Positions 1 to 64,000 of a DNA stretch of 64,000 nt are shown piece after piece. A program made the position numbers and the translations under genes. The notes under the pieces are model-generated. The model saw nothing but the letters and a program-made list of their open reading frames with translations, was not told where the DNA came from and did no database searches. Each line of letters begins with the position of its first letter. Positions within the stretch are counted from its first letter, which is position 1. This DNA comes from a virus, in IMG/VR virus record IMGVR_UViG_3300031251_000003, positions 94,107 through 158,106 of that record; one strand, given 5' to 3'.

Positions 1-2
1 CC

Positions 3-356
3 TTAGCCAATAGGCGACCAAAACACCCTCATACATCTTCTCATACCCTAACACTACCTAATCACGGTCACTCCGATACAATTTCGGTTAGCGTTGTACC
101 TGATAATTCTGGTTCAGGTTATGAGTTCGTTACACACATCCCTGGTGCTAATAACTATGGGACATTCGGGATGTCAGCTAATTTCAATACAGGTGGTAAT
201 GAAGGTCACGTAGCAAATGCCGTGGCTACTAAAAGTGGATCAGTTGATAACCCTACCTCTAACCCGGCGATTAACGGTTCGGTAACAGTTGGATCCTCAG
301 GAGCAGCAAATGATGCACCTTCGTATATCGTCCTCAATTACATCATCAAAATATAA
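3..356 (+). CDS. C-terminal part of tail fibre/collar-type protein (5' truncated)
   Basis: Frame open from the window start; ends PSYIVLNYIIKI, a terminus typical of tail-collar proteins. Confidence 0.6.
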   Translation, partial: LANRRPKHPHTSSHTLTLPNHGHSDTISVSVVPDNSGSGYEFVTHIPGANNYGTFGMSANFNTGGNEGHVANAVATKSGSVDNPTSNPAINGSVTVGSSGAANDAPSYIVLNYIIKI

Positions 357-820
357 TGTCCAATAATTTCAAAATAGCCAATGGAGATCTAGTCGTACAG
401 AGTCGTTCGTATGATCGAGTCTCCGGTTTACAAAAACTACAACAGGATCTGATCCTCTGGATTCTAGAACATATCGGCACGGATCCATCCACTCCTACCT
501 ATGGAAGTTCATTGGACGGCGGTGTAATAGATGGAAGCCCTGTTCCTTCTTTCATAGGAGAACAGCCTACTCAAGCTCGTATCCAACAAATCGTGTCCGA
601 AGTTAGGAGAGTTCTTGAGCTTTACCAGCAAACCCAAATCAATAAGATGCAGTTAGAAATGTCTATCTTTAGAGGAAAGCACACCTTGAGCGCCGATGAG
701 GTTTTGGCTTCTGTTGATTCCATCAACGCAGTCGTTGAAGGAGATCAGGTGATCGTTCAGGTAGGAATTTCCACAGCTTCTAACCAGTCTCTACTTCTCA
801 CTATCCCGGCACAGGCTTAA
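356..820 (+). CDS. Baseplate wedge protein, gp25/W-like
   Basis: 154 aa; GDL...P.YGS.L motif; directly precedes baseplate J. Confidence 0.7.
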   Translation: MSNNFKIANGDLVVQSRSYDRVSGLQKLQQDLILWILEHIGTDPSTPTYGSSLDGGVIDGSPVPSFIGEQPTQARIQQIVSEVRRVLELYQQTQINKMQLEMSIFRGKHTLSADEVLASVDSINAVVEGDQVIVQVGISTASNQSLLLTIPAQA

Positions 821-2590
821 ATGGCACAGACATCAGCAGATATCTCGAATGCAATTAGAACGAATCTTCGCGTTCTTGATCCTGACATCTCGACCGAACC
901 TCTAACACCTGAACGTAAGATCATCGACACTGTTGCCGATGTCATCGCAGAGGCCGGTGTCGATACCTTTGTTTCTAATTATCAGTTTGATATCGATACC
1001 AAGGTTGGTACTGATCTTGACAAGTTCATAGCTCTCTGGGGATTTGCTCGCCAAGGTGGTAGAGCAGCTTCAGGGGTTGTCACACTTTCTCGTTTCGATA
1101 GCGCAACGGTAGATCTACAGATTCCAGCGGGTACTCAGATTGTCAAGCCTGCTACTAGTGTTTCTCCGGCTATCACGTTCCAGACTACCACGAGTACGAC
1201 AATCTATGTCGGCACGACATCTGCTAATGCTCCGATCCAATGTACGACGATAGGTAATCTCGGTAACGTTGCAGCTAATACCCTCACGGTTCTGTCCAGC
1301 TTAGCGGGTAGTGGTGTTTCGGCCGTTACGAATCCTAACCCTACCTCTGGTGGTACCGATCAAGAAAGTGATGCAGAGCTTCGTGTCCGCTTCAAGAACA
1401 CTGTCTTTAGGAACATCGCTGGTACTCAAGATCAGTTCCTCGCTCTAGCTATCGCCTCTAGGTTCGCTAACAAAGCAAACGTCATTGGGCCTACTAGCCG
1501 TTTCATCGAATATTTGCAGATTGCGGCTGGTGCAGCTACGTCAATTATCCCTTATTCAAAGAACACTTATAGCTTTGATTACTGGTTAACTGATGGGAAT
1601 TATACATCGGAGACTTTCTATACTCCTGCTGGTGCTGATTACACGTTCAATGCTACAACACCACCATCTATCACAGTAAACAACTCTACTCATCTTCCTA
1701 ACGGGAAGATCGTTCTCTTGGAACACACCTATACGTCTAAGAATTCACGTAATGTCCCTGCCAGTGGGATCATGAACTATGTAGATGTCTACGTCTCCGG
1801 TAGGGATGAAACAACGGCAACCGAGGCGTGTGTATTCCCGTCATCGGCCAACAATTTCGTCAGTACTCCTACCACATCTACGTTCTACAATCAGAGCTTC
1901 TTACGAGTCGCTACATCAGTGGCTCCTACTGTGGGGAATAGACTTCAGTTCCTTATGTGGCAACCTGTAGATATTCTACCATCTCAGATTATCATCGGCG
2001 CAAGCACATACAACTTGAACACTCACTACTGGTTCGTACGCGACGTAACGCTTTCTAAGGGATCAAGACGTGCCCTTAATGGTATTGAGTGGTCTACTAC
2101 CGTCACGGGCGCTGTGACGGCTGGTACGGCCTTCCAGGTGGTATATACGTTCAATAGACTTCCACTTACGTTGAATGAGCTTATGGAAGCTCACAAGCAG
2201 ATCGCCACAGACGTACTTGTTCATGCGGCTTTGGAACGATACTATCGAATCGCTTTAACTGTTATGTACTCTCCTGGATTCTCTCAGGCAGCGGTTGATA
2301 CGGCGATCACATCATCCTTGACAGATTTCCTTGAACGTCAGCAATTCGGTGCAGTCATCCAGGTATCAGATATCCTCGAAGTAGCCCATGAGGTTCCGGG
2401 TGTAGATAACGTAAGACTGACTACCAACGTCGAAAATGGAACTGTCTATGGTATCCAGGAAATGGCCATCGACGGTTCAACTGTTCTGAGCACTACTTCC
2501 GGGGACTTTACATTACCTGATTCTGATCTTCCAGTCCTCAACAACATCGTAACACTCGCTAAGAGTCAGAACACATGGAGCACCTTCTAA
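821..2590 (+). CDS. Baseplate J-like protein
   Basis: G.DLD...WG..R, IPAGT, GN.GNV.A and GG.D.ESDAELR.R motifs; VPGVDNV near the C-terminus. Confidence 0.9.
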   Translation: MAQTSADISNAIRTNLRVLDPDISTEPLTPERKIIDTVADVIAEAGVDTFVSNYQFDIDTKVGTDLDKFIALWGFARQGGRAASGVVTLSRFDSATVDLQIPAGTQIVKPATSVSPAITFQTTTSTTIYVGTTSANAPIQCTTIGNLGNVAANTLTVLSSLAGSGVSAVTNPNPTSGGTDQESDAELRVRFKNTVFRNIAGTQDQFLALAIASRFANKANVIGPTSRFIEYLQIAAGAATSIIPYSKNTYSFDYWLTDGNYTSETFYTPAGADYTFNATTPPSITVNNSTHLPNGKIVLLEHTYTSKNSRNVPASGIMNYVDVYVSGRDETTATEACVFPSSANNFVSTPTTSTFYNQSFLRVATSVAPTVGNRLQFLMWQPVDILPSQIIIGASTYNLNTHYWFVRDVTLSKGSRRALNGIEWSTTVTGAVTAGTAFQVVYTFNRLPLTLNELMEAHKQIATDVLVHAALERYYRIALTVMYSPGFSQAAVDTAITSSLTDFLERQQFGAVIQVSDILEVAHEVPGVDNVRLTTNVENGTVYGIQEMAIDGSTVLSTTSGDFTLPDSDLPVLNNIVTLAKSQNTWSTF

Positions 2591-2593
2591 TTC

Positions 2594-5326
2594 ATGACAT
2601 CTGTAGCAGATTTAAGAGTAGTTAGTGATTCACTAACTGCCACGTCCTACCCTATACTTGAACCCCTCAATGCTCCCGAGATCTTTGGGAACAAACTTGC
2701 GCGGTTCGGTGACATCTATAATCTGGGTGGTCAATCTCATCTCTATCGTTACTTAGTCGCCCTTTGTGGAGATGCAGGAGCGGGTCAACTCAAGAAAGAA
2801 ATGCTACTCCCGAGATTAGAGCAGGCATTATCCGGGACGAACTTCGGAAATCTTGACAAGCTCTATGGGAATCCTCTAGCTCTACCTCGTATATCCGCTG
2901 AGCTTTATACCTATGATCCAGAAACTGATATTCTAACTGGTGCTCAGTGGGATGAAGTCTTCATGAAGGATGCCTCATATCGAGCAAGATGCCTCATTTG
3001 GATGAGAGCGCTCATTTATGGCCCTACTCCTGACGGTATAGCTCTGGCAGCCCTGGCCGCTACAGGGATCGAGGCAGACGTATGGGAAAGATACCAGTAT
3101 GTTCAAACCTCTCTAGGTACAGACTTCGGAAAGACTTCGAGCACCAATGAATTTGTGGTTATCCCAAGAACTACCTCATTGACATTAGACCAATCACGAG
3201 GTCTTAGTCGATTGCTGGATATCATCAAGCCAACAAATACAATTGGTACCGTTTACAACGGAGTATCACCCCGAACACAGAAAACAGTTCGCCTAACAGA
3301 CTCTTCTTCGACGTTCTTCAATATCCAGAGATTAGTTACCGGACGTTCTGATATAACCTGGCCGGTACTGGATTCATCAACTGGTTCTTGGATTAGTACA
3401 GCCGAAACAGAAGCTCCTACTCTTGCATTCATGAATCGTCAAGAGTCAGTAACCTACTTGAGTGTGCTTGGAACTACCTCGTCATCGATCCACGTAGGTC
3501 AGTTCAGTCCCGCCCAGCAAAGTCTATTCTCCCATCTCAATCATGACGTGGATGATTTCTTTGCCTTCCTGCCCGATTATTCCTTTGATACTAGCATTGC
3601 TCCGGTCAATATCACAATCGGGTGGAATGGTGGAGGGACAACCGGGGAGAACATCGTTGTCAATAACAACTATCCGGTTTCTTACTTCACTAATGAGCAG
3701 ACACCATTAGTCAACACTCTCGGAAAGTTCTTTTGGGCATCGGTAGAAGCCACAACCGGTAGCGAATGGATTACCTACGATCTCGGTAGACTTCGCCCAC
3801 TCAATTACATTCACTTTGAAATCTGTCAGAAGCCAATCGACTGGACTATCCAATACTACGATGGTTCAAACTGGATCAATATACCGACTAGAAGTGACTA
3901 CCCTGTTACTATGTCGTCCTCCTATCTTCCATCCTTGTCTAACCCTTGGATGGAATTCGATGTTTACTTCAATACCATTCAAGCTTCACAGGTTCGGATC
4001 AATTTCACTAGACGGAGTGATCCATTCCCGGTTAGTTCATCCGATCCTATTCCTTTCAGTATCGACCTTCGTGGTGTTAATCTCATGCATACTATGCCTA
4101 CAGCTAGTGATTTCGTAGCTGATACGGGGGTGGATATCTTGGGTAACAACTTCAGAACCGCAATAGTTTCCTATAGCCCAAGTTACACCAATGACGGCTT
4201 AGACACTCAATGGAAGTCTAAGCCTAATCCTTCTCGATGGGCTATTGAGTCTCTGTACTTTGATCTTAGATTAGGATCTACTGCCGGACTCATGAGTGTC
4301 TTGGACACCAAGTACATGGATGAACTTGACGATCTCGATATGGCAAACATTGAAACATTCCGTGCTGGTGGCCAGTTAGTCGATGAGATATTCATCGATC
4401 CGATTACCTATGGTCAGGATATGCACTTCTATTACAGTGATGATGACAGTACCGGCGTGTGGGATAACAAGCTATGGGTTCCCATTCCTCGTGACTATAT
4501 TCTAAAGAGGGGCTTCCATTCATTACCTCGACCGACGATGATCAAGTACTTCAAGATCGAATTCTCTAATCTATGTCCATTCCCGTACGAACCTGTACAG
4601 ACACCAACAATGCCACCTGTGACATTCAACAGATTCCCACTTTGGGTGAACAACTACTTCTTGAATGTCAATCCTATTACGACCAAGGATGTCATAATCC
4701 AAACGGATACTCTTAGCTTGGATCCACTTCAGTTTGGTTTCGTACTTGAAAACGATAACCTTGTCTCATCTTATGAGCAAGAGCGAACCTTGCAGTTGGC
4801 TGACACAACTCCCGAAGTTACTAGCTTCATCCAGGGTCTTGTCATCGGGCAAACTCCAACCACTGAGCAGACTTCCCTGGAATCTACCATCGAATATCAT
4901 TCTCCTGTAATGTGGCAGTCTGATCTAATCTCTAACTTAGATCCGACTCGTGCTCTTTCTAGAGTAGCACTTCAACCCCACGATAGCAATGTCAACAGTA
5001 CGGGATGGAATGCAGAGTTAGCTTTGCCTCAAACGTCTGCGAATATCCCTGTTCAGGCTTCTACGACTGATCTCTCTAAACCACTAGCCGAGAAGACTTT
5101 CCCAACTATGTTCTTCCCGATTAGATGTCGTCACTACTATCAAGTCTGTCAGGCTCCTTTGACGAACAAGATTGCCTATATGGTAGGTATCAAGGAAGTT
5201 GGCTTTTACCGCCGTGACTATACATCTCCGATTGATGAATCGATCTATGTCGAAACCTTAGACGATACGGCTCACATTTCGTCTAATGACTTTGTACAGA
5301 ACGATTGGAGATATGAGGTAAGCTAA
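2594..5326 (+). CDS. Baseplate/tail protein with possible discoidin-like beta domain
   Basis: 910 aa after baseplate J; EWITYDLG...YYDGSNW motif. Confidence 0.6.
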   Translation: MTSVADLRVVSDSLTATSYPILEPLNAPEIFGNKLARFGDIYNLGGQSHLYRYLVALCGDAGAGQLKKEMLLPRLEQALSGTNFGNLDKLYGNPLALPRISAELYTYDPETDILTGAQWDEVFMKDASYRARCLIWMRALIYGPTPDGIALAALAATGIEADVWERYQYVQTSLGTDFGKTSSTNEFVVIPRTTSLTLDQSRGLSRLLDIIKPTNTIGTVYNGVSPRTQKTVRLTDSSSTFFNIQRLVTGRSDITWPVLDSSTGSWISTAETEAPTLAFMNRQESVTYLSVLGTTSSSIHVGQFSPAQQSLFSHLNHDVDDFFAFLPDYSFDTSIAPVNITIGWNGGGTTGENIVVNNNYPVSYFTNEQTPLVNTLGKFFWASVEATTGSEWITYDLGRLRPLNYIHFEICQKPIDWTIQYYDGSNWINIPTRSDYPVTMSSSYLPSLSNPWMEFDVYFNTIQASQVRINFTRRSDPFPVSSSDPIPFSIDLRGVNLMHTMPTASDFVADTGVDILGNNFRTAIVSYSPSYTNDGLDTQWKSKPNPSRWAIESLYFDLRLGSTAGLMSVLDTKYMDELDDLDMANIETFRAGGQLVDEIFIDPITYGQDMHFYYSDDDSTGVWDNKLWVPIPRDYILKRGFHSLPRPTMIKYFKIEFSNLCPFPYEPVQTPTMPPVTFNRFPLWVNNYFLNVNPITTKDVIIQTDTLSLDPLQFGFVLENDNLVSSYEQERTLQLADTTPEVTSFIQGLVIGQTPTTEQTSLESTIEYHSPVMWQSDLISNLDPTRALSRVALQPHDSNVNSTGWNAELALPQTSANIPVQASTTDLSKPLAEKTFPTMFFPIRCRHYYQVCQAPLTNKIAYMVGIKEVGFYRRDYTSPIDESIYVETLDDTAHISSNDFVQNDWRYEVS

Positions 5327-7296
5327 TGTCAGGAATCTTTGCTAGTAAGCTGAACGAAAATTTTGATGCGCATGATGGGTCTATGACGAACTACCTACAA
5401 AGCGATCACTCGACGGCGCTCACCCCACGATACCACTATGACCTTCGAGCCTTTCATGCTCTGAACCCAACCGTCCCATTCACCCAGAACGATTATGATT
5501 TCTGGCATCTGTACGCATACAATTCCATGAATACCTATTCGGTTGCAGATAACAGACCACTTGGTACAGCATTCGGTACAGAAACATGGTCTAATGGAAC
5601 TGTAGCCAAGAACTCTTCTTATCGGTACTCTAATACTATGACTCTCTCTGTCAGTGCAGCAGGAAGTACAACCTACGGTGTGGGTCACTATGGAACAGAC
5701 ACATATGGTGTATCGAACCCGATCACATACTCGACTTTCGGAGACGACATTCTAACGGACTTCAATGTGGCAGGACATTCATACTTCCTACAGGTCGTCT
5801 TACGAAGTCTACCATCTCAGGCATCATCTCCTAAACTGGATCTCACAAACAGCTTTATCGATATTTCCAGTTCGGCTACATTCGATCCGACCGTGACAGA
5901 TACTCTCGCATTCAGTGCATCACTGAACAGCGTTTCTGGTGGTGGAGATTGTTACCTTAGTTACAATCGTAACTCACTCACCCATGCTGATCTTACAAAT
6001 ATCCAAGGGGTAAGGTTCAGATTGCTAAGCGTTGGAGGAACTGTAACGTTTATCATGCAGGCCATGAGATTAGTACGCGACGATTATTCGTTCCAGGTTA
6101 TTGACGTGGATACCAAGAGAGGCCAACTAGCTAGAAGTGTGCCACAGGCAGGAGGATCCGAATCTGGTTCCGTCTATGGCGACATCTATTTCAAGGGCAG
6201 CAAGCCTAAGGATTCCACTTACGTTGTCTCCTTCAATGCTGGGCACAATCCAACTGGAAATGATAATGTTTATCGACAATACTTCCGTACCCAGGCAAAC
6301 GGTGATCGTATCGAAGTCAATATAGCGGCGAGGGATACACAGTCTAGGCTCACAATTAAGCAGACTGTAAGCGGGGTCACGACGACGATCTATCAGTCAT
6401 CTATCAACACGAACATCCTTACCAACGAATCCTATTACTACCTCGTAATCAAGGTAATCGGAACAGTAGTGAACGCAACAGTGTATGCCAACAACGGGAT
6501 TCTATTGGGTTCGTCGGTCTATACGTCTGGGGATCAGACCACGACTCTTACCTCTCGTGGCCTAGTTGGTTATAGCTTTGAGCCTTACAACTACGATTTT
6601 ACGATTCAATACATTGCTCCACAGACAACAGCCTTCGCTACTTTCCAGACAACATCCTTCGCGTCTCATAGCCTGGTAATCGGTGCAACTCTGTATCCAC
6701 AGAATAGTACACCGTTGAATCTCATCAGCGATCTAACCCCTAAAGCATGGGCCGATGCTACTGTATCCACAGACGCTAATGGGGATCTTGTCGTTACTCG
6801 TGCAAATACTTTACCTCAGGGTGGAGTTAAATGGACGCCATTGACATTCACCGGAGACAGCAATCAGCTAATCATTCATGGATACCTCTGGACATCTCTT
6901 GTTCAGGGATCATATCGAGCGGCCTTACTCGATCAGTTCGATAGCGTGCAGTGGCTACTTACGATCCCCAATGTACTCGCCAACCAGTGGAACGAGTTTA
7001 CTCTCTTGGTCACACCTAATCTCTTACCGGAATCCTCTTATCTTCATATTCAACAACTAGGAACCTATGGTGGCTCTTTCAAGCTGCGTGATGTATCCTT
7101 GGGTTACAAGACTATTGAATGGGATATCTCAGGAGATAACGGAACCACATGGCAATCGTTTGTAAATGCAGTTGGAGCGCCCTATACTGGTGCAATGTTT
7201 GCGACTCCTTCAACAGCCTTTAAACTACGAGCTATAGCCAATACTGACCAAGGATGGATCGGTGGCTACCAGCTTGTACCGAATTACAAATTCTAA
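5326..7296 (+). CDS. Minor tail/virion structural protein
   Basis: 656 aa, Ser/Thr/Tyr-rich, translationally coupled to the tail operon. Confidence 0.55.
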   Translation: MSGIFASKLNENFDAHDGSMTNYLQSDHSTALTPRYHYDLRAFHALNPTVPFTQNDYDFWHLYAYNSMNTYSVADNRPLGTAFGTETWSNGTVAKNSSYRYSNTMTLSVSAAGSTTYGVGHYGTDTYGVSNPITYSTFGDDILTDFNVAGHSYFLQVVLRSLPSQASSPKLDLTNSFIDISSSATFDPTVTDTLAFSASLNSVSGGGDCYLSYNRNSLTHADLTNIQGVRFRLLSVGGTVTFIMQAMRLVRDDYSFQVIDVDTKRGQLARSVPQAGGSESGSVYGDIYFKGSKPKDSTYVVSFNAGHNPTGNDNVYRQYFRTQANGDRIEVNIAARDTQSRLTIKQTVSGVTTTIYQSSINTNILTNESYYYLVIKVIGTVVNATVYANNGILLGSSVYTSGDQTTTLTSRGLVGYSFEPYNYDFTIQYIAPQTTAFATFQTTSFASHSLVIGATLYPQNSTPLNLISDLTPKAWADATVSTDANGDLVVTRANTLPQGGVKWTPLTFTGDSNQLIIHGYLWTSLVQGSYRAALLDQFDSVQWLLTIPNVLANQWNEFTLLVTPNLLPESSYLHIQQLGTYGGSFKLRDVSLGYKTIEWDISGDNGTTWQSFVNAVGAPYTGAMFATPSTAFKLRAIANTDQGWIGGYQLVPNYKF

Positions 7297-7325
7297 TTGA
7301 CACACAATTAATTTTGTGATATAAT
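7297..7325 (+). promoter_or_regulatory. Sigma70-type promoter
   Basis: TTGACA-N17-TATAAT, 9 nt before the helicase ATG. Confidence 0.85.
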
Positions 7326-7334
7326 TAAAGGTAA

Positions 7335-9152
7335 ATGTCACAAGTCATTCGTTGGGATGATTCGCTTAAATCGGACTTCAAGAAATGGGTAGACGATAAA
7401 AGTTCGGTTCTTATCATTGAGAATCATCCCACCTATCTATCATATCTGGTTGTCAATTCCTTTAACCCAGACTTCGAGGAAATCTTCGAGTCGGTTATTG
7501 GCCCATACAAGGCAATCCATAAGCTAGATATTTACAAACTCTTAGAAGCGGCCGAGAAGGAACAGTTCTCTGTCGTCTTCATCAATGATCCCCAAGAAGT
7601 ATTCGACTTCGTAGATTCGTTGAATGATCCTCTGCCGGTTAAGCTCAACGTCAATCTCTTTCCCTTCCAGTTAAGAGGGTTCAACTACCTGAAGGATCTC
7701 GATGCATCCATTTGTAATTGGAGTACAGGCACGGGTAAGTCGGTCTGGGCAGTAACATGGTCTAAGTACCTGCTCGAAACCAACCAGATCGATAAGATTA
7801 TCGTCTTAAGCAAGAGTCATAACAAGTACAACTGGCAACGTCAGTACAAGGGGATTGGCGATTTGGATTCCATTACTGATGAAGATGTCAAAGGCAGTAA
7901 CAAAACGGATGTCAAGAGAGAACGACGTGAAACTCTCTACGCCGACAATCAGATCATCATCCTCAACTACGAGAAGCTACGCTTTAGACCGGAGAACGAG
8001 AAGGAGAGGTTCCTAGCAGGGCGCAAACTTCCTTCAAGCTCAGGAGACGGCGCAGAGCTTCTCAAGGCTCTCAAGGGCAAGCGAGTGGCCTGGATCCTCG
8101 ATGAAGCTCCGTCTAAGCTTAAGTCTATGAACACCGGCTGGTACAAGGGGCTTTCTAAGCTTCAAAGTAAAACAAAATCTAATAAGATTACAGCACTCAC
8201 GGCTACCAAGATAGAGAAGAACCCGGAAGATCTCTACGCCTGGATTAAAGTATTAGATAAACAGATCTGGCCCACCAAGGTTAACTTCAGATATGCCTAC
8301 GCTAGATCGATGATCGGTTATCAGGTTCTCTCGTGGGATGCTTCAAAATTACCCGAGATTGGAATGAAGATCGCCCACTTCACTTCAAAGGCCGACAAAT
8401 ATCTCGACCCCGATATCCGTGACCAGTTCCCTGAATCACACCATGAAGATGTCTACATTCAACTTTATCCTACCGAACGTCGGATCTATGATGCACTAAA
8501 GAAGGAGATCAAAGACCAGGATCTTCTCACCATTTCTTCTCTGGCTCCGTTACAGATCGCCGTCAACAATGTAAGCTACTTGAAGAACTCAACTAGTCCA
8601 CTGGCGCAGAAGATAGCCGATCAGTTCAGGCCATCCGATTCTCATGTGGCGAAGATCGACAAATTACACGATATGTTAGATGAGATCCCCGGTAAGGTTG
8701 TGATTTTCTCAGCCTATACAGAGTTTGGTTCTCTGATGCTGGCCGACTACCTGACAAAATGGGGATACTGGTTTGCTCTCTATGATGGAGATGCCAAGAA
8801 GAAGCAGATGGCTCAGGATGCTTTCAACAACAATCCAAAGATCAAGATCTTCCTCTCGTCAGACCAAGGTTCAGATAGCATCAACCTAGAACAAGCCGCT
8901 AGTGTTATCCATTATGATCTACCATGGAACTCTAGTACATTCATTCAACGAATGAATCGCATCCATAGGATCACGAGCAAACACCTACACGTCTACTCTT
9001 ACTCCCTTATCGCGGATAAAACTCTTGAAGAAGGTAAGCTAGATACGCTCGAAAGGAAGAGAGTAATGGAGCTAGCCGTTGACGAACACTTGACAAATCA
9101 GGAAGATTTGATGCGTTCATTCTCTAGCGACCAGTTACGGGAAATGATTTAG
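7335..9152 (+). CDS. SNF2/SF2 family helicase
   Basis: LFPFQ, GTGKS, ILDEA, LTAT, INL..A..VIHYDLPWN...Q...RIHR motifs. Confidence 0.9.
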   Translation: MSQVIRWDDSLKSDFKKWVDDKSSVLIIENHPTYLSYLVVNSFNPDFEEIFESVIGPYKAIHKLDIYKLLEAAEKEQFSVVFINDPQEVFDFVDSLNDPLPVKLNVNLFPFQLRGFNYLKDLDASICNWSTGTGKSVWAVTWSKYLLETNQIDKIIVLSKSHNKYNWQRQYKGIGDLDSITDEDVKGSNKTDVKRERRETLYADNQIIILNYEKLRFRPENEKERFLAGRKLPSSSGDGAELLKALKGKRVAWILDEAPSKLKSMNTGWYKGLSKLQSKTKSNKITALTATKIEKNPEDLYAWIKVLDKQIWPTKVNFRYAYARSMIGYQVLSWDASKLPEIGMKIAHFTSKADKYLDPDIRDQFPESHHEDVYIQLYPTERRIYDALKKEIKDQDLLTISSLAPLQIAVNNVSYLKNSTSPLAQKIADQFRPSDSHVAKIDKLHDMLDEIPGKVVIFSAYTEFGSLMLADYLTKWGYWFALYDGDAKKKQMAQDAFNNNPKIKIFLSSDQGSDSINLEQAASVIHYDLPWNSSTFIQRMNRIHRITSKHLHVYSYSLIADKTLEEGKLDTLERKRVMELAVDEHLTNQEDLMRSFSSDQLREMI

Positions 9153-9416
9153 GGGACTATTGTTTCGTCGGATTTGGCTCAACGGTGAAGTGGCCGGTGA
9201 CTTAAATTGAAACGCTACTTCATCAGGCCAAAGAGATTCAATCATCTCAGCGAATCGATCCCTACTGATTAGACCTTCGGCCTTTAGTGGACGCTGACCG
9301 CCTCGTGGCCCTTCTTCTCCAAACACTTGGATAAGAACATCTCCTTCTCCGGTATCATGAAGCTTCAATTTCAATCTGCCGGTAGAAGAGACTACTGTTC
9401 TAATCACTGGTATCAT
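9135..9416 (-). CDS. Hypothetical protein
   Basis: Coupled ORF in a minus-strand gene run. Confidence 0.5.
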   Translation of the reverse strand: MIPVIRTVVSSTGRLKLKLHDTGEGDVLIQVFGEEGPRGGQRPLKAEGLISRDRFAEMIESLWPDEVAFQFKSPATSPLSQIRRNNSPLNHFP

Positions 9417-9697
9417 TTAGAGTTAGGTGTAGAGAAGTCTTTAAAGAGGGTGTTCTTAATAGTAATCTCTTCCTCAGTCAACTTATAATCACTCGCCATT
9501 TTCTTTACGCAAACAGCACAAAGCTCCCTATAAATAGTGTACTGCTTCTTAAGAGGACTAGCTAGGTTTTCCCAACTCAATTCATAGGTGCTTCCGGCCC
9601 TAACCGGATAATTAAAGGGAACACGATACATATCGCTCGCGGGAACGTATGACTCACACTTGTCACAGATGTAGATTGTCTGATTAGCCATCAACAC
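9413..9697 (-). CDS. Small zinc-ribbon protein
   Basis: CDKC...LCAVC. Confidence 0.55.
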   Translation of the reverse strand: MLMANQTIYICDKCESYVPASDMYRVPFNYPVRAGSTYELSWENLASPLKKQYTIYRELCAVCVKKMASDYKLTEEEITIKNTLFKDFSTPNSK

Positions 9698-10073
9698 TCC
9701 CGATGTTTCTCACATGACTCCAATCAGACCCAAGTGAATCTCGTAGGGCCTCCCATCGATCTTCTTTGTGAGGCTTATCGAGCCAGTCCATCAGTAGTAC
9801 TACCTGTGCAACCGCAGCATCACGCTCAGCCTTCAGAGCCGCGGCGTCCTCGTAAGCCTCGCGGTACAGATCAGCCCAGAACGACGGCTGCCACTCGGCG
9901 GCGCGCTTCCAGCGGTCGCGTTCCCGTTCGGCTGTCTCTACCAGAGCGCGCAAAGCCGCCAACGACTCCTGAGCCAACGGAACACGAGCATCGCTCGCCA
10001 TGCAAGCCTCGCACACGTCATCGAGCACTTCGCGGATTCTAGCTATATGTTCTGCTACTGTCAGTTCCATCAT
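9684..10073 (-). CDS. Hypothetical coiled-coil protein
   Basis: Overlaps both neighbours; Ala/Glu/Arg-rich. Confidence 0.5.
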   Translation of the reverse strand: MMELTVAEHIARIREVLDDVCEACMASDARVPLAQESLAALRALVETAERERDRWKRAAEWQPSFWADLYREAYEDAAALKAERDAAVAQVVLLMDWLDKPHKEDRWEALRDSLGSDWSHVRNIGSVDG

Positions 10074-10516
10074 CCATCGAGCCTTTCCATCTTCTCATAC
10101 ATCCGGTGGATAACTGTATCGGGGATCTGTCGATCAACAGGACGATCACTCTGCCGGTCAATTGCAACCTGAAGAGGAACCTGGACAGAGACGACCTGAA
10201 CGTCATAGTCGAAAATCTTGGCCATCACCATGTACGGCTCTGCATCCTTGCGAGTGATGTTCGTGTTGTCAATAATAATGTCACCAGAGTCAGGCGCTGC
10301 CATTTCCTTGACGGTGCGCTGCTGATTCCACTGGTGAGCTACACCAAGCTTTCCGGGATCGAAATCGTACTCCGTAGTATTACCATTCTTCTGATACCAG
10401 AAGTCATCAGTAGAGAAGATGGTTCCGCCTACCTTGTCGGCAATGACCTTGGCCAACGTAGACTTACCGCTGCCCGGAATGCCTTGCATAATCCAAAGAG
10501 TCTTGTTTTTAGCCAT
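10070..10516 (-). CDS. P-loop kinase (AAA_33/polynucleotide-kinase-like)
   Basis: GIPGSGKST, STDD, IIIDNTN; likely start MAKNK just after a minus-strand TATACT box. Confidence 0.85.
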   Translation of the reverse strand: MAKNKTLWIMQGIPGSGKSTLAKVIADKVGGTIFSTDDFWYQKNGNTTEYDFDPGKLGVAHQWNQQRTVKEMAAPDSGDIIIDNTNITRKDAEPYMVMAKIFDYDVQVVSVQVPLQVAIDRQSDRPVDRQIPDTVIHRMYEKMERLDG

Positions 10517-10676
10517 TGATATAGTATACCACAGATCTACACGTCTGTAAACTGAAAGGCCAGTTCGGTGTCCTGCCATGAGCGAAGTCGCAATTTCCCC
10601 GCAGGAGATGCAACGATCTTCTCTACGACGATCTTAGCCATCTGGATATAGTATCAGGGATCTAGTTAGATGTCAA

Positions 10677-10979
10677 CTAACGGCCAATACGTTCATGGTG
10701 CCAGAGCATACCAAGAATGATACTACGGAACAGATATCCAGCAACAAGATTGGGATCCAACCCACCACGAGTCTTAACCCGTTCGGTAATTTCGGTCATG
10801 CGATCAGAGATGTAACGCTTAACGTCTTCCTCTTCCCAATCGGCTAAATGTAGATCGTGTGGCCATACATAACTATCTGAGATTTCTTCATCTGTCAAGA
10901 ACCCATCGGCAATAGCCTGGTCTAGTGAATGAGTGTAGATATCCCAGATCTCTGTTAATGGCTGAATAGATTTGTCCAC
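10677..10979 (-). CDS. Hypothetical protein
   Basis: 100-aa ORF in the minus-strand run. Confidence 0.5.
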   Translation of the reverse strand: MDKSIQPLTEIWDIYTHSLDQAIADGFLTDEEISDSYVWPHDLHLADWEEEDVKRYISDRMTEITERVKTRGGLDPNLVAGYLFRSIILGMLWHHERIGR

Positions 10980-11007
10980 TTCATCTATTCAGACGAAGTT
11001 TGCTCTC

Positions 11008-11289
11008 CTAAGTGTGTGCGACCTTGGAGTCGGGATCTTTCTTCTTCCCAATAGGAGATTGTGCAACAGTCTCCTTGATCTCACGACCCTCAGCCAAAAA
11101 CTCAGCCCACTTACGAGACTCCTTGTAATCCTCGGTGATCAAGTTCGACTTGACCATCTTCTGTTCTACGTCATGCTTATGCTTCATGGTACAGTTATCT
11201 GCACAAGCGATCCAACCCTCATCGGGGTAGAAGATCTCATACTTACCGTCAAGTCTCTTGTGGAGAATGAGATAGTCGATCTTAGTCAT
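11008..11289 (-). CDS. Hypothetical protein
   Basis: 93-aa ORF preceded by a -10-like box. Confidence 0.5.
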   Translation of the reverse strand: MTKIDYLILHKRLDGKYEIFYPDEGWIACADNCTMKHKHDVEQKMVKSNLITEDYKESRKWAEFLAEGREIKETVAQSPIGKKKDPDSKVAHT

Positions 11290-11525
11290 GGATATAGTTT
11301 AGCATATCGGTCAAGTTTGTGCCGAAAGTCACCAGCCACTAAGTCCCTATCATCAACGTATTGTTAGAGGAAGGATTTAAAGGTAAGGACTTTCAACTAC
11401 TAACCTATATAAGTAATACATATATAAGTACTATGGGTTGGCAAGTGCCGATTGGTACAAACATTCGGACAGTTATTTCTCACAATGTACGACAGTGAAT
11501 AGATGAAGAAACTTTTAGGAGGAAT

Positions 11526-11966
11526 ATGCAACACTTACTATCAGAGGCCGGTCGTAGCTTTTTGAGAGCTTTCGGTGCCTCACTTATTGTTTTGATCCCT
11601 GGTATTTTGGCCGCGCCGAATATGAGTACGACGCTAGCTTTGAGCGTTGCTGGTCTGGTCGCAGCTTTAGCAGCAGGACTAAAGGCTGTCCAGGTCTTTG
11701 TACCACAGATTTCGTTCAAGTCTATTATGAAGGGAAAGATTGCACCGTACTACACTTGGGCCGACTCGTTTGTTCGAGCAGCAGTATCAGCTTTCATCGT
11801 CGGTATCTTGGGTTGGTTGGCAATGCCGACTCTAGACTTTAGCAAGTCAGTAATCTTCGGTTTACTCGTTGGTGCATTTGCAGCAGGGTTCAGAGCGCTT
11901 CAGGGTACCGGTACTGTAGGAGATGTCCCTCAGCCGGAAAAGGGGTTAGTTACTAAAAGCGGCTAA
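11526..11966 (+). CDS. Holin-like membrane protein with internal duplication
   Basis: AGGAGG RBS; about 4 TM segments; RSFLRAF and DSFVRAA repeat halves. Confidence 0.6.
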   Translation: MQHLLSEAGRSFLRAFGASLIVLIPGILAAPNMSTTLALSVAGLVAALAAGLKAVQVFVPQISFKSIMKGKIAPYYTWADSFVRAAVSAFIVGILGWLAMPTLDFSKSVIFGLLVGAFAAGFRALQGTGTVGDVPQPEKGLVTKSG

Positions 11967-12125
11967 GTGTGCTACACTGCAAAGATCGGTTCAGGGAACC
12001 GGTATGTGTGGCTGGGAGTAGCAAGCTTTCCTCCTTTCCCTTGCTACTCCCAAATTTTTCTGGTATAATCCTTGTGTGGTTGACCCTTATTTTTGGTTCG
12101 TTTGAACAACTAACTTATAGAAGCC

Positions 12126-12154
12126 TTGACACAGGCGAAGAATTTTGGTATACT
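12126..12154 (+). promoter_or_regulatory. Sigma70 promoter opening the RNA island
   Basis: TTGACA-N17-TATACT. Confidence 0.85.
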
Positions 12155-12169
12155 GTAGTAGATGAGTGA

Positions 12170-12241
12170 GTCCCTATAGCTGAGTGGATTTAGCGGCGGT
12201 CTTCTAAACCGCATACGAGGGTTCGAATCCTTCTAGGGATA
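12170..12241 (+). tRNA. tRNA-Arg(TCT)
   Basis: Cloverleaf; gcggt-CT-TCT-AA-accgc. Confidence 0.9.
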
Positions 12242-12287
12242 TAGAATAAGGTGGTTCGACTCCATGAAAGTCCGGCGAAAATTCTTC

Positions 12288-12316
12288 TTGACAGCAAGAT
12301 CGTCAAGTGGTATCAT
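12288..12316 (+). promoter_or_regulatory. Sigma70 promoter
   Basis: TTGACA-N17-TATCAT. Confidence 0.75.
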
Positions 12317-12597
12317 GTAGTTAGCAAGAAAGGGTTCCTCCGGTCGAAAGACTATGAGCCTTGTAGGTGTCGGGTGACCAGCCTGCTTGGTGATTGGATG
12401 CAAAACCGGGAAGTGTCGATCCAGACTCTAATATCCTCCGCGAGAGGGTGGCGAGGAAGGGGAGCTTCGTAGGGGAGTAGAGAGAATCCTTCCGTATTTT
12501 GGAGAATAGACTGTATTGACGTGGGCGCACGGAACGACGACCATTCGTGGTATGCTAACCCTAGCCCCGTCAATAGAGTCTAGGCTCTATTTTATGC

Positions 12598-12663
12598 TGT
12601 CCATCGTCTAATAGGAAGGACTCCGGCCTCTGCCGGGAACGGGAGTTCGATTCTCTCTGGGCC
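12598..12663 (+). ncRNA. tRNA-like element with 4-nt anticodon loop
   Basis: D arm, ccggc-ctct-gccgg, T arm gggag-ttcgatt-ctctc. Confidence 0.6.
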
Positions 12664-12672
12664 TAAGCAGAA

Positions 12673-12757
12673 CTAAGATTGAGGATCCCGGAAACGTCTT
12701 TTAAAACTGCTCCATCGCTAACATCGTTGGGGTGAGCGAAAGCTGGGGGAGTCTTAG
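12673..12757 (+). ncRNA. GAAACGUCU/AGCGAAAGC RNA module, copy 1
   Basis: Conserved boxes flanked by cccg/tggg and ctaagat/gtcttag stems. Confidence 0.7.
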
Positions 12758-12772
12758 TGATGAGCATAACTT

Positions 12773-12844
12773 GGGGGATCAGTGCTAATGGGGAAACGTT
12801 GCGCTTGCACCGCAAAGAAAAGAGTTCGACTCTCTTATCCTCCA
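12773..12844 (+). tRNA. tRNA-Ala(TGC)
   Basis: G3:U70; ttgcg-CT-TGC-AC-cgcaa. Confidence 0.9.
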
Positions 12845-12942
12845 CTGCAAGGAAGAAGAGTAGGTTGAGGGACGACGAATCCCAAAATTACCCGAATCGA
12901 TGAATCCTTTGAGGGTGTACGGGTCGTGCCGTTACCCAATAC

Positions 12943-13014
12943 GGGCGGTTAGTGCTAGTGGGAACACGCCGGTTTTGCATACCGGAGTCAGGAGTTCGAC
13001 TCTCCTACTGTCCA
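12943..13014 (+). tRNA. tRNA-Ala(TGC)
   Basis: G3:U70; ccggt-TT-TGC-AT-accgg. Confidence 0.9.
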
Positions 13015-13180
13015 TATGAAAGCTGATGCGGGATATAAGATGGTGGTAAGAAGGGGTACCGCACCAAATGAGTAGCCACCTTAAGCTTTCAGAATTGCCG
13101 ATGCCATTAGATCAGGTGGCTTAAGCAACAGCGGAACCTGCTAAAGTGGTTCGCGGGCAACCGGCGACAGGTTGCAACAT

Positions 13181-13252
13181 GGGCGAGTAGTTCAGCGGGA
13201 GAATAGCTGCTTTACACGCAGAAGATCGTAGGTTCGATCCCTACCTTGCCCA
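13181..13252 (+). tRNA. tRNA-Val(TAC)
   Basis: Cloverleaf; ctgc-TT-TAC-AC-gcag. Confidence 0.9.
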
Positions 13253-13435
13253 CTACATATTAGATTTGAATTAGCTGGCGAACCCCTTGACCGGGGTTGT
13301 GATGGGTTCGATTCCCAGGTGAGCGTGGTTGCCATGCGAGAGCCGTCAGTGAAGTTGAGTCATTCGGGATAGATCTCACGGTTACACTATTATTCTTAAA
13401 TAATGGTAGTGTGTTGGTTCGAGTCCAACGGTCTA

Positions 13436-13520
13436 GCCCCTATGTACCGCTGGAAGCCGGAAACGTCTCCGATGATACTTTAATCTAGGATATAGCGAAA
13501 GCTGGCTGAGGTATTAGGGC
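13436..13520 (+). ncRNA. GAAACGUCU/AGCGAAAGC RNA module, copy 2 (inside a ~550-nt structured non-coding region)
   Basis: Conserved boxes flanked by gccg/tggc. Confidence 0.7.
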
Positions 13521-13813
13521 GTCTTTGAATGACTTTATCTTAGACCGGAAGCGAATATGTACGGAGTCAAGCGTGACATATGGCTAACTCTAGTTGTCTC
13601 TAGAACTTGACAGAAGGAGACAACGTGGTCTTATACGGCGGTCGAGTCCCATTAAGTTGGGATTCCCGCCACCAATTTGAAACACCCGCTCCGGGGTAGG
13701 AGGCGTGAACTAGCGTAACTAGTTCGGAGGCTACTTGATCCTAATCGTAGCAGGGTTCGCCCTAAACAGCGTAATCAAGCGTGGTTAGCTCTAACGGGTT
13801 AATCACGCTCCAT

Positions 13814-13896
13814 ACCCCGCTGGTGAAATTAGGTAAACACGCAGGTCTTAGAAATCTGTGCCGCGAGGCTTACGAGTTCGATTCTCGTGTGGGGTA
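13814..13896 (+). tRNA. tRNA-Leu(TAG)
   Basis: Long variable arm; caggt-CT-TAG-AA-atctg. Confidence 0.9.
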
Positions 13897-14113
13897 CTTG
13901 GGGTGAGGTAGTCGTTGTCCGGGATAGCTTCCTAAGGAATAGGCTAGCGCTGGCTGATTTGCGTAAATCTGCACACCCTAAAACTTGAGTAAGGGCGAAG
14001 TCTGCTACATGCAGCAGATAGGTTAGCTTGTGCCGTGGTGTAAGGAGCCTGGGGTCATAGAATCCCGACAGACCCTCTGTATTTCTTCCATTACCGTGAT
14101 GGTAATGTGTAGG

Positions 14114-14350
14114 ATGTCTGGATACGAAAGAGAACAACAAAAAGAAACTCAGTACACCGATACGGCGGATTTCCCCCGTTACTCTGACTATGCTGGTTTT
14201 AGTTCTTATTCTTATCCTACCTATCCTGCTCAGAGTCGAACGTACGTCGTTCAAACTAGTAATTGGGATCAGACACAAGACTACACCGCTTCTGGTCTAG
14301 CTGCTACTCAAGCAACCTGGACAAGAACTGAACTGCATAACACTAATTAG
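14114..14350 (+). CDS. Small Tyr/Thr-rich protein
   Basis: ORF from ATG 14114, just upstream of the next gene. Confidence 0.45.
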   Translation: MSGYEREQQKETQYTDTADFPRYSDYAGFSSYSYPTYPAQSRTYVVQTSNWDQTQDYTASGLAATQATWTRTELHNTN

Positions 14351-14358
14351 AGGTTAAC

Positions 14359-14970
14359 ATGGCTAAGAGAAAGTTTGACGATAAGGCTACGTGGCGCACC
14401 GATACTTGGGGTATCGATATGACCCAGCCTGCTCGTGCCGAGCGCGTATTTGACCCTAACGATACCGTTACCGATGATCCCACTAAGGGTGGAATCGCTG
14501 GTTCTGGTGATAATACCAAGGTCACTCATGCTGCTGGTGTTATGTACACAGGATTGAATGATAATCCGGCTGTCGCTGTAGCTCGTGCATACGACGATTT
14601 CCAGAATCTTACTCCTGCTGTAACTGCGACTTTGACAACATCTTTAACGGGCGCGAACAATGACGTGACTTTCAGTGCTCTTCGTTCCGGTGCATCAGGA
14701 AACGCAATATCTGTAACCTATGTCGATCCAGGTGGTGCTACTGCTACTCTTGGGGTAACAGTCTCCGGTACCGATATCACGGTCAACCTAGGTCGAGCAG
14801 CATCAGCTATTAACACCACAGGTACGTTGCTCATCGCAGCAGTACAGGCAGTTCCCGCAGCAGCGGCATTGGTCAATGTGGCCAACGCAGCAGGTAATGA
14901 TGGAACTGGTCTAGTAACTGCTTTGACTAAGACGAACCTTGCTGGTGGTTTGGAAGCTTTCTACTCTTAA
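14359..14970 (+). CDS. Ala/Thr/Gly-rich putative virion protein
   Basis: GAGG RBS; 203 aa with a structural-protein-like composition. Confidence 0.55.
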   Translation: MAKRKFDDKATWRTDTWGIDMTQPARAERVFDPNDTVTDDPTKGGIAGSGDNTKVTHAAGVMYTGLNDNPAVAVARAYDDFQNLTPAVTATLTTSLTGANNDVTFSALRSGASGNAISVTYVDPGGATATLGVTVSGTDITVNLGRAASAINTTGTLLIAAVQAVPAAAALVNVANAAGNDGTGLVTALTKTNLAGGLEAFYS

Positions 14971-14973
14971 CGC

Positions 14974-15002
14974 TTGACAGCCAGTACCCTGTGTGATATA
15001 AT
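14974..15002 (+). promoter_or_regulatory. Sigma70 promoter
   Basis: TTGACA-N17-TATAAT. Confidence 0.85.
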
Positions 15003-15036
15003 ACACAGGTAAGGGAAAACGACAGAAAGGATTCCC

Positions 15037-15393
15037 ATGGCACTTTCAGCAGCAGAGCGCGAGACAGTGATTGTCATCTCGGATGCAGACGACTTCTGGA
15101 CTATCCATACTTGTCAGCGCCGGATGGTGACCCAGCTTCTCAAGAACCCGGTCGCCAAGATCCTTGAGAACACCCTCTTCGAGGGTACTCGGTTCCTCGT
15201 TGCTGAGGTTCCTGCGAATGGTATCACTGTTCGCAAGTCGAACGGTCGCAAGGCCAAGTCTTCGCAGCCGCGTAAGGCGACTCTCCGGACAATGCCGGGT
15301 GAGAAGTGCGGCGGCACCAAGTCTGATGGAAGTAAGTGCGGTGCAATCGCAGTGAGTGGTACGGGGTTCTGCCGCCATCATCAGAGCAAGTGA
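15037..15393 (+). CDS. Hypothetical protein with C-terminal C..C..CxxH zinc finger
   Basis: ERETVI N-terminus; KCGGTKSDGSKC...FCRHH. Confidence 0.7.
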   Translation: MALSAAERETVIVISDADDFWTIHTCQRRMVTQLLKNPVAKILENTLFEGTRFLVAEVPANGITVRKSNGRKAKSSQPRKATLRTMPGEKCGGTKSDGSKCGAIAVSGTGFCRHHQSK

Positions 15394-15539
15394 AGTGCAG
15401 TTGAAGTGAAGTAGTAGTTGAAATTGTAGTTAGTCTTCTTGGGAGGGTCAGGAGTCGGTTGTGTCCTTCGATCTAAGGAGGTATACAAATTACGACTAAG
15501 GTAGTAAGAGGGACTCCTGACCCTCACAGGGGACTTTAC

Positions 15540-15613
15540 GGGTGTGTAGCTAAGCGGTTCAAGGCAGGGGACTCTTAATCCCAAGATCACAGGTTCGAAT
15601 CCTGTCACACTCA
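15540..15613 (+). tRNA. tRNA-Lys(CTT)
   Basis: Cloverleaf; CT-CTT-AA loop. Confidence 0.9.
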
Positions 15614-15955
15614 TCTAAGCACGGTGGATAGGAACTATCCGCAGGAGCGATACGAGGATACAAGACCGATCAGGGGCCACTGTGAGGTCTTCTCTACCTC
15701 TGGCAGGGTCGCGGTGGGTACTAACTCATCTAGTGTATATGCCGGTCTTAGCCCGAATGCAGATGTTTCAGCGTATACATCTAGTAGGGCTTTACTTTGT
15801 AACACCCCTCTCAAGTACACGGAGGAAGGATACGAACGGTACGCAGCCAAAAGGGTCTGCCATATTGAGAACCGAGTAACAATGCTCAATACTTACCTGA
15901 TTTAATCAGGTATTTTACCGTCATCCGTCTGGTCGTACCGGGATGACGTTAGAAA

Positions 15956-16041
15956 CTCCAAGTGGTGGAATTAGGTATACACGTCAGGTTGAGAGCCTGA
16001 TGGCCATCGCGGTCTTGCAGGTTCAAATCCTGTCTTGGAGA
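15956..16041 (+). tRNA. tRNA-Leu(GAG)
   Basis: tcagg-TT-GAG-AG-cctga; long variable arm. Confidence 0.9.
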
Positions 16042-16063
16042 TCTCTTACAGGAGGTAAGAAAT

Positions 16064-16192
16064 ATGAATCCAATCTTTTGGCTTCTCTTGATTCTCTTGA
16101 TTGTCATCCTTTTGGGTGGAGCAGTATTCAGCCATCTAATCTGGGTATTGATCATTGTAGTTGTCATCCTTTTCTTCCTCTTCGGAAGGTAA
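16064..16192 (+). CDS. 42-aa hydrophobic membrane peptide (below the ORF-track cutoff)
   Basis: AGGAGG RBS; MNPIFWLLLILLIVILLGGAVFSHLIWVLIIVVVILFFLFGR. Confidence 0.7.
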   Translation: MNPIFWLLLILLIVILLGGAVFSHLIWVLIIVVVILFFLFGR

Positions 16193-16240
16193 GTCATGGC
16201 CGTTCCCTATTCTTATGCGGTCTGGGGTAACGGCCACCAT

Positions 16241-16313
16241 GGTTCTCTAGCTCCAACGGTAGAGCGGCTGTTTGAAGCACAGCGCGTTGGCGGTTCGAAT
16301 CCGTCGGGAACCA
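16241..16313 (+). tRNA. tRNA-Phe(GAA)
   Basis: gctgt-TT-GAA-GC-acagc. Confidence 0.9.
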
Positions 16314-16485
16314 CTGTAGTCGAAGATCCAAGAGCCTCGCTCCACTAAAGTTGGCTGTCTTATAATACAGCACCGGAAGAGAAACTCAAGGGGAGACGAA
16401 ATTACGGAGACAAATAGATTAAGCTCCGTAAGATTTATGTTCTATCCTGATGCGTGAATGTTGATCACTAACAAAAGGAGAGAAC

Positions 16486-16686
16486 ATGAAGACAGCAGTA
16501 GGTACTGAAGATCTAACAGGCGCAGTAGTGGTTGATGTTGGCTACAATGATGTGACTCTTGAGAAGGATGGAGTCAGGTTTACTCTTGAACTTGAGTATG
16601 AAGCCGACTACAACAGTTTCTGCGAAGGTAGTTGCTCTTGTTGTGGTAGTTCTGGCTCATCGTACTTCCGGGCCTATAAGGAATAA
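16486..16686 (+). CDS. Small Cys-rich hypothetical protein
   Basis: AAGGAG RBS; CEGSCSCC. Confidence 0.6.
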   Translation: MKTAVGTEDLTGAVVVDVGYNDVTLEKDGVRFTLELEYEADYNSFCEGSCSCCGSSGSSYFRAYKE

Positions 16687-16736
16687 AGAATCGTCTGTCA
16701 CGCCGGATCCTGACGTAAAACTTAGTCCGGCCACAT

Positions 16737-16809
16737 GGCTCTATAGACTAGTTGGTTAGGTCGCTACCCTCTCAAGGTAGAAGTCGGAGTTCGAGTCTCC
16801 GTAGAGCTA
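16737..16809 (+). tRNA. tRNA-Glu(CTC)
   Basis: ctacc-CT-CTC-AA-ggtag. Confidence 0.9.
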
Positions 16810-16812
16810 CTA

Positions 16813-16892
16813 TGATCACGCAGCCACAGGGCAGGGCGCGGCGACCCGACACTTTCTCGGGGAACATGGAGGTTCGAATCCTCTCGGGATCA
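16813..16892 (+). ncRNA. Aberrant tRNA-like element
   Basis: Acceptor-like ends and intact T arm; cccga-cactttc-tcggg loop lacks U33; abnormal D region. Confidence 0.55.
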
Positions 16893-17124
16893 CTGTGGGA
16901 TAGAAAGGGCAACAAAGCGATATAACTTGACGCATCAGGGAGAGTTAGTCCCCTACTATCCCCCTATACTTTAAGAACGTGTGTGTGACGCTGTGACGCA
17001 GCAGAGGCACACTTTCGGGCGGGGGCGTCACCCCACGGTACCGGCGCGGTTTGGGACAACCGTTGTAAGACGACCGGAGGCGGCTTAGCGGCTGCTGAGA
17101 GGGTTCTCAAATGTTCTTATACTA

Positions 17125-17195
17125 TGGCGTATCGTTCAACGGCAGGACGGGTGGCTGTTAACCATCTAATTCAGGTTCGAATCCTGGTATGCCAG
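17125..17195 (+). tRNA. tRNA-Asn(GTT)
   Basis: ggtgg-CT-GTT-AA-ccatc. Confidence 0.9.
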
Positions 17196-17266
17196 CTTTA
17201 AATTCGTAGGGCACTACTCGCTGGTCGGACTAGTTTGCTGGCGAGCAACCCTACGGCGCGTTTCAT

Positions 17267-17337
17267 TCCCCGGTCGTCTAACGGTAGGGCAGATGGCTGT
17301 TAACCATCGTATGAGGGTTCGATTCCTTCCTGGGGAG
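17267..17337 (+). tRNA. tRNA-Asn(GTT)
   Basis: gatgg-CT-GTT-AA-ccatc. Confidence 0.9.
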
Positions 17338-17501
17338 CTTCGCAGTACATTGTTCGTCGTCCGGGAGCATCGCGAGGCATAACGGGTAGCTCAGGGTTAA
17401 ATTCCCTGATAGGGCGGCTAGCCCTAGACTGAACGTATTGATCCTTACTTGTTAAAGCGGGTTTGGGGAATGTGGCAATGTATTGCGCCGGTTTTAATCG
17501 T

Positions 17502-17542
17502 CGCGGATTAGAGAAAAGGTCATCTCGTGAGTCTCATAAACT
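17502..17542 (+). pseudogene. Orphan 5' half of tRNA-Met(CAT)
   Basis: cgcggat acceptor strand, D arm and gagtctcataaact; no T arm follows. Confidence 0.7.
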
Positions 17543-17573
17543 TTTCATGAGTTTACGAACACTAATAGTAGAG

Positions 17574-17942
17574 ATGCCATACAAAGATCCCGAAAAACAG
17601 AAAGAAGCACAGGCTAGATTAAGTGCTGCTTATTATCAAAAGAATAAGAAAAAGATGAAAGTTCGTGCAAAGCAGTATACATACGAACATCGAGAACGTC
17701 TTAAGCAGTTTTTGATAGAGATAAAGTCTGCTCCATGTATGGACTGTGGAAATTCGTTTCCATCATGTGTAATGGACTTTGATCACCGTGAGGGTGAAGA
17801 GAAAAACGGTTGTGTGTCTGTAATGGTGAACCGCGCACTAAGCTTAGATAGAATTAAACAAGAAGTATCTAAGTGCGACCTAGTATGTGCGAACTGTCAT
17901 CGGATTCGAACCTCCACGCGGAAACAAGCCCTGGTGGGCTAG
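17574..17942 (+). CDS. HNH homing endonuclease
   Basis: CMDC...DFDHR...KCDLVCANCHRIR. Confidence 0.85.
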   Translation: MPYKDPEKQKEAQARLSAAYYQKNKKKMKVRAKQYTYEHRERLKQFLIEIKSAPCMDCGNSFPSCVMDFDHREGEEKNGCVSVMVNRALSLDRIKQEVSKCDLVCANCHRIRTSTRKQALVG

Positions 17943-17990
17943 GGAGTCTCATAAACTCTCTCATGGTCAGTTCGATTCTGACTTCCGCTA
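17917..17990 (+). tRNA. tRNA-Met(CAT), with an initiator-like 1:72 mismatch
   Basis: ggagt-CT-CAT-AA-actct; 5' half overlaps the 3' end of the HNH gene. Confidence 0.8.
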
Positions 17991-18149
17991 TTTCAAAATG
18001 CAACTAGGCCGACATAGTTGCGCCATATGGTGAAATGATCGGCATACAATTCTGTCTAACCTAGATAGGAGCGCAAATAATCATGAAGTAAGTTATAACC
18101 TTTGCTCGTATTTGAAGGTTAAATGATTATTCCGCATATACGTGAGACG

Positions 18150-18245
18150 AATGCCGCAGAAGCCGGAAACGTCTAGCAGGGTCAAGTCCGCGATAATCAG
18201 CTTGATGCATTCCCTGTGAATACAGCGAAAGCCGCCGCCGAGGTT
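18150..18245 (+). ncRNA. GAAACGUCU/AGCGAAAGC RNA module, copy 3
   Basis: gaagccggaaacgtct...agcgaaagc. Confidence 0.65.
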
Positions 18246-18388
18246 GAGTCTGGATTACAGTGTATGTGATTATATGATATGATTTTAAGTTTGATTCATC
18301 TTGACTGTGGAGCCGAAAGCTGAGAAGCAGATCAAGAAACTAATGTAGATACATCGAGGGGTCGCGCATCTCTAACACGCGAATATTT

Positions 18389-18478
18389 GGATAGGTACTC
18401 AAGAGGCTTAAGAGGATGGTTTGCTAAACCATTAGAGGATGTCAAAGTCCTGCCAGAGTTCGAATCTCTGTCTATCCG
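18389..18478 (+). tRNA. tRNA-Ser(GCT)
   Basis: Long variable arm; TT-GCT-AA loop. Confidence 0.9.
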
Positions 18479-18549
18479 TGTAAGACGATCCGAAGACGAT
18501 GGGAACGTACGCGCATATCATGCGTGGTGACAGTCTATTCGAGGATCAG

Positions 18550-18622
18550 TGAATTGTAGCTCAACGGTTAGAGCGTTCCCTTCATATGGGAAAGGTAGTC
18601 GGTTCGACTCCGATCAATTCCA
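18550..18622 (+). tRNA. tRNA with CAT anticodon (Met)
   Basis: ttccc-TT-CAT-AT-gggaa. Confidence 0.8.
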
Positions 18623-18710
18623 TTAAAGAGGATGGTAGCCGATAGGTTGGCGTGGGTGTGCTGATTCGGTGAGATGGTTCGTCCTGCCTCATAAGACCAC
18701 GCGAGAATTT

Positions 18711-18797
18711 GGATATATGGCTGAGTGGATTAAAGCGCTAGTCTTGAAAACTAGTATGTGTGAAAGCGCATCCGGGGTTCGAATCCCTGTGTATCCG
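18711..18797 (+). tRNA. tRNA-Ser(TGA)
   Basis: ctagt-CT-TGA-AA-actag; long variable arm. Confidence 0.9.
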
Positions 18798-18977
18798 TAG
18801 GATGGTTTACGACGTGGTAGTGTACGTTTGGCGCTTAAGTGCGTTCTGGCCGAGAATCAAAGGCATCCATCCTTGGGGTTAGAGACTTAGGATTCTGAGG
18901 CGAGCAACCTGAAATGGTAAGGAACGAATAACCGTTGCTGCGGCCTGTCGTTCAAACTGGATCAAGTCTCTTCTTTT

Positions 18978-19064
18978 GGAAACGTGGCCGAGAGGATTAA
19001 GGCGCAGACCTGGAAAGTCTGTTGGTATTTACGTGCTACGCAGGTTCGAATCCTGTCGTTTCCG
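18978..19064 (+). tRNA. tRNA-Ser(GGA)
   Basis: cagac-CT-GGA-AA-gtctg. Confidence 0.9.
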
Positions 19065-19067
19065 CTC

Positions 19068-19205
19068 ATGGGGTGAAAATGGAGAGTCGTCTAGTTCGAT
19101 TCTAGACTTGTGGATGGTTCCACGGCGGTTCAATTCCGCGTTATAAACTTGTGGCAGCAAATAGGGTAGCCCCCGCTCAGAGGGTTCAATTCCCTTACAC
19201 TCCAT
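19068..19205 (+). ncRNA. Structured RNA with three T-loop hairpins
   Basis: Closing helix atggggtg/cactccat; three TTCRATT-loop hairpins. Confidence 0.6.
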
Positions 19206-19250
19206 TTATTTACAATTAGGATTACTAATTACTCTTGTATAATAGATAGA

Positions 19251-19679
19251 ATGATTAATTCTAGAGTTTTAAATGAGAAAATAAAGGCCCAAAAGGAGAT
19301 TACGAATCAACGATTCGCTGATTCAGAAAAAGCTGTTGCAGCAGCTTTAGCTGCTCAAGAAAAGGCAACAGCGGCAGCATTTGCGGCTGCAAAGGAAGCT
19401 GTCATCAAGGCAGAAATTTCCCAACAGCGTGTCAATGAAAGTCAGAATGAATTCCGTGGCCAGCTTAAAGATCAAAATGCCGCTACGGAACGTAATATGA
19501 TGCCTCGTGCTGAAACAGAGTTATTGGTTAGAGAAATTCGAAGTAGTATTCAGGATCTTCAGAAGAGCCGAGATACCATCACAGGCAAGTCAATGGGGAT
19601 AGCTAACTTGACTAGCTCTGTCTATGCGTTTATCTTTGCTATTGCAGCTATTGCAGCTATCGCAGGCCACTTTCTCTAA
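19251..19679 (+). CDS. Coiled-coil protein with C-terminal TM anchor
   Basis: AV.AALAAQEKA...AV.KAE; hydrophobic C-terminus. Confidence 0.7.
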   Translation: MINSRVLNEKIKAQKEITNQRFADSEKAVAAALAAQEKATAAAFAAAKEAVIKAEISQQRVNESQNEFRGQLKDQNAATERNMMPRAETELLVREIRSSIQDLQKSRDTITGKSMGIANLTSSVYAFIFAIAAIAAIAGHFL

Positions 19680-19698
19680 TATGCTATAATGTGATCCC

Positions 19699-19851
19699 AT
19701 GAGGATCATTGGTGAACATTTCACTAGGCAGGGTAAGCCTAAGGTTACTTATGCGACCTTCCAGGGCGCTCAGAAGAAAGCACTGAAGCTTCATATGCGG
19801 GCTTATCAGTGTGGGTTTTGTGGCAAGTATTATCTAACGCATAAAGTTTAG
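19699..19851 (+). CDS. 50-aa phage zinc-finger protein
   Basis: TGnTATAAT 8 nt upstream; RAYQCGFCGKYYLT motif. Confidence 0.7.
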   Translation: MRIIGEHFTRQGKPKVTYATFQGAQKKALKLHMRAYQCGFCGKYYLTHKV

Positions 19852-19933
19852 GAAGATATCCGAACGGTTAGGAAGCGCCCTCGAAAAGCGCCGGTGTTCA
19901 TAGCACTTGGGAGTTCGAATCTCCTGTCTTCCG
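19851..19933 (+). tRNA. tRNA-Ser(CGA)
   Basis: CT-CGA-AA loop; long variable arm. Confidence 0.85.
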
Positions 19934-20148
19934 CTTATCGATAATCCGGGGATAGACCTAGGATTGTGACTGGATTAGGATCGCAACCTGATTACGGCAA
20001 TCTCATGATGGTCAGCTAGGGCCAGCACCTAGAATCGATTTCTAAAAGAACGACTCACGAAAGACTAGTGTAGGAAGGTAAGGGACGCAGGGTTGGGATG
20101 ACGATCTCGACGCGCCTATTTCTGTATCTTTCGTGGGAAGGTTTAACA

Positions 20149-20222
20149 CACGCCTTAGCCAATGGATAGGCAGATCGGCTCCAACCCGATCCAAAGGTGG
20201 GTTCGATTCCTACAAGGCGTGC
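20149..20222 (+). tRNA. tRNA-Trp(CCA)
   Basis: atcgg-CT-CCA-AC-ccgat. Confidence 0.85.
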
Positions 20223-20243
20223 TCAGTCTTATAAGGAGGATGT

Positions 20244-20576
20244 ATGCGAGTTCTATTACTGGTCTTGGTATTCTTGGTAATGGCAACGTCCGCGTTAGCA
20301 TCTCCACCCCGCCCTGCGAGGGCTTTCGATACCTTATGGTGTTGGCAATTGAAAGTTCAGTACACGCTCAAGCTGGGATGGCAAGCTAAGCATTGGAAAT
20401 GCAACCTAGGTAGTTGGGATCCGTATGCTAAAGAATGGACATATCGGGTCTGGGTTGATGAAGTAAAAGGTAGTCGTGTTTATCATGACTATGTGATCCT
20501 CTTTACAGACTTTGCTACTAAGAATTGGACACGAGTTCCCCATGGATATCCTGAAACAGGTGGTCTAAAGGGTTAA
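20244..20576 (+). CDS. Putative secreted protein
   Basis: AAGGAGG RBS; signal peptide ending ALA. Confidence 0.7.
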   Translation: MRVLLLVLVFLVMATSALASPPRPARAFDTLWCWQLKVQYTLKLGWQAKHWKCNLGSWDPYAKEWTYRVWVDEVKGSRVYHDYVILFTDFATKNWTRVPHGYPETGGLKG

Positions 20577-20916
20577 AGTGTGTACATCTCTTTCACTGGA
20601 TTCCAATGGTGTTCATGATTACAGTGACTGTGGAGCGAGAGCTTAGCACCAAGCGCACTCCTATTACTTGCACGGTTGGCTGATCGGTGTAAGCGCCACT
20701 CTTATAAGGTGGTTTAAGCTAGGTTCGACTGATATCCTGAAACAGGTGGTCTAAAGGGTTAAAGTGTGTACATCTCTTTCACTGGATTCCAATGGTGTTC
20801 ATGATTACAGTGACTGTGGAGCGAGAGCTTAGCACCAAGCGCACTCCTATTACTTGCACGGTTGGCTGATCGGTGTAAGCGCCACTCTTATAAGGTGGTT
20901 TAAGCTAGGTTCGACT
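20545..20916 (+). repeat. Perfect 186-bp tandem duplication
   Basis: 20545-20730 is identical to 20731-20916; the first copy ends within the tRNA T loop. Confidence 0.9.
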
Positions 20917-20929
20917 CCTAGACCGTGTA
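20856..20929 (+). tRNA. tRNA-Ile(TAT)
   Basis: ccact-CT-TAT-AA-ggtgg; nearly the same anticodon arm as tRNA-Ile(GAT). Confidence 0.85.
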
Positions 20930-20948
20930 CTTGTGCTATAATGTAGTC

Positions 20949-21443
20949 GTGAACGAAGAACGACAACAAGCTTGGAACCATTACTTCCAGACCGGCGATA
21001 GAGAACCAATCATCAAAGCCTACTGGAAGTCGATCAGTTACATTGCTCATGCTCGTTATCCGGCCTACGAAGAAGATATGTTCCAGGTCGGGCTAATGGG
21101 TTTGCTCAAGGCTATCAGTCGTATCGATGTCAATCGAGTCAAGTCTATTGATGCTTGGGTATGGTTGAATGTTCGTGGAGAAATGTTTAACGTAAAGCTT
21201 GCTAAGCCAACTCTTCCGATTGTTATCGAGTCAGAGAGGTTTGCTATCGAGGAAGACAAAGATCCAAAGATCTACATGCAACAGGCATTCGAGGTTCTAA
21301 ACGAGCGCGATAGGTATATTCTTGATAGTATTTACTATAAGAATAAGACACGTCAGGCTCTAGGCAAGGAGTTGGGCATTACCGGCATGAGAGTCGGCCA
21401 ACTAGAACAAAGAGCATTAAAGCAGTTGAGAGAAGTATTGTAA
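20949..21443 (+). CDS. RNA polymerase sigma factor (sigma70 family, regions 2 and 4)
   Basis: EDMFQVGLMGLLKAISR; LNERDRYIL...LGKELGITGMRVGQLEQRALKQLR. Confidence 0.9.
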   Translation: MNEERQQAWNHYFQTGDREPIIKAYWKSISYIAHARYPAYEEDMFQVGLMGLLKAISRIDVNRVKSIDAWVWLNVRGEMFNVKLAKPTLPIVIESERFAIEEDKDPKIYMQQAFEVLNERDRYILDSIYYKNKTRQALGKELGITGMRVGQLEQRALKQLREVL

Positions 21444-21516
21444 GCACAGGTACTCAAGCGGTTAAGAGGCCACTCTGATAAGGTGGTATGCGAAAGTTCG
21501 AATCTTTCTCTGTGCA
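21444..21516 (+). tRNA. tRNA-Ile(GAT)
   Basis: ccact-CT-GAT-AA-ggtgg. Confidence 0.9.
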
Positions 21517-21540
21517 TAGGATCGGATTATTGATCCAAAG

Positions 21541-21742
21541 TAAGGCGACCAATATCGTGGCGCTAGCGAAAATCACAAAAACGACTTTACAGATATTTTC
21601 ATTTGTAGGTTCGAATCCTACTCCCCGCTCTTCACGCGGGGATGGCGAAATTGGCAAACGCGCTGGGCGATCAGCCCGGTTGTGAAATATCAATCAAGCG
21701 AAAGTTGTGTTAGCTAGAATAAGGCGCGTGATGCTAGCCTTT
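21541..21742 (+). ncRNA. Circularly permuted tRNA-like RNA (YrlA/Y-RNA-like)
   Basis: Order is T arm, acceptor stem closed by a loop (tccccgc-tcttcac-gcgggga), then D arm, all on a long closing stem. Confidence 0.75.
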
Positions 21743-21769
21743 TATTTAAGGTTATATGCCTCTTATAGT

Positions 21770-21913
21770 CTAGTGAGGATCAAAGAAACGTCTCATGGTA
21801 TGGGCTTCCAAACCTATACTACGTGTAGCTCAAATGGGAGAGCCGCCGCCTGAAAAGCGGTGGGTTGGGGGTTCGAGTCCCTCCACGAAAGTAGCGAAAG
21901 CTTTGGGAGTTAG
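21770..21913 (+). ncRNA. GAAACGUCU/AGCGAAAGC RNA module, copy 4, enclosing a tRNA-Phe
   Basis: gaggat-caaa-gaaacgtct...agcgaaagc-tttg-ggag. Confidence 0.75.
21819..21894 (+). tRNA. tRNA-Phe(GAA) with bulged acceptor stem
   Basis: ccgc-CT-GAA-AA-gcgg; acceptor ctacgtg/cac-gaaa-gtag. Confidence 0.7.
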
Positions 21914-21945
21914 TCGAGTGAAAAGTGGTTAATTAGCCTTATTCC

Positions 21946-22268
21946 GGGAGCGTCCCGGTTTCGATGTGGAATTACGGTTCTGACTTCAATCCGTGGAAAC
22001 ATGATGGCCACGTAAAAAACATGTAACGTACTAAATGCAAACGCTAATATGAGCGTCCCGGACTTCATCCCTGATTGGGTAATGGATGAGTCCTTAGTTG
22101 CTGCTTAACTAGGAAACCTAATAAGCAGAGACTCTCAGGAAAGACTGAGTGGCGGAGGGGCGACTGCCCTCCATGCTTGACAAGTACGACCGTGATGGGT
22201 ATAATCTATGATTGTAAGCGTTAGTTCAACGATTACCGCAGACGCGAGTTCGACTCTCGCCGCTTCCA
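21946..22268 (+). ncRNA. ssrA: tmRNA
   Basis: GGGAGCG/CGCTTCCA acceptor with G3:U; T arm; resume context taaat-gca; tag ANANMSVPDFIPDWVMDESLVAA*. Confidence 0.93.
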
Positions 22269-22303
22269 TATGTACTATATTTCACTCCCTCCAAAGGAAG
22301 TTA

Positions 22304-22498
22304 ATGCACGATAGATCAGACTACCATATCCACAAGGATGAGCAAGGGAAACTACACAGGTGTTACCACAACTGCCGAAATATCTTACCCAACTGGCAGT
22401 TCTGGGTTGGTATGACGATGGGATTCCCTCTCGAACATCTGATTTGGCAACATCTTTGGCCCTTCTATTTAGTTAGTAATCTTTTGGGCCTTTCGTGA
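22304..22498 (+). CDS. His-rich hypothetical membrane protein
   Basis: AAGGAAG RBS before MHDRSDY. Confidence 0.55.
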   Translation: MHDRSDYHIHKDEQGKLHRCYHNCRNILPNWQFWVGMTMGFPLEHLIWQHLWPFYLVSNLLGLS

Positions 22499-22566
22499 CC
22501 TTGGCCGAGTGGTTTAGGTATGGCTCTGCAAAAGCTATTACATCAGTTCGAATCTGATAGGTCACT
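22495..22566 (+). tRNA. tRNA-Cys(GCA)
   Basis: CT-GCA-AA loop; U73. Confidence 0.9.
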
Positions 22567-22666
22567 TGAAGTACAATGTTTCATACAGGATCTACCTCTG
22601 GCTCATAGCTAGGCGGTTTAGATTTGAATGGTTGGAAAGGCTGGTTCGTAAACCTATAAACCAGAG

Positions 22667-22879
22667 ATGGAGAAGGTAATGGCACAGTTGCAGAAGACAT
22701 TCATTGCACGATTCTACGATAGCTCACGACATCAATTTGCTACCAACAAGGTAGTCGCGGCAAACTTCGTGATGGCAGGAGAAGTTGCCCATGAGTGGGC
22801 AGAAGATCACTACCATGGACGTGCAACGAAGATCAAACTAGAATCCTCCAAAGGTGGAGAAGTTGTGTGTTCCGACTAA
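22667..22879 (+). CDS. Hypothetical protein
   Basis: 70-aa ORF upstream of rpsL. Confidence 0.55.
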   Translation: MEKVMAQLQKTFIARFYDSSRHQFATNKVVAANFVMAGEVAHEWAEDHYHGRATKIKLESSKGGEVVCSD

Positions 22880-22891
22880 AAGGAAGGGTGT

Positions 22892-23293
22892 ATGGCGACA
22901 ATTAATCAGCTTGTAAGAAAGGGCCGAACGGCCAAGAGGAAGAAGGATAAGTCCCGTCATTTAAAGGGTAACCCTCAGGTTGCCGGTACTGTCTTGCGCG
23001 TCATGGTTCTCAACCCTTGTAAGCCGAATTCTGCCGAACGTCATTCGTGCAGGGTTAGACTCTCCAATGGCGGTGAGGTAACCTGTTACGTCCCTGGTCG
23101 TGGTATGAATATCCAGGAGCACAGCAGAGTCCTTGTTCGCGGCGGAATTGCTCCTGATCTCCGTGGAGTCAAGTACAAGGTTGTCCGTGGTAATCGTGAC
23201 TGTGCCGGGGTCAGTGATGAGATGGGTGGAAAGAAGAATTCCACACCAGTTCCTCGTAAGAATTCTCGTTCACTCTACGGAGTGAAGAAGTAG
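22892..23293 (+). CDS. rpsL: 30S ribosomal protein S12 (uS12), divergent
   Basis: [38 protein letters not shown]...DL.GV.Y, RS.YGVK. Confidence 0.96.
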
Positions 23294-23405
23294 TGTTACA
23301 TCACCTTATCGCTCGTTCCGATGCCTGTTGACGCAGGCTTAGGGAGCAAAACTGAAGCGTCAACTTCGTCTCAATATCGGCACAAGCCGAAGCGATAAGG
23401 ATCTT

Positions 23406-23489
23406 GCCCGCCTGGTGGAATGGTATACACGGTTGGCTTAAACCCAACTGCCTATAACGGGCTTGCGAGTTCGAATCTCGCGGTGGGTA
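23406..23489 (+). tRNA. tRNA-Leu(TAA)
   Basis: gttgg-CT-TAA-AC-ccaac. Confidence 0.9.
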
Positions 23490-23511
23490 CTTGGTAAGGA
23501 TGGTAGTTCAT

Positions 23512-23595
23512 ACCGGTGTGCTGGAATTAGGTATACAGGGGCGTCTCAAAAACGTCTGCTCAAAAGGCATGAGAGTTCGATTCTCTCCATCGGTA
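23512..23595 (+). tRNA. tRNA-Leu(CAA)
   Basis: ggcgt-CT-CAA-AA-acgtc. Confidence 0.9.
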
Positions 23596-23894
23596 CTGTC
23601 GGTATCACGCTGGCGCTCTAAGGAGTCGAGGCCGAATATCGGGATGCATCTCGTGAGAGAAGGGGATCTTGACGCCCGGAGTTTTGTCTTTATGTCTGAA
23701 ACTCCTTTATGTTCAATAAACTAACTCATAACGGTACAGCACCTGAGTCAGTGGATGGAGTCGTCTAGTTCTCTAACAGTCAAATTGGCGTCCTTTCTAG
23801 ATAAGGTAATCCTCTAAGATTGAGATTGACTAGCGGCGAACTTGAGGTACGGAAGTACCTTAGCCGACGACATTTATGATAAACTGTAGTATTA

Positions 23895-23967
23895 CCCTCC
23901 ATAGCTTCAACGGTAAAGCACGGGCCTTTTAAGCCATGAGTTCTGGGTTCGAATCCTAGTGGGGGGA
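23895..23967 (+). tRNA. tRNA-Lys(TTT)
   Basis: CT-TTT-AA loop. Confidence 0.85.
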
Positions 23968-24044
23968 CTTGAGATCTAGGGTGTGGGTTATACGTCCACG
24001 TTTCCTTATAGGCGATGCGCTCGGTAGTGTCGTGATCTCTATTA

Positions 24045-24117
24045 GCCCTCTTAATTCAGTGGACAGAATGTTAGCCTTCGAAGCTAAACGTCGGGAGTTC
24101 GAATCTCTCAGAGGGTA
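24045..24117 (+). tRNA. tRNA-Arg(TCG)
   Basis: ttagc-CT-TCG-AA-gctaa. Confidence 0.9.
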
Positions 24118-24131
24118 TCTAGAAAGAAGAC

Positions 24132-24160
24132 TTGACAACCAGACAACAATGAGGTATACT
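24132..24160 (+). promoter_or_regulatory. Sigma70 promoter (likely leaderless transcript)
   Basis: TTGACA-N17-TATACT, 6 nt before GTG. Confidence 0.85.
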
Positions 24161-24166
24161 TAAGCC

Positions 24167-24385
24167 GTGGCTAAGAAACACAAGCCGAAGGAAAAGACTG
24201 AAACGAAGTTTTCGAAGTATCTTCCCGGCGAGAGTACATGGACGGGACGACGCAATAAGACGAGGCAGGATCTAATCCCAATGGGTCAACGTGATCGCGT
24301 TGAAACAGCACAGAAGATCAGATCCTTCTCGATGCAGCATAAGCCATCTTGCACTAAAGATTGGCTGAAGTTGCGAGTACATTGA
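24167..24385 (+). CDS. Small basic protein
   Basis: Lys/Arg-rich, 72 aa, directly after a promoter. Confidence 0.6.
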   Translation: MAKKHKPKEKTETKFSKYLPGESTWTGRRNKTRQDLIPMGQRDRVETAQKIRSFSMQHKPSCTKDWLKLRVH

Positions 24386-24547
24386 TAACTTAGGTGGTGG
24401 TACCGGGAACCCCGATCCGGTGACGCGGAAGCGTATGGTGTAAGGGTTATGCACGCCACATGTACTAAGCCTTGGGATGCGATTCTCAAGGTACCCTTTC
24501 TAGCAGGGGATGTGCCTGGGCACCGCTCCAGAGCCAGCTAGATGTAA

Positions 24548-24621
24548 CTGGATGTAGGAAAGCTTGGTAATCCGTCTGCTTTGGGAGCAGAAGAGCGTGA
24601 GTTCGAATCTCACCGTCCAGA
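24548..24621 (+). tRNA. tRNA-Pro(TGG)
   Basis: tctgc-TT-TGG-GA-gcaga. Confidence 0.9.
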
Positions 24622-24623
24622 CT

Positions 24624-24834
24624 GAAGAGTTAGGAGGTTGGCCTAAAGGCAGCCACCCTTTAAAGAGTAGACTTACGTGAGCCGACCACGCTGAGCGAAA
24701 GCCTATTTGAGAGTCATGATCGCGCAAAGGTGACAATGATCCCGCGCCCGGAATGGCAACATGACGAAGACCAAGGAAACGACTTGGAAGAATAAACGGG
24801 TTAGTCTTTTGGCGTAACAGCACACTATCTCTTT
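24624..24834 (+). ncRNA. 23S rRNA GTPase-associated-centre (H43/H44) mimic with ~143-nt insertion
   Basis: aggaggttggcctaaaggcagccaccctttaaagagt ... gcgtaacagcacact matches 23S nt ~1054-1105. Confidence 0.85.
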
Positions 24835-24843
24835 TAGAATTGA

Positions 24844-24918
24844 CTGGATATAGCTCAGCCTGGTTAGAGTACGCCCTTGGGGAGGGTGAGGCCGCAAGTT
24901 CGAATCTTGCTATCCAGA
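24844..24918 (+). tRNA. tRNA-Pro(GGG)
   Basis: cgccc-TT-GGG-GA-gggtg. Confidence 0.9.
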
Positions 24919-24921
24919 TAA

Positions 24922-24992
24922 CAGGATGTTGTATAGTGGTAATATACTTGCTTCGGGAGCATGAGTCAGAGGTTCGAGTCCTCTCATCCTGA
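24922..24992 (+). tRNA. tRNA-Pro(CGG)
   Basis: TT-CGG-GA loop. Confidence 0.85.
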
Positions 24993-25048
24993 TATGTACT
25001 AGCTTTCTTATGGTGATCTCGCCCTACTAATGGGTAGGTGATAAATAA

Positions 25049-25216
25049 ATGAGACAACATATAGAAGGTGGATTACTTTCATTCTTAGGATTATGTGCTG
25101 CTGCTCTCTTCTTTGGTCTTCTCGTATTTGGAGGATCCATTAGCGATTGGCCATTAGAGGTAGCAGGCTTCTTTGCTCTAGCTATTGCGTTCGTTCTGGA
25201 ACGCTTAGGGTTGTAA
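25049..25216 (+). CDS. 55-aa two-TM membrane peptide
   Basis: MRQHIEGGLLSFLGLCAAALFFGLLVF... Confidence 0.6.
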   Translation: MRQHIEGGLLSFLGLCAAALFFGLLVFGGSISDWPLEVAGFFALAIAFVLERLGL

Positions 25217-25451
25217 GACTCCGCTGGAATGCGGCGCATAGGGAGGTTCTTCGAGCCGTTGATCTATGTGATGGTGGAAACCGTGCCCGTTGAGCCGGGT
25301 AAAGGTACGACTAGCCATCGTATCGAAAGCGTAGGGCAGCGCGGTTGTAGCTGGTGGTGAGGGCGCAGCTATGGTATGGCTAAACGCCGAATCGTTCGAA
25401 GCGACAAGGCTTACGGGGTTGGTAATTCTCACGACTTGCCGATCCCGCCAA

Positions 25452-25523
25452 TGCGGTGTAGTCTAATGGTAGTGACTTCCGGCTCTGAACCGGACAGTGT
25501 TGGTTCGAATCCAGCCTCCGCAG
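25452..25523 (+). tRNA. tRNA-Gln(CTG)
   Basis: tccgg-CT-CTG-AA-ccgga. Confidence 0.9.
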
Positions 25524-25813
25524 CTAACTCTAACGAGTAACAAGTGATTACAGCCGCTGATTGCCACGAGCGGTAAAGGATGGTCTTTTATGCCGGACGC
25601 TAGAATATGGCAGGTATAAAACTAAGTGTGTGGGTACCCGTAGCAATCACAGCCGCCGTTTTGTAATCCAGGATGTGGATTGTCGAGGTATGGTATAGAC
25701 ACCACTTCTAGAAATCCACCATACATGCGCTACCTTGGAAAGGTGTAACGGTTCATAACCTGCCTTTCCTCCAATCCCCACTTAGGCTGAAATATACCTA
25801 GGTGGGGAACCAA

Positions 25814-25894
25814 GCATATGTTGAGCAAAGGCTAGCTCCGCTGTCTGTAAAACAGCCGTCTCCGACTATGTAGGTTCGAATCCTACCATATGCA
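25814..25894 (+). tRNA. tRNA-Tyr(GTA)
   Basis: gctgt-CT-GTA-AA-acagc; long variable arm. Confidence 0.9.
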
Positions 25895-25898
25895 CTGA

Positions 25899-25970
25899 TG
25901 GGAAATCGGTTAATGGTTAAACCAAGAGCCTTTGAAGCTCTGACTTTGGGTTCGAGTCCCAATTTCCCTA
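25899..25970 (+). tRNA. tRNA-Gln(TTG)
   Basis: agagc-CT-TTG-AA-gctct. Confidence 0.9.
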
Positions 25971-26007
25971 TAGGTCAAGCTGGTGGGCCTGAAGCACTAG
26001 CATTTAC

Positions 26008-26081
26008 GGAAGCGTAGCTCAGTTGGTTAGAGCACCGGCCTGTCACGTCGGTAGTCGCGGGTTCGAGTCCCGTCGTTTCCG
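26008..26081 (+). tRNA. tRNA-Asp(GTC)
   Basis: ccggc-CT-GTC-AC-gtcgg. Confidence 0.9.
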
Positions 26082-26490
26082 CTCTTTGGACGATGACCTG
26101 TGGAAGGATTTATGCCAAACTTCCTAAAGGGTAAAAAGCTAGCGAGTAAGGCGAAGCTGGGGCACCACAAAATGCGTCAGTGGATGAAAGCTAGCGAATC
26201 AAGCTGCTGTAGGCATAACGGTAGTGTAATGAGCGAGTCTAACTCAAGTATTTTCGCTCCACCGTCCAAGGTTTTAAGTTGACCAATCATAATTTGTATG
26301 ATATACTAAGTCATGGTTACTAAAACGGACATAAAAACTCTTGAATTCGATGTAGATGGGAAGACAATCGAGCTTCAAGTTAAATGTGAGTTGGTTAGTA
26401 AAACTTGGAAACTTACGATTAATTGTAAGGATCCCGGTCGTGTTGAGTTTGAAACCATCATGAGTAAGATGGGTGTTATAAGATAAATAA

Positions 26491-26566
26491 CGGGGTGTGG
26501 TGTAGTCCGGTCTAACACGCTTGCCTGTCACGCAAGAGAACGAGGGTTCAAATCCCTTCATCCTGA
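26491..26566 (+). tRNA. tRNA-Asp(GTC)
   Basis: cttgc-CT-GTC-AC-gcaag. Confidence 0.9.
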
Positions 26567-26636
26567 TTGAAGATCGTCTAAAGTAGGACGCCTGGTTTAA
26601 CGGGAGATTCTAGAGGTTAACGTCTCTGGCTTCAAA
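26567..26636 (+). pseudogene. Degenerate tRNA-like element
   Basis: ttgaag/cttcaa ends and D arm present; decayed anticodon and T loops. Confidence 0.4.
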
Positions 26637-26642
26637 ATACTT

Positions 26643-26717
26643 GCCTCGTTGGTCTAGCGGTCTAGGATACCGGGTTTTCACCCCGCGTGAACAAGGGTTC
26701 GAATCCCTTACGAGGTA
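26643..26717 (+). tRNA. tRNA-Glu(TTC)
   Basis: TT-TTC-AC loop. Confidence 0.85.
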
Positions 26718-27101
26718 CCTTAATAAAAATTAGACACCAGGGTTTCAGAGCAAAGCGGTAGCTCCGAGCGCTCTTATGAGATCTTGGGTGTTGTGACGGA
26801 AAAGTGCCTATCTTGCTTCCGCAAAGCGGTGAGCTAGGTATTGAACGTATAAGCGGCGAAAGCTCTGGGCAACCGGAGCCGGTAGCAGCCGAAGTAAAGG
26901 AATCGAAACCAGCGGCTTAGCGGCTGAGGGACTAGGTTCTGGGCGGGGGTTGTACCTCGTACAGTGGTGGCTCGACAGGGCAGCGGAAGTAGAAGAGAAA
27001 CCATATGACAAGGTAGCTTGCCTCTTCTTGCGGGATACCAAGACCCGCCAACACAGTCTAAATCTTGGGGATGTTTGGGTAAAACTGAGCATCCCCACCA
27101 A

Positions 27102-27177
27102 CCTTCAGTAGCTCAACGGTAGAGCGGTACGCTGTATGGAAGCGTTCGGGTTGCGAGTTCAATTCTCGTCTGAGGGT
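27102..27177 (+). tRNA. Atypical tRNA with extended anticodon stem (ATG in loop)
   Basis: Canonical acceptor, D and T arms; gtacgct-gtatgga-agcgttc. Confidence 0.55.
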
Positions 27178-27242
27178 CTTCTCGCTCGACACTCCCCTCC
27201 TAGGCCAATGATCTAGCCCGTGGGAAAGTGCGGCGAGTTCTA

Positions 27243-27315
27243 GCCAGCCTCGTATAACGGCATATTACACCGCACTTGTAATGCGGGTATTTCGGTTCAA
27301 TTCCGAAGGTTGGCT
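27243..27315 (+). tRNA. tRNA-Thr(TGT)
   Basis: ccgca-CT-TGT-AA-tgcgg. Confidence 0.9.
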
Positions 27316-27420
27316 CTCGTGTGTGGAAATGAAACTATGTGACGAGCGCGTTCCGGCATAGAAGTAGTGGCCTTTCTGGGTTCGAGTCCCAGCACCGATT
27401 TATCAAAACAAGGAGGCACT

Positions 27421-27774
27421 TTGCTGAAATGGCTAAAGTTGCCGATACTAACTGTACTAATCCTAAGTAGTTTGGGAAATCTCAGGACAAACGGCGCTAA
27501 AGCTGTCTCAGTTCGTAGTCTCACTGTTTTAGAGACTGCCTATTGTCTTAGGGGAACTATGGCCAACGGCCACTATGTTCACCCTGGGGCAATAGCGGTT
27601 GATCCAAGAGTTATTCCTATGGGATCTCGTATCTTTGTCCCCGGCTATGGTTGGGGAACAGCAGAGGATACGGGTGGTGCAATTATCGGCTATCATATCG
27701 ATGTATGGATGAGCGATTGCTCACAAGCTATGAGATCTACCCGATGGAATGTACGGATCAAAATTTCACGTTGA
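27421..27774 (+). CDS. Secreted 3D-domain (MltA-like) cell-wall protein
   Basis: TAY, IAVDPRVIPMGS, AEDTGGAI.G..IDVW; AAGGAGG RBS before TTG. Confidence 0.9.
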   Translation: MLKWLKLPILTVLILSSLGNLRTNGAKAVSVRSLTVLETAYCLRGTMANGHYVHPGAIAVDPRVIPMGSRIFVPGYGWGTAEDTGGAIIGYHIDVWMSDCSQAMRSTRWNVRIKISR

Positions 27775-27818
27775 GTGGGAAGGTAACAAATATAGGTGGC
27801 ATTTGGGGCCAAATGGCT

Positions 27819-27911
27819 ATGCCGAAATTACTAGAAGAGTTAGCTAAATGTGATGTTGTTTGTGCTAACTGCCATCTTCGTAGACATCATTCCGCGTTGT
27901 TCGTAGACTAA
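27819..27911 (+). pseudogene. HNH endonuclease C-terminal remnant
   Basis: EELAKCDVVCANCHLRRH, paralogous to the HNH at 17574; stop codon lies inside tRNA-His. Confidence 0.75.
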
Positions 27912-27970
27912 TTGGTTAAGTCCCTACCCTGTGAAGGTAGCCTATACGGGTTCGAATCCCGCCGAACAAC
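27896..27970 (+). tRNA. tRNA-His(GTG)
   Basis: G-1:C73; ctacc-CT-GTG-AA-ggtag. Confidence 0.9.
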
Positions 27971-28037
27971 TCAAGGGGATCTCCTTGATATGCCGTGGTT
28001 CGTCGGTTACGAATTCTTGGAGCAAGATCCCCTCCAT

Positions 28038-28151
28038 GCAGCAGTCGCTTAAGTGGGAAAGCACCTACTGATAAAGAAGTCTCCATGGTTATAGACCGGT
28101 CAAACGGTGGAGATTTGTAGGAGATCATTGGTTCGAATCCAGTCTGTTGTT
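28038..28151 (+). ncRNA. tRNA scaffold with a 48-nt structured insert in place of the anticodon loop
   Basis: Acceptor gcagcag/ctgttgt, D arm, cctac/gtagg stem and T arm are all intact. Confidence 0.75.
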
Positions 28152-28155
28152 CTTT

Positions 28156-28230
28156 GAGAGATTAGCATAATTGGACTAATGTTCCAGGTTGTGATCCTGG
28201 CTAATTTCGGTTCGAATCCGAAATCTCTCT
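28156..28230 (+). tRNA. tRNA-His(GTG)
   Basis: ccagg-TT-GTG-AT-cctgg. Confidence 0.8.
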
Positions 28231-28323
28231 TGCCTTGATAACCCCAGTCGCTTCGGCGGCTCCGAGATAGGCACGGAATGAAACAGACCATTGGGAGCAG
28301 ATGGCTTTAGCCGATCTGTTTTC

Positions 28324-28396
28324 GCCTGAGTAGTGATAACGGTCAGCACACATCCTTGGTAAGGATGGAGTTTGGGTTCGATTCCCAGCTTGGGCT
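28324..28396 (+). tRNA. tRNA-Thr(GGT)
   Basis: catcc-TT-GGT-AA-ggatg. Confidence 0.9.
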
Positions 28397-28397
28397 T

Positions 28398-28529
28398 ATG
28401 AGTAACTTCAAACGCAAGAAATCAAGACGTTCGGTAAAGTGTACCATGTGTACACCATTTAGATGGTTAGGAAATACCAAAGAACGGCGACCCTTTAAAG
28501 ACCGTCGCCAACTTCAGAAGGAGGAATAG
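28398..28529 (+). CDS. 43-aa basic CxxC peptide
   Basis: MSNFKRKKSRRSVKCTMCTPFRWLGN... Confidence 0.55.
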   Translation: MSNFKRKKSRRSVKCTMCTPFRWLGNTKERRPFKDRRQLQKEE

Positions 28530-28531
28530 CA

Positions 28532-29260
28532 TTGGCAGCAGTTGATCAGGCAATCTATGTTATCATCGATGGCAGTGGCTCGATGAGTAGCGTGAAGCAT
28601 GATGTAGTCAAGGGCATTAACGATTTCATTACGGAACAGCAGGACGACATCAAGGGCACACAGGATGTTGTGTTGTTTTCTCTGACATCCTTTGACACGA
28701 ATGTCCAGGAAATCTACGTGAGAGAGAATCTAGAGCTAGTCAATCCTGTCTCTTTGAAGGATACTTACTTGGGCGGTGGTACATCTCTTCTAGATGCTAT
28801 TGGCCGTACACTGACTAAGGCTGAGGATGAACAGGCTGATCGTAACATCGTCGTGATCTATACCGATGGTGGCGAGAATTCAAGTCATGAGTTCACTAAG
28901 ACTCAGGTTGGTGATTTGATCGACAAGCTGACTGGTACAGGAGATTGGCAGATCATCTATCTCGGTGCTGAGTTTGCCGACTTCGCAGAAGATCGTCAGG
29001 GCTTTGGTGCTATTGCTGGTGCCGCAGCGGGTGGTACCTTTACTGGTATGAACACGTCGAAGAATGATGTTGGTGCCACGTTCTCTAACCTGTCCCAGAC
29101 ATCCATCTATTACAGAGGGATGCACACCAATTCTGCTAAGAATCTTGTTGCTCGCGGTGGAGTCGTGGCCGCAGCAGCGGAGGATATTGGCCTTACCTGG
29201 AACGAGGATGACACAACGGTTATTCCGGCCGATGTAGTGGAACCTAAGAAGAAAGCCTAG
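28532..29260 (+). CDS. von Willebrand factor A domain protein
   Basis: MIDAS DGSGSM, GGTSLLDAI, TDGGENSS. Confidence 0.9.
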   Translation: MAAVDQAIYVIIDGSGSMSSVKHDVVKGINDFITEQQDDIKGTQDVVLFSLTSFDTNVQEIYVRENLELVNPVSLKDTYLGGGTSLLDAIGRTLTKAEDEQADRNIVVIYTDGGENSSHEFTKTQVGDLIDKLTGTGDWQIIYLGAEFADFAEDRQGFGAIAGAAAGGTFTGMNTSKNDVGATFSNLSQTSIYYRGMHTNSAKNLVARGGVVAAAAEDIGLTWNEDDTTVIPADVVEPKKKA

Positions 29261-29301
29261 GGGAGAGGACGCCATCTGCTCTCTAAAAAATGATGGCACT
29301 A

Positions 29302-29372
29302 GCCAGTTTAGTATAGTGGGAATACTCGCCTTTCGTAAGGGCGAAACTAGGGTTCGATTCCCTAATCTGGCT
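29302..29372 (+). tRNA. tRNA-Thr(CGT)
   Basis: cgcct-TT-CGT-AA-gggcg. Confidence 0.9.
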
Positions 29373-29408
29373 CTGCTTATCAGGCGCGTCCCGGTAGCTC
29401 CGGGTTAA

Positions 29409-29480
29409 GAGCGTGTAGTTCAGCGGGAGAACGTCTGGGTGACAACCAGAAGATCGTAGGTTCGATTCCTACCATGCTCA
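29409..29480 (+). tRNA. tRNA-Val(GAC)
   Basis: tctgg-GT-GAC-AA-ccaga. Confidence 0.9.
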
Positions 29481-29548
29481 TACGGCCCTTGTGGGGTCCA
29501 AAACAATACAAATTCTATTTAGATCTGAAAGGGATAAGGTGAATAGAT

Positions 29549-29737
29549 ATGAAGACTCGTTGGATGATTATTCCGACCGTGGTGGCCCTTTTAGGTATGA
29601 TTGTTGTGTTCGTAGTCGGGTATCTTACTTACGGTATTTGGGCCGGTTTCTTTGTTTCTATTCTTTTCGGAGTTATTAGCTTGATTCTTCTCATCTGGGC
29701 TGCTATAATGGATGGAGAAGATAATACGCATGTATAG
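29549..29737 (+). CDS. Small two-TM membrane protein
   Basis: Hydrophobic 62-aa ORF with RBS. Confidence 0.6.
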   Translation: MKTRWMIIPTVVALLGMIVVFVVGYLTYGIWAGFFVSILFGVISLILLIWAAIMDGEDNTHV

Positions 29738-29800
29738 CAAAGTTGGTATTGCGCTTCCTTGCCATGGAAGAGGCCACGAGTTCGAGTCTCGTTACATGCT
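29728..29800 (+). tRNA. tRNA-Gly(GCC)
   Basis: cttcc-TT-GCC-AT-ggaag. Confidence 0.9.
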
Positions 29801-29804
29801 TTAC

Positions 29805-29876
29805 GCACCAGTAATGTAGTGGTTAACATGACAGTCTTCCAAACTGTATACCAGAGTTCGAATCTCTGTTGGTGCA
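29805..29876 (+). tRNA. tRNA-Gly(TCC)
   Basis: acagt-CT-TCC-AA-actgt. Confidence 0.9.
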
Positions 29877-29880
29877 TCGT

Positions 29881-29953
29881 TGCTCCGTAGATTAGAGGAC
29901 AAATCACTTCCCTGCGAAGGAAGAAATCACGAGTTCGAATCTCGTCGGGGCTA
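29881..29953 (+). tRNA. tRNA-Arg(GCG)
   Basis: cttcc-CT-GCG-AA-ggaag. Confidence 0.85.
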
Positions 29954-29990
29954 TAGTTCAGCTAACACCGATTTATGATATAATAGGTAT

Positions 29991-30317
29991 CTCAGTAGAT
30001 GGACATACGCTGCATCGTGTATCTATCGGTGTAGAGGAAGTTCGGGACATCCTTCTAGGGGAGCCAAGGAACCTAGAGAAAAACGTGCGGCAGTAGTGGG
30101 AGTCAGGTGCATTGGGTAAACCTTCGGGCATAATGCGGTGCTATCACCCTCCTGACGCCTTACCACGAGAATCGGCGGGATGCGATCACAAGCAGATACA
30201 TCAGCTACGATGATATCGGGTAGTGAGCAGCCCTTCGGGGCCAGGGATTGAACAGACCCTGAGATAGATGTATGTCGCCCTTGACAGGGTACAAAATTCC
30301 GGCTATAATCTACTGAA
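29991..30317 (+). ncRNA. rnpB: RNase P RNA (catalytic subunit)
   Basis: P1 tcagtagat/atctactga, P2 gacatac/gtatgtc, CR-I GAGGAAGTTCGGGAC, P5 catcc/ggatg, AGATAGATG, CR-V ACAAAATTCCGGCTAT. Confidence 0.9.
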
Positions 30318-30326
30318 GCAATGTAC

Positions 30327-30398
30327 GGCGATAAGCCTGCGGTGGGCAACTTCTCTCATAAGGAAGTCTGAGGTAAGGTTCGATTCCTACTATCGCTA
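30327..30398 (+). tRNA. tRNA with CAT anticodon (Met or Ile2)
   Basis: cttct-CT-CAT-AA-ggaag. Confidence 0.8.
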
Positions 30399-30400
30399 CT

Positions 30401-30661
30401 ATGAGCAAACACAACAAAACCAAGATCGAAAAGGTACTAAGGAACGAAGTCAACGTACTACGTTTCAAGCCGAAGACAGATCCTAAGGACTCTAAGCCAG
30501 AGAAGAAGATCGGCAAGTTCGCTAACTGGTGTCGTCTTCAGGGTCATCCTGCAACGTGCGGGTGTGCCTATAGCAAGATCGAAATCTCGGCTAAGAACCA
30601 TCCAGTTAGTAATGGAGACTGTGTTAACGGCAGAGACTGCCCTAACCACCCGAGAAGGTAG
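30401..30661 (+). CDS. Basic Cys/His hypothetical protein
   Basis: 86-aa ORF filling the gap between two tRNAs. Confidence 0.55.
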   Translation: MSKHNKTKIEKVLRNEVNVLRFKPKTDPKDSKPEKKIGKFANWCRLQGHPATCGCAYSKIEISAKNHPVSNGDCVNGRDCPNHPRR

Positions 30662-30675
30662 TGTACCCAATCTAA

Positions 30676-30747
30676 TCCCTTGTAGGTTAGAGGATAAACC
30701 AGTGGTTTCCTAAACCACAATCCCGAGTTCGAGTCTCGGCAGGGGGA
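30676..30747 (+). tRNA. tRNA-Arg(CCT)
   Basis: gtggt-TT-CCT-AA-accac. Confidence 0.9.
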
Positions 30748-30749
30748 CT

Positions 30750-30950
30750 ATGAAAAGAAAACTAAAGTGCAGCACTTGTGGCACCACGACAAATACAGCT
30801 ACAGGGAAGCCTTTGTATCTGTTAGGTTCCAGTGATGCGTCTCTAATGCTTCTTCCCGCTGAGATAGAATGTTGGGAATGTGGGGAGAAGAGACGCGATG
30901 CCGATCAGAAGAGAAAGACCTTAGATCGGTACGCTAAGGCAAAATCTTAG
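30750..30950 (+). CDS. Small zinc-ribbon protein
   Basis: CSTC...CWEC. Confidence 0.55.
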   Translation: MKRKLKCSTCGTTTNTATGKPLYLLGSSDASLMLLPAEIECWECGEKRRDADQKRKTLDRYAKAKS

Positions 30951-30964
30951 AATACGGTAAATCC

Positions 30965-31003
30965 AGCCCGGATGAGAGAAAATCTCATCCGGGCTTTCCT
31001 TTT
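30965..31003 (+). terminator. Rho-independent terminator closing the RNA island
   Basis: agcccggatgaga-gaaaa-tctcatccgggct followed by a T-rich tail. Confidence 0.85.
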
Positions 31004-31209
31004 GTGGAAAATGGAAAATACGAGTGCGTAATTAAGGAGAGTACCTTTTGTTTAGTTAAAGTGAGGTCGGGATATGTTAGGTGTGTTAGCTTATGATTGT
31101 GTACAGTGGGCTTGGGTACTGCTTCTTCCTTTCTGGTTAAGTGGGTATGGTGTGGGGTACTGGTTGGGTAGTAAAAAGCGCAAAGAGCGAAAGAGGACGA
31201 GAAACAATA

Positions 31210-31407
31210 ATGTCAAAGGCAGATAGATTTATTCGCAATTCGTTGTTAATTGTTATGCTCGTTCTATGGCTTGCTTCGGCGGTAGATGCTTTCCTAACCC
31301 AGAACTTTACAGGACTAGCATTAATAACGACAGCCGTAACAACCTTAGGAGGAATTTATCTAGGGTTCCAAGGCGGCAAGAAGGATGACAACAAAAATGA
31401 CAAATAA
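31210..31407 (+). CDS. Small membrane protein
   Basis: Two TM helices. Confidence 0.55.
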   Translation: MSKADRFIRNSLLIVMLVLWLASAVDAFLTQNFTGLALITTAVTTLGGIYLGFQGGKKDDNKNDK

Positions 31408-31801
31408 AGCAAAGAGATGGTATAGGGGTGTTGATAAGATTGCGCTTCTCATCATGATCGTGGCCGCTGCTGGTTTCTTGATTTTGTATTTCAGGACTAC
31501 TAACCTGAATTCAGATATTAAGAATACACAGAAGAATCAAACGGCTTTGGTCAAGAAGCAGGCCACTTTAACAAGGTGTATAACCTCGTGGGCTAATGAG
31601 TTTGGTGATCGATCTATCATTCTAAGTGATCTTAGTGTCGATAGACAACAGAAGTTGGATGCATTGATCAGATCCGTAGCGACTGGCAAGGCTGATATCT
31701 TCAAGGCAAAGCTTGCTGATTACATTCACTCTTCGAATGTATACAACACGGCAGCTAAGAAGCATCCGATCCCTTCACCACCGAAGATAGCGTGTAAGTA
31801 A
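31385..31801 (+). CDS. Membrane-anchored hypothetical protein
   Basis: N-terminal TM segment followed by coiled coil. Confidence 0.6.
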   Translation: MTTKMTNKAKRWYRGVDKIALLIMIVAAAGFLILYFRTTNLNSDIKNTQKNQTALVKKQATLTRCITSWANEFGDRSIILSDLSVDRQQKLDALIRSVATGKADIFKAKLADYIHSSNVYNTAAKKHPIPSPPKIACK

Positions 31802-31809
31802 TAGATGTA

Positions 31810-32169
31810 ATGATCAATATTAGTCTTCATACCCTAGACCTGTTAAGGTTCGCGGGCCTGTTTGAGATTTTCTTCTCGATAGGGTTTGTCTTGGCTTCTG
31901 TTAACAAGGTTGCAGATACTTACAAATTCCCGGTGTATATTTGGGGAATGACTTTTTCTTATGTGCTGTTCGCTCTTGGTGGAGCTTCAGAAATACTCGT
32001 AGGATTGGGTCATTCCTTTGATATGATCACCATTTTTGCCATAGTAGGTGCGACGATTTCTATGGCGACTCAGTTGTATACCTTATTCCTCTTGGAGTCA
32101 GAACCTAGGCGGATCACTTCTTTAACCAGTTTCAGAAAGTATAGACCTGAGAGAGTAAGAATAAGATAG
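31810..32169 (+). CDS. Three-TM membrane protein
   Basis: Hydrophobic 119 aa. Confidence 0.55.
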   Translation: MINISLHTLDLLRFAGLFEIFFSIGFVLASVNKVADTYKFPVYIWGMTFSYVLFALGGASEILVGLGHSFDMITIFAIVGATISMATQLYTLFLLESEPRRITSLTSFRKYRPERVRIR

Positions 32170-32209
32170 CCCTTGCACTGATGCCCTATTTGTGGTATCA
32201 TTGTGGTAG

Positions 32210-32515
32210 ATGATCAGCAGGGTTGAGAAAGTAAAAAAGACATCGGCTAATGCGGTTCCACGCTTAGAGGTATATGTCTCCAACTTAACACCTTCTCCCC
32301 TGCCGATCATCGAGCATTTTTCAATGCTTGATGACTCTGAGGCGGCTGAAGAGGATCTAGTGGCCTCGCTCTTGGCCGTTATTGGTTATTCGGCTCAATC
32401 TTTGGAGCTTGGTCGGAACAAAGAACAGATCATCAAACACTTAAGATCAGAGCAGCAGCGGATTCAAATTAAGTATAAGTGTGCGTACATGCGGCTGGGT
32501 TTTGGCGGCTCCTAA
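32210..32515 (+). CDS. Hypothetical protein
   Basis: Follows a TTGCAC-N17-TATCAT promoter. Confidence 0.55.
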   Translation: MISRVEKVKKTSANAVPRLEVYVSNLTPSPLPIIEHFSMLDDSEAAEEDLVASLLAVIGYSAQSLELGRNKEQIIKHLRSEQQRIQIKYKCAYMRLGFGGS

Positions 32516-32549
32516 TAAGAGATAACTGAAGATACGGAGTAAAATTTGA

Positions 32550-34355
32550 ATGGATGAAACTTTCTTTCCCTCAGGATTGGGGGATATTATTTTTAGGGAC
32601 AGATACGCACGAAGTCCTGAAGAGACGTGGGAAGAGGCGTGTCATAGAGTCGCTAGTCATGTTGCCCAAGCCGAAGAAAACGGCAGGGTAAAGAAGTACA
32701 CCGAGAGGTTTTACCAGCAGCTTGTTTCCGGGCATTTTAGCCCTGGTGGACGTATTTGGTATGGCGCTGGAAGACCTAAGGCACAGCTTTGTAATTGTTT
32801 TGTTATACCATCCGGTGACTCCCGAGAAGCATGGGGTAAAACTGCATCAGATACCATCGTTGTCAGTGGCCTTATGGGTGGAGTGGGTATTAACCTTTCT
32901 CCGATTCGTGGTCGTGGCTTCGCTATTAAGGGAACGGGCGGTGTAGCTACTGGTGCTGTTTCGTATGGTCAGTTGATCAACGGTATTGGTGACATCATCG
33001 TTGGTGGTGGTGGTCGCAGAATGGCCCTCATGCTTGCGTTGGCTTTGAACCATCCAGATATCGAAGAGTTTCTTGAAGTGAAGCTCGACAAAGAAGAGCT
33101 TAACAACGCTAATATTTCGCTCATCATCCCCGATAATCTACCGACCGATAAGTTTGTAGAGATGGTAAGAGGTAATGAAGAGATTGAGCTTGAGTTCAAC
33201 GGTGTTCCCACCGGTAAGACTATCAGAGCTAAGTGGCTATGGGACAAGCTGGTCGAAAATGCCTACAAGTCGGGTGAACCGGGTGTTCTTAACGGGTACC
33301 TGGCCAATAGGCAGAACAATATTTGGTATTACAAGGCTCTTGAATGCACTAACCCATGTGGAGAGATCTGGCTAGAGCCGTACGGAGTTTGTGACCTTGG
33401 TGCCTTGGTGCTCCCTAGGTTCGTGGAAGAGGGCCAGTTCAATTGGGATCGATTGGAGGAATCTATTCGTCTTGGTGTTCGATTCCTTGATGATGTTCTC
33501 ACCGTGAACCATTATCCTCTCCCCGAGATCAAGGAGAACAGTGATAACGTTCGACGCCTTGGTATGGGAGTCATGGGTCTTCACACAATGCTTTTAGAAA
33601 TGGGTCTAACCTATGATTCAGAGGCTTCTTTTGCGTTTGTGGATCACTTATTTGACGTGATCAAGAACACCGCTTATGATACCTCTATCAATCTTGCTAT
33701 TGAACGTGGCCCCTTCCCGGCCTACGATCCTAAGTTTCTTGAAGGTCAGTTCGTCAAGGGACTGAAGCGGGGTATCCGTAACAAGATTAAGGAGTACGGT
33801 ATCAGGAACTGTGCTTTAATGACTATTGCTCCTACGGGAACGACATCATTAGTAGCCGGTGTATCCTCTGGCATCGAGCCAATTCCTTCTCCCGTTTATT
33901 GGAGGAATTACTACAAGCCGACCAAGGATGGTAGCCGAGTACTGGATCGGGAGCTAGTCGTAGAAGATGCATTTCATTTGTACCACGATATCGTTCAGTC
34001 TGCTATCGACATCCCCGTAGAGCACCACTTCCAGATGCAGAAGATCGTTCAGAAGCACATTGATAACGCTGTATCGAAGACCATTAACATGGCAGAGGAT
34101 GCCGACATTGAAGCATTTTCTGAGGCATGGTTGAATGCACTTCCTTATCTCAAGGGAACAACGGTTTACCGATTCGGATCTCGTGAGAATGAGCCAATCA
34201 ATCCGGTACCCAGAGAAGAGTGGGATAGTGTAGTTGAGAGTTCAACCACGACTGCGGAAATGACTGTTGATGAGTTTATGCTACAGGATTGTACTAATGG
34301 GAGTTGCGAGGTTGCCTTCAAGAAGTTCGATGAGGGTAAAGTCGCCACAGTTTAA
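32550..34355 (+). CDS. nrdJ: Ribonucleotide reductase, class II (B12-dependent) type
   Basis: FSPGGR, CNCFV, TNPCGE, RRLGMG, IAPTGT, SSGIEP, SKTIN; no NrdB/F gene nearby. Confidence 0.85.
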   Translation: MDETFFPSGLGDIIFRDRYARSPEETWEEACHRVASHVAQAEENGRVKKYTERFYQQLVSGHFSPGGRIWYGAGRPKAQLCNCFVIPSGDSREAWGKTASDTIVVSGLMGGVGINLSPIRGRGFAIKGTGGVATGAVSYGQLINGIGDIIVGGGGRRMALMLALALNHPDIEEFLEVKLDKEELNNANISLIIPDNLPTDKFVEMVRGNEEIELEFNGVPTGKTIRAKWLWDKLVENAYKSGEPGVLNGYLANRQNNIWYYKALECTNPCGEIWLEPYGVCDLGALVLPRFVEEGQFNWDRLEESIRLGVRFLDDVLTVNHYPLPEIKENSDNVRRLGMGVMGLHTMLLEMGLTYDSEASFAFVDHLFDVIKNTAYDTSINLAIERGPFPAYDPKFLEGQFVKGLKRGIRNKIKEYGIRNCALMTIAPTGTTSLVAGVSSGIEPIPSPVYWRNYYKPTKDGSRVLDRELVVEDAFHLYHDIVQSAIDIPVEHHFQMQKIVQKHIDNAVSKTINMAEDADIEAFSEAWLNALPYLKGTTVYRFGSRENEPINPVPREEWDSVVESSTTTAEMTVDEFMLQDCTNGSCEVAFKKFDEGKVATV

Positions 34356-34657
34356 TGGCTAAAGTAGTAGTTTGTGAGACTCTAGTTCGCCCCCGTGAGA
34401 TTCCCATCCCTAGCAGCATCGGGGATGGGACTTACTACATTGTTATAGCAAAAACGATCTTCAATGACTCCGTTTGTGACTGCAAGGGGTTCCAGTTTAG
34501 AGGTACTTGCAAACACGTCACGATGGTTGATGAGGCGATCTGTCAATTTCATAGGCTGCCCTCTGAAATCGAGCTAGAGACGGGAGCAGCCCGTGGTCTA
34601 TGCCCCGATTGTGGAGAAGAACTTCTACTCTACGAATTAGAGCCAGAATTCGATTAA
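34355..34657 (+). CDS. SWIM zinc-finger protein
   Basis: CDCKGFQFRGTCKH. Confidence 0.75.
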   Translation: MAKVVVCETLVRPREIPIPSSIGDGTYYIVIAKTIFNDSVCDCKGFQFRGTCKHVTMVDEAICQFHRLPSEIELETGAARGLCPDCGEELLLYELEPEFD

Positions 34658-34658
34658 G

Positions 34659-34868
34659 ATGTTAAGTGAACGAGAAGTTATTTTTTTAAAAAGCAAAGCA
34701 TTTAATGAACGTAATGATTCTGATGGGGAGGCGGACTGGTTTTATTGGTGTGGATATCTCCATGGGTTAGAAGGACGTTCACCGCATACTATTCCTGGTG
34801 CTAATTATAGGTGGTATGATATGGGATTTTTGGATGCTATAGGAGACAAGGATGCAGAGACAGGATAG
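34659..34868 (+). CDS. Small Rmf/CrpP-like protein
   Basis: GY..G..GRS...W..G..DA..D pattern. Confidence 0.45.
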   Translation: MLSEREVIFLKSKAFNERNDSDGEADWFYWCGYLHGLEGRSPHTIPGANYRWYDMGFLDAIGDKDAETG

Positions 34869-35454
34869 GCTCAGAGAAATAGGTCGGCAGTTTTACGCCG
34901 CCAAGGAGAAGGAGAAGATCTCTTCAACCGAAGTGAAAGAACTTCGGGAGGAATTCTTTCGTCTCTACAATGAAGAGTTCAAGCACAAGGATCATCTCCT
35001 ACCCGTTAAGACCGTCGAAGTCCCTGATGAGTTCTGGACATCTACGGGGATGAACAAGGATGAGTTTGTTGAGTCTAGGTTTCCTGGCTGGCTGGTTGAG
35101 CACGTCGAACGGAATGTTTCGACTAACAATACTACCTTTGTGCTCCGAAAGGATCCCAAATATATAGCAGGAACTATCGATATCGATGACACCGATAAGA
35201 CTATTCGGATCTCTAAAGAAGTTTCCGAGTATACTCCCGAAATCGATTGGAAGACTCTTAAGGAAGAGCGGCCTGATCTTTTTGATAAGCTAGCCCAACC
35301 AATAACCTCTTACGAGATCGATGAAGGGGCTTGGGATAGTATGGTATCTGAGACTCCCGAGGAACTAGCTACCATCCAACGACATATGAACGTGCGCTCT
35401 CCTGTGTTGAGAGCCACGGCTAAGAGGATCAAAGATGCCCGAAAAGATCAGTAA
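34852..35454 (+). CDS. Hypothetical protein
   Basis: 200 aa with RBS, coupled to neighbours. Confidence 0.65.
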   Translation: MQRQDRLREIGRQFYAAKEKEKISSTEVKELREEFFRLYNEEFKHKDHLLPVKTVEVPDEFWTSTGMNKDEFVESRFPGWLVEHVERNVSTNNTTFVLRKDPKYIAGTIDIDDTDKTIRISKEVSEYTPEIDWKTLKEERPDLFDKLAQPITSYEIDEGAWDSMVSETPEELATIQRHMNVRSPVLRATAKRIKDARKDQ

Positions 35455-35737
35455 AGATTCAATCTCGGAAGGGATGTTTGACTGTCCATATAGTCAGCTA
35501 TCCTCCTGGGGTCAGCGGCAAGTAGATACAGCTTGGCATAAGTTCACCAAGGTTCATTCCCCTATTACGGCGCATTTGCCAACCGGACTAGATTCTGCTA
35601 CACTTAGACGAGACAACGAGCGGCTAGCTAGAGAGCTAGAGTCGGCTCGTTTGGAGGTACTAGAATTATGGGACGAAGTAACAGACCTAAAGAACGAACT
35701 AAGCACACTACAAGCGGAATTCAACCCACCTTCATAA
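35435..35737 (+). CDS. Hypothetical coiled-coil protein
   Basis: Heptad-like C-terminus. Confidence 0.55.
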   Translation: MPEKISKDSISEGMFDCPYSQLSSWGQRQVDTAWHKFTKVHSPITAHLPTGLDSATLRRDNERLARELESARLEVLELWDEVTDLKNELSTLQAEFNPPS

Positions 35738-36261
35738 TTGTAGGTGCTCCTGGCACCCGTAAAAGTCAGATCGCAGAGGATCTATTATCCTTATTTCCTG
35801 AGCAGCTTTTGTTTCCTACTGATCCAGTGACGAACAGTGGGACTTTCGCGCTAGGATCGCTGGCTGACTATAGAATTGAGTTGAAGCTTGCTCTGGGCAG
35901 GATCTTGGAAACTCCTACCTCGGATCTTCCTACATTGAGGATTCATAGCCTCATCGATAACCTTGCGTACATCACTTTTGCTCTATCAAGATATCAAATG
36001 GGCACTGTTAGTCAGAAGACAGCCGAGCGAGCAGTACTGATCTTCACGGTCATCGGTAACTTACTGGTTGATTCATTCGAGGCCGATCATGTGTTCTTCT
36101 TAATGGGAGACTTTGATCCAGTCGATGACTATGAACAGTACGAGTTGCAATCTATCTTGCAGATGATTCTGGATGAGTACTCGATCCCCTATTCCCTTAT
36201 CGAATCGAACGAGGATGCAACAGAAAAGATCGCCGTCACAATAGGTGCCTATCTTGGATAG
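35668..36261 (+). CDS. P-loop NTPase/nucleotide-kinase-like protein (start uncertain)
   Basis: IVGAPGTRKS; SLID..AY. Confidence 0.6.
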   Translation: MGRSNRPKERTKHTTSGIQPTFIIVGAPGTRKSQIAEDLLSLFPEQLLFPTDPVTNSGTFALGSLADYRIELKLALGRILETPTSDLPTLRIHSLIDNLAYITFALSRYQMGTVSQKTAERAVLIFTVIGNLLVDSFEADHVFFLMGDFDPVDDYEQYELQSILQMILDEYSIPYSLIESNEDATEKIAVTIGAYLG

Positions 36262-37045
36262 AGACGTACTGCTCTCCAACCTAAGAAAGCCTCTTGACGA
36301 CACGACCTATGATAGGATCACGTCCATGTACCCCGTTGCAAGCGTCTGTCCGACCTGTGGAGGGGCAAAGAAGTACAACTTGGACTTCGTTACCCATGAG
36401 TGTGATTGTGAGATACAGAAGCTCCTACAGCGTCACTACTTCGCGGCCAATATCGGTCGAGAGTATCACGATATCTGTCTAAAGGATTTTGATGGCCCAG
36501 ACAGTGATCAAGTTGTATCTCAGACTCAGGCGTATATTGATAATTTTCAGGATAATTTCCATTATGGGCTAGGACTGACCTTCAGTGGGAAGGTAGGAAC
36601 GGGAAAGACTTTTGCGGCTACATGCGTAGGTAAGGAACTGATCAAGTTAGGTCAGGATATCTACTTTGTCGGGTTTGAAGATCTAATCAATATTTGGGGT
36701 CGAAGTTGGCACGATGATGATGCTAAGAAGATTCTTGAGAAGCGACTCAAGACCTCTTCTGTTCTAATCCTCGATGAATTGCGTACAGATCAACGTAACC
36801 TGAAGGGTTTTCTAGCTCAAGGGCTAGAGTCAGTCATCCGACATCGTACCGCAAACCTGTTGCCTACATTGGTTACCACAAATATGGACGCCGAGGAAGA
36901 ACTTGACCAGTTTGGTAAGACTTATTCACTACTCTCAGCTAAGAACACTCGTATCATTACGACCGGTTATGACCGTCGTATGAGAGAAGTGAGGAACCGC
37001 AACTTTGAGCTATCGAAGCGGAAAGAACGCCGACCGATATGCTAG
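36245..37045 (+). CDS. DnaC/IstB-like helicase loader
   Basis: CPTC..CDC; GKVGTGKT; LILDEL; TTN. Confidence 0.85.
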   Translation: MPILDRDVLLSNLRKPLDDTTYDRITSMYPVASVCPTCGGAKKYNLDFVTHECDCEIQKLLQRHYFAANIGREYHDICLKDFDGPDSDQVVSQTQAYIDNFQDNFHYGLGLTFSGKVGTGKTFAATCVGKELIKLGQDIYFVGFEDLINIWGRSWHDDDAKKILEKRLKTSSVLILDELRTDQRNLKGFLAQGLESVIRHRTANLLPTLVTTNMDAEEELDQFGKTYSLLSAKNTRIITTGYDRRMREVRNRNFELSKRKERRPIC

Positions 37046-37055
37046 GGAATCGTAG

Positions 37056-38315
37056 ATGACAACTTTAGTTAGTTCGGCAATTGACATAGAGCAAGATTTT
37101 GTAAACCATCTTCAGGATCAGACATCCTTGGAGTTTGTCATGCACGAGGGTATCTCTTCGGAGTTACTCCTAAGCCCCCTCTCTAAGAGTATCTTCCAGT
37201 TCGTACAGCATCAGCACAATGCGACTGGTAAGGTGCCTACCCTTCGTGTTCTACAGACAGAGTTCCCTGCTTTCACATTCGATACTCCTGAGACGACGGT
37301 GCAATACATCATCGAGAAACTACGTATCCGTTATCAGCGTAATCAGGTGGGTGCTACTCTGGAAGAGGTAGCAATGGTAGCCAACAGTGACCCACAGTTG
37401 GCTCTATCTAAGCTCCGTGATAAGGTATTTGAGATCGAGCGTACAAGTCTCTCACAGAGGCAGGTTTTCAAGCCGGGAGATCATAAGCTCTTCATTCATG
37501 ACCTTCAACAGAAGGTTATTGCTGGACTCTATAAGGGTGTCTCTATGGGCTTTGCTGATATCGATGCATTTACTGGTGGAATCAAGCACGGTAACCTTGC
37601 CTATATTCTCGCCCGACCTAAGAGGAAGAAGACCTTCTTCACCTTACAAGCCTTTATCCAACAGGTTTACAACGACGAATTTCCGTACCTGTTTACCCTT
37701 GAGAACACCGATGAAGAAATCAAGCTCAGGATTTCTTGTATGCTCTCTGGTGTTTCCTGGGATACAGCTATCAAGGGTGGTTTGACCAAGAAAGATTGGA
37801 AGGACATTGAAGTAGCTTGGGATAACTTCTCACAGCATGAATTCAGAATCGAAATGCCTCCGTTGGATGAGCGTACCGTTAATCACTTTACGTTGCGAGC
37901 CGATAAGGTAGGCGCAGGCCCGATCCTAATCTCTCAGTTCAAGTACATTAAAGGAACCAAGGATTGGTATCGTACTGAGACAGAAGAGAAAGCAGAGGTT
38001 GCGGTGGAGTTGAAGCAGGCTGCTACACGTCCAGGTCACGAGCGCCCTATCATTGTAGAGGCTCAGTTCAACCGTGGTGGAGACAGCATGGAAGAGCTTG
38101 AAGACTTCGATGCAAGTAAGGTAGGTCTTACCGATATGATCCCGCAGTCAGCAGATATTCTCTTCGGGATCTTCGAGAACAAGGATATGCGATTGAATCA
38201 GATCTCAGAATATGGTATACTAGAGAGCAGGAATACCAATAAGGCTGCTTGGTTTATCGAAACCGAGCTTATCACCAGGACTGATATCAGTATGCAGGCT
38301 GGAAGCCAGCACTAG
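37056..38315 (+). CDS. dnaB: DnaB-like replicative helicase
   Basis: GF..ID...GG...G.L..ILARPKRKKT; AQFNR; Q.AD. Confidence 0.85.
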   Translation: MTTLVSSAIDIEQDFVNHLQDQTSLEFVMHEGISSELLLSPLSKSIFQFVQHQHNATGKVPTLRVLQTEFPAFTFDTPETTVQYIIEKLRIRYQRNQVGATLEEVAMVANSDPQLALSKLRDKVFEIERTSLSQRQVFKPGDHKLFIHDLQQKVIAGLYKGVSMGFADIDAFTGGIKHGNLAYILARPKRKKTFFTLQAFIQQVYNDEFPYLFTLENTDEEIKLRISCMLSGVSWDTAIKGGLTKKDWKDIEVAWDNFSQHEFRIEMPPLDERTVNHFTLRADKVGAGPILISQFKYIKGTKDWYRTETEEKAEVAVELKQAATRPGHERPIIVEAQFNRGGDSMEELEDFDASKVGLTDMIPQSADILFGIFENKDMRLNQISEYGILESRNTNKAAWFIETELITRTDISMQAGSQH

Positions 38316-38326
38316 AAAGGTGGAAG

Positions 38327-38623
38327 ATGGCAAACAGAGATATTCGTTGGGATGACTATAAGGACACCGCCGCCTTGGTAGTAGATATCGAGCAGATGGT
38401 CAAAGATATGCAGAGAGAGGTAGAAGAAGTATCTAAGGTGCCCAAGAGTGAAGTTAAGGTACCATTGTTCGCTGATGCAAGAACCATCTTGGCTGCTCTA
38501 AGCAAACAGCTTGAAATTCTTGAAAGTCTTGAAGAGGATCTGGAAGGCGAAGCTGCTGATCAAGTAAGAGATGCAATCTTCTATCTGAAAGAAACATTGG
38601 ACGCGCTAAAAAAGATCAAGTGA
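38327..38623 (+). CDS. Hypothetical helical protein
   Basis: 98 aa with RBS. Confidence 0.55.
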   Translation: MANRDIRWDDYKDTAALVVDIEQMVKDMQREVEEVSKVPKSEVKVPLFADARTILAALSKQLEILESLEEDLEGEAADQVRDAIFYLKETLDALKKIK

Positions 38624-39762
38624 AAAAAGAATTCAGACGAGGGATAACAGTAGATTCGGTCGAGTACGGTCACCTACGGGGCCGACTCGATACCGAGTCT
38701 GTGCTCGAAGACCTGGGAATTGATGTAGCCTACAAGCTAAGAGAGAATCAATGGATGGCGCACTGCCCAGACCTCCAAGGATATCACAGTAACGGTGATT
38801 CCAACCCATCTTTCGGGTTCAATGATGAGAAACTAGCTTTCAACTGTTTCAAGTGTGGTGGCGGTAACATCGTTGAACTAGTACAGATGATGAAGCCCGA
38901 GTTTGCCCGCCGATTCAAGAATGACATCGAGAAAGATCAAGAGGCGATCAGATATCTAGAACAGTTTGCAGACTTCAACAAGAGTGATGGACTAGAGGCC
39001 AGAATCCAGGCTATTCTTCATCCCCAGAAAGAGGAAGTATTACCGATGCCCGACTACCCCTTAGAAAACCTTTTCCAATACCATAAGATCCATCCCTATC
39101 TCTACGAGAGGGGGTTGGTTAAGGATGTCATCGTGGATATGCAGGTAGGATTCGATATGGATCATCTCTCCATCGTAATCCCGCATATCTTTATGAACAA
39201 ACTGGTTGGTATCCAGCGTCGGCACATCGTTCAGGATGAGACTGGCAAGTTCTTGTGCCCAAAGTGCGAGCTTCTAAACAAGCCCGTCCCGAAGTACAAG
39301 AATACCCCTAACTTCCCGAAGGTCAACACTCTTTATGGGTACGATTACATGAAGAACAGGATGAGGGTCGAGGGTGGTAACTCTGTCATTGTCGTTGAGT
39401 CACCCATGACGATGCTCAAGTTGGCTTCTCTGGGATTCCATCGTACTGTGGCCACGTTCGGGCAGTTCAGTAAGGAACAAGGGATGCTGCTCTTGGCTGT
39501 TCCTCTCCTTTACTATTGGCCCGATAATGATGCGGCTGGGTATGAGAATACTCAGCGTTTCATCGAGACAATGAGCCGTTACACGAATGTCAAGATTGTT
39601 CCTGCGCTACCCTCGCTGAAGGGTGATGCAGCGGAACTCAATACCGCAGAAGAAGTATCCAAATACCTACAACATTCCTATAGTTCATCCCTGTTTGGAC
39701 TCTACTCGAAGGACAAGAAGCTCCCTGTACTAGACGGTATTTTGACCTTCAGCGACGGCTAA
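38620..39762 (+). CDS. dnaG: DNA primase
   Basis: Zn finger HCP..H...FNCFKC; KYKN; TOPRIM VVES...DNDAAG. Confidence 0.9.
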   Translation: MKKEFRRGITVDSVEYGHLRGRLDTESVLEDLGIDVAYKLRENQWMAHCPDLQGYHSNGDSNPSFGFNDEKLAFNCFKCGGGNIVELVQMMKPEFARRFKNDIEKDQEAIRYLEQFADFNKSDGLEARIQAILHPQKEEVLPMPDYPLENLFQYHKIHPYLYERGLVKDVIVDMQVGFDMDHLSIVIPHIFMNKLVGIQRRHIVQDETGKFLCPKCELLNKPVPKYKNTPNFPKVNTLYGYDYMKNRMRVEGGNSVIVVESPMTMLKLASLGFHRTVATFGQFSKEQGMLLLAVPLLYYWPDNDAAGYENTQRFIETMSRYTNVKIVPALPSLKGDAAELNTAEEVSKYLQHSYSSSLFGLYSKDKKLPVLDGILTFSDG

Positions 39763-39786
39763 TTAATAGGAATATCGGAGGTAGAT

Positions 39787-39975
39787 ATGCAAAAGTATGG
39801 TGATGTAGAAAAGTTAGATGTCCTAGTTGGCGAAGAGGCTCAGGTACTTAACGAGCATATGGAACGCACCGGCAGATACAAGGTAAGCGACTTCACTAAG
39901 GCTCAGAAGGAAGAGCTTCAGCGTGACCTAGAATCTATCAAGCAAGACGAAGCAGTAGAAGAAGAGACTGCGTAG
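39787..39975 (+). CDS. Small acidic protein
   Basis: GGAGG RBS. Confidence 0.55.
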   Translation: MQKYGDVEKLDVLVGEEAQVLNEHMERTGRYKVSDFTKAQKEELQRDLESIKQDEAVEEETA

Positions 39976-40004
39976 TATAGCAGAAGATAAGTATATCTTA
40001 TTGC

Positions 40005-40033
40005 TTGACATAGACCTCATAATGAGGTACAAT
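40005..40033 (+). promoter_or_regulatory. Sigma70 promoter
   Basis: TTGACA-N17-TACAAT. Confidence 0.8.
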
Positions 40034-40070
40034 ATAAACAGTAAACTCACAAGGAGATACACATAAACTT

Positions 40071-40883
40071 ATGGCAACTAGAAAGTTTCAGCGCGGTACA
40101 GAATTAATCAAGCAAGCAGCAGAAAGCAAGGGTGGGGGACGAAGGTTCACACCGAACATCTTTTGGAAGCCCGGAGATGTCAAGACAATTGCCTTTGCAA
40201 CAGAGGCAGAACAGATCCCTAAGGTTCTCGTCCATCAGGTAGTTAGAATCCCTGATGACAGATTTGATTCTGGTTTTAGGATCGAGAACATCATCTGTAA
40301 GAAGGATCCCTCGATGATCGAGGAATTCGGTGGGTCGTGCGAGTTGTGTGATGAAGTAAAGCACGATGCAACCGAAAGGTTCGTCGCTCTAGCAGTTGAA
40401 CTAGAACCCATCAAGGATGGGAAGAAGGTTACTGGCTTAAAGGTCAAGACGAACCGAGCAAAGAACAAGGATGGCGTCGAGACTGATTATCCTCAGTGGG
40501 GATTGGTCATGCAGGCATCGTCTAACTTCTTCTCATACTTCGCAGCCTATTCGGATGCCGGTAACGACATTCGTGAGGTAGGTTGGGAGATTCAGCGTGA
40601 GGGTGGATCACGGGATACCAAGTATCACCCGTTCATTGTCATGAATGGCCCGAATGCTGTCGCTCTTCCTGATCTCAGTGAAGTATTGGAGAACGTTCCT
40701 AGCTTGGACGAACTTCTTGAGGGAATGGCTTCAGAAGAGAAGTATGCCGAGGTAGCTGGTCTTGATCCAGGTACACAGATCTCATTCGGTGGCAAGAACA
40801 AGACCGCCGAGAGTGGAACTGTACCGTCTGGTGATCGTCAGACCGAGTTCGAAAGAATTCGAGAAGAACTAAACGCATACTAA
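40071..40883 (+). CDS. Single-stranded DNA-binding protein (gp32-like)
   Basis: C...CELC; I.R.GG..DTKY; position in the replication module. Confidence 0.65.
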   Translation: MATRKFQRGTELIKQAAESKGGGRRFTPNIFWKPGDVKTIAFATEAEQIPKVLVHQVVRIPDDRFDSGFRIENIICKKDPSMIEEFGGSCELCDEVKHDATERFVALAVELEPIKDGKKVTGLKVKTNRAKNKDGVETDYPQWGLVMQASSNFFSYFAAYSDAGNDIREVGWEIQREGGSRDTKYHPFIVMNGPNAVALPDLSEVLENVPSLDELLEGMASEEKYAEVAGLDPGTQISFGGKNKTAESGTVPSGDRQTEFERIREELNAY

Positions 40884-40889
40884 GCGGTA

Positions 40890-41462
40890 ATGGCTGTAAC
40901 TATCATCACTGATGGTTCAGCATGTAATAGCACCGGCAAGGGTGGTTGGGCTTGCGTTGTACGTAACTCCATCACCCTTGCCGAGCTAACAGGCTGGGCA
41001 GAAGACACAACTTCTAATCGAATGGAGCTAACAGCAGCCGTTGAGGGGCTGAAGTTTGTTAGTATCCCTTCGGAGATTACGGTTGTAACCGATTCGGCTT
41101 ATCTTCTCAATACAATGCGGCATCACTGGTATGAAAGGTGGTTCGCGGAAGAGGGTAAGACGAAGCCCAGACCCAACTTGGACCTCTGGTATGAGTTAGT
41201 TGGTTTGTCCAGCTATCACGATATCTCCTGGATCAAGGTAAAGGGGCATTCAGGTGACTACTGGAATGATCGAGTCGATAAGCTAGCTGACTATGCTCGC
41301 CGGGAGAAAGTAACAATTAACACAGAGTTTAAGTTCGAAGGAATCCAGTGTAATGGGATGAGCTATGGCAAGCAGTGTTACCTCTATGAGACTCATAGTG
41401 GAGACTGTAAGTTTGGTAATCTTGCAAGGTTCACCAACGGATTGATTGATCTCAAGACATAA
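40890..41462 (+). CDS. rnhA: Ribonuclease HI
   Basis: TDGSAC, TTSNRMEL, TDSAY, WIKVKGHSG..WN.RVD. Confidence 0.92.
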   Translation: MAVTIITDGSACNSTGKGGWACVVRNSITLAELTGWAEDTTSNRMELTAAVEGLKFVSIPSEITVVTDSAYLLNTMRHHWYERWFAEEGKTKPRPNLDLWYELVGLSSYHDISWIKVKGHSGDYWNDRVDKLADYARREKVTINTEFKFEGIQCNGMSYGKQCYLYETHSGDCKFGNLARFTNGLIDLKT

Positions 41463-41510
41463 TGGCCACACCAATACTACAAGTTTAGGGATAACCAAAT
41501 CGTAATATGT

Positions 41511-41972
41511 ATGAGAGAATGTAGACGGTGTAAGATAGAAAAATCATTAGATCAATTTTACACAAGAAATGATGGAAAGTATCTACGATATATATGTAAG
41601 GCGTGTACTAATAAGGTAAAGTATGCAAGTCGTAAGGCGAATGGCAAAGATAATGGAGAATCAAAGGGATCTAGAATGGATCGTCATGAACGTTTGAAAC
41701 GAGAAGTGTTTCAGGCTTATGGCAATAAATGTGTATGCTGCGGAGAGAAAGAATTGCACTTTTTAACTATCGATCATATCAATGGACTCCCAGACCGACA
41801 CCGACAGTTGGATGGTAGGCGCGTTTCGGGTACTCGATTGTTATATTTGCTTAGACAAGAGGGATATCCTAAGGATTGTCGCATTCTTTGTTGGAACTGT
41901 AATTGCTCGTATGCCTACTATGGGTTTTGTCCACATCAACCTCATGATATTTCTGAGAGGCGATACCAATAG
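41511..41972 (+). CDS. HNH homing endonuclease
   Basis: CRRC..CKAC; YGNKCVCCGE...LTIDHING...LCWNCN. Confidence 0.88.
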   Translation: MRECRRCKIEKSLDQFYTRNDGKYLRYICKACTNKVKYASRKANGKDNGESKGSRMDRHERLKREVFQAYGNKCVCCGEKELHFLTIDHINGLPDRHRQLDGRRVSGTRLLYLLRQEGYPKDCRILCWNCNCSYAYYGFCPHQPHDISERRYQ

Positions 41973-44900
41973 CTACTCCGATCCATAACCATACATACGC
42001 TTCTGCCCTCGATGGTTTGTCTAAGCCGGAAGAGATAGTACAACGCTGCAAGGAATGCGATTTTGCCTCAGTAGGAATCACGGATCATGATGTTGTAGCT
42101 GGTCACGTAGACTTCTTCAAAGAGGTAACTGAAGCTGGTATCAAGCCTCTCCTGGGGATCGAAACGTATCAGACCATCGGGACGAGGTTTCAGAACTATG
42201 GTGGTCTAAGCAAGCGCGACGATCAGGGCGTCAAGAATCGTATCGATAACTTTCATCTGATCTTGGTGGCCATGAATAACACTGGCCTCAAGAATCTATG
42301 GGCTATGAATAGTAGTGCTCACTTGGATGGGTTCTACTACAATGGGCGTGTGGATTGGGAGCTTCTAGAGAAGTACAACGAGGGGATTATCTGTACCTCC
42401 GCGTGCAACCTCGGTATGCTCTCTCAGTCATTACAGAATAACCCTTATCTGCCCGACACAGAGACTTTGCTATCCAAGTATCAATCGATCTTCGGTGATC
42501 GATTCTATATAGAACTTTCAACATATTCAGAGGCATGGCAGCGCGATAAGAACTACCAGCTATCGCAGTTAGCGAACGAGCATGGCGTCCCCATGGTCTA
42601 TGCTAACGATGCACACTATGCCTTCAAGGGTCAGTACGAATTGCATGAGCTTGTGCTCTGTATGCAATACCAGGAGAAGTACGCTAAGTTAGAGGAACCC
42701 CATCACACTCCTGATCTCTATATCATGAGTGAACAGGAGGTCAACGATTCTTTCTTTTATCTCCCTCAAAGCATCGTTGACGATATCCTCGACAACACTG
42801 ATGAACTGGCCTCTCGGTGTGACGTTACTCTTCCAGGGCACAAGATGCACGTCCCGGTTTTTATCCCCGAAAGCAAGTGGGCTACAAGCCGGGATATGCT
42901 CTTTGATCTAGCAGTACAGGGGTACGAGAAGAAGATCGCCGCTCGTGGTCTTCCCGATGATGTCTACATGGAACGTTTCAAGATGGAGATGGGCGTCATC
43001 AGTCAGGCAAACCTAACTGATTACCTACTGACGGTTAGAGATTTCATCATCTGGGCTAAAGAGGAAGAGGGAATCCTAGTAGGCCCAGGTCGTGGGTCTA
43101 TTGGTGGTTCTCTGGTGGCTTATCTCATTGGTATCCACGAGATCGATCCGATCAGATATGGTCTGATCTTCGAACGATTCTATAACATCGGCCGTGAGGC
43201 ATCCCTACCTGATATTGACGTAGACTTTCCTACATGGGCACGAGAACTAGTGAAAGAATATCTCACTAAGAAATACGGCACTGAACTGTGCGCCGATGTG
43301 GGTAACGTAGGTTCATTCCAGGGTCGTAATGCAATCCAGAAGCTTGGTACAGCATTGGAGATTCCGTTCCCCGATGTACGAGCCATCTCTAAGATCATCG
43401 AAGGGTGTATCGAGTCTGGTCAGCAGCCTAAGTGGGAAGGGGAGAAAGGAATCTGGGCCAAGGCTGGTACAGAACTTGAACCCTATAAGCGTAAGCATCC
43501 TAAGCTATTCGAGTATGCTGAAACTCTTTATGGTAGGACTCAGAACTACGGTGTCCACGCATCGGGATTCATTGTCTCTGACGTACCGCTGAAGGATAAC
43601 TTCCCTCTCCGTTGGAACACGAAAGAGAAGAAGCCCGTTACTCAGTGGGATATGACAGTTGCTGAAAAGCTTGGGTTCATGAAACATGATATCCTGGGTG
43701 TTCGTAACCTCGACACACTGATGGAATACAACAAGATCCTCAAGGGTCGTGGGAAGCCCACAGTTGACTTCTATGACGTTCGCAGGATGGACGAGGACGG
43801 AGAGCTTCCCGAAGAGATGTGGCAGCTTCTAGACACGGGTAAGACGGTCGGTATCTTTCAGATCGAAGACACTGTGTTTGTCAAGAACCTAGCCAAGAAC
43901 ATTCGTCCACGTAATCTGGAAGAGCTTTCGCTCGTTACCGCTCTCAATAGACCTGGCCCTATCAAGTCAGGTGCTTGGAGTCGTTATGTCGATGCTCGTA
44001 ATGGGAACCAACATGAGACTATCCACCCCATTTTCCTCGACGTAGCTAAGGAATCCTATGGGGAGATCGTATACCAGGAGCAATTCATTGGGTTCTTCGA
44101 GGCTCTGGGATACGATCTAAAAGAGGCCGATAGTATCCGTGCTATTGTAGGTAAGAAGAAGAGGGATAAGATGGCCGAAGTAAAGCCTGATTTCATTAAG
44201 CGTTTCCGAAAGATCAATGAGGCTACTATCACTGATGAGCTATCACAACAACTTGTGGATAGTCTTGGTGAACAGATCTGGAAGAACCTAGAGCAGTTTG
44301 CCGACTACGCCTTTAACAAGGCTCACTCAGTCGAGTACGGATTGATTACCCTCTGGACTCTCTATGCTAAGTGGCTCAACCCAATCGAATTTTATCTAGC
44401 TTCAATCAAGTCTCTTGTGTCTGAAGGGATGAAGGGTGAGGTTCCGCGTTACATCCGTGAAGCACGGGCAGCGGATATCCCTGTCCTGCCCGTAGATATG
44501 AACCGCTCCTTGGCTCAGACTTCTATCGAGGATGATTCAATTCGGTATGGTTTCCAAGATATAAAGGGCATAGGTGCTAACGTTGCTAGATGGATAATCG
44601 AGCATAGACCTTACAGGGATTTCGATGAGATAATTGAAAAGGCTGAAGACCCCAACAACAAGATTCGTCTCAAGAATGGCGTCATGACCATGGCGGTCAA
44701 TCGTGGCCACGTAGAGAAGATGCGTCGGCTTACAGATACGGAAGGAGAGGAACTACTTGAAGCTGAGGAAGAGCTATTAGGATATGCGCTGTCCGATAAG
44801 TCTGCTAACATACTAGATGAGTATGCAGACGACATTGAACAGCTTTGTGTTCCATTCTCAGCCGCCGATTCCCCCGGTCGTTACACAATTGCGGGCGTTA

Positions 44901-45121
44901 TCACAGAGATCAAAGAGACTACGACGAAGAAGGGTAGTCCAATGGCCTGGGTAACATTAGAGAACAGCGGTGAGACTCTTCAGTGTACTGTGTGGGATTC
45001 AGAACTAACTAGATTGTCGTTCATTTGGAGACGAAGACAGGCACTCATAGCAAATATCCAAGTAAATGATCGAGGTATCAATATCAAAGGAGCTAAGCCC
45101 CTTTACGCAAAGAAACAATAA
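41969..45121 (+). CDS. dnaE: DNA polymerase III alpha subunit (start probably the non-canonical ATA)
   Basis: PHP HNHT...LDG, ITDH, GPGRGS, PDIDVDF, HASG, YAFNKAHS. Confidence 0.93.
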   Translation: MATPIHNHTYASALDGLSKPEEIVQRCKECDFASVGITDHDVVAGHVDFFKEVTEAGIKPLLGIETYQTIGTRFQNYGGLSKRDDQGVKNRIDNFHLILVAMNNTGLKNLWAMNSSAHLDGFYYNGRVDWELLEKYNEGIICTSACNLGMLSQSLQNNPYLPDTETLLSKYQSIFGDRFYIELSTYSEAWQRDKNYQLSQLANEHGVPMVYANDAHYAFKGQYELHELVLCMQYQEKYAKLEEPHHTPDLYIMSEQEVNDSFFYLPQSIVDDILDNTDELASRCDVTLPGHKMHVPVFIPESKWATSRDMLFDLAVQGYEKKIAARGLPDDVYMERFKMEMGVISQANLTDYLLTVRDFIIWAKEEEGILVGPGRGSIGGSLVAYLIGIHEIDPIRYGLIFERFYNIGREASLPDIDVDFPTWARELVKEYLTKKYGTELCADVGNVGSFQGRNAIQKLGTALEIPFPDVRAISKIIEGCIESGQQPKWEGEKGIWAKAGTELEPYKRKHPKLFEYAETLYGRTQNYGVHASGFIVSDVPLKDNFPLRWNTKEKKPVTQWDMTVAEKLGFMKHDILGVRNLDTLMEYNKILKGRGKPTVDFYDVRRMDEDGELPEEMWQLLDTGKTVGIFQIEDTVFVKNLAKNIRPRNLEELSLVTALNRPGPIKSGAWSRYVDARNGNQHETIHPIFLDVAKESYGEIVYQEQFIGFFEALGYDLKEADSIRAIVGKKKRDKMAEVKPDFIKRFRKINEATITDELSQQLVDSLGEQIWKNLEQFADYAFNKAHSVEYGLITLWTLYAKWLNPIEFYLASIKSLVSEGMKGEVPRYIREARAADIPVLPVDMNRSLAQTSIEDDSIRYGFQDIKGIGANVARWIIEHRPYRDFDEIIEKAEDPNNKIRLKNGVMTMAVNRGHVEKMRRLTDTEGEELLEAEEELLGYALSDKSANILDEYADDIEQLCVPFSAADSPGRYTIAGVITEIKETTTKKGSPMAWVTLENSGETLQCTVWDSELTRLSFIWRRRQALIANIQVNDRGINIKGAKPLYAKKQ

Positions 45122-45139
45122 ACGGACGAGGTATAATGA

Positions 45140-46213
45140 ATGAGTATAGACAATCTTTTGAAAGAACTACAGAAGGATCTAGGCGACAGAGCTTTCTTAG
45201 CTAGTGAGGCACCATCCGTGAGAGTAATTTCAACAGGTATAACAAGTTTAGATGTAGCCACCGGTATTGGTGGGTTCCCTCGCGGTACTTTGGTCGAGGT
45301 TTTTGGTCGTGAGTCAAGTGGTAAAACGGCATTAGCTGTTTATGCTATGGCAGAAGTCCATCGAAATAAGGGCTACACTGGTTTAGTCAACTTGGAGTCT
45401 AACATTACTGAGGAAGGATGGAAACAATGGGCTGTTAGTATTGCTCCACCATGGTTTGATCCTGCCAGAGTACTTGTAACAAATCCAGATCCAGGTACAG
45501 AATCTCTTATCACATTTAGTAAGATGATCGCCAGTGGCAGTATGGATCTAGTAGTTTATGACTCTATCGGAGCTATGTCTACCGATAAAGAACTTCAGAT
45601 AGGAGAGTCTAAACAGGCATTCGGTCAGTCAGCTATGGTAACACAGTTGATCAAGCAGGCTGCTCACTTCGCTTATGAGGCTCAGTGTGTCCCTATATTT
45701 TTGAACCAGATCCGCGATGATTCAGCAGGTAGATTCGTTATCGAAAAGGCTCCGGGTGGCCATGCTAAAGATCACTTTGCAACACTGCGTATCCATCTCA
45801 AGACTACTACTCAGAACTGGAAGAAGATCAAGATTGATGATGAAGATGAATTCCCTGGTTTCCGAGTAACCGCTAGAATTGTCAAGAACAAGGTAGGTTC
45901 ACCAAGGCGTCGTGCGGGTTGGAACTATTGGAACTATCTATCACCTGATGGAGTCATCGGGATTGATACATTCCAGGATACCATTGATGTAGCTTTGCGG
46001 CAGGATGTATTCAAGTCTAGTGGGTCATGGTATTACCACGAAGCATTCCCAGATGGGAAACTACAGGGTGGTCAGAAGGTCATTGACTTTCTTCGTAATG
46101 ATCCAGATCTAACCAAGAAGGTACGACAACAGCTTGTGCTCAATGCCTACAACGATGGGAACATCATGGCAGAAGAAGAATCTAGAGAGGTATTAACCGA
46201 TGGGGTTATTTAA
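45140..46213 (+). CDS. recA: RecA recombinase
   Basis: ISTG..SLDVATGIGGFPRG..VEVFGRESSGKT; FLNQIR; VKNKVG. Confidence 0.95.
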   Translation: MSIDNLLKELQKDLGDRAFLASEAPSVRVISTGITSLDVATGIGGFPRGTLVEVFGRESSGKTALAVYAMAEVHRNKGYTGLVNLESNITEEGWKQWAVSIAPPWFDPARVLVTNPDPGTESLITFSKMIASGSMDLVVYDSIGAMSTDKELQIGESKQAFGQSAMVTQLIKQAAHFAYEAQCVPIFLNQIRDDSAGRFVIEKAPGGHAKDHFATLRIHLKTTTQNWKKIKIDDEDEFPGFRVTARIVKNKVGSPRRRAGWNYWNYLSPDGVIGIDTFQDTIDVALRQDVFKSSGSWYYHEAFPDGKLQGGQKVIDFLRNDPDLTKKVRQQLVLNAYNDGNIMAEEESREVLTDGVI

Positions 46214-46520
46214 TCTTCATAAGAAACTTGATTCGGGTGAAATGAGATCTTGGATAGAATCTTCACCAATAGCAGTAGTACCACCTTCTACCAGTAATAC
46301 CGGTAGTGCAGTCTCAACTGTAACAGGGGTTAATTCTGGGCCGGTTTCTCAACAGTATTTTACCACTACTAATGTGAGTAGTCCGGATCCAACCGATGTA
46401 GCTATCCAAGAGTTGAAGGCAGGACAAGCTGCAATAGTGGAACTGCTTAATGGCATGGTGGATAAACTTGATTCACTTCAGGAACGGATTGAGTTACTCG
46501 AAGACGACATAATGGAATAA
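46200..46520 (+). CDS. Hypothetical protein
   Basis: Coupled ORF. Confidence 0.55.
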   Translation: MGLFNLHKKLDSGEMRSWIESSPIAVVPPSTSNTGSAVSTVTGVNSGPVSQQYFTTTNVSSPDPTDVAIQELKAGQAAIVELLNGMVDKLDSLQERIELLEDDIME

Positions 46521-46522
46521 TA

Positions 46523-46918
46523 TTGCGAAGTAAATCAACCACAGGAATGGGTAAGGAGCATGAAGAGGCAGTAGTCTCTTCGTTTTCATGGGCTAATGCT
46601 CATCGAAGTAGGAGTTCGGGTGCATCTTTCCATGATCCAGTAGACGTAACGACAGAGGTATCTGTTATAGAATGCGAGGCTACGGAGAATAAGTCCTATA
46701 GTCTCAAAGAAAGTTTCTGGGAAGAGGTAAAGGAGAAACAGCACTCTGGTAAGATGCCCATGTTAGCGATTAGGTTCCGTCATCCTACCGATGGAAAGCA
46801 CACAGATTTAGGTATCATCGATCTAGATAATCTATCTGCACTACTAGAAGAATTGGAGGTATATAGAAATGAATCCCTTGTCCCTGAGCAAAGAAAAGAC
46901 CATAGCCATCATCACTAA
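46523..46918 (+). CDS. PD-(D/E)XK nuclease / resolvase-like protein
   Basis: G..HE, SGA...D.VD...IECE. Confidence 0.6.
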   Translation: MRSKSTTGMGKEHEEAVVSSFSWANAHRSRSSGASFHDPVDVTTEVSVIECEATENKSYSLKESFWEEVKEKQHSGKMPMLAIRFRHPTDGKHTDLGIIDLDNLSALLEELEVYRNESLVPEQRKDHSHHH

Positions 46919-47051
46919 TGCTATCGCATGGGAAATGATTCCCCATGAAAAGAATGATGATGGGGAGATTACTCTTAGTAAGGATGAGGTTGCTCTATGT
47001 AAACGAGCAGCCGAACGTGTCTATCGACAAGCAATAGAAGGACGCGATTAA
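46869..47051 (+). CDS. Hypothetical protein
   Basis: GGAGG RBS, coupled. Confidence 0.55.
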   Translation: MNPLSLSKEKTIAIITNAIAWEMIPHEKNDDGEITLSKDEVALCKRAAERVYRQAIEGRD

Positions 47052-47824
47052 TGGACTCACGTAAATTACGTAAGACTATGACCGCTGGACAGGGAGCGAT
47101 TTTAGTTCCTCTCATTGAGAAGTACCAGCAAAAGGCTAGGTTCCCAGAGAAATGGGACATCGAGATTCAGAACGTGAAGAAGAATGATGGGCATTTCCAT
47201 CCGTCTTCCCATTGTTTCACAGATCCTTATGATCTATGGCTCTACAAGCAAGGTAGACTAGCTCCTAGTCCTATCTCTCCTGCGTTGAGGCGAACCTTCG
47301 ACGTGGGCCATATGGTTCACGGGTATCTTGAGAGTATCGTGATCCACATGGGTCTAGTAAAGAAGACCAACGTGGAACGTCACGTTACTCATGAGATCAC
47401 AACCCAATACGGAATCGTAATAGGATCAGGTACCGGAGATATGATCGATGTCCAGATCCCCGGCTACGGTTCTTGGTTAGTCGATATTAAGACAATGAAT
47501 AAGACCGAGTTTGAACAGGGAGGTAGAGCAGAGACACTCAAGAAGTGGAATGCTCAAGTCTCTTGTTACATGGATTGGTTCGGTGCAGATAAGGCTATGA
47601 TCTTAGCGTTCTGCAAGGATTCTCCGCATCAGATGAGAGAGTTTCAGATCGTCAAGGATCAGAGTTTGCTCAATGAGATCTATGATCGTTGGGGTTATGT
47701 ACAGCACTGTATAGATACTAACAAGGAACCGGATATGGAGTATGCAGTAGATCCTTTGCTTCTAAATCCTGGTGATAGTGTATTGGACGTGGAGTTAGCA
47801 AATAGTTTAGCCCAAGAAAAGTAG
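47051..47824 (+). CDS. PD-(D/E)XK (Cas4-like) exonuclease
   Basis: HPSS, G..VH, G.GD...VDIKT, Q...YM. Confidence 0.8.
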   Translation: MDSRKLRKTMTAGQGAILVPLIEKYQQKARFPEKWDIEIQNVKKNDGHFHPSSHCFTDPYDLWLYKQGRLAPSPISPALRRTFDVGHMVHGYLESIVIHMGLVKKTNVERHVTHEITTQYGIVIGSGTGDMIDVQIPGYGSWLVDIKTMNKTEFEQGGRAETLKKWNAQVSCYMDWFGADKAMILAFCKDSPHQMREFQIVKDQSLLNEIYDRWGYVQHCIDTNKEPDMEYAVDPLLLNPGDSVLDVELANSLAQEK

Positions 47825-47871
47825 CACCAACAATCACATAATTATTGCGAAGGGATAAATAGGCAGATTAT

Positions 47872-47900
47872 TTGACATCTGCCTATTTGTATGTTACAAT
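47872..47900 (+). promoter_or_regulatory. Sigma70 promoter
   Basis: TTGACA-N17-TACAAT. Confidence 0.75.
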
Positions 47901-47917
47901 ACGTTTCATAAACAATA

Positions 47918-48478
47918 ATGGTTATCGTAGGAATTGATGGTGGGTTCGTTCGACTTGGACTTTCAGCCATCTCACTAACAGATGAGGGGATTAGACTCCT
48001 GAATTTTGGATTGATTAGAAACCAAAGAGGGGAAGAAACCTTCAACGAATTTCTCACGGCTGGTATCGAACAGATCACCATGGATTTCCCTAGGTTTTTG
48101 GCACTGAATCAGCCGAACCTTATTGTGTCAGAGACTATCCCGGTCGGTAAATTGGGATCAAGTAATAGTCAGGTAGTAGCAGCCGTCACTACTTGTCACG
48201 TTATAGCAATCCAGCAAGGTATTCCATGGCAAAATCTGGGTGCCAATACTGTGAAGAAAGCTGTTACCGGAGATGGTAAGGCTAGCAAGACCTTGATCCG
48301 TAATACGATACTGGATAGGTTCCCCTCTATAGCACAGAAACATGCAGAGTTGAAGCGAGAACAGAAAGAAGCTGGCGACAAGACACGCCCTGGGTTACCT
48401 CAAGATGTCTTCGATAGTGTGGCCGTCGCTTTGACGGGGGCCATGAAAACGGAGTTAGATGAAAAGGAAACGATGTAA
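47918..48478 (+). CDS. ruvC: Holliday junction resolvase RuvC
   Basis: IVGIDGG, VKKAVTGDGKASK, D..DSVAVA. Confidence 0.88.
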   Translation: MVIVGIDGGFVRLGLSAISLTDEGIRLLNFGLIRNQRGEETFNEFLTAGIEQITMDFPRFLALNQPNLIVSETIPVGKLGSSNSQVVAAVTTCHVIAIQQGIPWQNLGANTVKKAVTGDGKASKTLIRNTILDRFPSIAQKHAELKREQKEAGDKTRPGLPQDVFDSVAVALTGAMKTELDEKETM

Positions 48479-48974
48479 GGGATGCAAGCAACTTAAAAGA
48501 GAAAGTCTATTCTCACTAGGCAAGAATGGCCGCAATGAAGTTTGTCGTGCTTGTAACTACGATGGCTTAACGGCCAATGAGAAGCACAAGATTCTACGCG
48601 AAGCGTACAGGAATTACCTTACCTGGAAGGATCTTCTTACTTATGGTGGTGGAAGTGAACACCCCGTATCGAATAGAGAAGAGCTAGAGGTATTGACATA
48701 TAGCATACCGGTAGAGAAAGGATCAGATGAATATGTTCCTATCTCTATTTCTTTTTATGATCTTGAACGTGCATTGAAAACCTTCAATGGTGAGATGCAA
48801 CGTGACGGAACTATCCTCTCCAAACGCAAGGAAGAAGCATTCTATTTGAATGTTATTCGGGATATGCTACAGCGTGACGTGGCTGAGAAGATGGGCATAA
48901 CAACTGTCTCGGTGGGTCAGTATGTCGAGCAATCTATGAGACAAATAGAGAAGTATTTCTTTGAAGAAGTATAA
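48459..48974 (+). CDS. Sigma-region-4-like HTH regulator with N-terminal Zn finger
   Basis: CKGC..CRAC; LQRDVAEKMGITTVSV. Confidence 0.7.
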   Translation: MKRKRCKGCKQLKRESLFSLGKNGRNEVCRACNYDGLTANEKHKILREAYRNYLTWKDLLTYGGGSEHPVSNREELEVLTYSIPVEKGSDEYVPISISFYDLERALKTFNGEMQRDGTILSKRKEEAFYLNVIRDMLQRDVAEKMGITTVSVGQYVEQSMRQIEKYFFEEV

Positions 48975-49005
48975 AATCTCCTATCCCGGACAGTAAATAA
49001 ATAGA

Positions 49006-49350
49006 ATGGCACAACGTACACCGTATTCCACTCGTAAGGAAGCTCTGTTAGAATTACCAGAGTTCGATCCTACTCGTACTGATTATACCGAGTATGAATT
49101 ATCGCTGTATACAGATCAGATGCTGAGAAACGCTGGTGCAGCCGACGACGCACGTTTCCTCTTCCAAGAGCACATCGAACCTAGGTGGCGCAAAGAGGTA
49201 CGTGTTGAGTCAGGCACACCAGACGCAACTATCACTCATTCACTCTCCCCGGACGGTGTTACCATGTACAACAGGCAGCATAAGAATGGGCGAAAGGTGA
49301 ATAGTGATAAGCAGAGAAAAGATAGCGGCGCTTCCTATTATCGGACGTAA
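49006..49350 (+). CDS. Hypothetical protein
   Basis: 114 aa, first gene of the packaging operon. Confidence 0.6.
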   Translation: MAQRTPYSTRKEALLELPEFDPTRTDYTEYELSLYTDQMLRNAGAADDARFLFQEHIEPRWRKEVRVESGTPDATITHSLSPDGVTMYNRQHKNGRKVNSDKQRKDSGASYYRT

Positions 49351-49374
49351 GGGTGGGGAATAGGAGGAATACCT

Positions 49375-49977
49375 ATGGCCTCTAAAGGGAACATAGATAC
49401 GCTTACAAATAAGATGCCGCTCAAGACTGAGAAGCGGTGTAATGTCTGTACCTCATCCAGTAGGATGAAGGTTGATCGTCTTCTTGCAGCACAGTTTTCC
49501 AACACAGCTATCGCAGAAGAATTGATTATGTCTGACCCTGATTTCCAGGGCAAGCAAGTAGACACAGTTCGTAGAAATGTAGAACGTCACGGCAAGAACC
49601 ACGTTGATATTCGTAACCGATCTATCCGACGTATGGTTGAGAAGCGTGCTCAAGAACAGGGCATGTTGTTGGATGTGGCTGAAGGTAGGATTACTTCAGG
49701 CCGCGCTCTGCTCGATACCCTGATCGCTCAGGCTCAGGAGCAGCTAGCTAACCCCGATAGTCGTGTGCGTTATGCAGATGCTATCGAGGCTGTCAAGCTT
49801 CTTGAGGATGTTCAGAAAGCAGAGTTCCAATCACAGCTTGAAGTCTTACAGCGCCAGGTCTATTGTATTTCGACAGCCGTTAAAGAGATTGTACCTGAAG
49901 CTCTACTACCAAAGTTGGTAGAGCGGGCTGATCAACTATTCAAGGGTACAGAGATCAAGGAGTTAAGTGCCAAGTAA
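49375..49977 (+). CDS. Putative terminase small subunit
   Basis: CNVC..H, helical; upstream of the large terminase. Confidence 0.5.
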   Translation: MASKGNIDTLTNKMPLKTEKRCNVCTSSSRMKVDRLLAAQFSNTAIAEELIMSDPDFQGKQVDTVRRNVERHGKNHVDIRNRSIRRMVEKRAQEQGMLLDVAEGRITSGRALLDTLIAQAQEQLANPDSRVRYADAIEAVKLLEDVQKAEFQSQLEVLQRQVYCISTAVKEIVPEALLPKLVERADQLFKGTEIKELSAK

Positions 49978-50285
49978 TGATTGACCTTTATGAGAATGAA
50001 GTAGAACTAGTCTACGATACTGTGCAGTACGTGCAGCGTAAGTTCAGTGGGAAGATGGCTTCAGGTGAGAACCTAACCTTGCTTCAGAAAGAACTGGTTG
50101 GTAGACTAGAAGACTTAGGATTTGGTTGCACCGTCGATGTTACCCCTATCGCACAGGGGTTGCCGATCTCTTTACGGATCGATTCCCGTCTAGAGAATAG
50201 ACTCTTTGACGCTGAGCGAAAGAGATGGGAGGTTCAGCGACGAGATGATGACACGCCGGTCAGTGAGATCGAGGGTCTTGTTTAA
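49977..50285 (+). CDS. Hypothetical protein
   Basis: Coupled ORF. Confidence 0.6.
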   Translation: MIDLYENEVELVYDTVQYVQRKFSGKMASGENLTLLQKELVGRLEDLGFGCTVDVTPIAQGLPISLRIDSRLENRLFDAERKRWEVQRRDDDTPVSEIEGLV

Positions 50286-52246
50286 TGTCATCAATGCCCG
50301 ATCTAATCGAGCAGTTTGGCAACGCGATCATCAAAGATCGCGTTGACATTATTGAGTTTGTTGAGTCTCCGAAGTTCTTAGGTCGTCAACTATACCCTAG
50401 GCAGAAAACTCTTCTTAAGATCATCTATCTTCTAGACCTAGATGAGTATGATAAGGCCGTCATCGCTGAGTGGGAAGATCCAGAAGGGGAATGCACAGTC
50501 TGTACCAAACTCTATGATCGTATCGAGTTCCTTAAGAAGGAAGGTTACCCACATTTCAAGACTATTCAGTTGGTCGGTGGACGACGATCCTCCAAGGGTT
50601 TCATCACCGGGATTTGCATCGCGTATGAGATCTATTGTCTCACGTTACATGATGATCTTCATCAGCAGTTTAACCTACCTTCAGGTAAGGAAATCTACTT
50701 CAACATCGTAGCCGACTCATTGGATCAAGCCAAGGCTCACCAGTTCTCCGACGCTGCTGATGCTGTCATGGATACCAAGCCATTCCAGAAGCAACGTCTT
50801 TTCGGTAAGGGCTTAGCTGAATCTCTGAGTATCAATACTCCCGGCGATCTTAGACGCCTTGCCGACCTTCGAGCGGGTGGGTTGAAGGTAGATCGAGATA
50901 TGGGATCGCTAATTGTCAAGGCCAACGGGACTAACTCCAAGACGATCCGAGGATCCGCTAGCTTGATGTTCGTCTTTGACGAGATGGCCCACCTTGTAGC
51001 GGGTGAATCTCGTATGTCCGATGAAGAGCTATGGAAGGCAGCTATCCCTTCAGTTCAGCAGTTCCGTGAGGAAGGAATGATCTTTGCTAACTCATCGCCA
51101 TACCAGAAGCTTGGGAAATTCTACGAACTATATGAACAGTCATTAAAACTAGATCCCCCAGAAGAAGGTAAGCCAGAGTTCCCGGATCAGTTCATGTTGC
51201 AATTTCCTTCTTGGGAATTGTATAAGGATTATGAAAAGTTTGGGATGCCGATCCCCGCTGCTCTCCCTCCCGAAGTAGATCCGATGATGCGTTACGAAGA
51301 GATGCGTGATCCTGTATCCTTCAAGGTCGAGAACCGTGCTCAGTTCGCTGAAGTCGAGGACTCATTCCTCAGACCTGAGCTTGTGGATCGTATGTTCGAT
51401 CCGATCTTCACCGAAGAGAGCATCGGTAGAACGATCCACCCGATGGCTGGCGCTGTGGGCTTCATGAAGTACAAGGGTCACGGCGACCCTGCATCCGTGG
51501 GTGCTAACTTCGGTATAGCTATCGGCCATGTAGAAGAGGTAGAGAATCTCAACACAGGGATCCTTGAACCTCATGTTGTCTTTGATTTCATCGATGCTTT
51601 CTACCCTGATGACTTCAAGGATCCTCAGTTCCCTGACCATCCGGGAACCATTGACTGGTTGGAAGTTATCCCCACCATTACATCTTTGATCAACAACTTC
51701 CGCCCATTCGAATTTACATTCGACCAGTTCAACTCAGTCATGGCCATCCAGCAGTTGCAAGAGAACCTGCGAAAGATGAGTATCCAGGACTCACTAGTTT
51801 ATGAGAAGTTCGCAACCCCTAAACTCAACCAGAGGCGAGCATATAACTTCCGAGAAGCACTAAACCTAGGCCGCGTTCATGCGCCACACCCTGAGACATT
51901 CAATCCAATTGCTACCAAGAATCCTATTGAGCTAGCTAGAAATGAGCTTAAGTTCCTCAAGGAAAAACTAGGTAAGGTAGACAAGCAAACCATCGGCCCT
52001 GTAAGGACTAAGGATATTGCAGACTGTTTGATGGAAGTTACCGACGCCTTAATTGGTGATACATTGGGATCAATTTATGATGGATTAGGAGGAACACCAG
52101 CATTAGGTGCTCAAATGACACCCGCTGGTTTCCTTCATGGAAATACAATGCAATTCTCAGAACTAAGAGATTGGGCTAATCATCATAATACAATGAAGGA
52201 TGTGAGAATACCGGGTCGAGGAATAAATCGATCCAGAAAGCATTAG
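50285..52246 (+). CDS. Terminase large subunit
   Basis: LYPRQ, GGRRSSK, FDEMAH, SSP; nuclease H.DPA, FDQFNS, KDIAD. Confidence 0.9.
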   Translation: MSSMPDLIEQFGNAIIKDRVDIIEFVESPKFLGRQLYPRQKTLLKIIYLLDLDEYDKAVIAEWEDPEGECTVCTKLYDRIEFLKKEGYPHFKTIQLVGGRRSSKGFITGICIAYEIYCLTLHDDLHQQFNLPSGKEIYFNIVADSLDQAKAHQFSDAADAVMDTKPFQKQRLFGKGLAESLSINTPGDLRRLADLRAGGLKVDRDMGSLIVKANGTNSKTIRGSASLMFVFDEMAHLVAGESRMSDEELWKAAIPSVQQFREEGMIFANSSPYQKLGKFYELYEQSLKLDPPEEGKPEFPDQFMLQFPSWELYKDYEKFGMPIPAALPPEVDPMMRYEEMRDPVSFKVENRAQFAEVEDSFLRPELVDRMFDPIFTEESIGRTIHPMAGAVGFMKYKGHGDPASVGANFGIAIGHVEEVENLNTGILEPHVVFDFIDAFYPDDFKDPQFPDHPGTIDWLEVIPTITSLINNFRPFEFTFDQFNSVMAIQQLQENLRKMSIQDSLVYEKFATPKLNQRRAYNFREALNLGRVHAPHPETFNPIATKNPIELARNELKFLKEKLGKVDKQTIGPVRTKDIADCLMEVTDALIGDTLGSIYDGLGGTPALGAQMTPAGFLHGNTMQFSELRDWANHHNTMKDVRIPGRGINRSRKH

Positions 52247-52286
52247 ATACTTCTAAAACTATATCGAACGGGGAGAAATAGATAGA

Positions 52287-53189
52287 ATGGTCATTGAGGA
52301 AGCGGGTAAAGTATACCATATAGATGATGAAACTGGCCTTGTAACTGAGGCGAGTCTAATCGAGGACGCTGAAGCATTGAGCGATGAGTTCAGAATTGGT
52401 GATCGCGTTGTAGTTTCTGGGCAATTCGGTGAGGTCGTCAGTGTTATCCCAAGTTACTATGGCGCAGCCTTTGGCGTCCAGTTTGATAACGGTGACGTTG
52501 ATGAATTTGGTGAGTCTCAGATGGCTCGTACCGCAGCAGAGAAGAAGGCTTCTTATGAGTCTCCGATCTTGGAGATCTTTGCTCGTTATGCAGCCTATCA
52601 GGAGATGGAAATCTATACTCCTGAAGAGCAGGAAGCTAAGAGAGCAGAGGCACGTTGGCTTAGTCTTAGTGCTAGCTCCTTGCGTGCTCACACCGGAGCT
52701 TACGGTGAAGCAGATCCTAAGTTGGATGAGATAGTTCTCACCACAAGATCTGATCTAAAGGATCTTGACGAGCTTAGATTGCTCGTGGACACTGAGGCAA
52801 ACCAGAAGTACCTAACTAGTCTCAATCGTTACAAGATCTCAGATGAGATCCATGGTTATGGTGCTAGCATGGGCGGTAAGGATGATGCATCGTGGCTCTC
52901 TCTTGAAGAGGACAACCTTGAAGTAATAGTTACCACTGATGCTGATCTAGCAGCCCGAGCAACTGAAGTCGTTGCTTTCCTTTCACGAGAGCAGCTTCTA
53001 GATGATGACTTTATGCGGGTAGCAGGCACTTACCAGTACGAGTATCTACAAATGGATCCCACCCAGAAGAAGACCTTTGATCGTCTTCTTTCTAAGGCTC
53101 GTGTTGAGAAGATTAAGGAGCTTCCTGTTGAAACCAAGACAGCTTCTACTACTTTCGATTTAGAAGACACTACAGATATCTTCATTTAG
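52287..53189 (+). CDS. Head-associated hypothetical protein
   Basis: Acidic 300 aa between terminase and portal. Confidence 0.55.
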   Translation: MVIEEAGKVYHIDDETGLVTEASLIEDAEALSDEFRIGDRVVVSGQFGEVVSVIPSYYGAAFGVQFDNGDVDEFGESQMARTAAEKKASYESPILEIFARYAAYQEMEIYTPEEQEAKRAEARWLSLSASSLRAHTGAYGEADPKLDEIVLTTRSDLKDLDELRLLVDTEANQKYLTSLNRYKISDEIHGYGASMGGKDDASWLSLEEDNLEVIVTTDADLAARATEVVAFLSREQLLDDDFMRVAGTYQYEYLQMDPTQKKTFDRLLSKARVEKIKELPVETKTASTTFDLEDTTDIFI

Positions 53190-53197
53190 GAGAAGAG

Positions 53198-54790
53198 ATG
53201 TTATACGATCTAACTGTTAGTGAACGAGCAAACAAATCTGCACTACTCCTGGTCAATGAGAGATATTCTACACAACTCGCCCCGTTCGTAAAGAATTCTA
53301 AGGCTAGGTTGACGTATGTACAGGCAGATCTTCAGCGTATTATCGAGGCTGTTTGTGAAGAGACTGGTGCTGACCCCGAGTGGGTAACGGAGAGGTTCTC
53401 CGTGATCGCTCCTGTTCTAGAGAAGTCTCCTGCTAAGCACGAAGATCTCACTAATCCAGATCCTAACTCTCCTTACGCAACAAATTTAGATCCTGATTCA
53501 CAGGTCGGTCGAGAGGGTATCCTTGAGGCCGACGTTACTGATCGTGGTGAGGTTCCCGGTGCAGGTTTAGCCGAGTCTATGACCCCTGGTGCTCGTGTAG
53601 ATCTCAATGATGAGACAGCCGATCCCAAGGGTGAGACTGAGGTAGACTACAAGACTACGAATCTCAAGGAAGCTATGACGGCTCGTGACTTTGTAGCCAT
53701 CGCTGGTATTCTAGCACAGAATAATGCTGATGAGAATCTGATAAATTCATTCGCAGATATGTTACAGGGAACTAATCCTCTCTTTGATCGAGATCGATTT
53801 ATTGCAGCCGCACAGGGTTCTCCCCTTTCGGGTCGAGATGCCCCACGCATGATGTCTTGCTTTCGATGCGGGACAGATCTAGCAAAGACCTCTTCCTCTA
53901 CCGTCTGTGAGACGTGTACTCAGGAGCTAACCAAGCTTGCAGTTCCAGCACCGCCTGGAACAGATGGAAGCAATGGTATCGGTGCTGGCGCACCGGCACC
54001 TGGACTTCAGGAAGAATTCGCTCCACCCGCAAACCCTAATGTGCCATACGTCTGCCAATTGTGCGGACGCGAAGGGAACAGGGAAGAGATTCTTACCCAT
54101 ATTAACCGTGAGCACGCTGATGTTCTAAACAAGCAGCAGCAGGATATGTCCACGGAGAACATGGGTCAGGATGATCTTGGTGTAACTGGTGGTAAGACAG
54201 CCGATGTCCCTCGTAATGAGGACGCCGCTGAGGTACAACCATTGCCCGAGAACCCTGGTGACAAGTTCGATGACTACGTACAGAAGCTAGCTGAGACAGC
54301 AGCAGCCCGTAAGTTTTCACAGTTGACTGATGAGGATATTCATTCGATTGCTAGCCAGGTAGGTCAGAGTCCTGATGATGTAAAGAACTCTGTCAAGTGT
54401 GTAGCTGTCTTTGGTGATCAGGTTGCTGTCAATGGTCAACTTGGTGGTGATCCTGCACCACCAGAGGGTTACGAAGAGATCTCTGTTCAGGGTCTTAGTG
54501 GTCAGCAGCCTAGTCATGACGCCTTGGTTCCGACAGATCTAATCCTCACGGCAGTAGCTGATCAGATGAATATGTCCAAGGATCTTGCGTACAACATGGT
54601 CAAGGATAAGTATGGCGCTGACCTACCTGATAAGTACCACGCCTCTGTAGGCGGTCAGGTTCACTACTACTTGCCTACGGATATGGCAGGTAATCAGCAA
54701 CAGCAACAGCAGAACCCTCAGGTAGGGCCGACAGCACCACCGGCACCGGTAGCTCAGCCGCAACAGCAGCCACAGCAGCCTATGCAATAG
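53198..54790 (+). CDS. Acidic head/scaffold-like protein with zinc fingers
   Basis: CFRC..CETC, CQLC..H...H; Gln/Pro-rich tail. Confidence 0.55.
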   Translation: MLYDLTVSERANKSALLLVNERYSTQLAPFVKNSKARLTYVQADLQRIIEAVCEETGADPEWVTERFSVIAPVLEKSPAKHEDLTNPDPNSPYATNLDPDSQVGREGILEADVTDRGEVPGAGLAESMTPGARVDLNDETADPKGETEVDYKTTNLKEAMTARDFVAIAGILAQNNADENLINSFADMLQGTNPLFDRDRFIAAAQGSPLSGRDAPRMMSCFRCGTDLAKTSSSTVCETCTQELTKLAVPAPPGTDGSNGIGAGAPAPGLQEEFAPPANPNVPYVCQLCGREGNREEILTHINREHADVLNKQQQDMSTENMGQDDLGVTGGKTADVPRNEDAAEVQPLPENPGDKFDDYVQKLAETAAARKFSQLTDEDIHSIASQVGQSPDDVKNSVKCVAVFGDQVAVNGQLGGDPAPPEGYEEISVQGLSGQQPSHDALVPTDLILTAVADQMNMSKDLAYNMVKDKYGADLPDKYHASVGGQVHYYLPTDMAGNQQQQQQNPQVGPTAPPAPVAQPQQQPQQPMQ

Positions 54791-54796
54791 AGAGTA

Positions 54797-55069
54797 ATGA
54801 AAGGCAAGGAGTGGAAAAGAAAGAGAAAGCAGGTATTAGATCGAGATGAATACCAGTGCAAGCAAGTCGAGAATGAAGTTAGGTGTTCCAGTATCACAGA
54901 TTTAACCGTCGATCATATACTACCAAGATCACAGGGCGGGACGAATGATCTCAGTAACTTACAAACTTTATGCTTAGAACATCACAGAATAAAGAGTCGC
55001 TGGGAACAAGAATACTACAAACAAGTTGGGGATACAGATAATGGATGTCTTGCGTTCGACGGAACTTAA
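54797..55069 (+). CDS. HNH endonuclease
   Basis: RD.YQC, TVDHILPRSQGG..NLQTLC..HH..K. Confidence 0.9.
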   Translation: MKGKEWKRKRKQVLDRDEYQCKQVENEVRCSSITDLTVDHILPRSQGGTNDLSNLQTLCLEHHRIKSRWEQEYYKQVGDTDNGCLAFDGT

Positions 55070-57113
55070 CAATTATGAAAGGTTAGCATTACATAAGTCC
55101 AAGGGTACACCAAGACCAGTTCTAGTAGACAGAAATGGTAGAGGGAATCTCTTCAGAGACGCTAACCAACAAGATCTTATAAGTGATTTCGCTAATCGTC
55201 GTGCATTGTCACGACGAACTGCATCTATGGGTGGTGATGATGTCTTCGCCGCAATGCCTAGGATGTATAGCCCGATGGAATACTTCCAAGCTCAGAAGAT
55301 TCCGTATCGGATCGATCAGGATCAGGAAAGATTCAAGCTGTATCAGTGGCTGGATCTGTTCTATAGAACTCACTACTTGATTCCGATTCTGGTTGACATC
55401 TTCACTCGATTCCCCCTAGTTGGAATCGAACTAGAGTCACCCGATCCAGAACTCAAGACCTTCTATGAAGATCTCTTCTTCGAGCGCATGGACTACGAAC
55501 ATTTCCTAGTCGATCTCGGAAGAGAATACTGGACGTTAGGGCAGGCATTCCCATTAGGTCACTTCAATGAGACGCTTGGTATCTGGGAAGAGGAAGAGCT
55601 TATCGATCCCACGATGGTCAAGGTACGTAAGTATCCGATCATTGGTGGTGAACAGTTCTTCTTTGCCTCTGAGGGTATGGAAACTCTACGTAACATCGTA
55701 GAGAAGCAGCAGCCTCGTGAGATATTTTACCTATTGGAGAGAGACTATCCAGAATGGATCCCGTTCTTGAAGAATAAGAAGGACATCCCCGTTAGCAACG
55801 TACTGCTCAAGCAGGTAGCTTTCAAGTCTAACCCCCGTGATCTTCACGGTACACCTATCTTGCTCCGTGCATTACGTACATTGCTGCACGAAGAGAAGCT
55901 TATCGCATCACAGGATGCTGTAGCTGAACGACTTTACAACCCGGCCATCCTCGTTAAACTAGGTATTCAGGATATGGGTCAGAACCGTGGCCCTTGGATC
56001 CCGACCCCTGCTGAAGTGCAGGATGTCCGAGATCAGTTTGACCTGATGCTTGCAAGCGACTTCCGTTTGATGGTTCACCACTTCGGAATCGAGGTACAAC
56101 AGGTCTTCGGTAGGGATCAGATGCCTAGATTGGATCAGGACTTTGATCGTATCGAGACACGACTTATGATGACCTTCGGTGTCAATCCGTCCCTTCTTCA
56201 AGCTGGTAGTGCTAGTCAGCCGTATGCTTCTAGTGCTTTGCAGGCAGAATTCCTTAACCAGATTCTTCGCACGTACCAGAAGTTCCTCATCAACCACTAC
56301 AAGACTCGTGCTAGAATAGTAGCTGAAGCACAAGAGCATTTTGCCTACGAGAAGCGTGGAGATACAAGAATCCCAATCATGGAAGAAGTTCTTACCATCG
56401 ATGAAGATGGAAACGAGGTAATCGAGGAACGAAACAAGCTCATGATTCCTGAGATGAGGATGAAGGTGCTTGACCTTAGAGATGAGGCAACGCAGCGCCA
56501 GTTCTATCAGGCACTCAAGCAGCAGGGCGTACCTCTACCGGATCAGGATCTCGCAATGGGTATGCACTACGACTTCGTTGAGTCTCTTGCTAAGACGGAA
56601 GAGGAAATGATTCAGAAGACTGTCAGCCAGCAGGAAGCTAAGGTTAAGACTTATGATATCCTTACCGCTAAGGGTCTTCCGATCCCGCCAGATCTAAAGC
56701 AAGAGGTAGAAGGTATGGCTGGGTTCCAGCCGCCACAACCTGGCGAGGGTACTGACATTGGTGTCACACCCCCGATGCCTGGTGAAGATATTGCGATGCC
56801 TCCACCGCCTGGTGGTGGAACAGGGCCGATTGGCCCGTATGATGCTGAACGTGGCGGAAGACCGGAGCAATCTGATGAAGGTAATCCGATCCCACCGCCT
56901 GGTCAAGTGCCGACACAGCCTCAGATTCCTGGGGTACCGGGACAGCCTGGTCTATTGGGAATCCCTGGCGCACCTAAGCCAGCGATCAGTAGCAGCACTA
57001 AGTTACCAAGAAAGAAAGCTAAGAATTTCACCGTACCTGACTTGACAAAGGTGGATGGGACTGCTACACTTAGCCAAGATGAAGATTCGATTACAGAATC
57101 TCCCGCAGAATAA
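55041..57113 (+). CDS. Portal protein
   Basis: About 690 aa near the terminase; HGTPILLRALR, FGV...LL; Pro/Gly-rich tail. Confidence 0.75.
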   Translation: MDVLRSTELNNYERLALHKSKGTPRPVLVDRNGRGNLFRDANQQDLISDFANRRALSRRTASMGGDDVFAAMPRMYSPMEYFQAQKIPYRIDQDQERFKLYQWLDLFYRTHYLIPILVDIFTRFPLVGIELESPDPELKTFYEDLFFERMDYEHFLVDLGREYWTLGQAFPLGHFNETLGIWEEEELIDPTMVKVRKYPIIGGEQFFFASEGMETLRNIVEKQQPREIFYLLERDYPEWIPFLKNKKDIPVSNVLLKQVAFKSNPRDLHGTPILLRALRTLLHEEKLIASQDAVAERLYNPAILVKLGIQDMGQNRGPWIPTPAEVQDVRDQFDLMLASDFRLMVHHFGIEVQQVFGRDQMPRLDQDFDRIETRLMMTFGVNPSLLQAGSASQPYASSALQAEFLNQILRTYQKFLINHYKTRARIVAEAQEHFAYEKRGDTRIPIMEEVLTIDEDGNEVIEERNKLMIPEMRMKVLDLRDEATQRQFYQALKQQGVPLPDQDLAMGMHYDFVESLAKTEEEMIQKTVSQQEAKVKTYDILTAKGLPIPPDLKQEVEGMAGFQPPQPGEGTDIGVTPPMPGEDIAMPPPPGGGTGPIGPYDAERGGRPEQSDEGNPIPPPGQVPTQPQIPGVPGQPGLLGIPGAPKPAISSSTKLPRKKAKNFTVPDLTKVDGTATLSQDEDSITESPAE

Positions 57114-57126
57114 CGCGGCTGAAGAT

Positions 57127-57438
57127 ATGAGTAGACCCGTTTGTAAATGTCATGGGTTTCCCATGCGTAAGCACGGGTTCAGGCAGAATGGCAAGCAGAC
57201 GTGGAGTTGTTCGTTGAAACGACGGGGCATAGTCCAGAAGTACCGTGATACTGCGGTGGCGATGGGACTATGCCCCTCTTGTTGTATCCGAAAACGACCA
57301 TTGGGTCAAAGTAAATGTAATTACTGTGCAACATATCAAGTCAACAAGACAATAGATAAATACACATATTTGTTATCGCTGGATCGAAATGATCCAGAGT
57401 ACATAGCAATAGTTCAAGGAGGTAGTGTTAATGGCTAA
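57127..57438 (+). CDS. Cys-rich hypothetical protein
   Basis: CKCH, CPSC, CNYC. Confidence 0.5.
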   Translation: MSRPVCKCHGFPMRKHGFRQNGKQTWSCSLKRRGIVQKYRDTAVAMGLCPSCCIRKRPLGQSKCNYCATYQVNKTIDKYTYLLSLDRNDPEYIAIVQGGSVNG

Positions 57439-57652
57439 ACCAAATAGGCCCAAGGTAACCGACGAGGTTAGAAGGGCTAAGCTAAAGACGAGCGCCGTTC
57501 TTCGTGCTCAATTTAATTTGAAGACAGCATTAGATCGTGTGGACTTCGCCTTTGATGTGGTTAAACCAGCACTTGCAGAGGTTGAGCTAGGTGCAACCAA
57601 GGGTGAACTACCCCAATTCGTGATTGAAGATGATAGTAAGAAAGACAACTAA
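57431..57652 (+). CDS. Hypothetical protein
   Basis: AAGGAGG RBS. Confidence 0.6.
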   Translation: MAKPNRPKVTDEVRRAKLKTSAVLRAQFNLKTALDRVDFAFDVVKPALAEVELGATKGELPQFVIEDDSKKDN

Positions 57653-58229
57653 GAAACTACGCATCCTCGATTTCGATATCGAGAACAGGCCATTGTCCTA
57701 CTGGTTTGATGGACGATGTACCGCAGAGATCACCGCTATCGCTTGTTCGTGGAGCGATAGTGACAAGGTAAACGTGTGGTTGCTGGGTGAAGATGACCCC
57801 GAAGCTATCCTTGAAAACTTTGTCGAGCAGTACGACCAAGCTGACATCGTTACTGGCCACTACATTCGTAAGCACGACTTGCCGATCATCAATGCTCATT
57901 TGTTTGAGTATGGGATGAACCCGTTACAGTCAAAGCTTACGTCAGATACCAAGCTAGACCTGATGAAGATGGGTAGCTTTTCAATGTCACAGGAAGCTCT
58001 AGCGGCTTACTATGACCTGCCCGAACCCAAGCATCACATGGATCAGGCAGCTTGGAGATCAGCTAATAGGCTTACTGCCGCTGGTATTACCAAGACTCGT
58101 AAGCGAGTCGTAGATGATGTCATCCAGCACAAGGCTCTTCGAGAAAGACTAGTTGCCGATGGCGTCCTAGGTGAACCTGTTTGGTGGGAGTCTAAGGGAA
58201 CACCTGTAATAGGTTCGTATACACCGTAA
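57630..58229 (+). CDS. RNase H-fold 3'-5' exonuclease (DnaQ/PolB-exo-like)
   Basis: ILDFDIE, IVTGHY...HDLP, DDV. Confidence 0.8.
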   Translation: MIVRKTTKKLRILDFDIENRPLSYWFDGRCTAEITAIACSWSDSDKVNVWLLGEDDPEAILENFVEQYDQADIVTGHYIRKHDLPIINAHLFEYGMNPLQSKLTSDTKLDLMKMGSFSMSQEALAAYYDLPEPKHHMDQAAWRSANRLTAAGITKTRKRVVDDVIQHKALRERLVADGVLGEPVWWESKGTPVIGSYTP

Positions 58230-58549
58230 TGGAAAGAGCGTACGCACCACACTGCGATTCATCTATCTTGCACAAGCCCGGTGAGTGTAAGTATTGTGAT
58301 GAGTATGCAGACTGGCAGGAGATGAGAACGACCCAGCGGATCAATTTCACTGGTCACTTCGATAAAGATAAGGCTCCATGCCCGTCCCATTACTTCAGAG
58401 ATCCAGAGATCGCTGAGTTGTGGGGCGGGAACATGCCTACCAGTATGGTGGATGAAGCACAGAGAGAAGTAATGTTAAAGACTTACAATATTTTAACCGC
58501 TCGTGGATTAGCAGTACCACCAGATTTGAGAAAGGAGATAGAAGGGTAG
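58229..58549 (+). CDS. Hypothetical protein ending in a portal-like peptide
   Basis: PHCD..ILH.PGECKYCD; C-terminus matches a portal segment. Confidence 0.65.
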   Translation: MERAYAPHCDSSILHKPGECKYCDEYADWQEMRTTQRINFTGHFDKDKAPCPSHYFRDPEIAELWGGNMPTSMVDEAQREVMLKTYNILTARGLAVPPDLRKEIEG

Positions 58550-58601
58550 GGTCGTTTCTGGCGGCGCGAGCATAGTCAATGGTTGTCAGAATAGTAAACA
58601 G
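58550..58601 (+). repeat. Conserved intergenic element, copy 1
   Basis: 26-nt exact match to 62894-62919, plus a similar upstream box. Confidence 0.75.
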
Positions 58602-58613
58602 TTGGGAGGGAAA

Positions 58614-59096
58614 ATGAGTGACGGTTCTAATTTAGGAGTAACAGCAAGGCGAGCATTAGACACGATTCTGGGTGGAGATCCGTCTCCTACTGAGGATGAG
58701 ATCCAGACTCCCGAGCAGGTATCGGCTCGTATCATGAATGCTCCTAGTCCATTAGAGGGCGGGCATGTATTCGAAACTTACGGTGAAGATGGTTATGCTG
58801 TCGCCGCAGATGCAATCGCCAAGGCGTTCTTGCTGGTTGCTCTGGACGATCCTGACATTCTTGACCGGCCTGTATATTGGGGGCCAGAGAACACGGAGAT
58901 TGAAGATCTCTGGGGTAAGCAGGCTTCTAGTCCCGAGACAGCAGTGTGGGATAAGGTTTGTGCCCAATGGCCTGGGTTCGATGAGTGGCTGGGCGGTGCG
59001 TCTGGGTTCATGGTTAGTTTCGCCTACAACACAGTCAAGTACATCATCGGCCAGGAAGTTACAGGTAATTCAGCAATCGTGGAGATCAATGTCTAA
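58614..59096 (+). CDS. Hypothetical protein
   Basis: GGAGG RBS. Confidence 0.65.
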   Translation: MSDGSNLGVTARRALDTILGGDPSPTEDEIQTPEQVSARIMNAPSPLEGGHVFETYGEDGYAVAADAIAKAFLLVALDDPDILDRPVYWGPENTEIEDLWGKQASSPETAVWDKVCAQWPGFDEWLGGASGFMVSFAYNTVKYIIGQEVTGNSAIVEINV

Positions 59097-59262
59097 GAAA
59101 CCAACAGGAATGCAGGTTACTGTCTATGATCTAGGCAGTAATCCCTTGCCCACAGAAGCAATCGAAGAGGTAGAAAAGGCTGTCGTCAATGTTCTTAAGC
59201 GACTTAAGAATCAGGATAGCTCGAAGTATTCTACCCTTGCTCATCTAGTGGTAACTGAATGA
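59089..59262 (+). CDS. Hypothetical protein
   Basis: GGAG RBS before MSKKPT. Confidence 0.5.
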   Translation: MSKKPTGMQVTVYDLGSNPLPTEAIEEVEKAVVNVLKRLKNQDSSKYSTLAHLVVTE

Positions 59263-59404
59263 GGCTAGTACCAGTTCACCACATGGCTCCGTGCCATGAG
59301 CAACCGGGTAAACAGGAGTGGTTTCATTGGCAGTGTATCGCACTGCATCCTATCAGATATATTCGATCACGAGGGCCAGTGCGCTTTCGTTATGGAGGAA
59401 AGGT

Positions 59405-60028
59405 ATGATTATTGGGTTAAACGGTAGGCTTAGATCAGGTAAGGATACAACATTTCATCTTATCAATGAGATGTATGGTGATGAGTTCAAGATTCAGCAG
59501 GTTAGTTTCGCTGCTAAGCTAAAGGACTCAGCAGCGGCTTCTATTGGTGTAACTCGTGCGGTTCTTGAAGAACTTAAGAACGATGAGGATCTTTACTTCA
59601 TCCTCTATCGTCGTAAGAAATTACAGACTTCCAATGTTCAAGAAGACAGGGCTGTAAGATTCAATGTACGTGAGTATCTTCAGTGGTACGGTACGGAAGG
59701 ACACAGGGAGATCTTCGGTGATGATTTCTGGGTAGATCAAGCTCTACCTTTAGACAAGGACTACAGTGATGGTCTTTATGTCGTCACCGATATGAGATTT
59801 CCAAATGAGGTTCAGCGTGTGAAGGATCTCAATGGTTTGTGCGTCAAGGTAGAGCGGGAATCTGCTACTGCCCATGGAGAACATGCTTCAGAGCAAAACC
59901 TCGATCATATGATCGATTATGTACTGGACAATACGGGATCATTAGATGATCTTCGTAACCATATAGCCGAGATGTTCGATCTGACCATCGCAACGAATGG
60001 AAGGGTGCTAAATGCTATTACAGGTTGA
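59405..60028 (+). CDS. Deoxynucleoside monophosphate kinase
   Basis: IIGLNGRLRSGKDT, FAAKLK, RE.LQ..GTE, TDMRFPNE, H.SE. Confidence 0.9.
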   Translation: MIIGLNGRLRSGKDTTFHLINEMYGDEFKIQQVSFAAKLKDSAAASIGVTRAVLEELKNDEDLYFILYRRKKLQTSNVQEDRAVRFNVREYLQWYGTEGHREIFGDDFWVDQALPLDKDYSDGLYVVTDMRFPNEVQRVKDLNGLCVKVERESATAHGEHASEQNLDHMIDYVLDNTGSLDDLRNHIAEMFDLTIATNGRVLNAITG

Positions 60029-60650
60029 TATAGATTCAACTCTCTACGACGCCGATAAGCTGTTCGGTGATCTAGCTGAAGAGGCAGGGATCAAGTGGCC
60101 TCGTAGAGACAATGGATGGAAGTCTCCTAGTGAGGTCTTCAAGGAAGATGGTACAGCTTGTAGCGTTGATGATCTCAAGAAGTTGTTCCGTAAGGCACAC
60201 TCACGAGAGTACGTGATGCTCAACAAGCCGTACCCAAATTCGGTCAAGGTTCTTGGGGATCTTGTCCAAGATCACCCCGACTTAGAGATTGCCTATGTAT
60301 CTGACCGTAACGAGCAGCAGACTTCTGCTCTTCGGGAGTGGTTGGATGATTGTGGGTTCCTCTTCAGTGAGGATACTCATGTAGCAGCAACCAAGGACAA
60401 GCGACACTGGATGCGCGAGCGCCGTCCCGAGATTGTCATCGATGACCGTGTTCGTACGATGCTGATGGCAAGGTACGAGCTAGGATCTTATGTTGTGTCG
60501 CTTCAGCACAACCATAACGTTAATCTCAAGGGCGAGTGTGAAAATATCCATATCGTCAAGGACTGGAAAGAGATTGATAAGGTATTACGGGAGAATATCC
60601 TCCCGCATGTTCAGCACAAAGCAGTAAGCAGAGAACGGGAGTTGGTATAA
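60012..60650 (+). CDS. HAD-family nucleotidase-like protein
   Basis: VDIDSTL, IDDR. Confidence 0.75.
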   Translation: MLLQVDIDSTLYDADKLFGDLAEEAGIKWPRRDNGWKSPSEVFKEDGTACSVDDLKKLFRKAHSREYVMLNKPYPNSVKVLGDLVQDHPDLEIAYVSDRNEQQTSALREWLDDCGFLFSEDTHVAATKDKRHWMRERRPEIVIDDRVRTMLMARYELGSYVVSLQHNHNVNLKGECENIHIVKDWKEIDKVLRENILPHVQHKAVSRERELV

Positions 60651-60890
60651 ATGGATGATGAAGTAAGAGAAGAACAACAGAACGAACCCCGAGTACAGAT
60701 CGGGCCGCATCCTCTTGGAGGTATTGCGGTCACGGCTCGTGGCCCTTCAGGGGATGTTGTAACCTCACGGATTGATTTGCCAGAGGCTACAATTCTGATG
60801 GCTCATTTGCAGTCATTGATTACGATGATGTTCCAGAGTATGTACGCTCAGGCAGCGCAGCAGTCTAATCTGGTGCAGGGGATCAAGTAA
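60651..60890 (+). CDS. Hypothetical protein
   Basis: ORF in operon. Confidence 0.55.
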   Translation: MDDEVREEQQNEPRVQIGPHPLGGIAVTARGPSGDVVTSRIDLPEATILMAHLQSLITMMFQSMYAQAAQQSNLVQGIK

Positions 60891-60891
60891 G

Positions 60892-61194
60892 ATGGGCCAG
60901 ATAGGGCCAGCAGAGAAGAAGACAACTGGTGGGGGAGACTTTCCCCCACCACAAGCACCACCTGAATTGGCGATTACCCCTGCGTTCATGTATGATCTTT
61001 ATCAGGCTGGGGTCGTGGGTACCAAGGAGTTTCGTAACTTCCTGGCCAAGATCGATCCTCGGTTCGCTGAGATCAGAGATCCAGATGTCGATAATCAGAT
61101 CGATGAAGAGGCTCGCCGCCGCTATCAGTTGTTCACACCGGCAGATGATGGAGTTGTCATTGACCGTGATGGGCAACTGAAGGGTGACGAATAG
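60892..61194 (+). CDS. Hypothetical protein
   Basis: ORF in operon. Confidence 0.55.
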   Translation: MGQIGPAEKKTTGGGDFPPPQAPPELAITPAFMYDLYQAGVVGTKEFRNFLAKIDPRFAEIRDPDVDNQIDEEARRRYQLFTPADDGVVIDRDGQLKGDE

Positions 61195-61229
61195 TTGCAT
61201 TTCCGTGGCTCTTATGATATTATAGGTGC

Positions 61230-61473
61230 CATGGAAACTTCTACAGCAATACTTGAGCGGTTACTTGAGATGGAGCAAGAGATTCAATCTCTCCGTGGTC
61301 AAGTTCACACTCTGGATAGCACTTTAACTGGTATCAAGCACTTCCTCAAGGTTGGTGCTGACTACAAGAACGAGAACCCAGAGCAGATCATCGCAGCTAT
61401 TCAGGCCGCATTGGGTAAGGCTGCTGAGTATCACAAGCCTGGTAAGGCTAAGAGACAAAGGAGAAATAGATAA
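61230..61473 (+). CDS. Coiled-coil hypothetical protein
   Basis: ATG just after a TTGCAT-N17-TATTAT promoter. Confidence 0.55.
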
Positions 61474-61637
61474 CATGCCGTTACTGTTACTAGTTGTTGC
61501 TGGACTGGTGTTGATCCTTGCCACCAGCTATACAATGCTGGGATGGGCACTGTTAGGATTGGGTGTCGGGCTATTCCTTTTGTGGCTCGCCTTCGTCTTC
61601 GGTGTCATCGCATACTTCTGGAACCAGGAGTTATAAG

Positions 61638-62351
61638 TTGGGATTGTTTGGGTCAAAGTCGCAGGGCAGCACTGTGAATGAAGAGTTAGTTACCCTCTAC
61701 AGGGGCGAATCTATTCATCCTCAGTTAGCTAAGGCATTTGACTGGTTTGATGAGGATGTCAAGCCATTTATGAACCAGGATGATATCATCATCGCCGGTG
61801 GAGCGATGCGTTCTCATTTCACGGGCACACCAGTTAGAGACTATGATCTTTATGTCCCGAAGAAGTATCTTGGCCAATTAGGGGGCGCTACCACCGATCT
61901 ATTCAAGAATCTTAGTGGTGGGTACTGGAAGAAATCGGTCGAGTCAGATATGTCATGGGTTTATAGATGTATAGAGTACGATCCTTTCAATCAACGGATG
62001 ACCGATAGGGCATTCAATGTATGTAAGAAGCCCTTTGAGTCTCCGCAGGATGTAATCGATACATACGATTTCACCGTATGTATGTGTGCAATGACGCAAG
62101 ACTCAATCACTCACCACCCTGATTACTTTACCGACCTAGCTACAAAGACCATTAGGATCCACGACTTGCATGATCCCATGGCTCTACTCTGGCGGTTGCA
62201 GAAGTACAATCGTTATGGATTCCAGATTGATAAGACTGAACTGTGGAGAGTAGTCGAAGCCGTCCATGAATTAGACGCACTACCTAAATTGAATACAGAG
62301 AACACAGAAACCAAGATCGTGAGCCTCAATGAGATCTTCCGGTCGTCGTAG
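61638..62351 (+). CDS. tRNA nucleotidyltransferase/poly(A) polymerase-like protein
   Basis: IAGGAMRS....RDYDLY, YDFTVC, R..KY..YGF. Confidence 0.75.
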   Translation: MGLFGSKSQGSTVNEELVTLYRGESIHPQLAKAFDWFDEDVKPFMNQDDIIIAGGAMRSHFTGTPVRDYDLYVPKKYLGQLGGATTDLFKNLSGGYWKKSVESDMSWVYRCIEYDPFNQRMTDRAFNVCKKPFESPQDVIDTYDFTVCMCAMTQDSITHHPDYFTDLATKTIRIHDLHDPMALLWRLQKYNRYGFQIDKTELWRVVEAVHELDALPKLNTENTETKIVSLNEIFRSS

Positions 62352-62358
62352 GTGAAAC

Positions 62359-62655
62359 ATGAGTGATGAAAAGACAATAGAAGGAATGAGATATGAGTTA
62401 GGCCGTGAGTCTGCTCAGAAGGGTGACCCTTTACATGAGGGGGCTTCTGAAGAGTTCTATCACGGCTATACGGACGCTAGACCGACTGCTTGGGCAGGAT
62501 CGTCAAATGTCATGCCTCGCCTCTTTGGTAAGGGAAGAGTTGTTCGAGAAGATCCTTGGGATTGCGTGTGCGGTGAACGAAACCGTCACTACTATCCAAG
62601 GTGCCAGATGTGTGGTATCTCGTACTCCCTAGCTAAGGAAGCTCTTAGTGAATGA
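62359..62655 (+). CDS. Hypothetical protein with C-terminal RanBP-like Zn finger
   Basis: WDCVCGERN....RCQMCG. Confidence 0.6.
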   Translation: MSDEKTIEGMRYELGRESAQKGDPLHEGASEEFYHGYTDARPTAWAGSSNVMPRLFGKGRVVREDPWDCVCGERNRHYYPRCQMCGISYSLAKEALSE

Positions 62656-62890
62656 AGAAATTAATATCGATTGGGAGTTCGTAACTCTGTACAGTGACAA
62701 GGATTGTCGTGTGATAGGCGATGTCTATTACAAGGCAGGGTACAATCATGGCCTAAATAGAACTGATTGTACTTTAGCCACTGAACATCCCGATCTAATC
62801 AAAGCGTATAGGATGGGATGGACTGATGGTGAAGGGGATCGTCTTGAACGATCTCTACAAACCCTATGGTCGTCTTCTGGCGGCGAGTAG
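62648..62890 (+). CDS. Small Rmf/CrpP-like protein
   Basis: YKAGYNHG...AYRMGWTDG. Confidence 0.45.
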   Translation: MNEEINIDWEFVTLYSDKDCRVIGDVYYKAGYNHGLNRTDCTLATEHPDLIKAYRMGWTDGEGDRLERSLQTLWSSSGGE

Positions 62891-62919
62891 GGTTCAATGG
62901 TTGTCAGAATAGTAAACAG
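62868..62919 (+). repeat. Conserved intergenic element, copy 2
   Basis: Matches 58550-58601. Confidence 0.75.
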
Positions 62920-62937
62920 AAAGGAGTTGAAAACCGC

Positions 62938-63924
62938 ATGAGAGTTAGAGAAGACGTAGGACTCAGTTACGACGATGTGCTACTTTTGCCCAAATTAGGT
63001 GTTCTGCGAAAACGAGCAGATGCCGATATTTCCGCAGAAGTGGTCAAAGGGGCAAGAATCGGTGTCCCGATCATTTCGGCCCCAATGGATTCCGTTACAG
63101 AATGGGAAATGGCGGCAGCTATGACTCAATGCGGTGGATTCAGCTTTATTCATCGAAATCTAACTCCGAAGGAACAGAAAGAGCAATTTCTCAAGTCTAC
63201 TCTGGGTAAAGAGCAGTATATTGGCTTTGCGGGCGTTTCTATTGGGATCGATGAAGGTTATGAGCGATGGAATCTATTGCGAGAGGCCGGATGTGAGATT
63301 TTCGTCCTAGATGTTGCTCATGGTCACCATAAGTCAGTAGGTGAATTCATTGAGAAGACTCCGGTGGATCTTTTTGAGTCATCTAGCCTAATTGTCGGTA
63401 ATATCGCTACAGCGGAAGCTGCACACTACTTTGCTGATCTGGGTGTTGCTGGTGTGAAGGTTGGTGTAGGCCCAGGAGCCGCCTGTTCGACCCGTGCAGT
63501 AACGGGTCACGGCGTACCGATGCTCACAGCTATTAATGATGTCTATTGGGCTATCTTCGACTATGGAATTACCCTAATCGCTGATGGTGGTATCAAGACC
63601 AGTGGGGATATCGTTAAGGCTTTGGCGGCTGGTGCAGATACAGTGATGATTGGTCGGCTTCTAGCTGGTGCTGATGAATCGCCTCATCCTGGTCTTTATT
63701 GGGGTATGGCGTCCCAGCGGGTCAATGGTCATCGTGCTCCTGAGGGTGTTGAGGGCGTAGTGGATCGCACTGGCCCTGTTGAAAACACTATTAAGCCATT
63801 AGCTTGGGGTATCAGAAGTGGCCTCTCATATGCGGGTGTTACCAACTTACAGGATCTTAGAGATATAGCGGAATTTATTCGTGTAACCCCTCAATCTACT
63901 CTTGAGTCGGGAGTAAGAATCTGA
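62938..63924 (+). CDS. IMP dehydrogenase/GMP reductase family protein
   Basis: [50 protein letters not shown]. Confidence 0.92.
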
Positions 63925-64000
63925 TGGGTCATGTTCCTATGAGAGGGCTATATGAATCGGCATTCACTAAAGTAAGCATGGCTCGTGGCCCAATCCCTCC

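Follow-up and report, generated by a model that had tools for sequence, protein, structure and literature searches.

Diverged Homolog of Type-A RNase P RNA in a Phage tRNA Island: Catalytic Landmarks Kept, Specificity Domain Rebuilt

INTRODUCTION

Few ribozymes are universal. RNase P RNA is one, and the half of it that recognises substrates usually ranks with its best conserved regions. A 323-nt element in the tRNA island of a tailed phage raises the question of what an RNA is, and what it might do for the phage, when it carries the landmarks of an RNase P catalytic domain around a specificity domain of another plan. The element lies in the window analysed here, the terminal 64 kb of an IMG/VR virus record of 158,106 bp (completeness 100%, CheckV). 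The phage genome encodes baseplate, portal, terminase, DnaE-type polymerase and ribonucleotide reductase genes, and its polymerase shares about 30% identity with those of its nearest cultured relatives, Rhodococcus phage E3 and the cluster-C-like mycobacteriophages. In this study, we examined the anatomy, homology, covariation and genomic setting of the element, and we weighed what it may do.

RESULTS

Position in the tRNA Island

Between about 12.1 and 30.8 kb of the window, ARAGORN and Rfam identified 46 tRNA genes and a tmRNA, all on the plus strand. The RNase P RNA-like element lies in a 372-nt gap of this island, flanked by two tRNA genes:

29880..29954, plus strand: tRNA-Arg(GCG), found by ARAGORN and Rfam, ending 38 nt before P1; the same tRNA lies upstream of the homologs in the related contigs G001 and G002
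30327..30399, plus strand: tRNA-Met(CAU)-type gene, found by ARAGORN, starting 11 nt after P1; its Rfam score of 24.4 bits is below the threshold of 29

Downstream of the element is a gene for a small, basic, Cys-rich protein of 86 aa, which is conserved; neither this protein nor the other small neighbouring ORFs matched a Pfam or PHROG family. An upstream vWA-like gene was considered as a synteny anchor and rejected, as it is not conserved.

Catalytic Domain

The element spans 29993-30315 on the plus strand, and sequence reading combined with a script located all type-A catalytic-domain elements in the correct order:

29993..30000, plus strand: P1 5' strand CAGUAGAU, forming 8/8 Watson-Crick pairs with 30308-30315
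30002..30008, plus strand: P2 5' strand GACAUAC, pairing with 30270-30276; double-sided changes in 5/6 counted columns
30010..30034, plus strand: P3 hairpin, CUGCAUCG / CGGUGUAG, from the script and the fixed-register pair count
30034..30048, plus strand: CR-I-like GAGGAAGUUCGGGAC, containing the P4 5' strand at 30039-30047 (AGU-u-CGGGA)
30048..30051, plus strand: P5 5' strand CAUC, pairing with 30179-30182; 3/4 columns compensatory
30179..30182, plus strand: P5 3' strand GAUG, pairing with CAUC at 30048-30051
30183..30226, plus strand: J5/15 CGA and P15 (UCAC 30186-30189 / GUGA 30223-30226); P15 and P16 predicted by RNAalifold
30195-30217, plus strand, within the preceding feature: P16/17 hairpin with the 6-nt loop AGCUAC
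30219-30221, plus strand: GGU, the type-A CCA-binding motif; the homologous GGUAGG of the G002 copy (L010) aligns to CGGGUagg of the model
30230..30261, plus strand: two hairpins at the position of P18 (GCCC-UUCG-GGGC and CAGGG...CCCUG), both present in all 8 members of the family with differing sequences
30262..30276, plus strand: J18/2 (CR-IV-like AGAUAGAU) and P2 3' strand GUAUGUC; a 17-nt exact match to G001, aligned by nhmmer
30278..30289, plus strand: P19-like hairpin CCCU-UGAC-AGGG, optional and present in 5/8 members
30291..30304, plus strand: CR-V-like ACAAAA and the P4 3' strand UUCCGGCU (30297-30304), from RNAalifold and the pair count
30308..30315, plus strand: P1 3' strand AUCUACUG, pairing with the P1 5' strand

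The original prediction had placed a phage-encoded RNase P RNA at 29991-30317, within 2 nt of both ends given here. Its assignment of P1-P5, P15 with GGU, P18, P19 and CR-I/IV/V was also correct, with the strands in order and covarying in 8/8 members, an agreement well outside what chance would give. The single-stranded active-site joiners are kept as GAGGA, AGAUAGAU and ACA-A-AA, together with the GGU of L15, and four members of the family retain fully canonical CR-I and CR-V. The length of the P3 loop varies, that of the G001 copy (L006) holding an insert of about 65 nt.

Homology to Bacterial RNase P RNA

In the window itself, a scan with Rfam gathering thresholds reached no RNase P family, and the region 29900-30450, searched with permissive Rfam filters, gave no RNase P-related match at E <= 10. 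Searches of the whole 158-kb genome with RF00010 and RF00011 were empty, and the controls matched. We therefore turned to relatives of the phage, and a search with the portal protein yielded five related IMG/VR contigs. In G001 (portal 85% identical), a syntenic copy at L006:1112-1563 was reached through the 17-nt exact match and lies between tRNA-Arg(GCG) and tRNA-Met(CAU). The same tRNA interval of G002 (portal 68% identical) holds a second copy, L010:13248-13545, with canonical GAGGAAAGUCCGGGC and ACAGAACCCGGCUUAUC. A P15/L15 motif common to the three copies then gave the full-length metagenome members L024, L031, L090, L098 and L106 and the truncated L033 and L038; the copy L050 is identical to L006. 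Every family member tested, comprising the 8 full-length ones as well as L033 and L038, lies in or beside tRNA arrays.

The copy from G002 matched RF00010, the best-scoring clan member, over model positions 1-367 (64.4 bits, E = 1.7e-19), in an alignment that covers P1-P3, P5, P15-17 and the joiners and skips about 140 positions of the specificity domain. Three further members scored 47.1 (L098), 40.1 (L090) and 33.4 bits (L031), with E-values from 8.5e-12 to 3.9e-7. All recognised relatives, at 33-64 bits, remain below the RF00010 gathering score of 100 bits. The members that RF00010 missed at E <= 10, namely L024, L106, L006 and the window, are those with a variant CR-I. The cmsearch check that had been suggested for the locus thus gave a divided answer, with no match at E <= 10 in the window and RF00010 matches in four relatives (E from 4e-7 to 2e-19).

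These four members were used to build an nhmmer profile from which the window was left out. The profile found a single locus in the 158-kb genome, at 30002-30237 (E = 1.7e-9), with a collinear second fragment at 30244-30303. The type B, archaeal, type T, nuclear and MRP classes gave no Rfam match at E <= 10, and P15 has the internal-loop form of type A. The RF00010 matches of the relatives, the leave-out profile and the covariation described below uphold the proposed identity, at the level of a homolog, and we regard it as almost certain that the element is a phage homolog of RNase P RNA with a rebuilt specificity domain. Judged from these sequence relationships, it descends, with divergence, from bacterial type-A RNase P RNA, and its lineage has been met exclusively in tRNA arrays of phage-like contigs.

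Covariation and Selection

Fifteen helices were assigned in RNase P order in 8/8 members, and 553/555 positions can pair in this assignment, which was counted by script on strands chosen by the analyst. P1 is fully complementary in 8/8 members despite an unrelated sequence in each. In a fixed-register count, from which P15 was left out as part of the search motif, 310/312 cells pair over 39 columns, 31 of which show double-sided (compensatory) changes; none of 500 partner shuffles reached the observed pairing in any helix. Pairs were counted by script; whole-length MAFFT alignments were out of register in P1, P2 and the specificity domain. RNAalifold, given no structure, predicted P4 with its bulged U, P5, P15, P16 and P18a, and also the hairpin Ha of the specificity domain. 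The RNA is 64-68% identical (aligned columns) between the window and G001/G002, and the flanking tRNAs are 61-78% identical. Divergence no faster than that of tRNAs, compensatory changes in the helices and conservation of the single-stranded joiners together argue for selection on a working RNA.

Could the resemblance to RNase P RNA be fortuitous, the locus being another structured RNA or the coding region of a 108-aa ORF that spans 30023-30349 on the minus strand? The lack of an Rfam match in the window would fit this reading, as would a minimum-free-energy z-score of -0.02. However, such z-scores are insensitive to pseudoknotted ribozymes, and the value is uninformative for an RNA of this kind. 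The minus-strand ORF was rejected as a coding region, as it is not conserved. Covariation in every core helix and the transitive homology (E = 1.7e-9) to RNAs that RF00010 matches at up to E = 2e-19 also speak against a locus unrelated to RNase P, to which we assign a negligible probability.

A Conserved Replacement for the Specificity Domain

Between the P5 strands, the RF00010 consensus holds in succession P7, P8 (UAAC loop), P9 (GNRA loop), P10/11, ACAGAAA, P12, GUGAAA, P13 and P14. A non-standard specificity domain without CR-II/III had been predicted for the element, and both points were confirmed: the 127 nt between its P5 strands contain no P7-P11 cruciform and neither ACAGAAA nor GUGAAA. 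The canonical boxes of the RF00010 specificity domain are absent throughout the family, in which 83-138 nt separate the P5 strands. Instead, after a short joiner that is usually CAA across the family, 8/8 members share the plan Ha-L1-Hb-GA-Hc-GUCUAA-Hb'-L2, which in the window is laid out as follows:

30054..30077, plus strand: hairpin Ha (UCUAGG / CCUAGA) with the 12-nt loop GGAGCCAAGGAA; RNAalifold, 5/6 pairs with double-sided changes
30078-30095, plus strand: linker L1
30096-30099 and 30163-30166, plus strand: strands GUGG and CCAC of the 4-bp helix Hb
30100-30101, plus strand: GA, between Hb and Hc
30102-30156, plus strand: variable hairpin Hc, 10-65 nt across the family
30157-30162, plus strand: GCCUUA, the version of the family GUCUAA in the window
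30167-30178, plus strand: linker L2

Ha is a covarying stem of 4-6 bp across the family, with a loop of 12-14 nt in most members and of 8 and 19 nt in two. The loop UGAGACUnnAGAAG is common to the three closest relatives, and its counterpart in the window is the loop listed above. L1 and L2 could form a weak helix of 4-7 bp in 7/8 members, L010 not being counted. RNAalifold recovered Ha alone in the specificity domain, in which the variable Hc was misaligned. The nhmmer alignment continues across the middle region (GUAGUGGGAG ... CGCCUUACCAC), which shows that the family members share a homologous module there, non-canonical as it is. This conserved stretch between the P5 strands is, in the compact members, roughly half as large as usual. 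What has been rebuilt is a conserved replacement and not mere decay.

The loop of Ha is complementary to the 6-nt loop of P16/17 at matching positions, and the complementary segments differ among members (AGACU/AGUCU, UGGC/GCCA, GUGC/GCAC, AAGCU/AGCUU and GGCU/AGCC). On average, 4.2 Watson-Crick pairs are possible when both loops come from the same member, vs. 2.6 when they are mismatched; the window has only 3 bp (AGC/GCU). With moderate confidence, we suggest that this putative loop-loop contact is the counterpart of P6, with the 5' strand displayed in a hairpin loop.

Changes in the P4 Helix and J5/15

The P4 helix of the element comprises 3 bp, a bulged U (30041 or 30042) and 5 bp, the same geometry as that of the canonical AAG-u-CCGGG. 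The window, L024 and L106 have AGU-u-CGGG(A/G) facing (U/C)(U/C)CCGGC(U/C), and the canonical members have AAG-u-CCGGG facing CCCGGCUU. Over the family, 62/64 cells of P4 pair and 5/8 columns carry double changes. The sequence of P4 has thus been rewritten with compensation, and its geometry is identical.

The P4 helix of the window departs from the canonical one at the counterparts of E. coli A67, here G, and G68, here U, both changes being compensated, and its J5/15 has CGA in place of the type-A CAA, the changed base being the A248 equivalent. A67 and G68 are near-invariant in cellular enzymes, and these positions of P4 and J5/15 have been implicated in metal binding and in recognition of the -1 leader base.

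Transcription and Promoters

Two promoter-like features were found at the ends of the element:

29976..29984, plus strand: TGATATAAT, an extended -10-like box 8 nt before P1, which has no counterpart in the relatives
30281..30309, plus strand: TTGACA-N17-TATAAT, a sigma-70 promoter inside the 3' end of the RNA, with 12/12 consensus matches

The first had been taken for the element's own promoter, a claim that we do not retain: the promoter scan found no -35 partner for it, and it is not conserved. In L006 and L090, no spacer separates the RNA from the tRNA before it, the RNA starting on the final base of that tRNA, which suggests that the RNA is normally transcribed together with the tRNA island. 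Its release would then come about through maturation of the flanking tRNAs, its own 3' tail being defined when RNase P cuts the 5' end of the tRNA that follows.

The second promoter overlaps P19, CR-V and P1, and a similarly placed TTGAC(A/T)-N17-18-TAnnnT occurs in 6/8 members. This perfect and recurrent promoter is one of the observations that would suit a non-catalytic derivative, in which cleavage has been lost and the fold is kept as a sponge or regulator of host RnpA, as a spacer or processing signal of the island transcript, or as a carrier of the promoter. The substitutions in P4 and J5/15, which affect bases that hardly vary among cellular RNase P RNAs, point in the same direction, together with the loss of the canonical modules that dock the tRNA elbow and the failure of the window to match Rfam. 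Nevertheless, a promoter needs about 30 nt, and the constraint seen here exceeds the need of a spacer or a promoter. Compensatory evolution has kept the P4 pseudoknot, the bulged U and all core helices, the joiners are conserved in eight diverged lineages, and CR-I and CR-V are fully canonical in four of the members. Considering both sides, we hold the loss of catalysis to be rather unlikely.

DISCUSSION

Proposed Function and Protein Partner

RnpA (PF00825) is absent from the window, from the complete 158-kb genome and from G001 and G002, so that the lack of rnpA pointed out earlier for the window extends to the whole phage genome. We propose a plausible model, drawn from the sequence evidence, in which the element actively matures tRNA 5' ends together with host RnpA, and we put its probability at roughly 0.6. 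The RNA would be transcribed within the tRNA-island transcript and released via processing of the flanking tRNAs, and it would assemble with the RnpA protein of the host, which is the expected partner because the phage has none. The holoenzyme would cleave the 5' leaders of the 46 pre-tRNAs and the pre-tmRNA of the phage, in line with the role in processing the island transcript that the original prediction had proposed. The rebuilt specificity domain might be braced by the loop-loop contact to P16/17 in replacement of P6, and presumably still positions the tRNA body, through contacts unlike the canonical T-loop modules. The gain could be extra 5'-processing capacity, or independence from the RNA subunit of the host, during heavy transcription of the island. 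We count against this model that the window itself is unmatched by RNase P models, that bases of P4 and J5/15 have changed, that CR-II/III are absent, that the P6-like contact has 3 bp in the window and that the phage lacks RnpA.

Another reading keeps the core active and shifts the choice of substrate, toward phage pre-tRNAs, the tRNA-Met-like gene, the tmRNA or tRNA-like elements. The conservation of the module between the P5 strands in both sequence and structure suggests a function and not a loss, and J5/15 has CGA in place of CAA. A tRNA-Met(CAU)-type gene, sub-threshold in the window, begins 6-11 nt after P1 in 4/8 members, and the conserved basic Cys-rich protein is encoded downstream. 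Among 139 family-adjacent tRNAs, 45% have A as the -1 leader base, vs. 12% of 170 beside canonical phage copies, figures in which the arrays are related and the ARAGORN starts may be off by one. However, the GGU motif and the joiners are ordinary, and the neighbouring protein matches no family. We consider such a re-targeted ribozyme, perhaps working without RnpA or with an unrecognised phage protein, distinctly unlikely. In its most developed form, which we hold to be quite unlikely, the element would be a phage-specific RNase P in which the rebuilt domain, with its loop kissing L17 and its conserved GA/GUCUAA internal loop, changes what the enzyme reads. It may then favour CCA-less, A(-1)-rich phage pre-tRNAs or the tRNA-Met-like gene, and it might dispense with RnpA or use a phage protein that we did not recognise. 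If true, a phage-specific RNase P would be a private channel of tRNA maturation. Altered specificity, which the original prediction had suggested for the tRNA mimics, is possible but unsupported, the putative shift in the -1 leader base being the one lead, and an active maturase that works with host RnpA is the reading we prefer.

The maturase model, like its rivals, concerns a natural lineage, supported by covariation, in which the core has been kept, the recognition module swapped and P4 rewritten, with no protein subunit in the phage, and which represents a ready-made experiment. It opens the questions of the minimum that tRNA recognition requires, of how much of the P4 sequence is dispensable, and of whether phages take over tRNA maturation besides tRNA supply.

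Distribution in Phage and Cellular Genomes

When the family motif was compared with one genome each of 185,579 bacterial and archaeal species, 27 matches were obtained, none of them near CR-I, J18/2 or CR-V. A blastn search of 50,697 GenBank phage records with the elements of the window, L010, L015 and L016 returned nothing but two CR-I fragments (E = 1), at the ends of unannotated contigs, and PLSDB plasmids gave no blastn-detectable match. In IMG/VR, exact patterns of the P4 strands and of J18/2-P2 found the known relative only, and the P15/L15 motif pattern found G001 and G002 only. In the literature searched, no phage or other virus was described as encoding an RNase P RNA.

Exact pairs of canonical CR-I and CR-V occur on about 40 of 2.9 million IMG/VR contigs. 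Many of these lie at the ends of short provirus contigs and are probably host flank. Ten viral contigs of 20-463 kb were tested, and each carries an RNA that scores 181-280 bits with RF00010 inside a dense tRNA array:

L138, L140, L154, L156, L164, L168, L170, L148, L159 and L161: canonical RNase P RNAs on viral contigs, RF00010 181-280 bits

Shorter canonical copies, L014-L016, are 290-300 nt long and score 103-173 bits. Ten full-size RNAs within viral tRNA arrays indicate that RNase P RNA is a recurrent component of phage tRNA islands, and the family of the element is a diverged, compact branch of these recurrent phage-island RNAs. Half of this family goes unrecognised by the Rfam models, so that RNase P RNA genes of viruses are under-annotated.

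Comparison With Known RNase P RNAs

The canonical viral copies (L138 and the others listed, and L014-L016) resemble the family of the element in being embedded in dense phage tRNA arrays. They differ in that they score 103-280 bits, most being 318-358 nt long with a spacing that fits a standard specificity domain, whereas the family of the element mostly escapes the model. In the alignments, P7-P11 and ACAGAAA are preserved in L014-L016, each of which shows other deletions, and the family of the element keeps no such box.

The closest precedent in the literature searched is a description of extra, horizontally acquired copies of RNase P RNA in Mycolicibacterium austroafricanum and M. sp. YC-RL4, in genomes that also carry a phage-like extra tmRNA (Behra et al., 2022; PMC9569102). 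Those copies are chromosomal, flank an endonuclease gene and were not placed in a phage (PMC9569102).

Compared with type A as modelled by RF00010 (E. coli M1 RNA, rnpB), the element shares P1-P5, the P4 pseudoknot with its bulged U, the CR-I/IV/V joiners, the P15-P16/17 internal loop with GGU, which is a type-A and not a type-B trait, and the optional P19. E. coli RNase P RNA is 377 nt long. The element has 323 nt vs. 367 consensus positions, and its relatives score below the Rfam threshold. It differs further by Ha-Hb-Hc in place of the P7-P11 cruciform, CR-II/III and P13/P14, by a P6 5' strand that would lie in a hairpin loop, by AGU-u-CGGGA in P4 and CGA in J5/15, by two hairpins at the position of P18, and by being encoded by a phage whose genome is without rnpA.

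The type-T RNase P RNA of Thermoproteaceae (RF02357) is archaeal, about 200 nt long, has essentially no specificity domain and works with archaeal proteins. It likewise keeps the catalytic domain and has drastically reduced its specificity domain, whereas the element keeps in that place a conserved module, which measures 83-138 nt across its family.

Gene neighbourhood of the RNase P RNA

The RNase P RNA of the window lies in a tRNA island, in which the following features were considered together with those of related loci:

12170-30748: tRNA island, compared jointly with the related loci for the -1 leader base
21946-22271: phage tmRNA, scored at 96 bits and with a tag that ends in ...LVAA, within the tRNA island of the RNase P RNA
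30281-30309: perfect promoter match, TTGACA-N17-TATAAT, from a sequence scan for promoters
30327-30399: tRNA-Met(CAU)-type gene with an odd D-arm, 3' of the RNase P RNA
30401-30661: 86-aa basic, Cys-rich protein, directly after the tRNA-Met

The tRNA-Met(CAU)-type gene of the window scored no more than 24.4 bits against the tRNA model, whose threshold is 29. A gene of this type lies downstream of the RNase P RNA in the window and in family members L098, L106 and L006, at a spacing of 6-11 nt, and in members L031 and L090 tRNA-Met(CAU) is located upstream rather than downstream; therefore, the RNase P RNA always adjoins a CAU-anticodon tRNA in these loci. The promoter sequence overlaps the P19 loop, CR-V, the P4 3' strand and the P1 3' strand of the RNase P RNA, and TTGAC(A/T)-N17-18-TAnnnT occurs at a similar position in six of the eight full-length family members. 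Judged from its sequence, this promoter would start transcription a few nucleotides past the end of the RNase P RNA, immediately before the next tRNA.

The Cys-rich protein has counterparts at the equivalent position in the related phages G001 and G002 (44-48% identity), with no family match for the window protein in Pfam or PHROG. G002 also encodes a homologue of the tmRNA, and the two tags are similar.

Leader base and 3' end of the tRNAs

An A at the -1 leader position was found in 45% of the 139 tRNAs beside family members, which come from related arrays and have approximate start coordinates. For the 170 tRNAs that accompany canonical phage RNase P RNAs the share is only 12%, U and C being the prevalent bases there. 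None of these 309 phage tRNAs (139 + 170) encodes the 3' CCA, yet the family RNA retains the CCA-binding GGU.

Lineage-specific expansions

Two expansions are lineage-specific. In L006, the P3 loop holds an insert of ~65 nt (1130-1205); L006, L031, L090 and L098 share an extension of the second P18-position hairpin that contains GGUCGAAAGCCC. In the 3'-truncated member L033, the variable hairpin Hc of the specificity domain is larger by about 200 nt (oriented about 1290-1400, read by eye), and the insert appears, also by eye, to hold a short Cys-/Trp-rich ORF of ~34 codons.

Comparison with canonical RNase P RNAs in viral tRNA arrays

Three other viral loci carry RNase P RNA versions of 290-300 nt (103-173 bits), and the peripheral element that is missing differs from one to the next:

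L014: without P13/14
L015: without P16/17
L016: without P12-14 and P18

The 202-kb viral contig of L015 also has a group I intron (68 bits; L015:3325-3528, minus strand), at a distance of ~3 kb from its RNase P RNA. Full-size RNaseP_bact_a genes of 181-280 bits are found within dense tRNA arrays at L138, L140, L154, L156, L164, L168, L170, L148, L159 and L161, on IMG/VR viral contigs of 20-463 kb.
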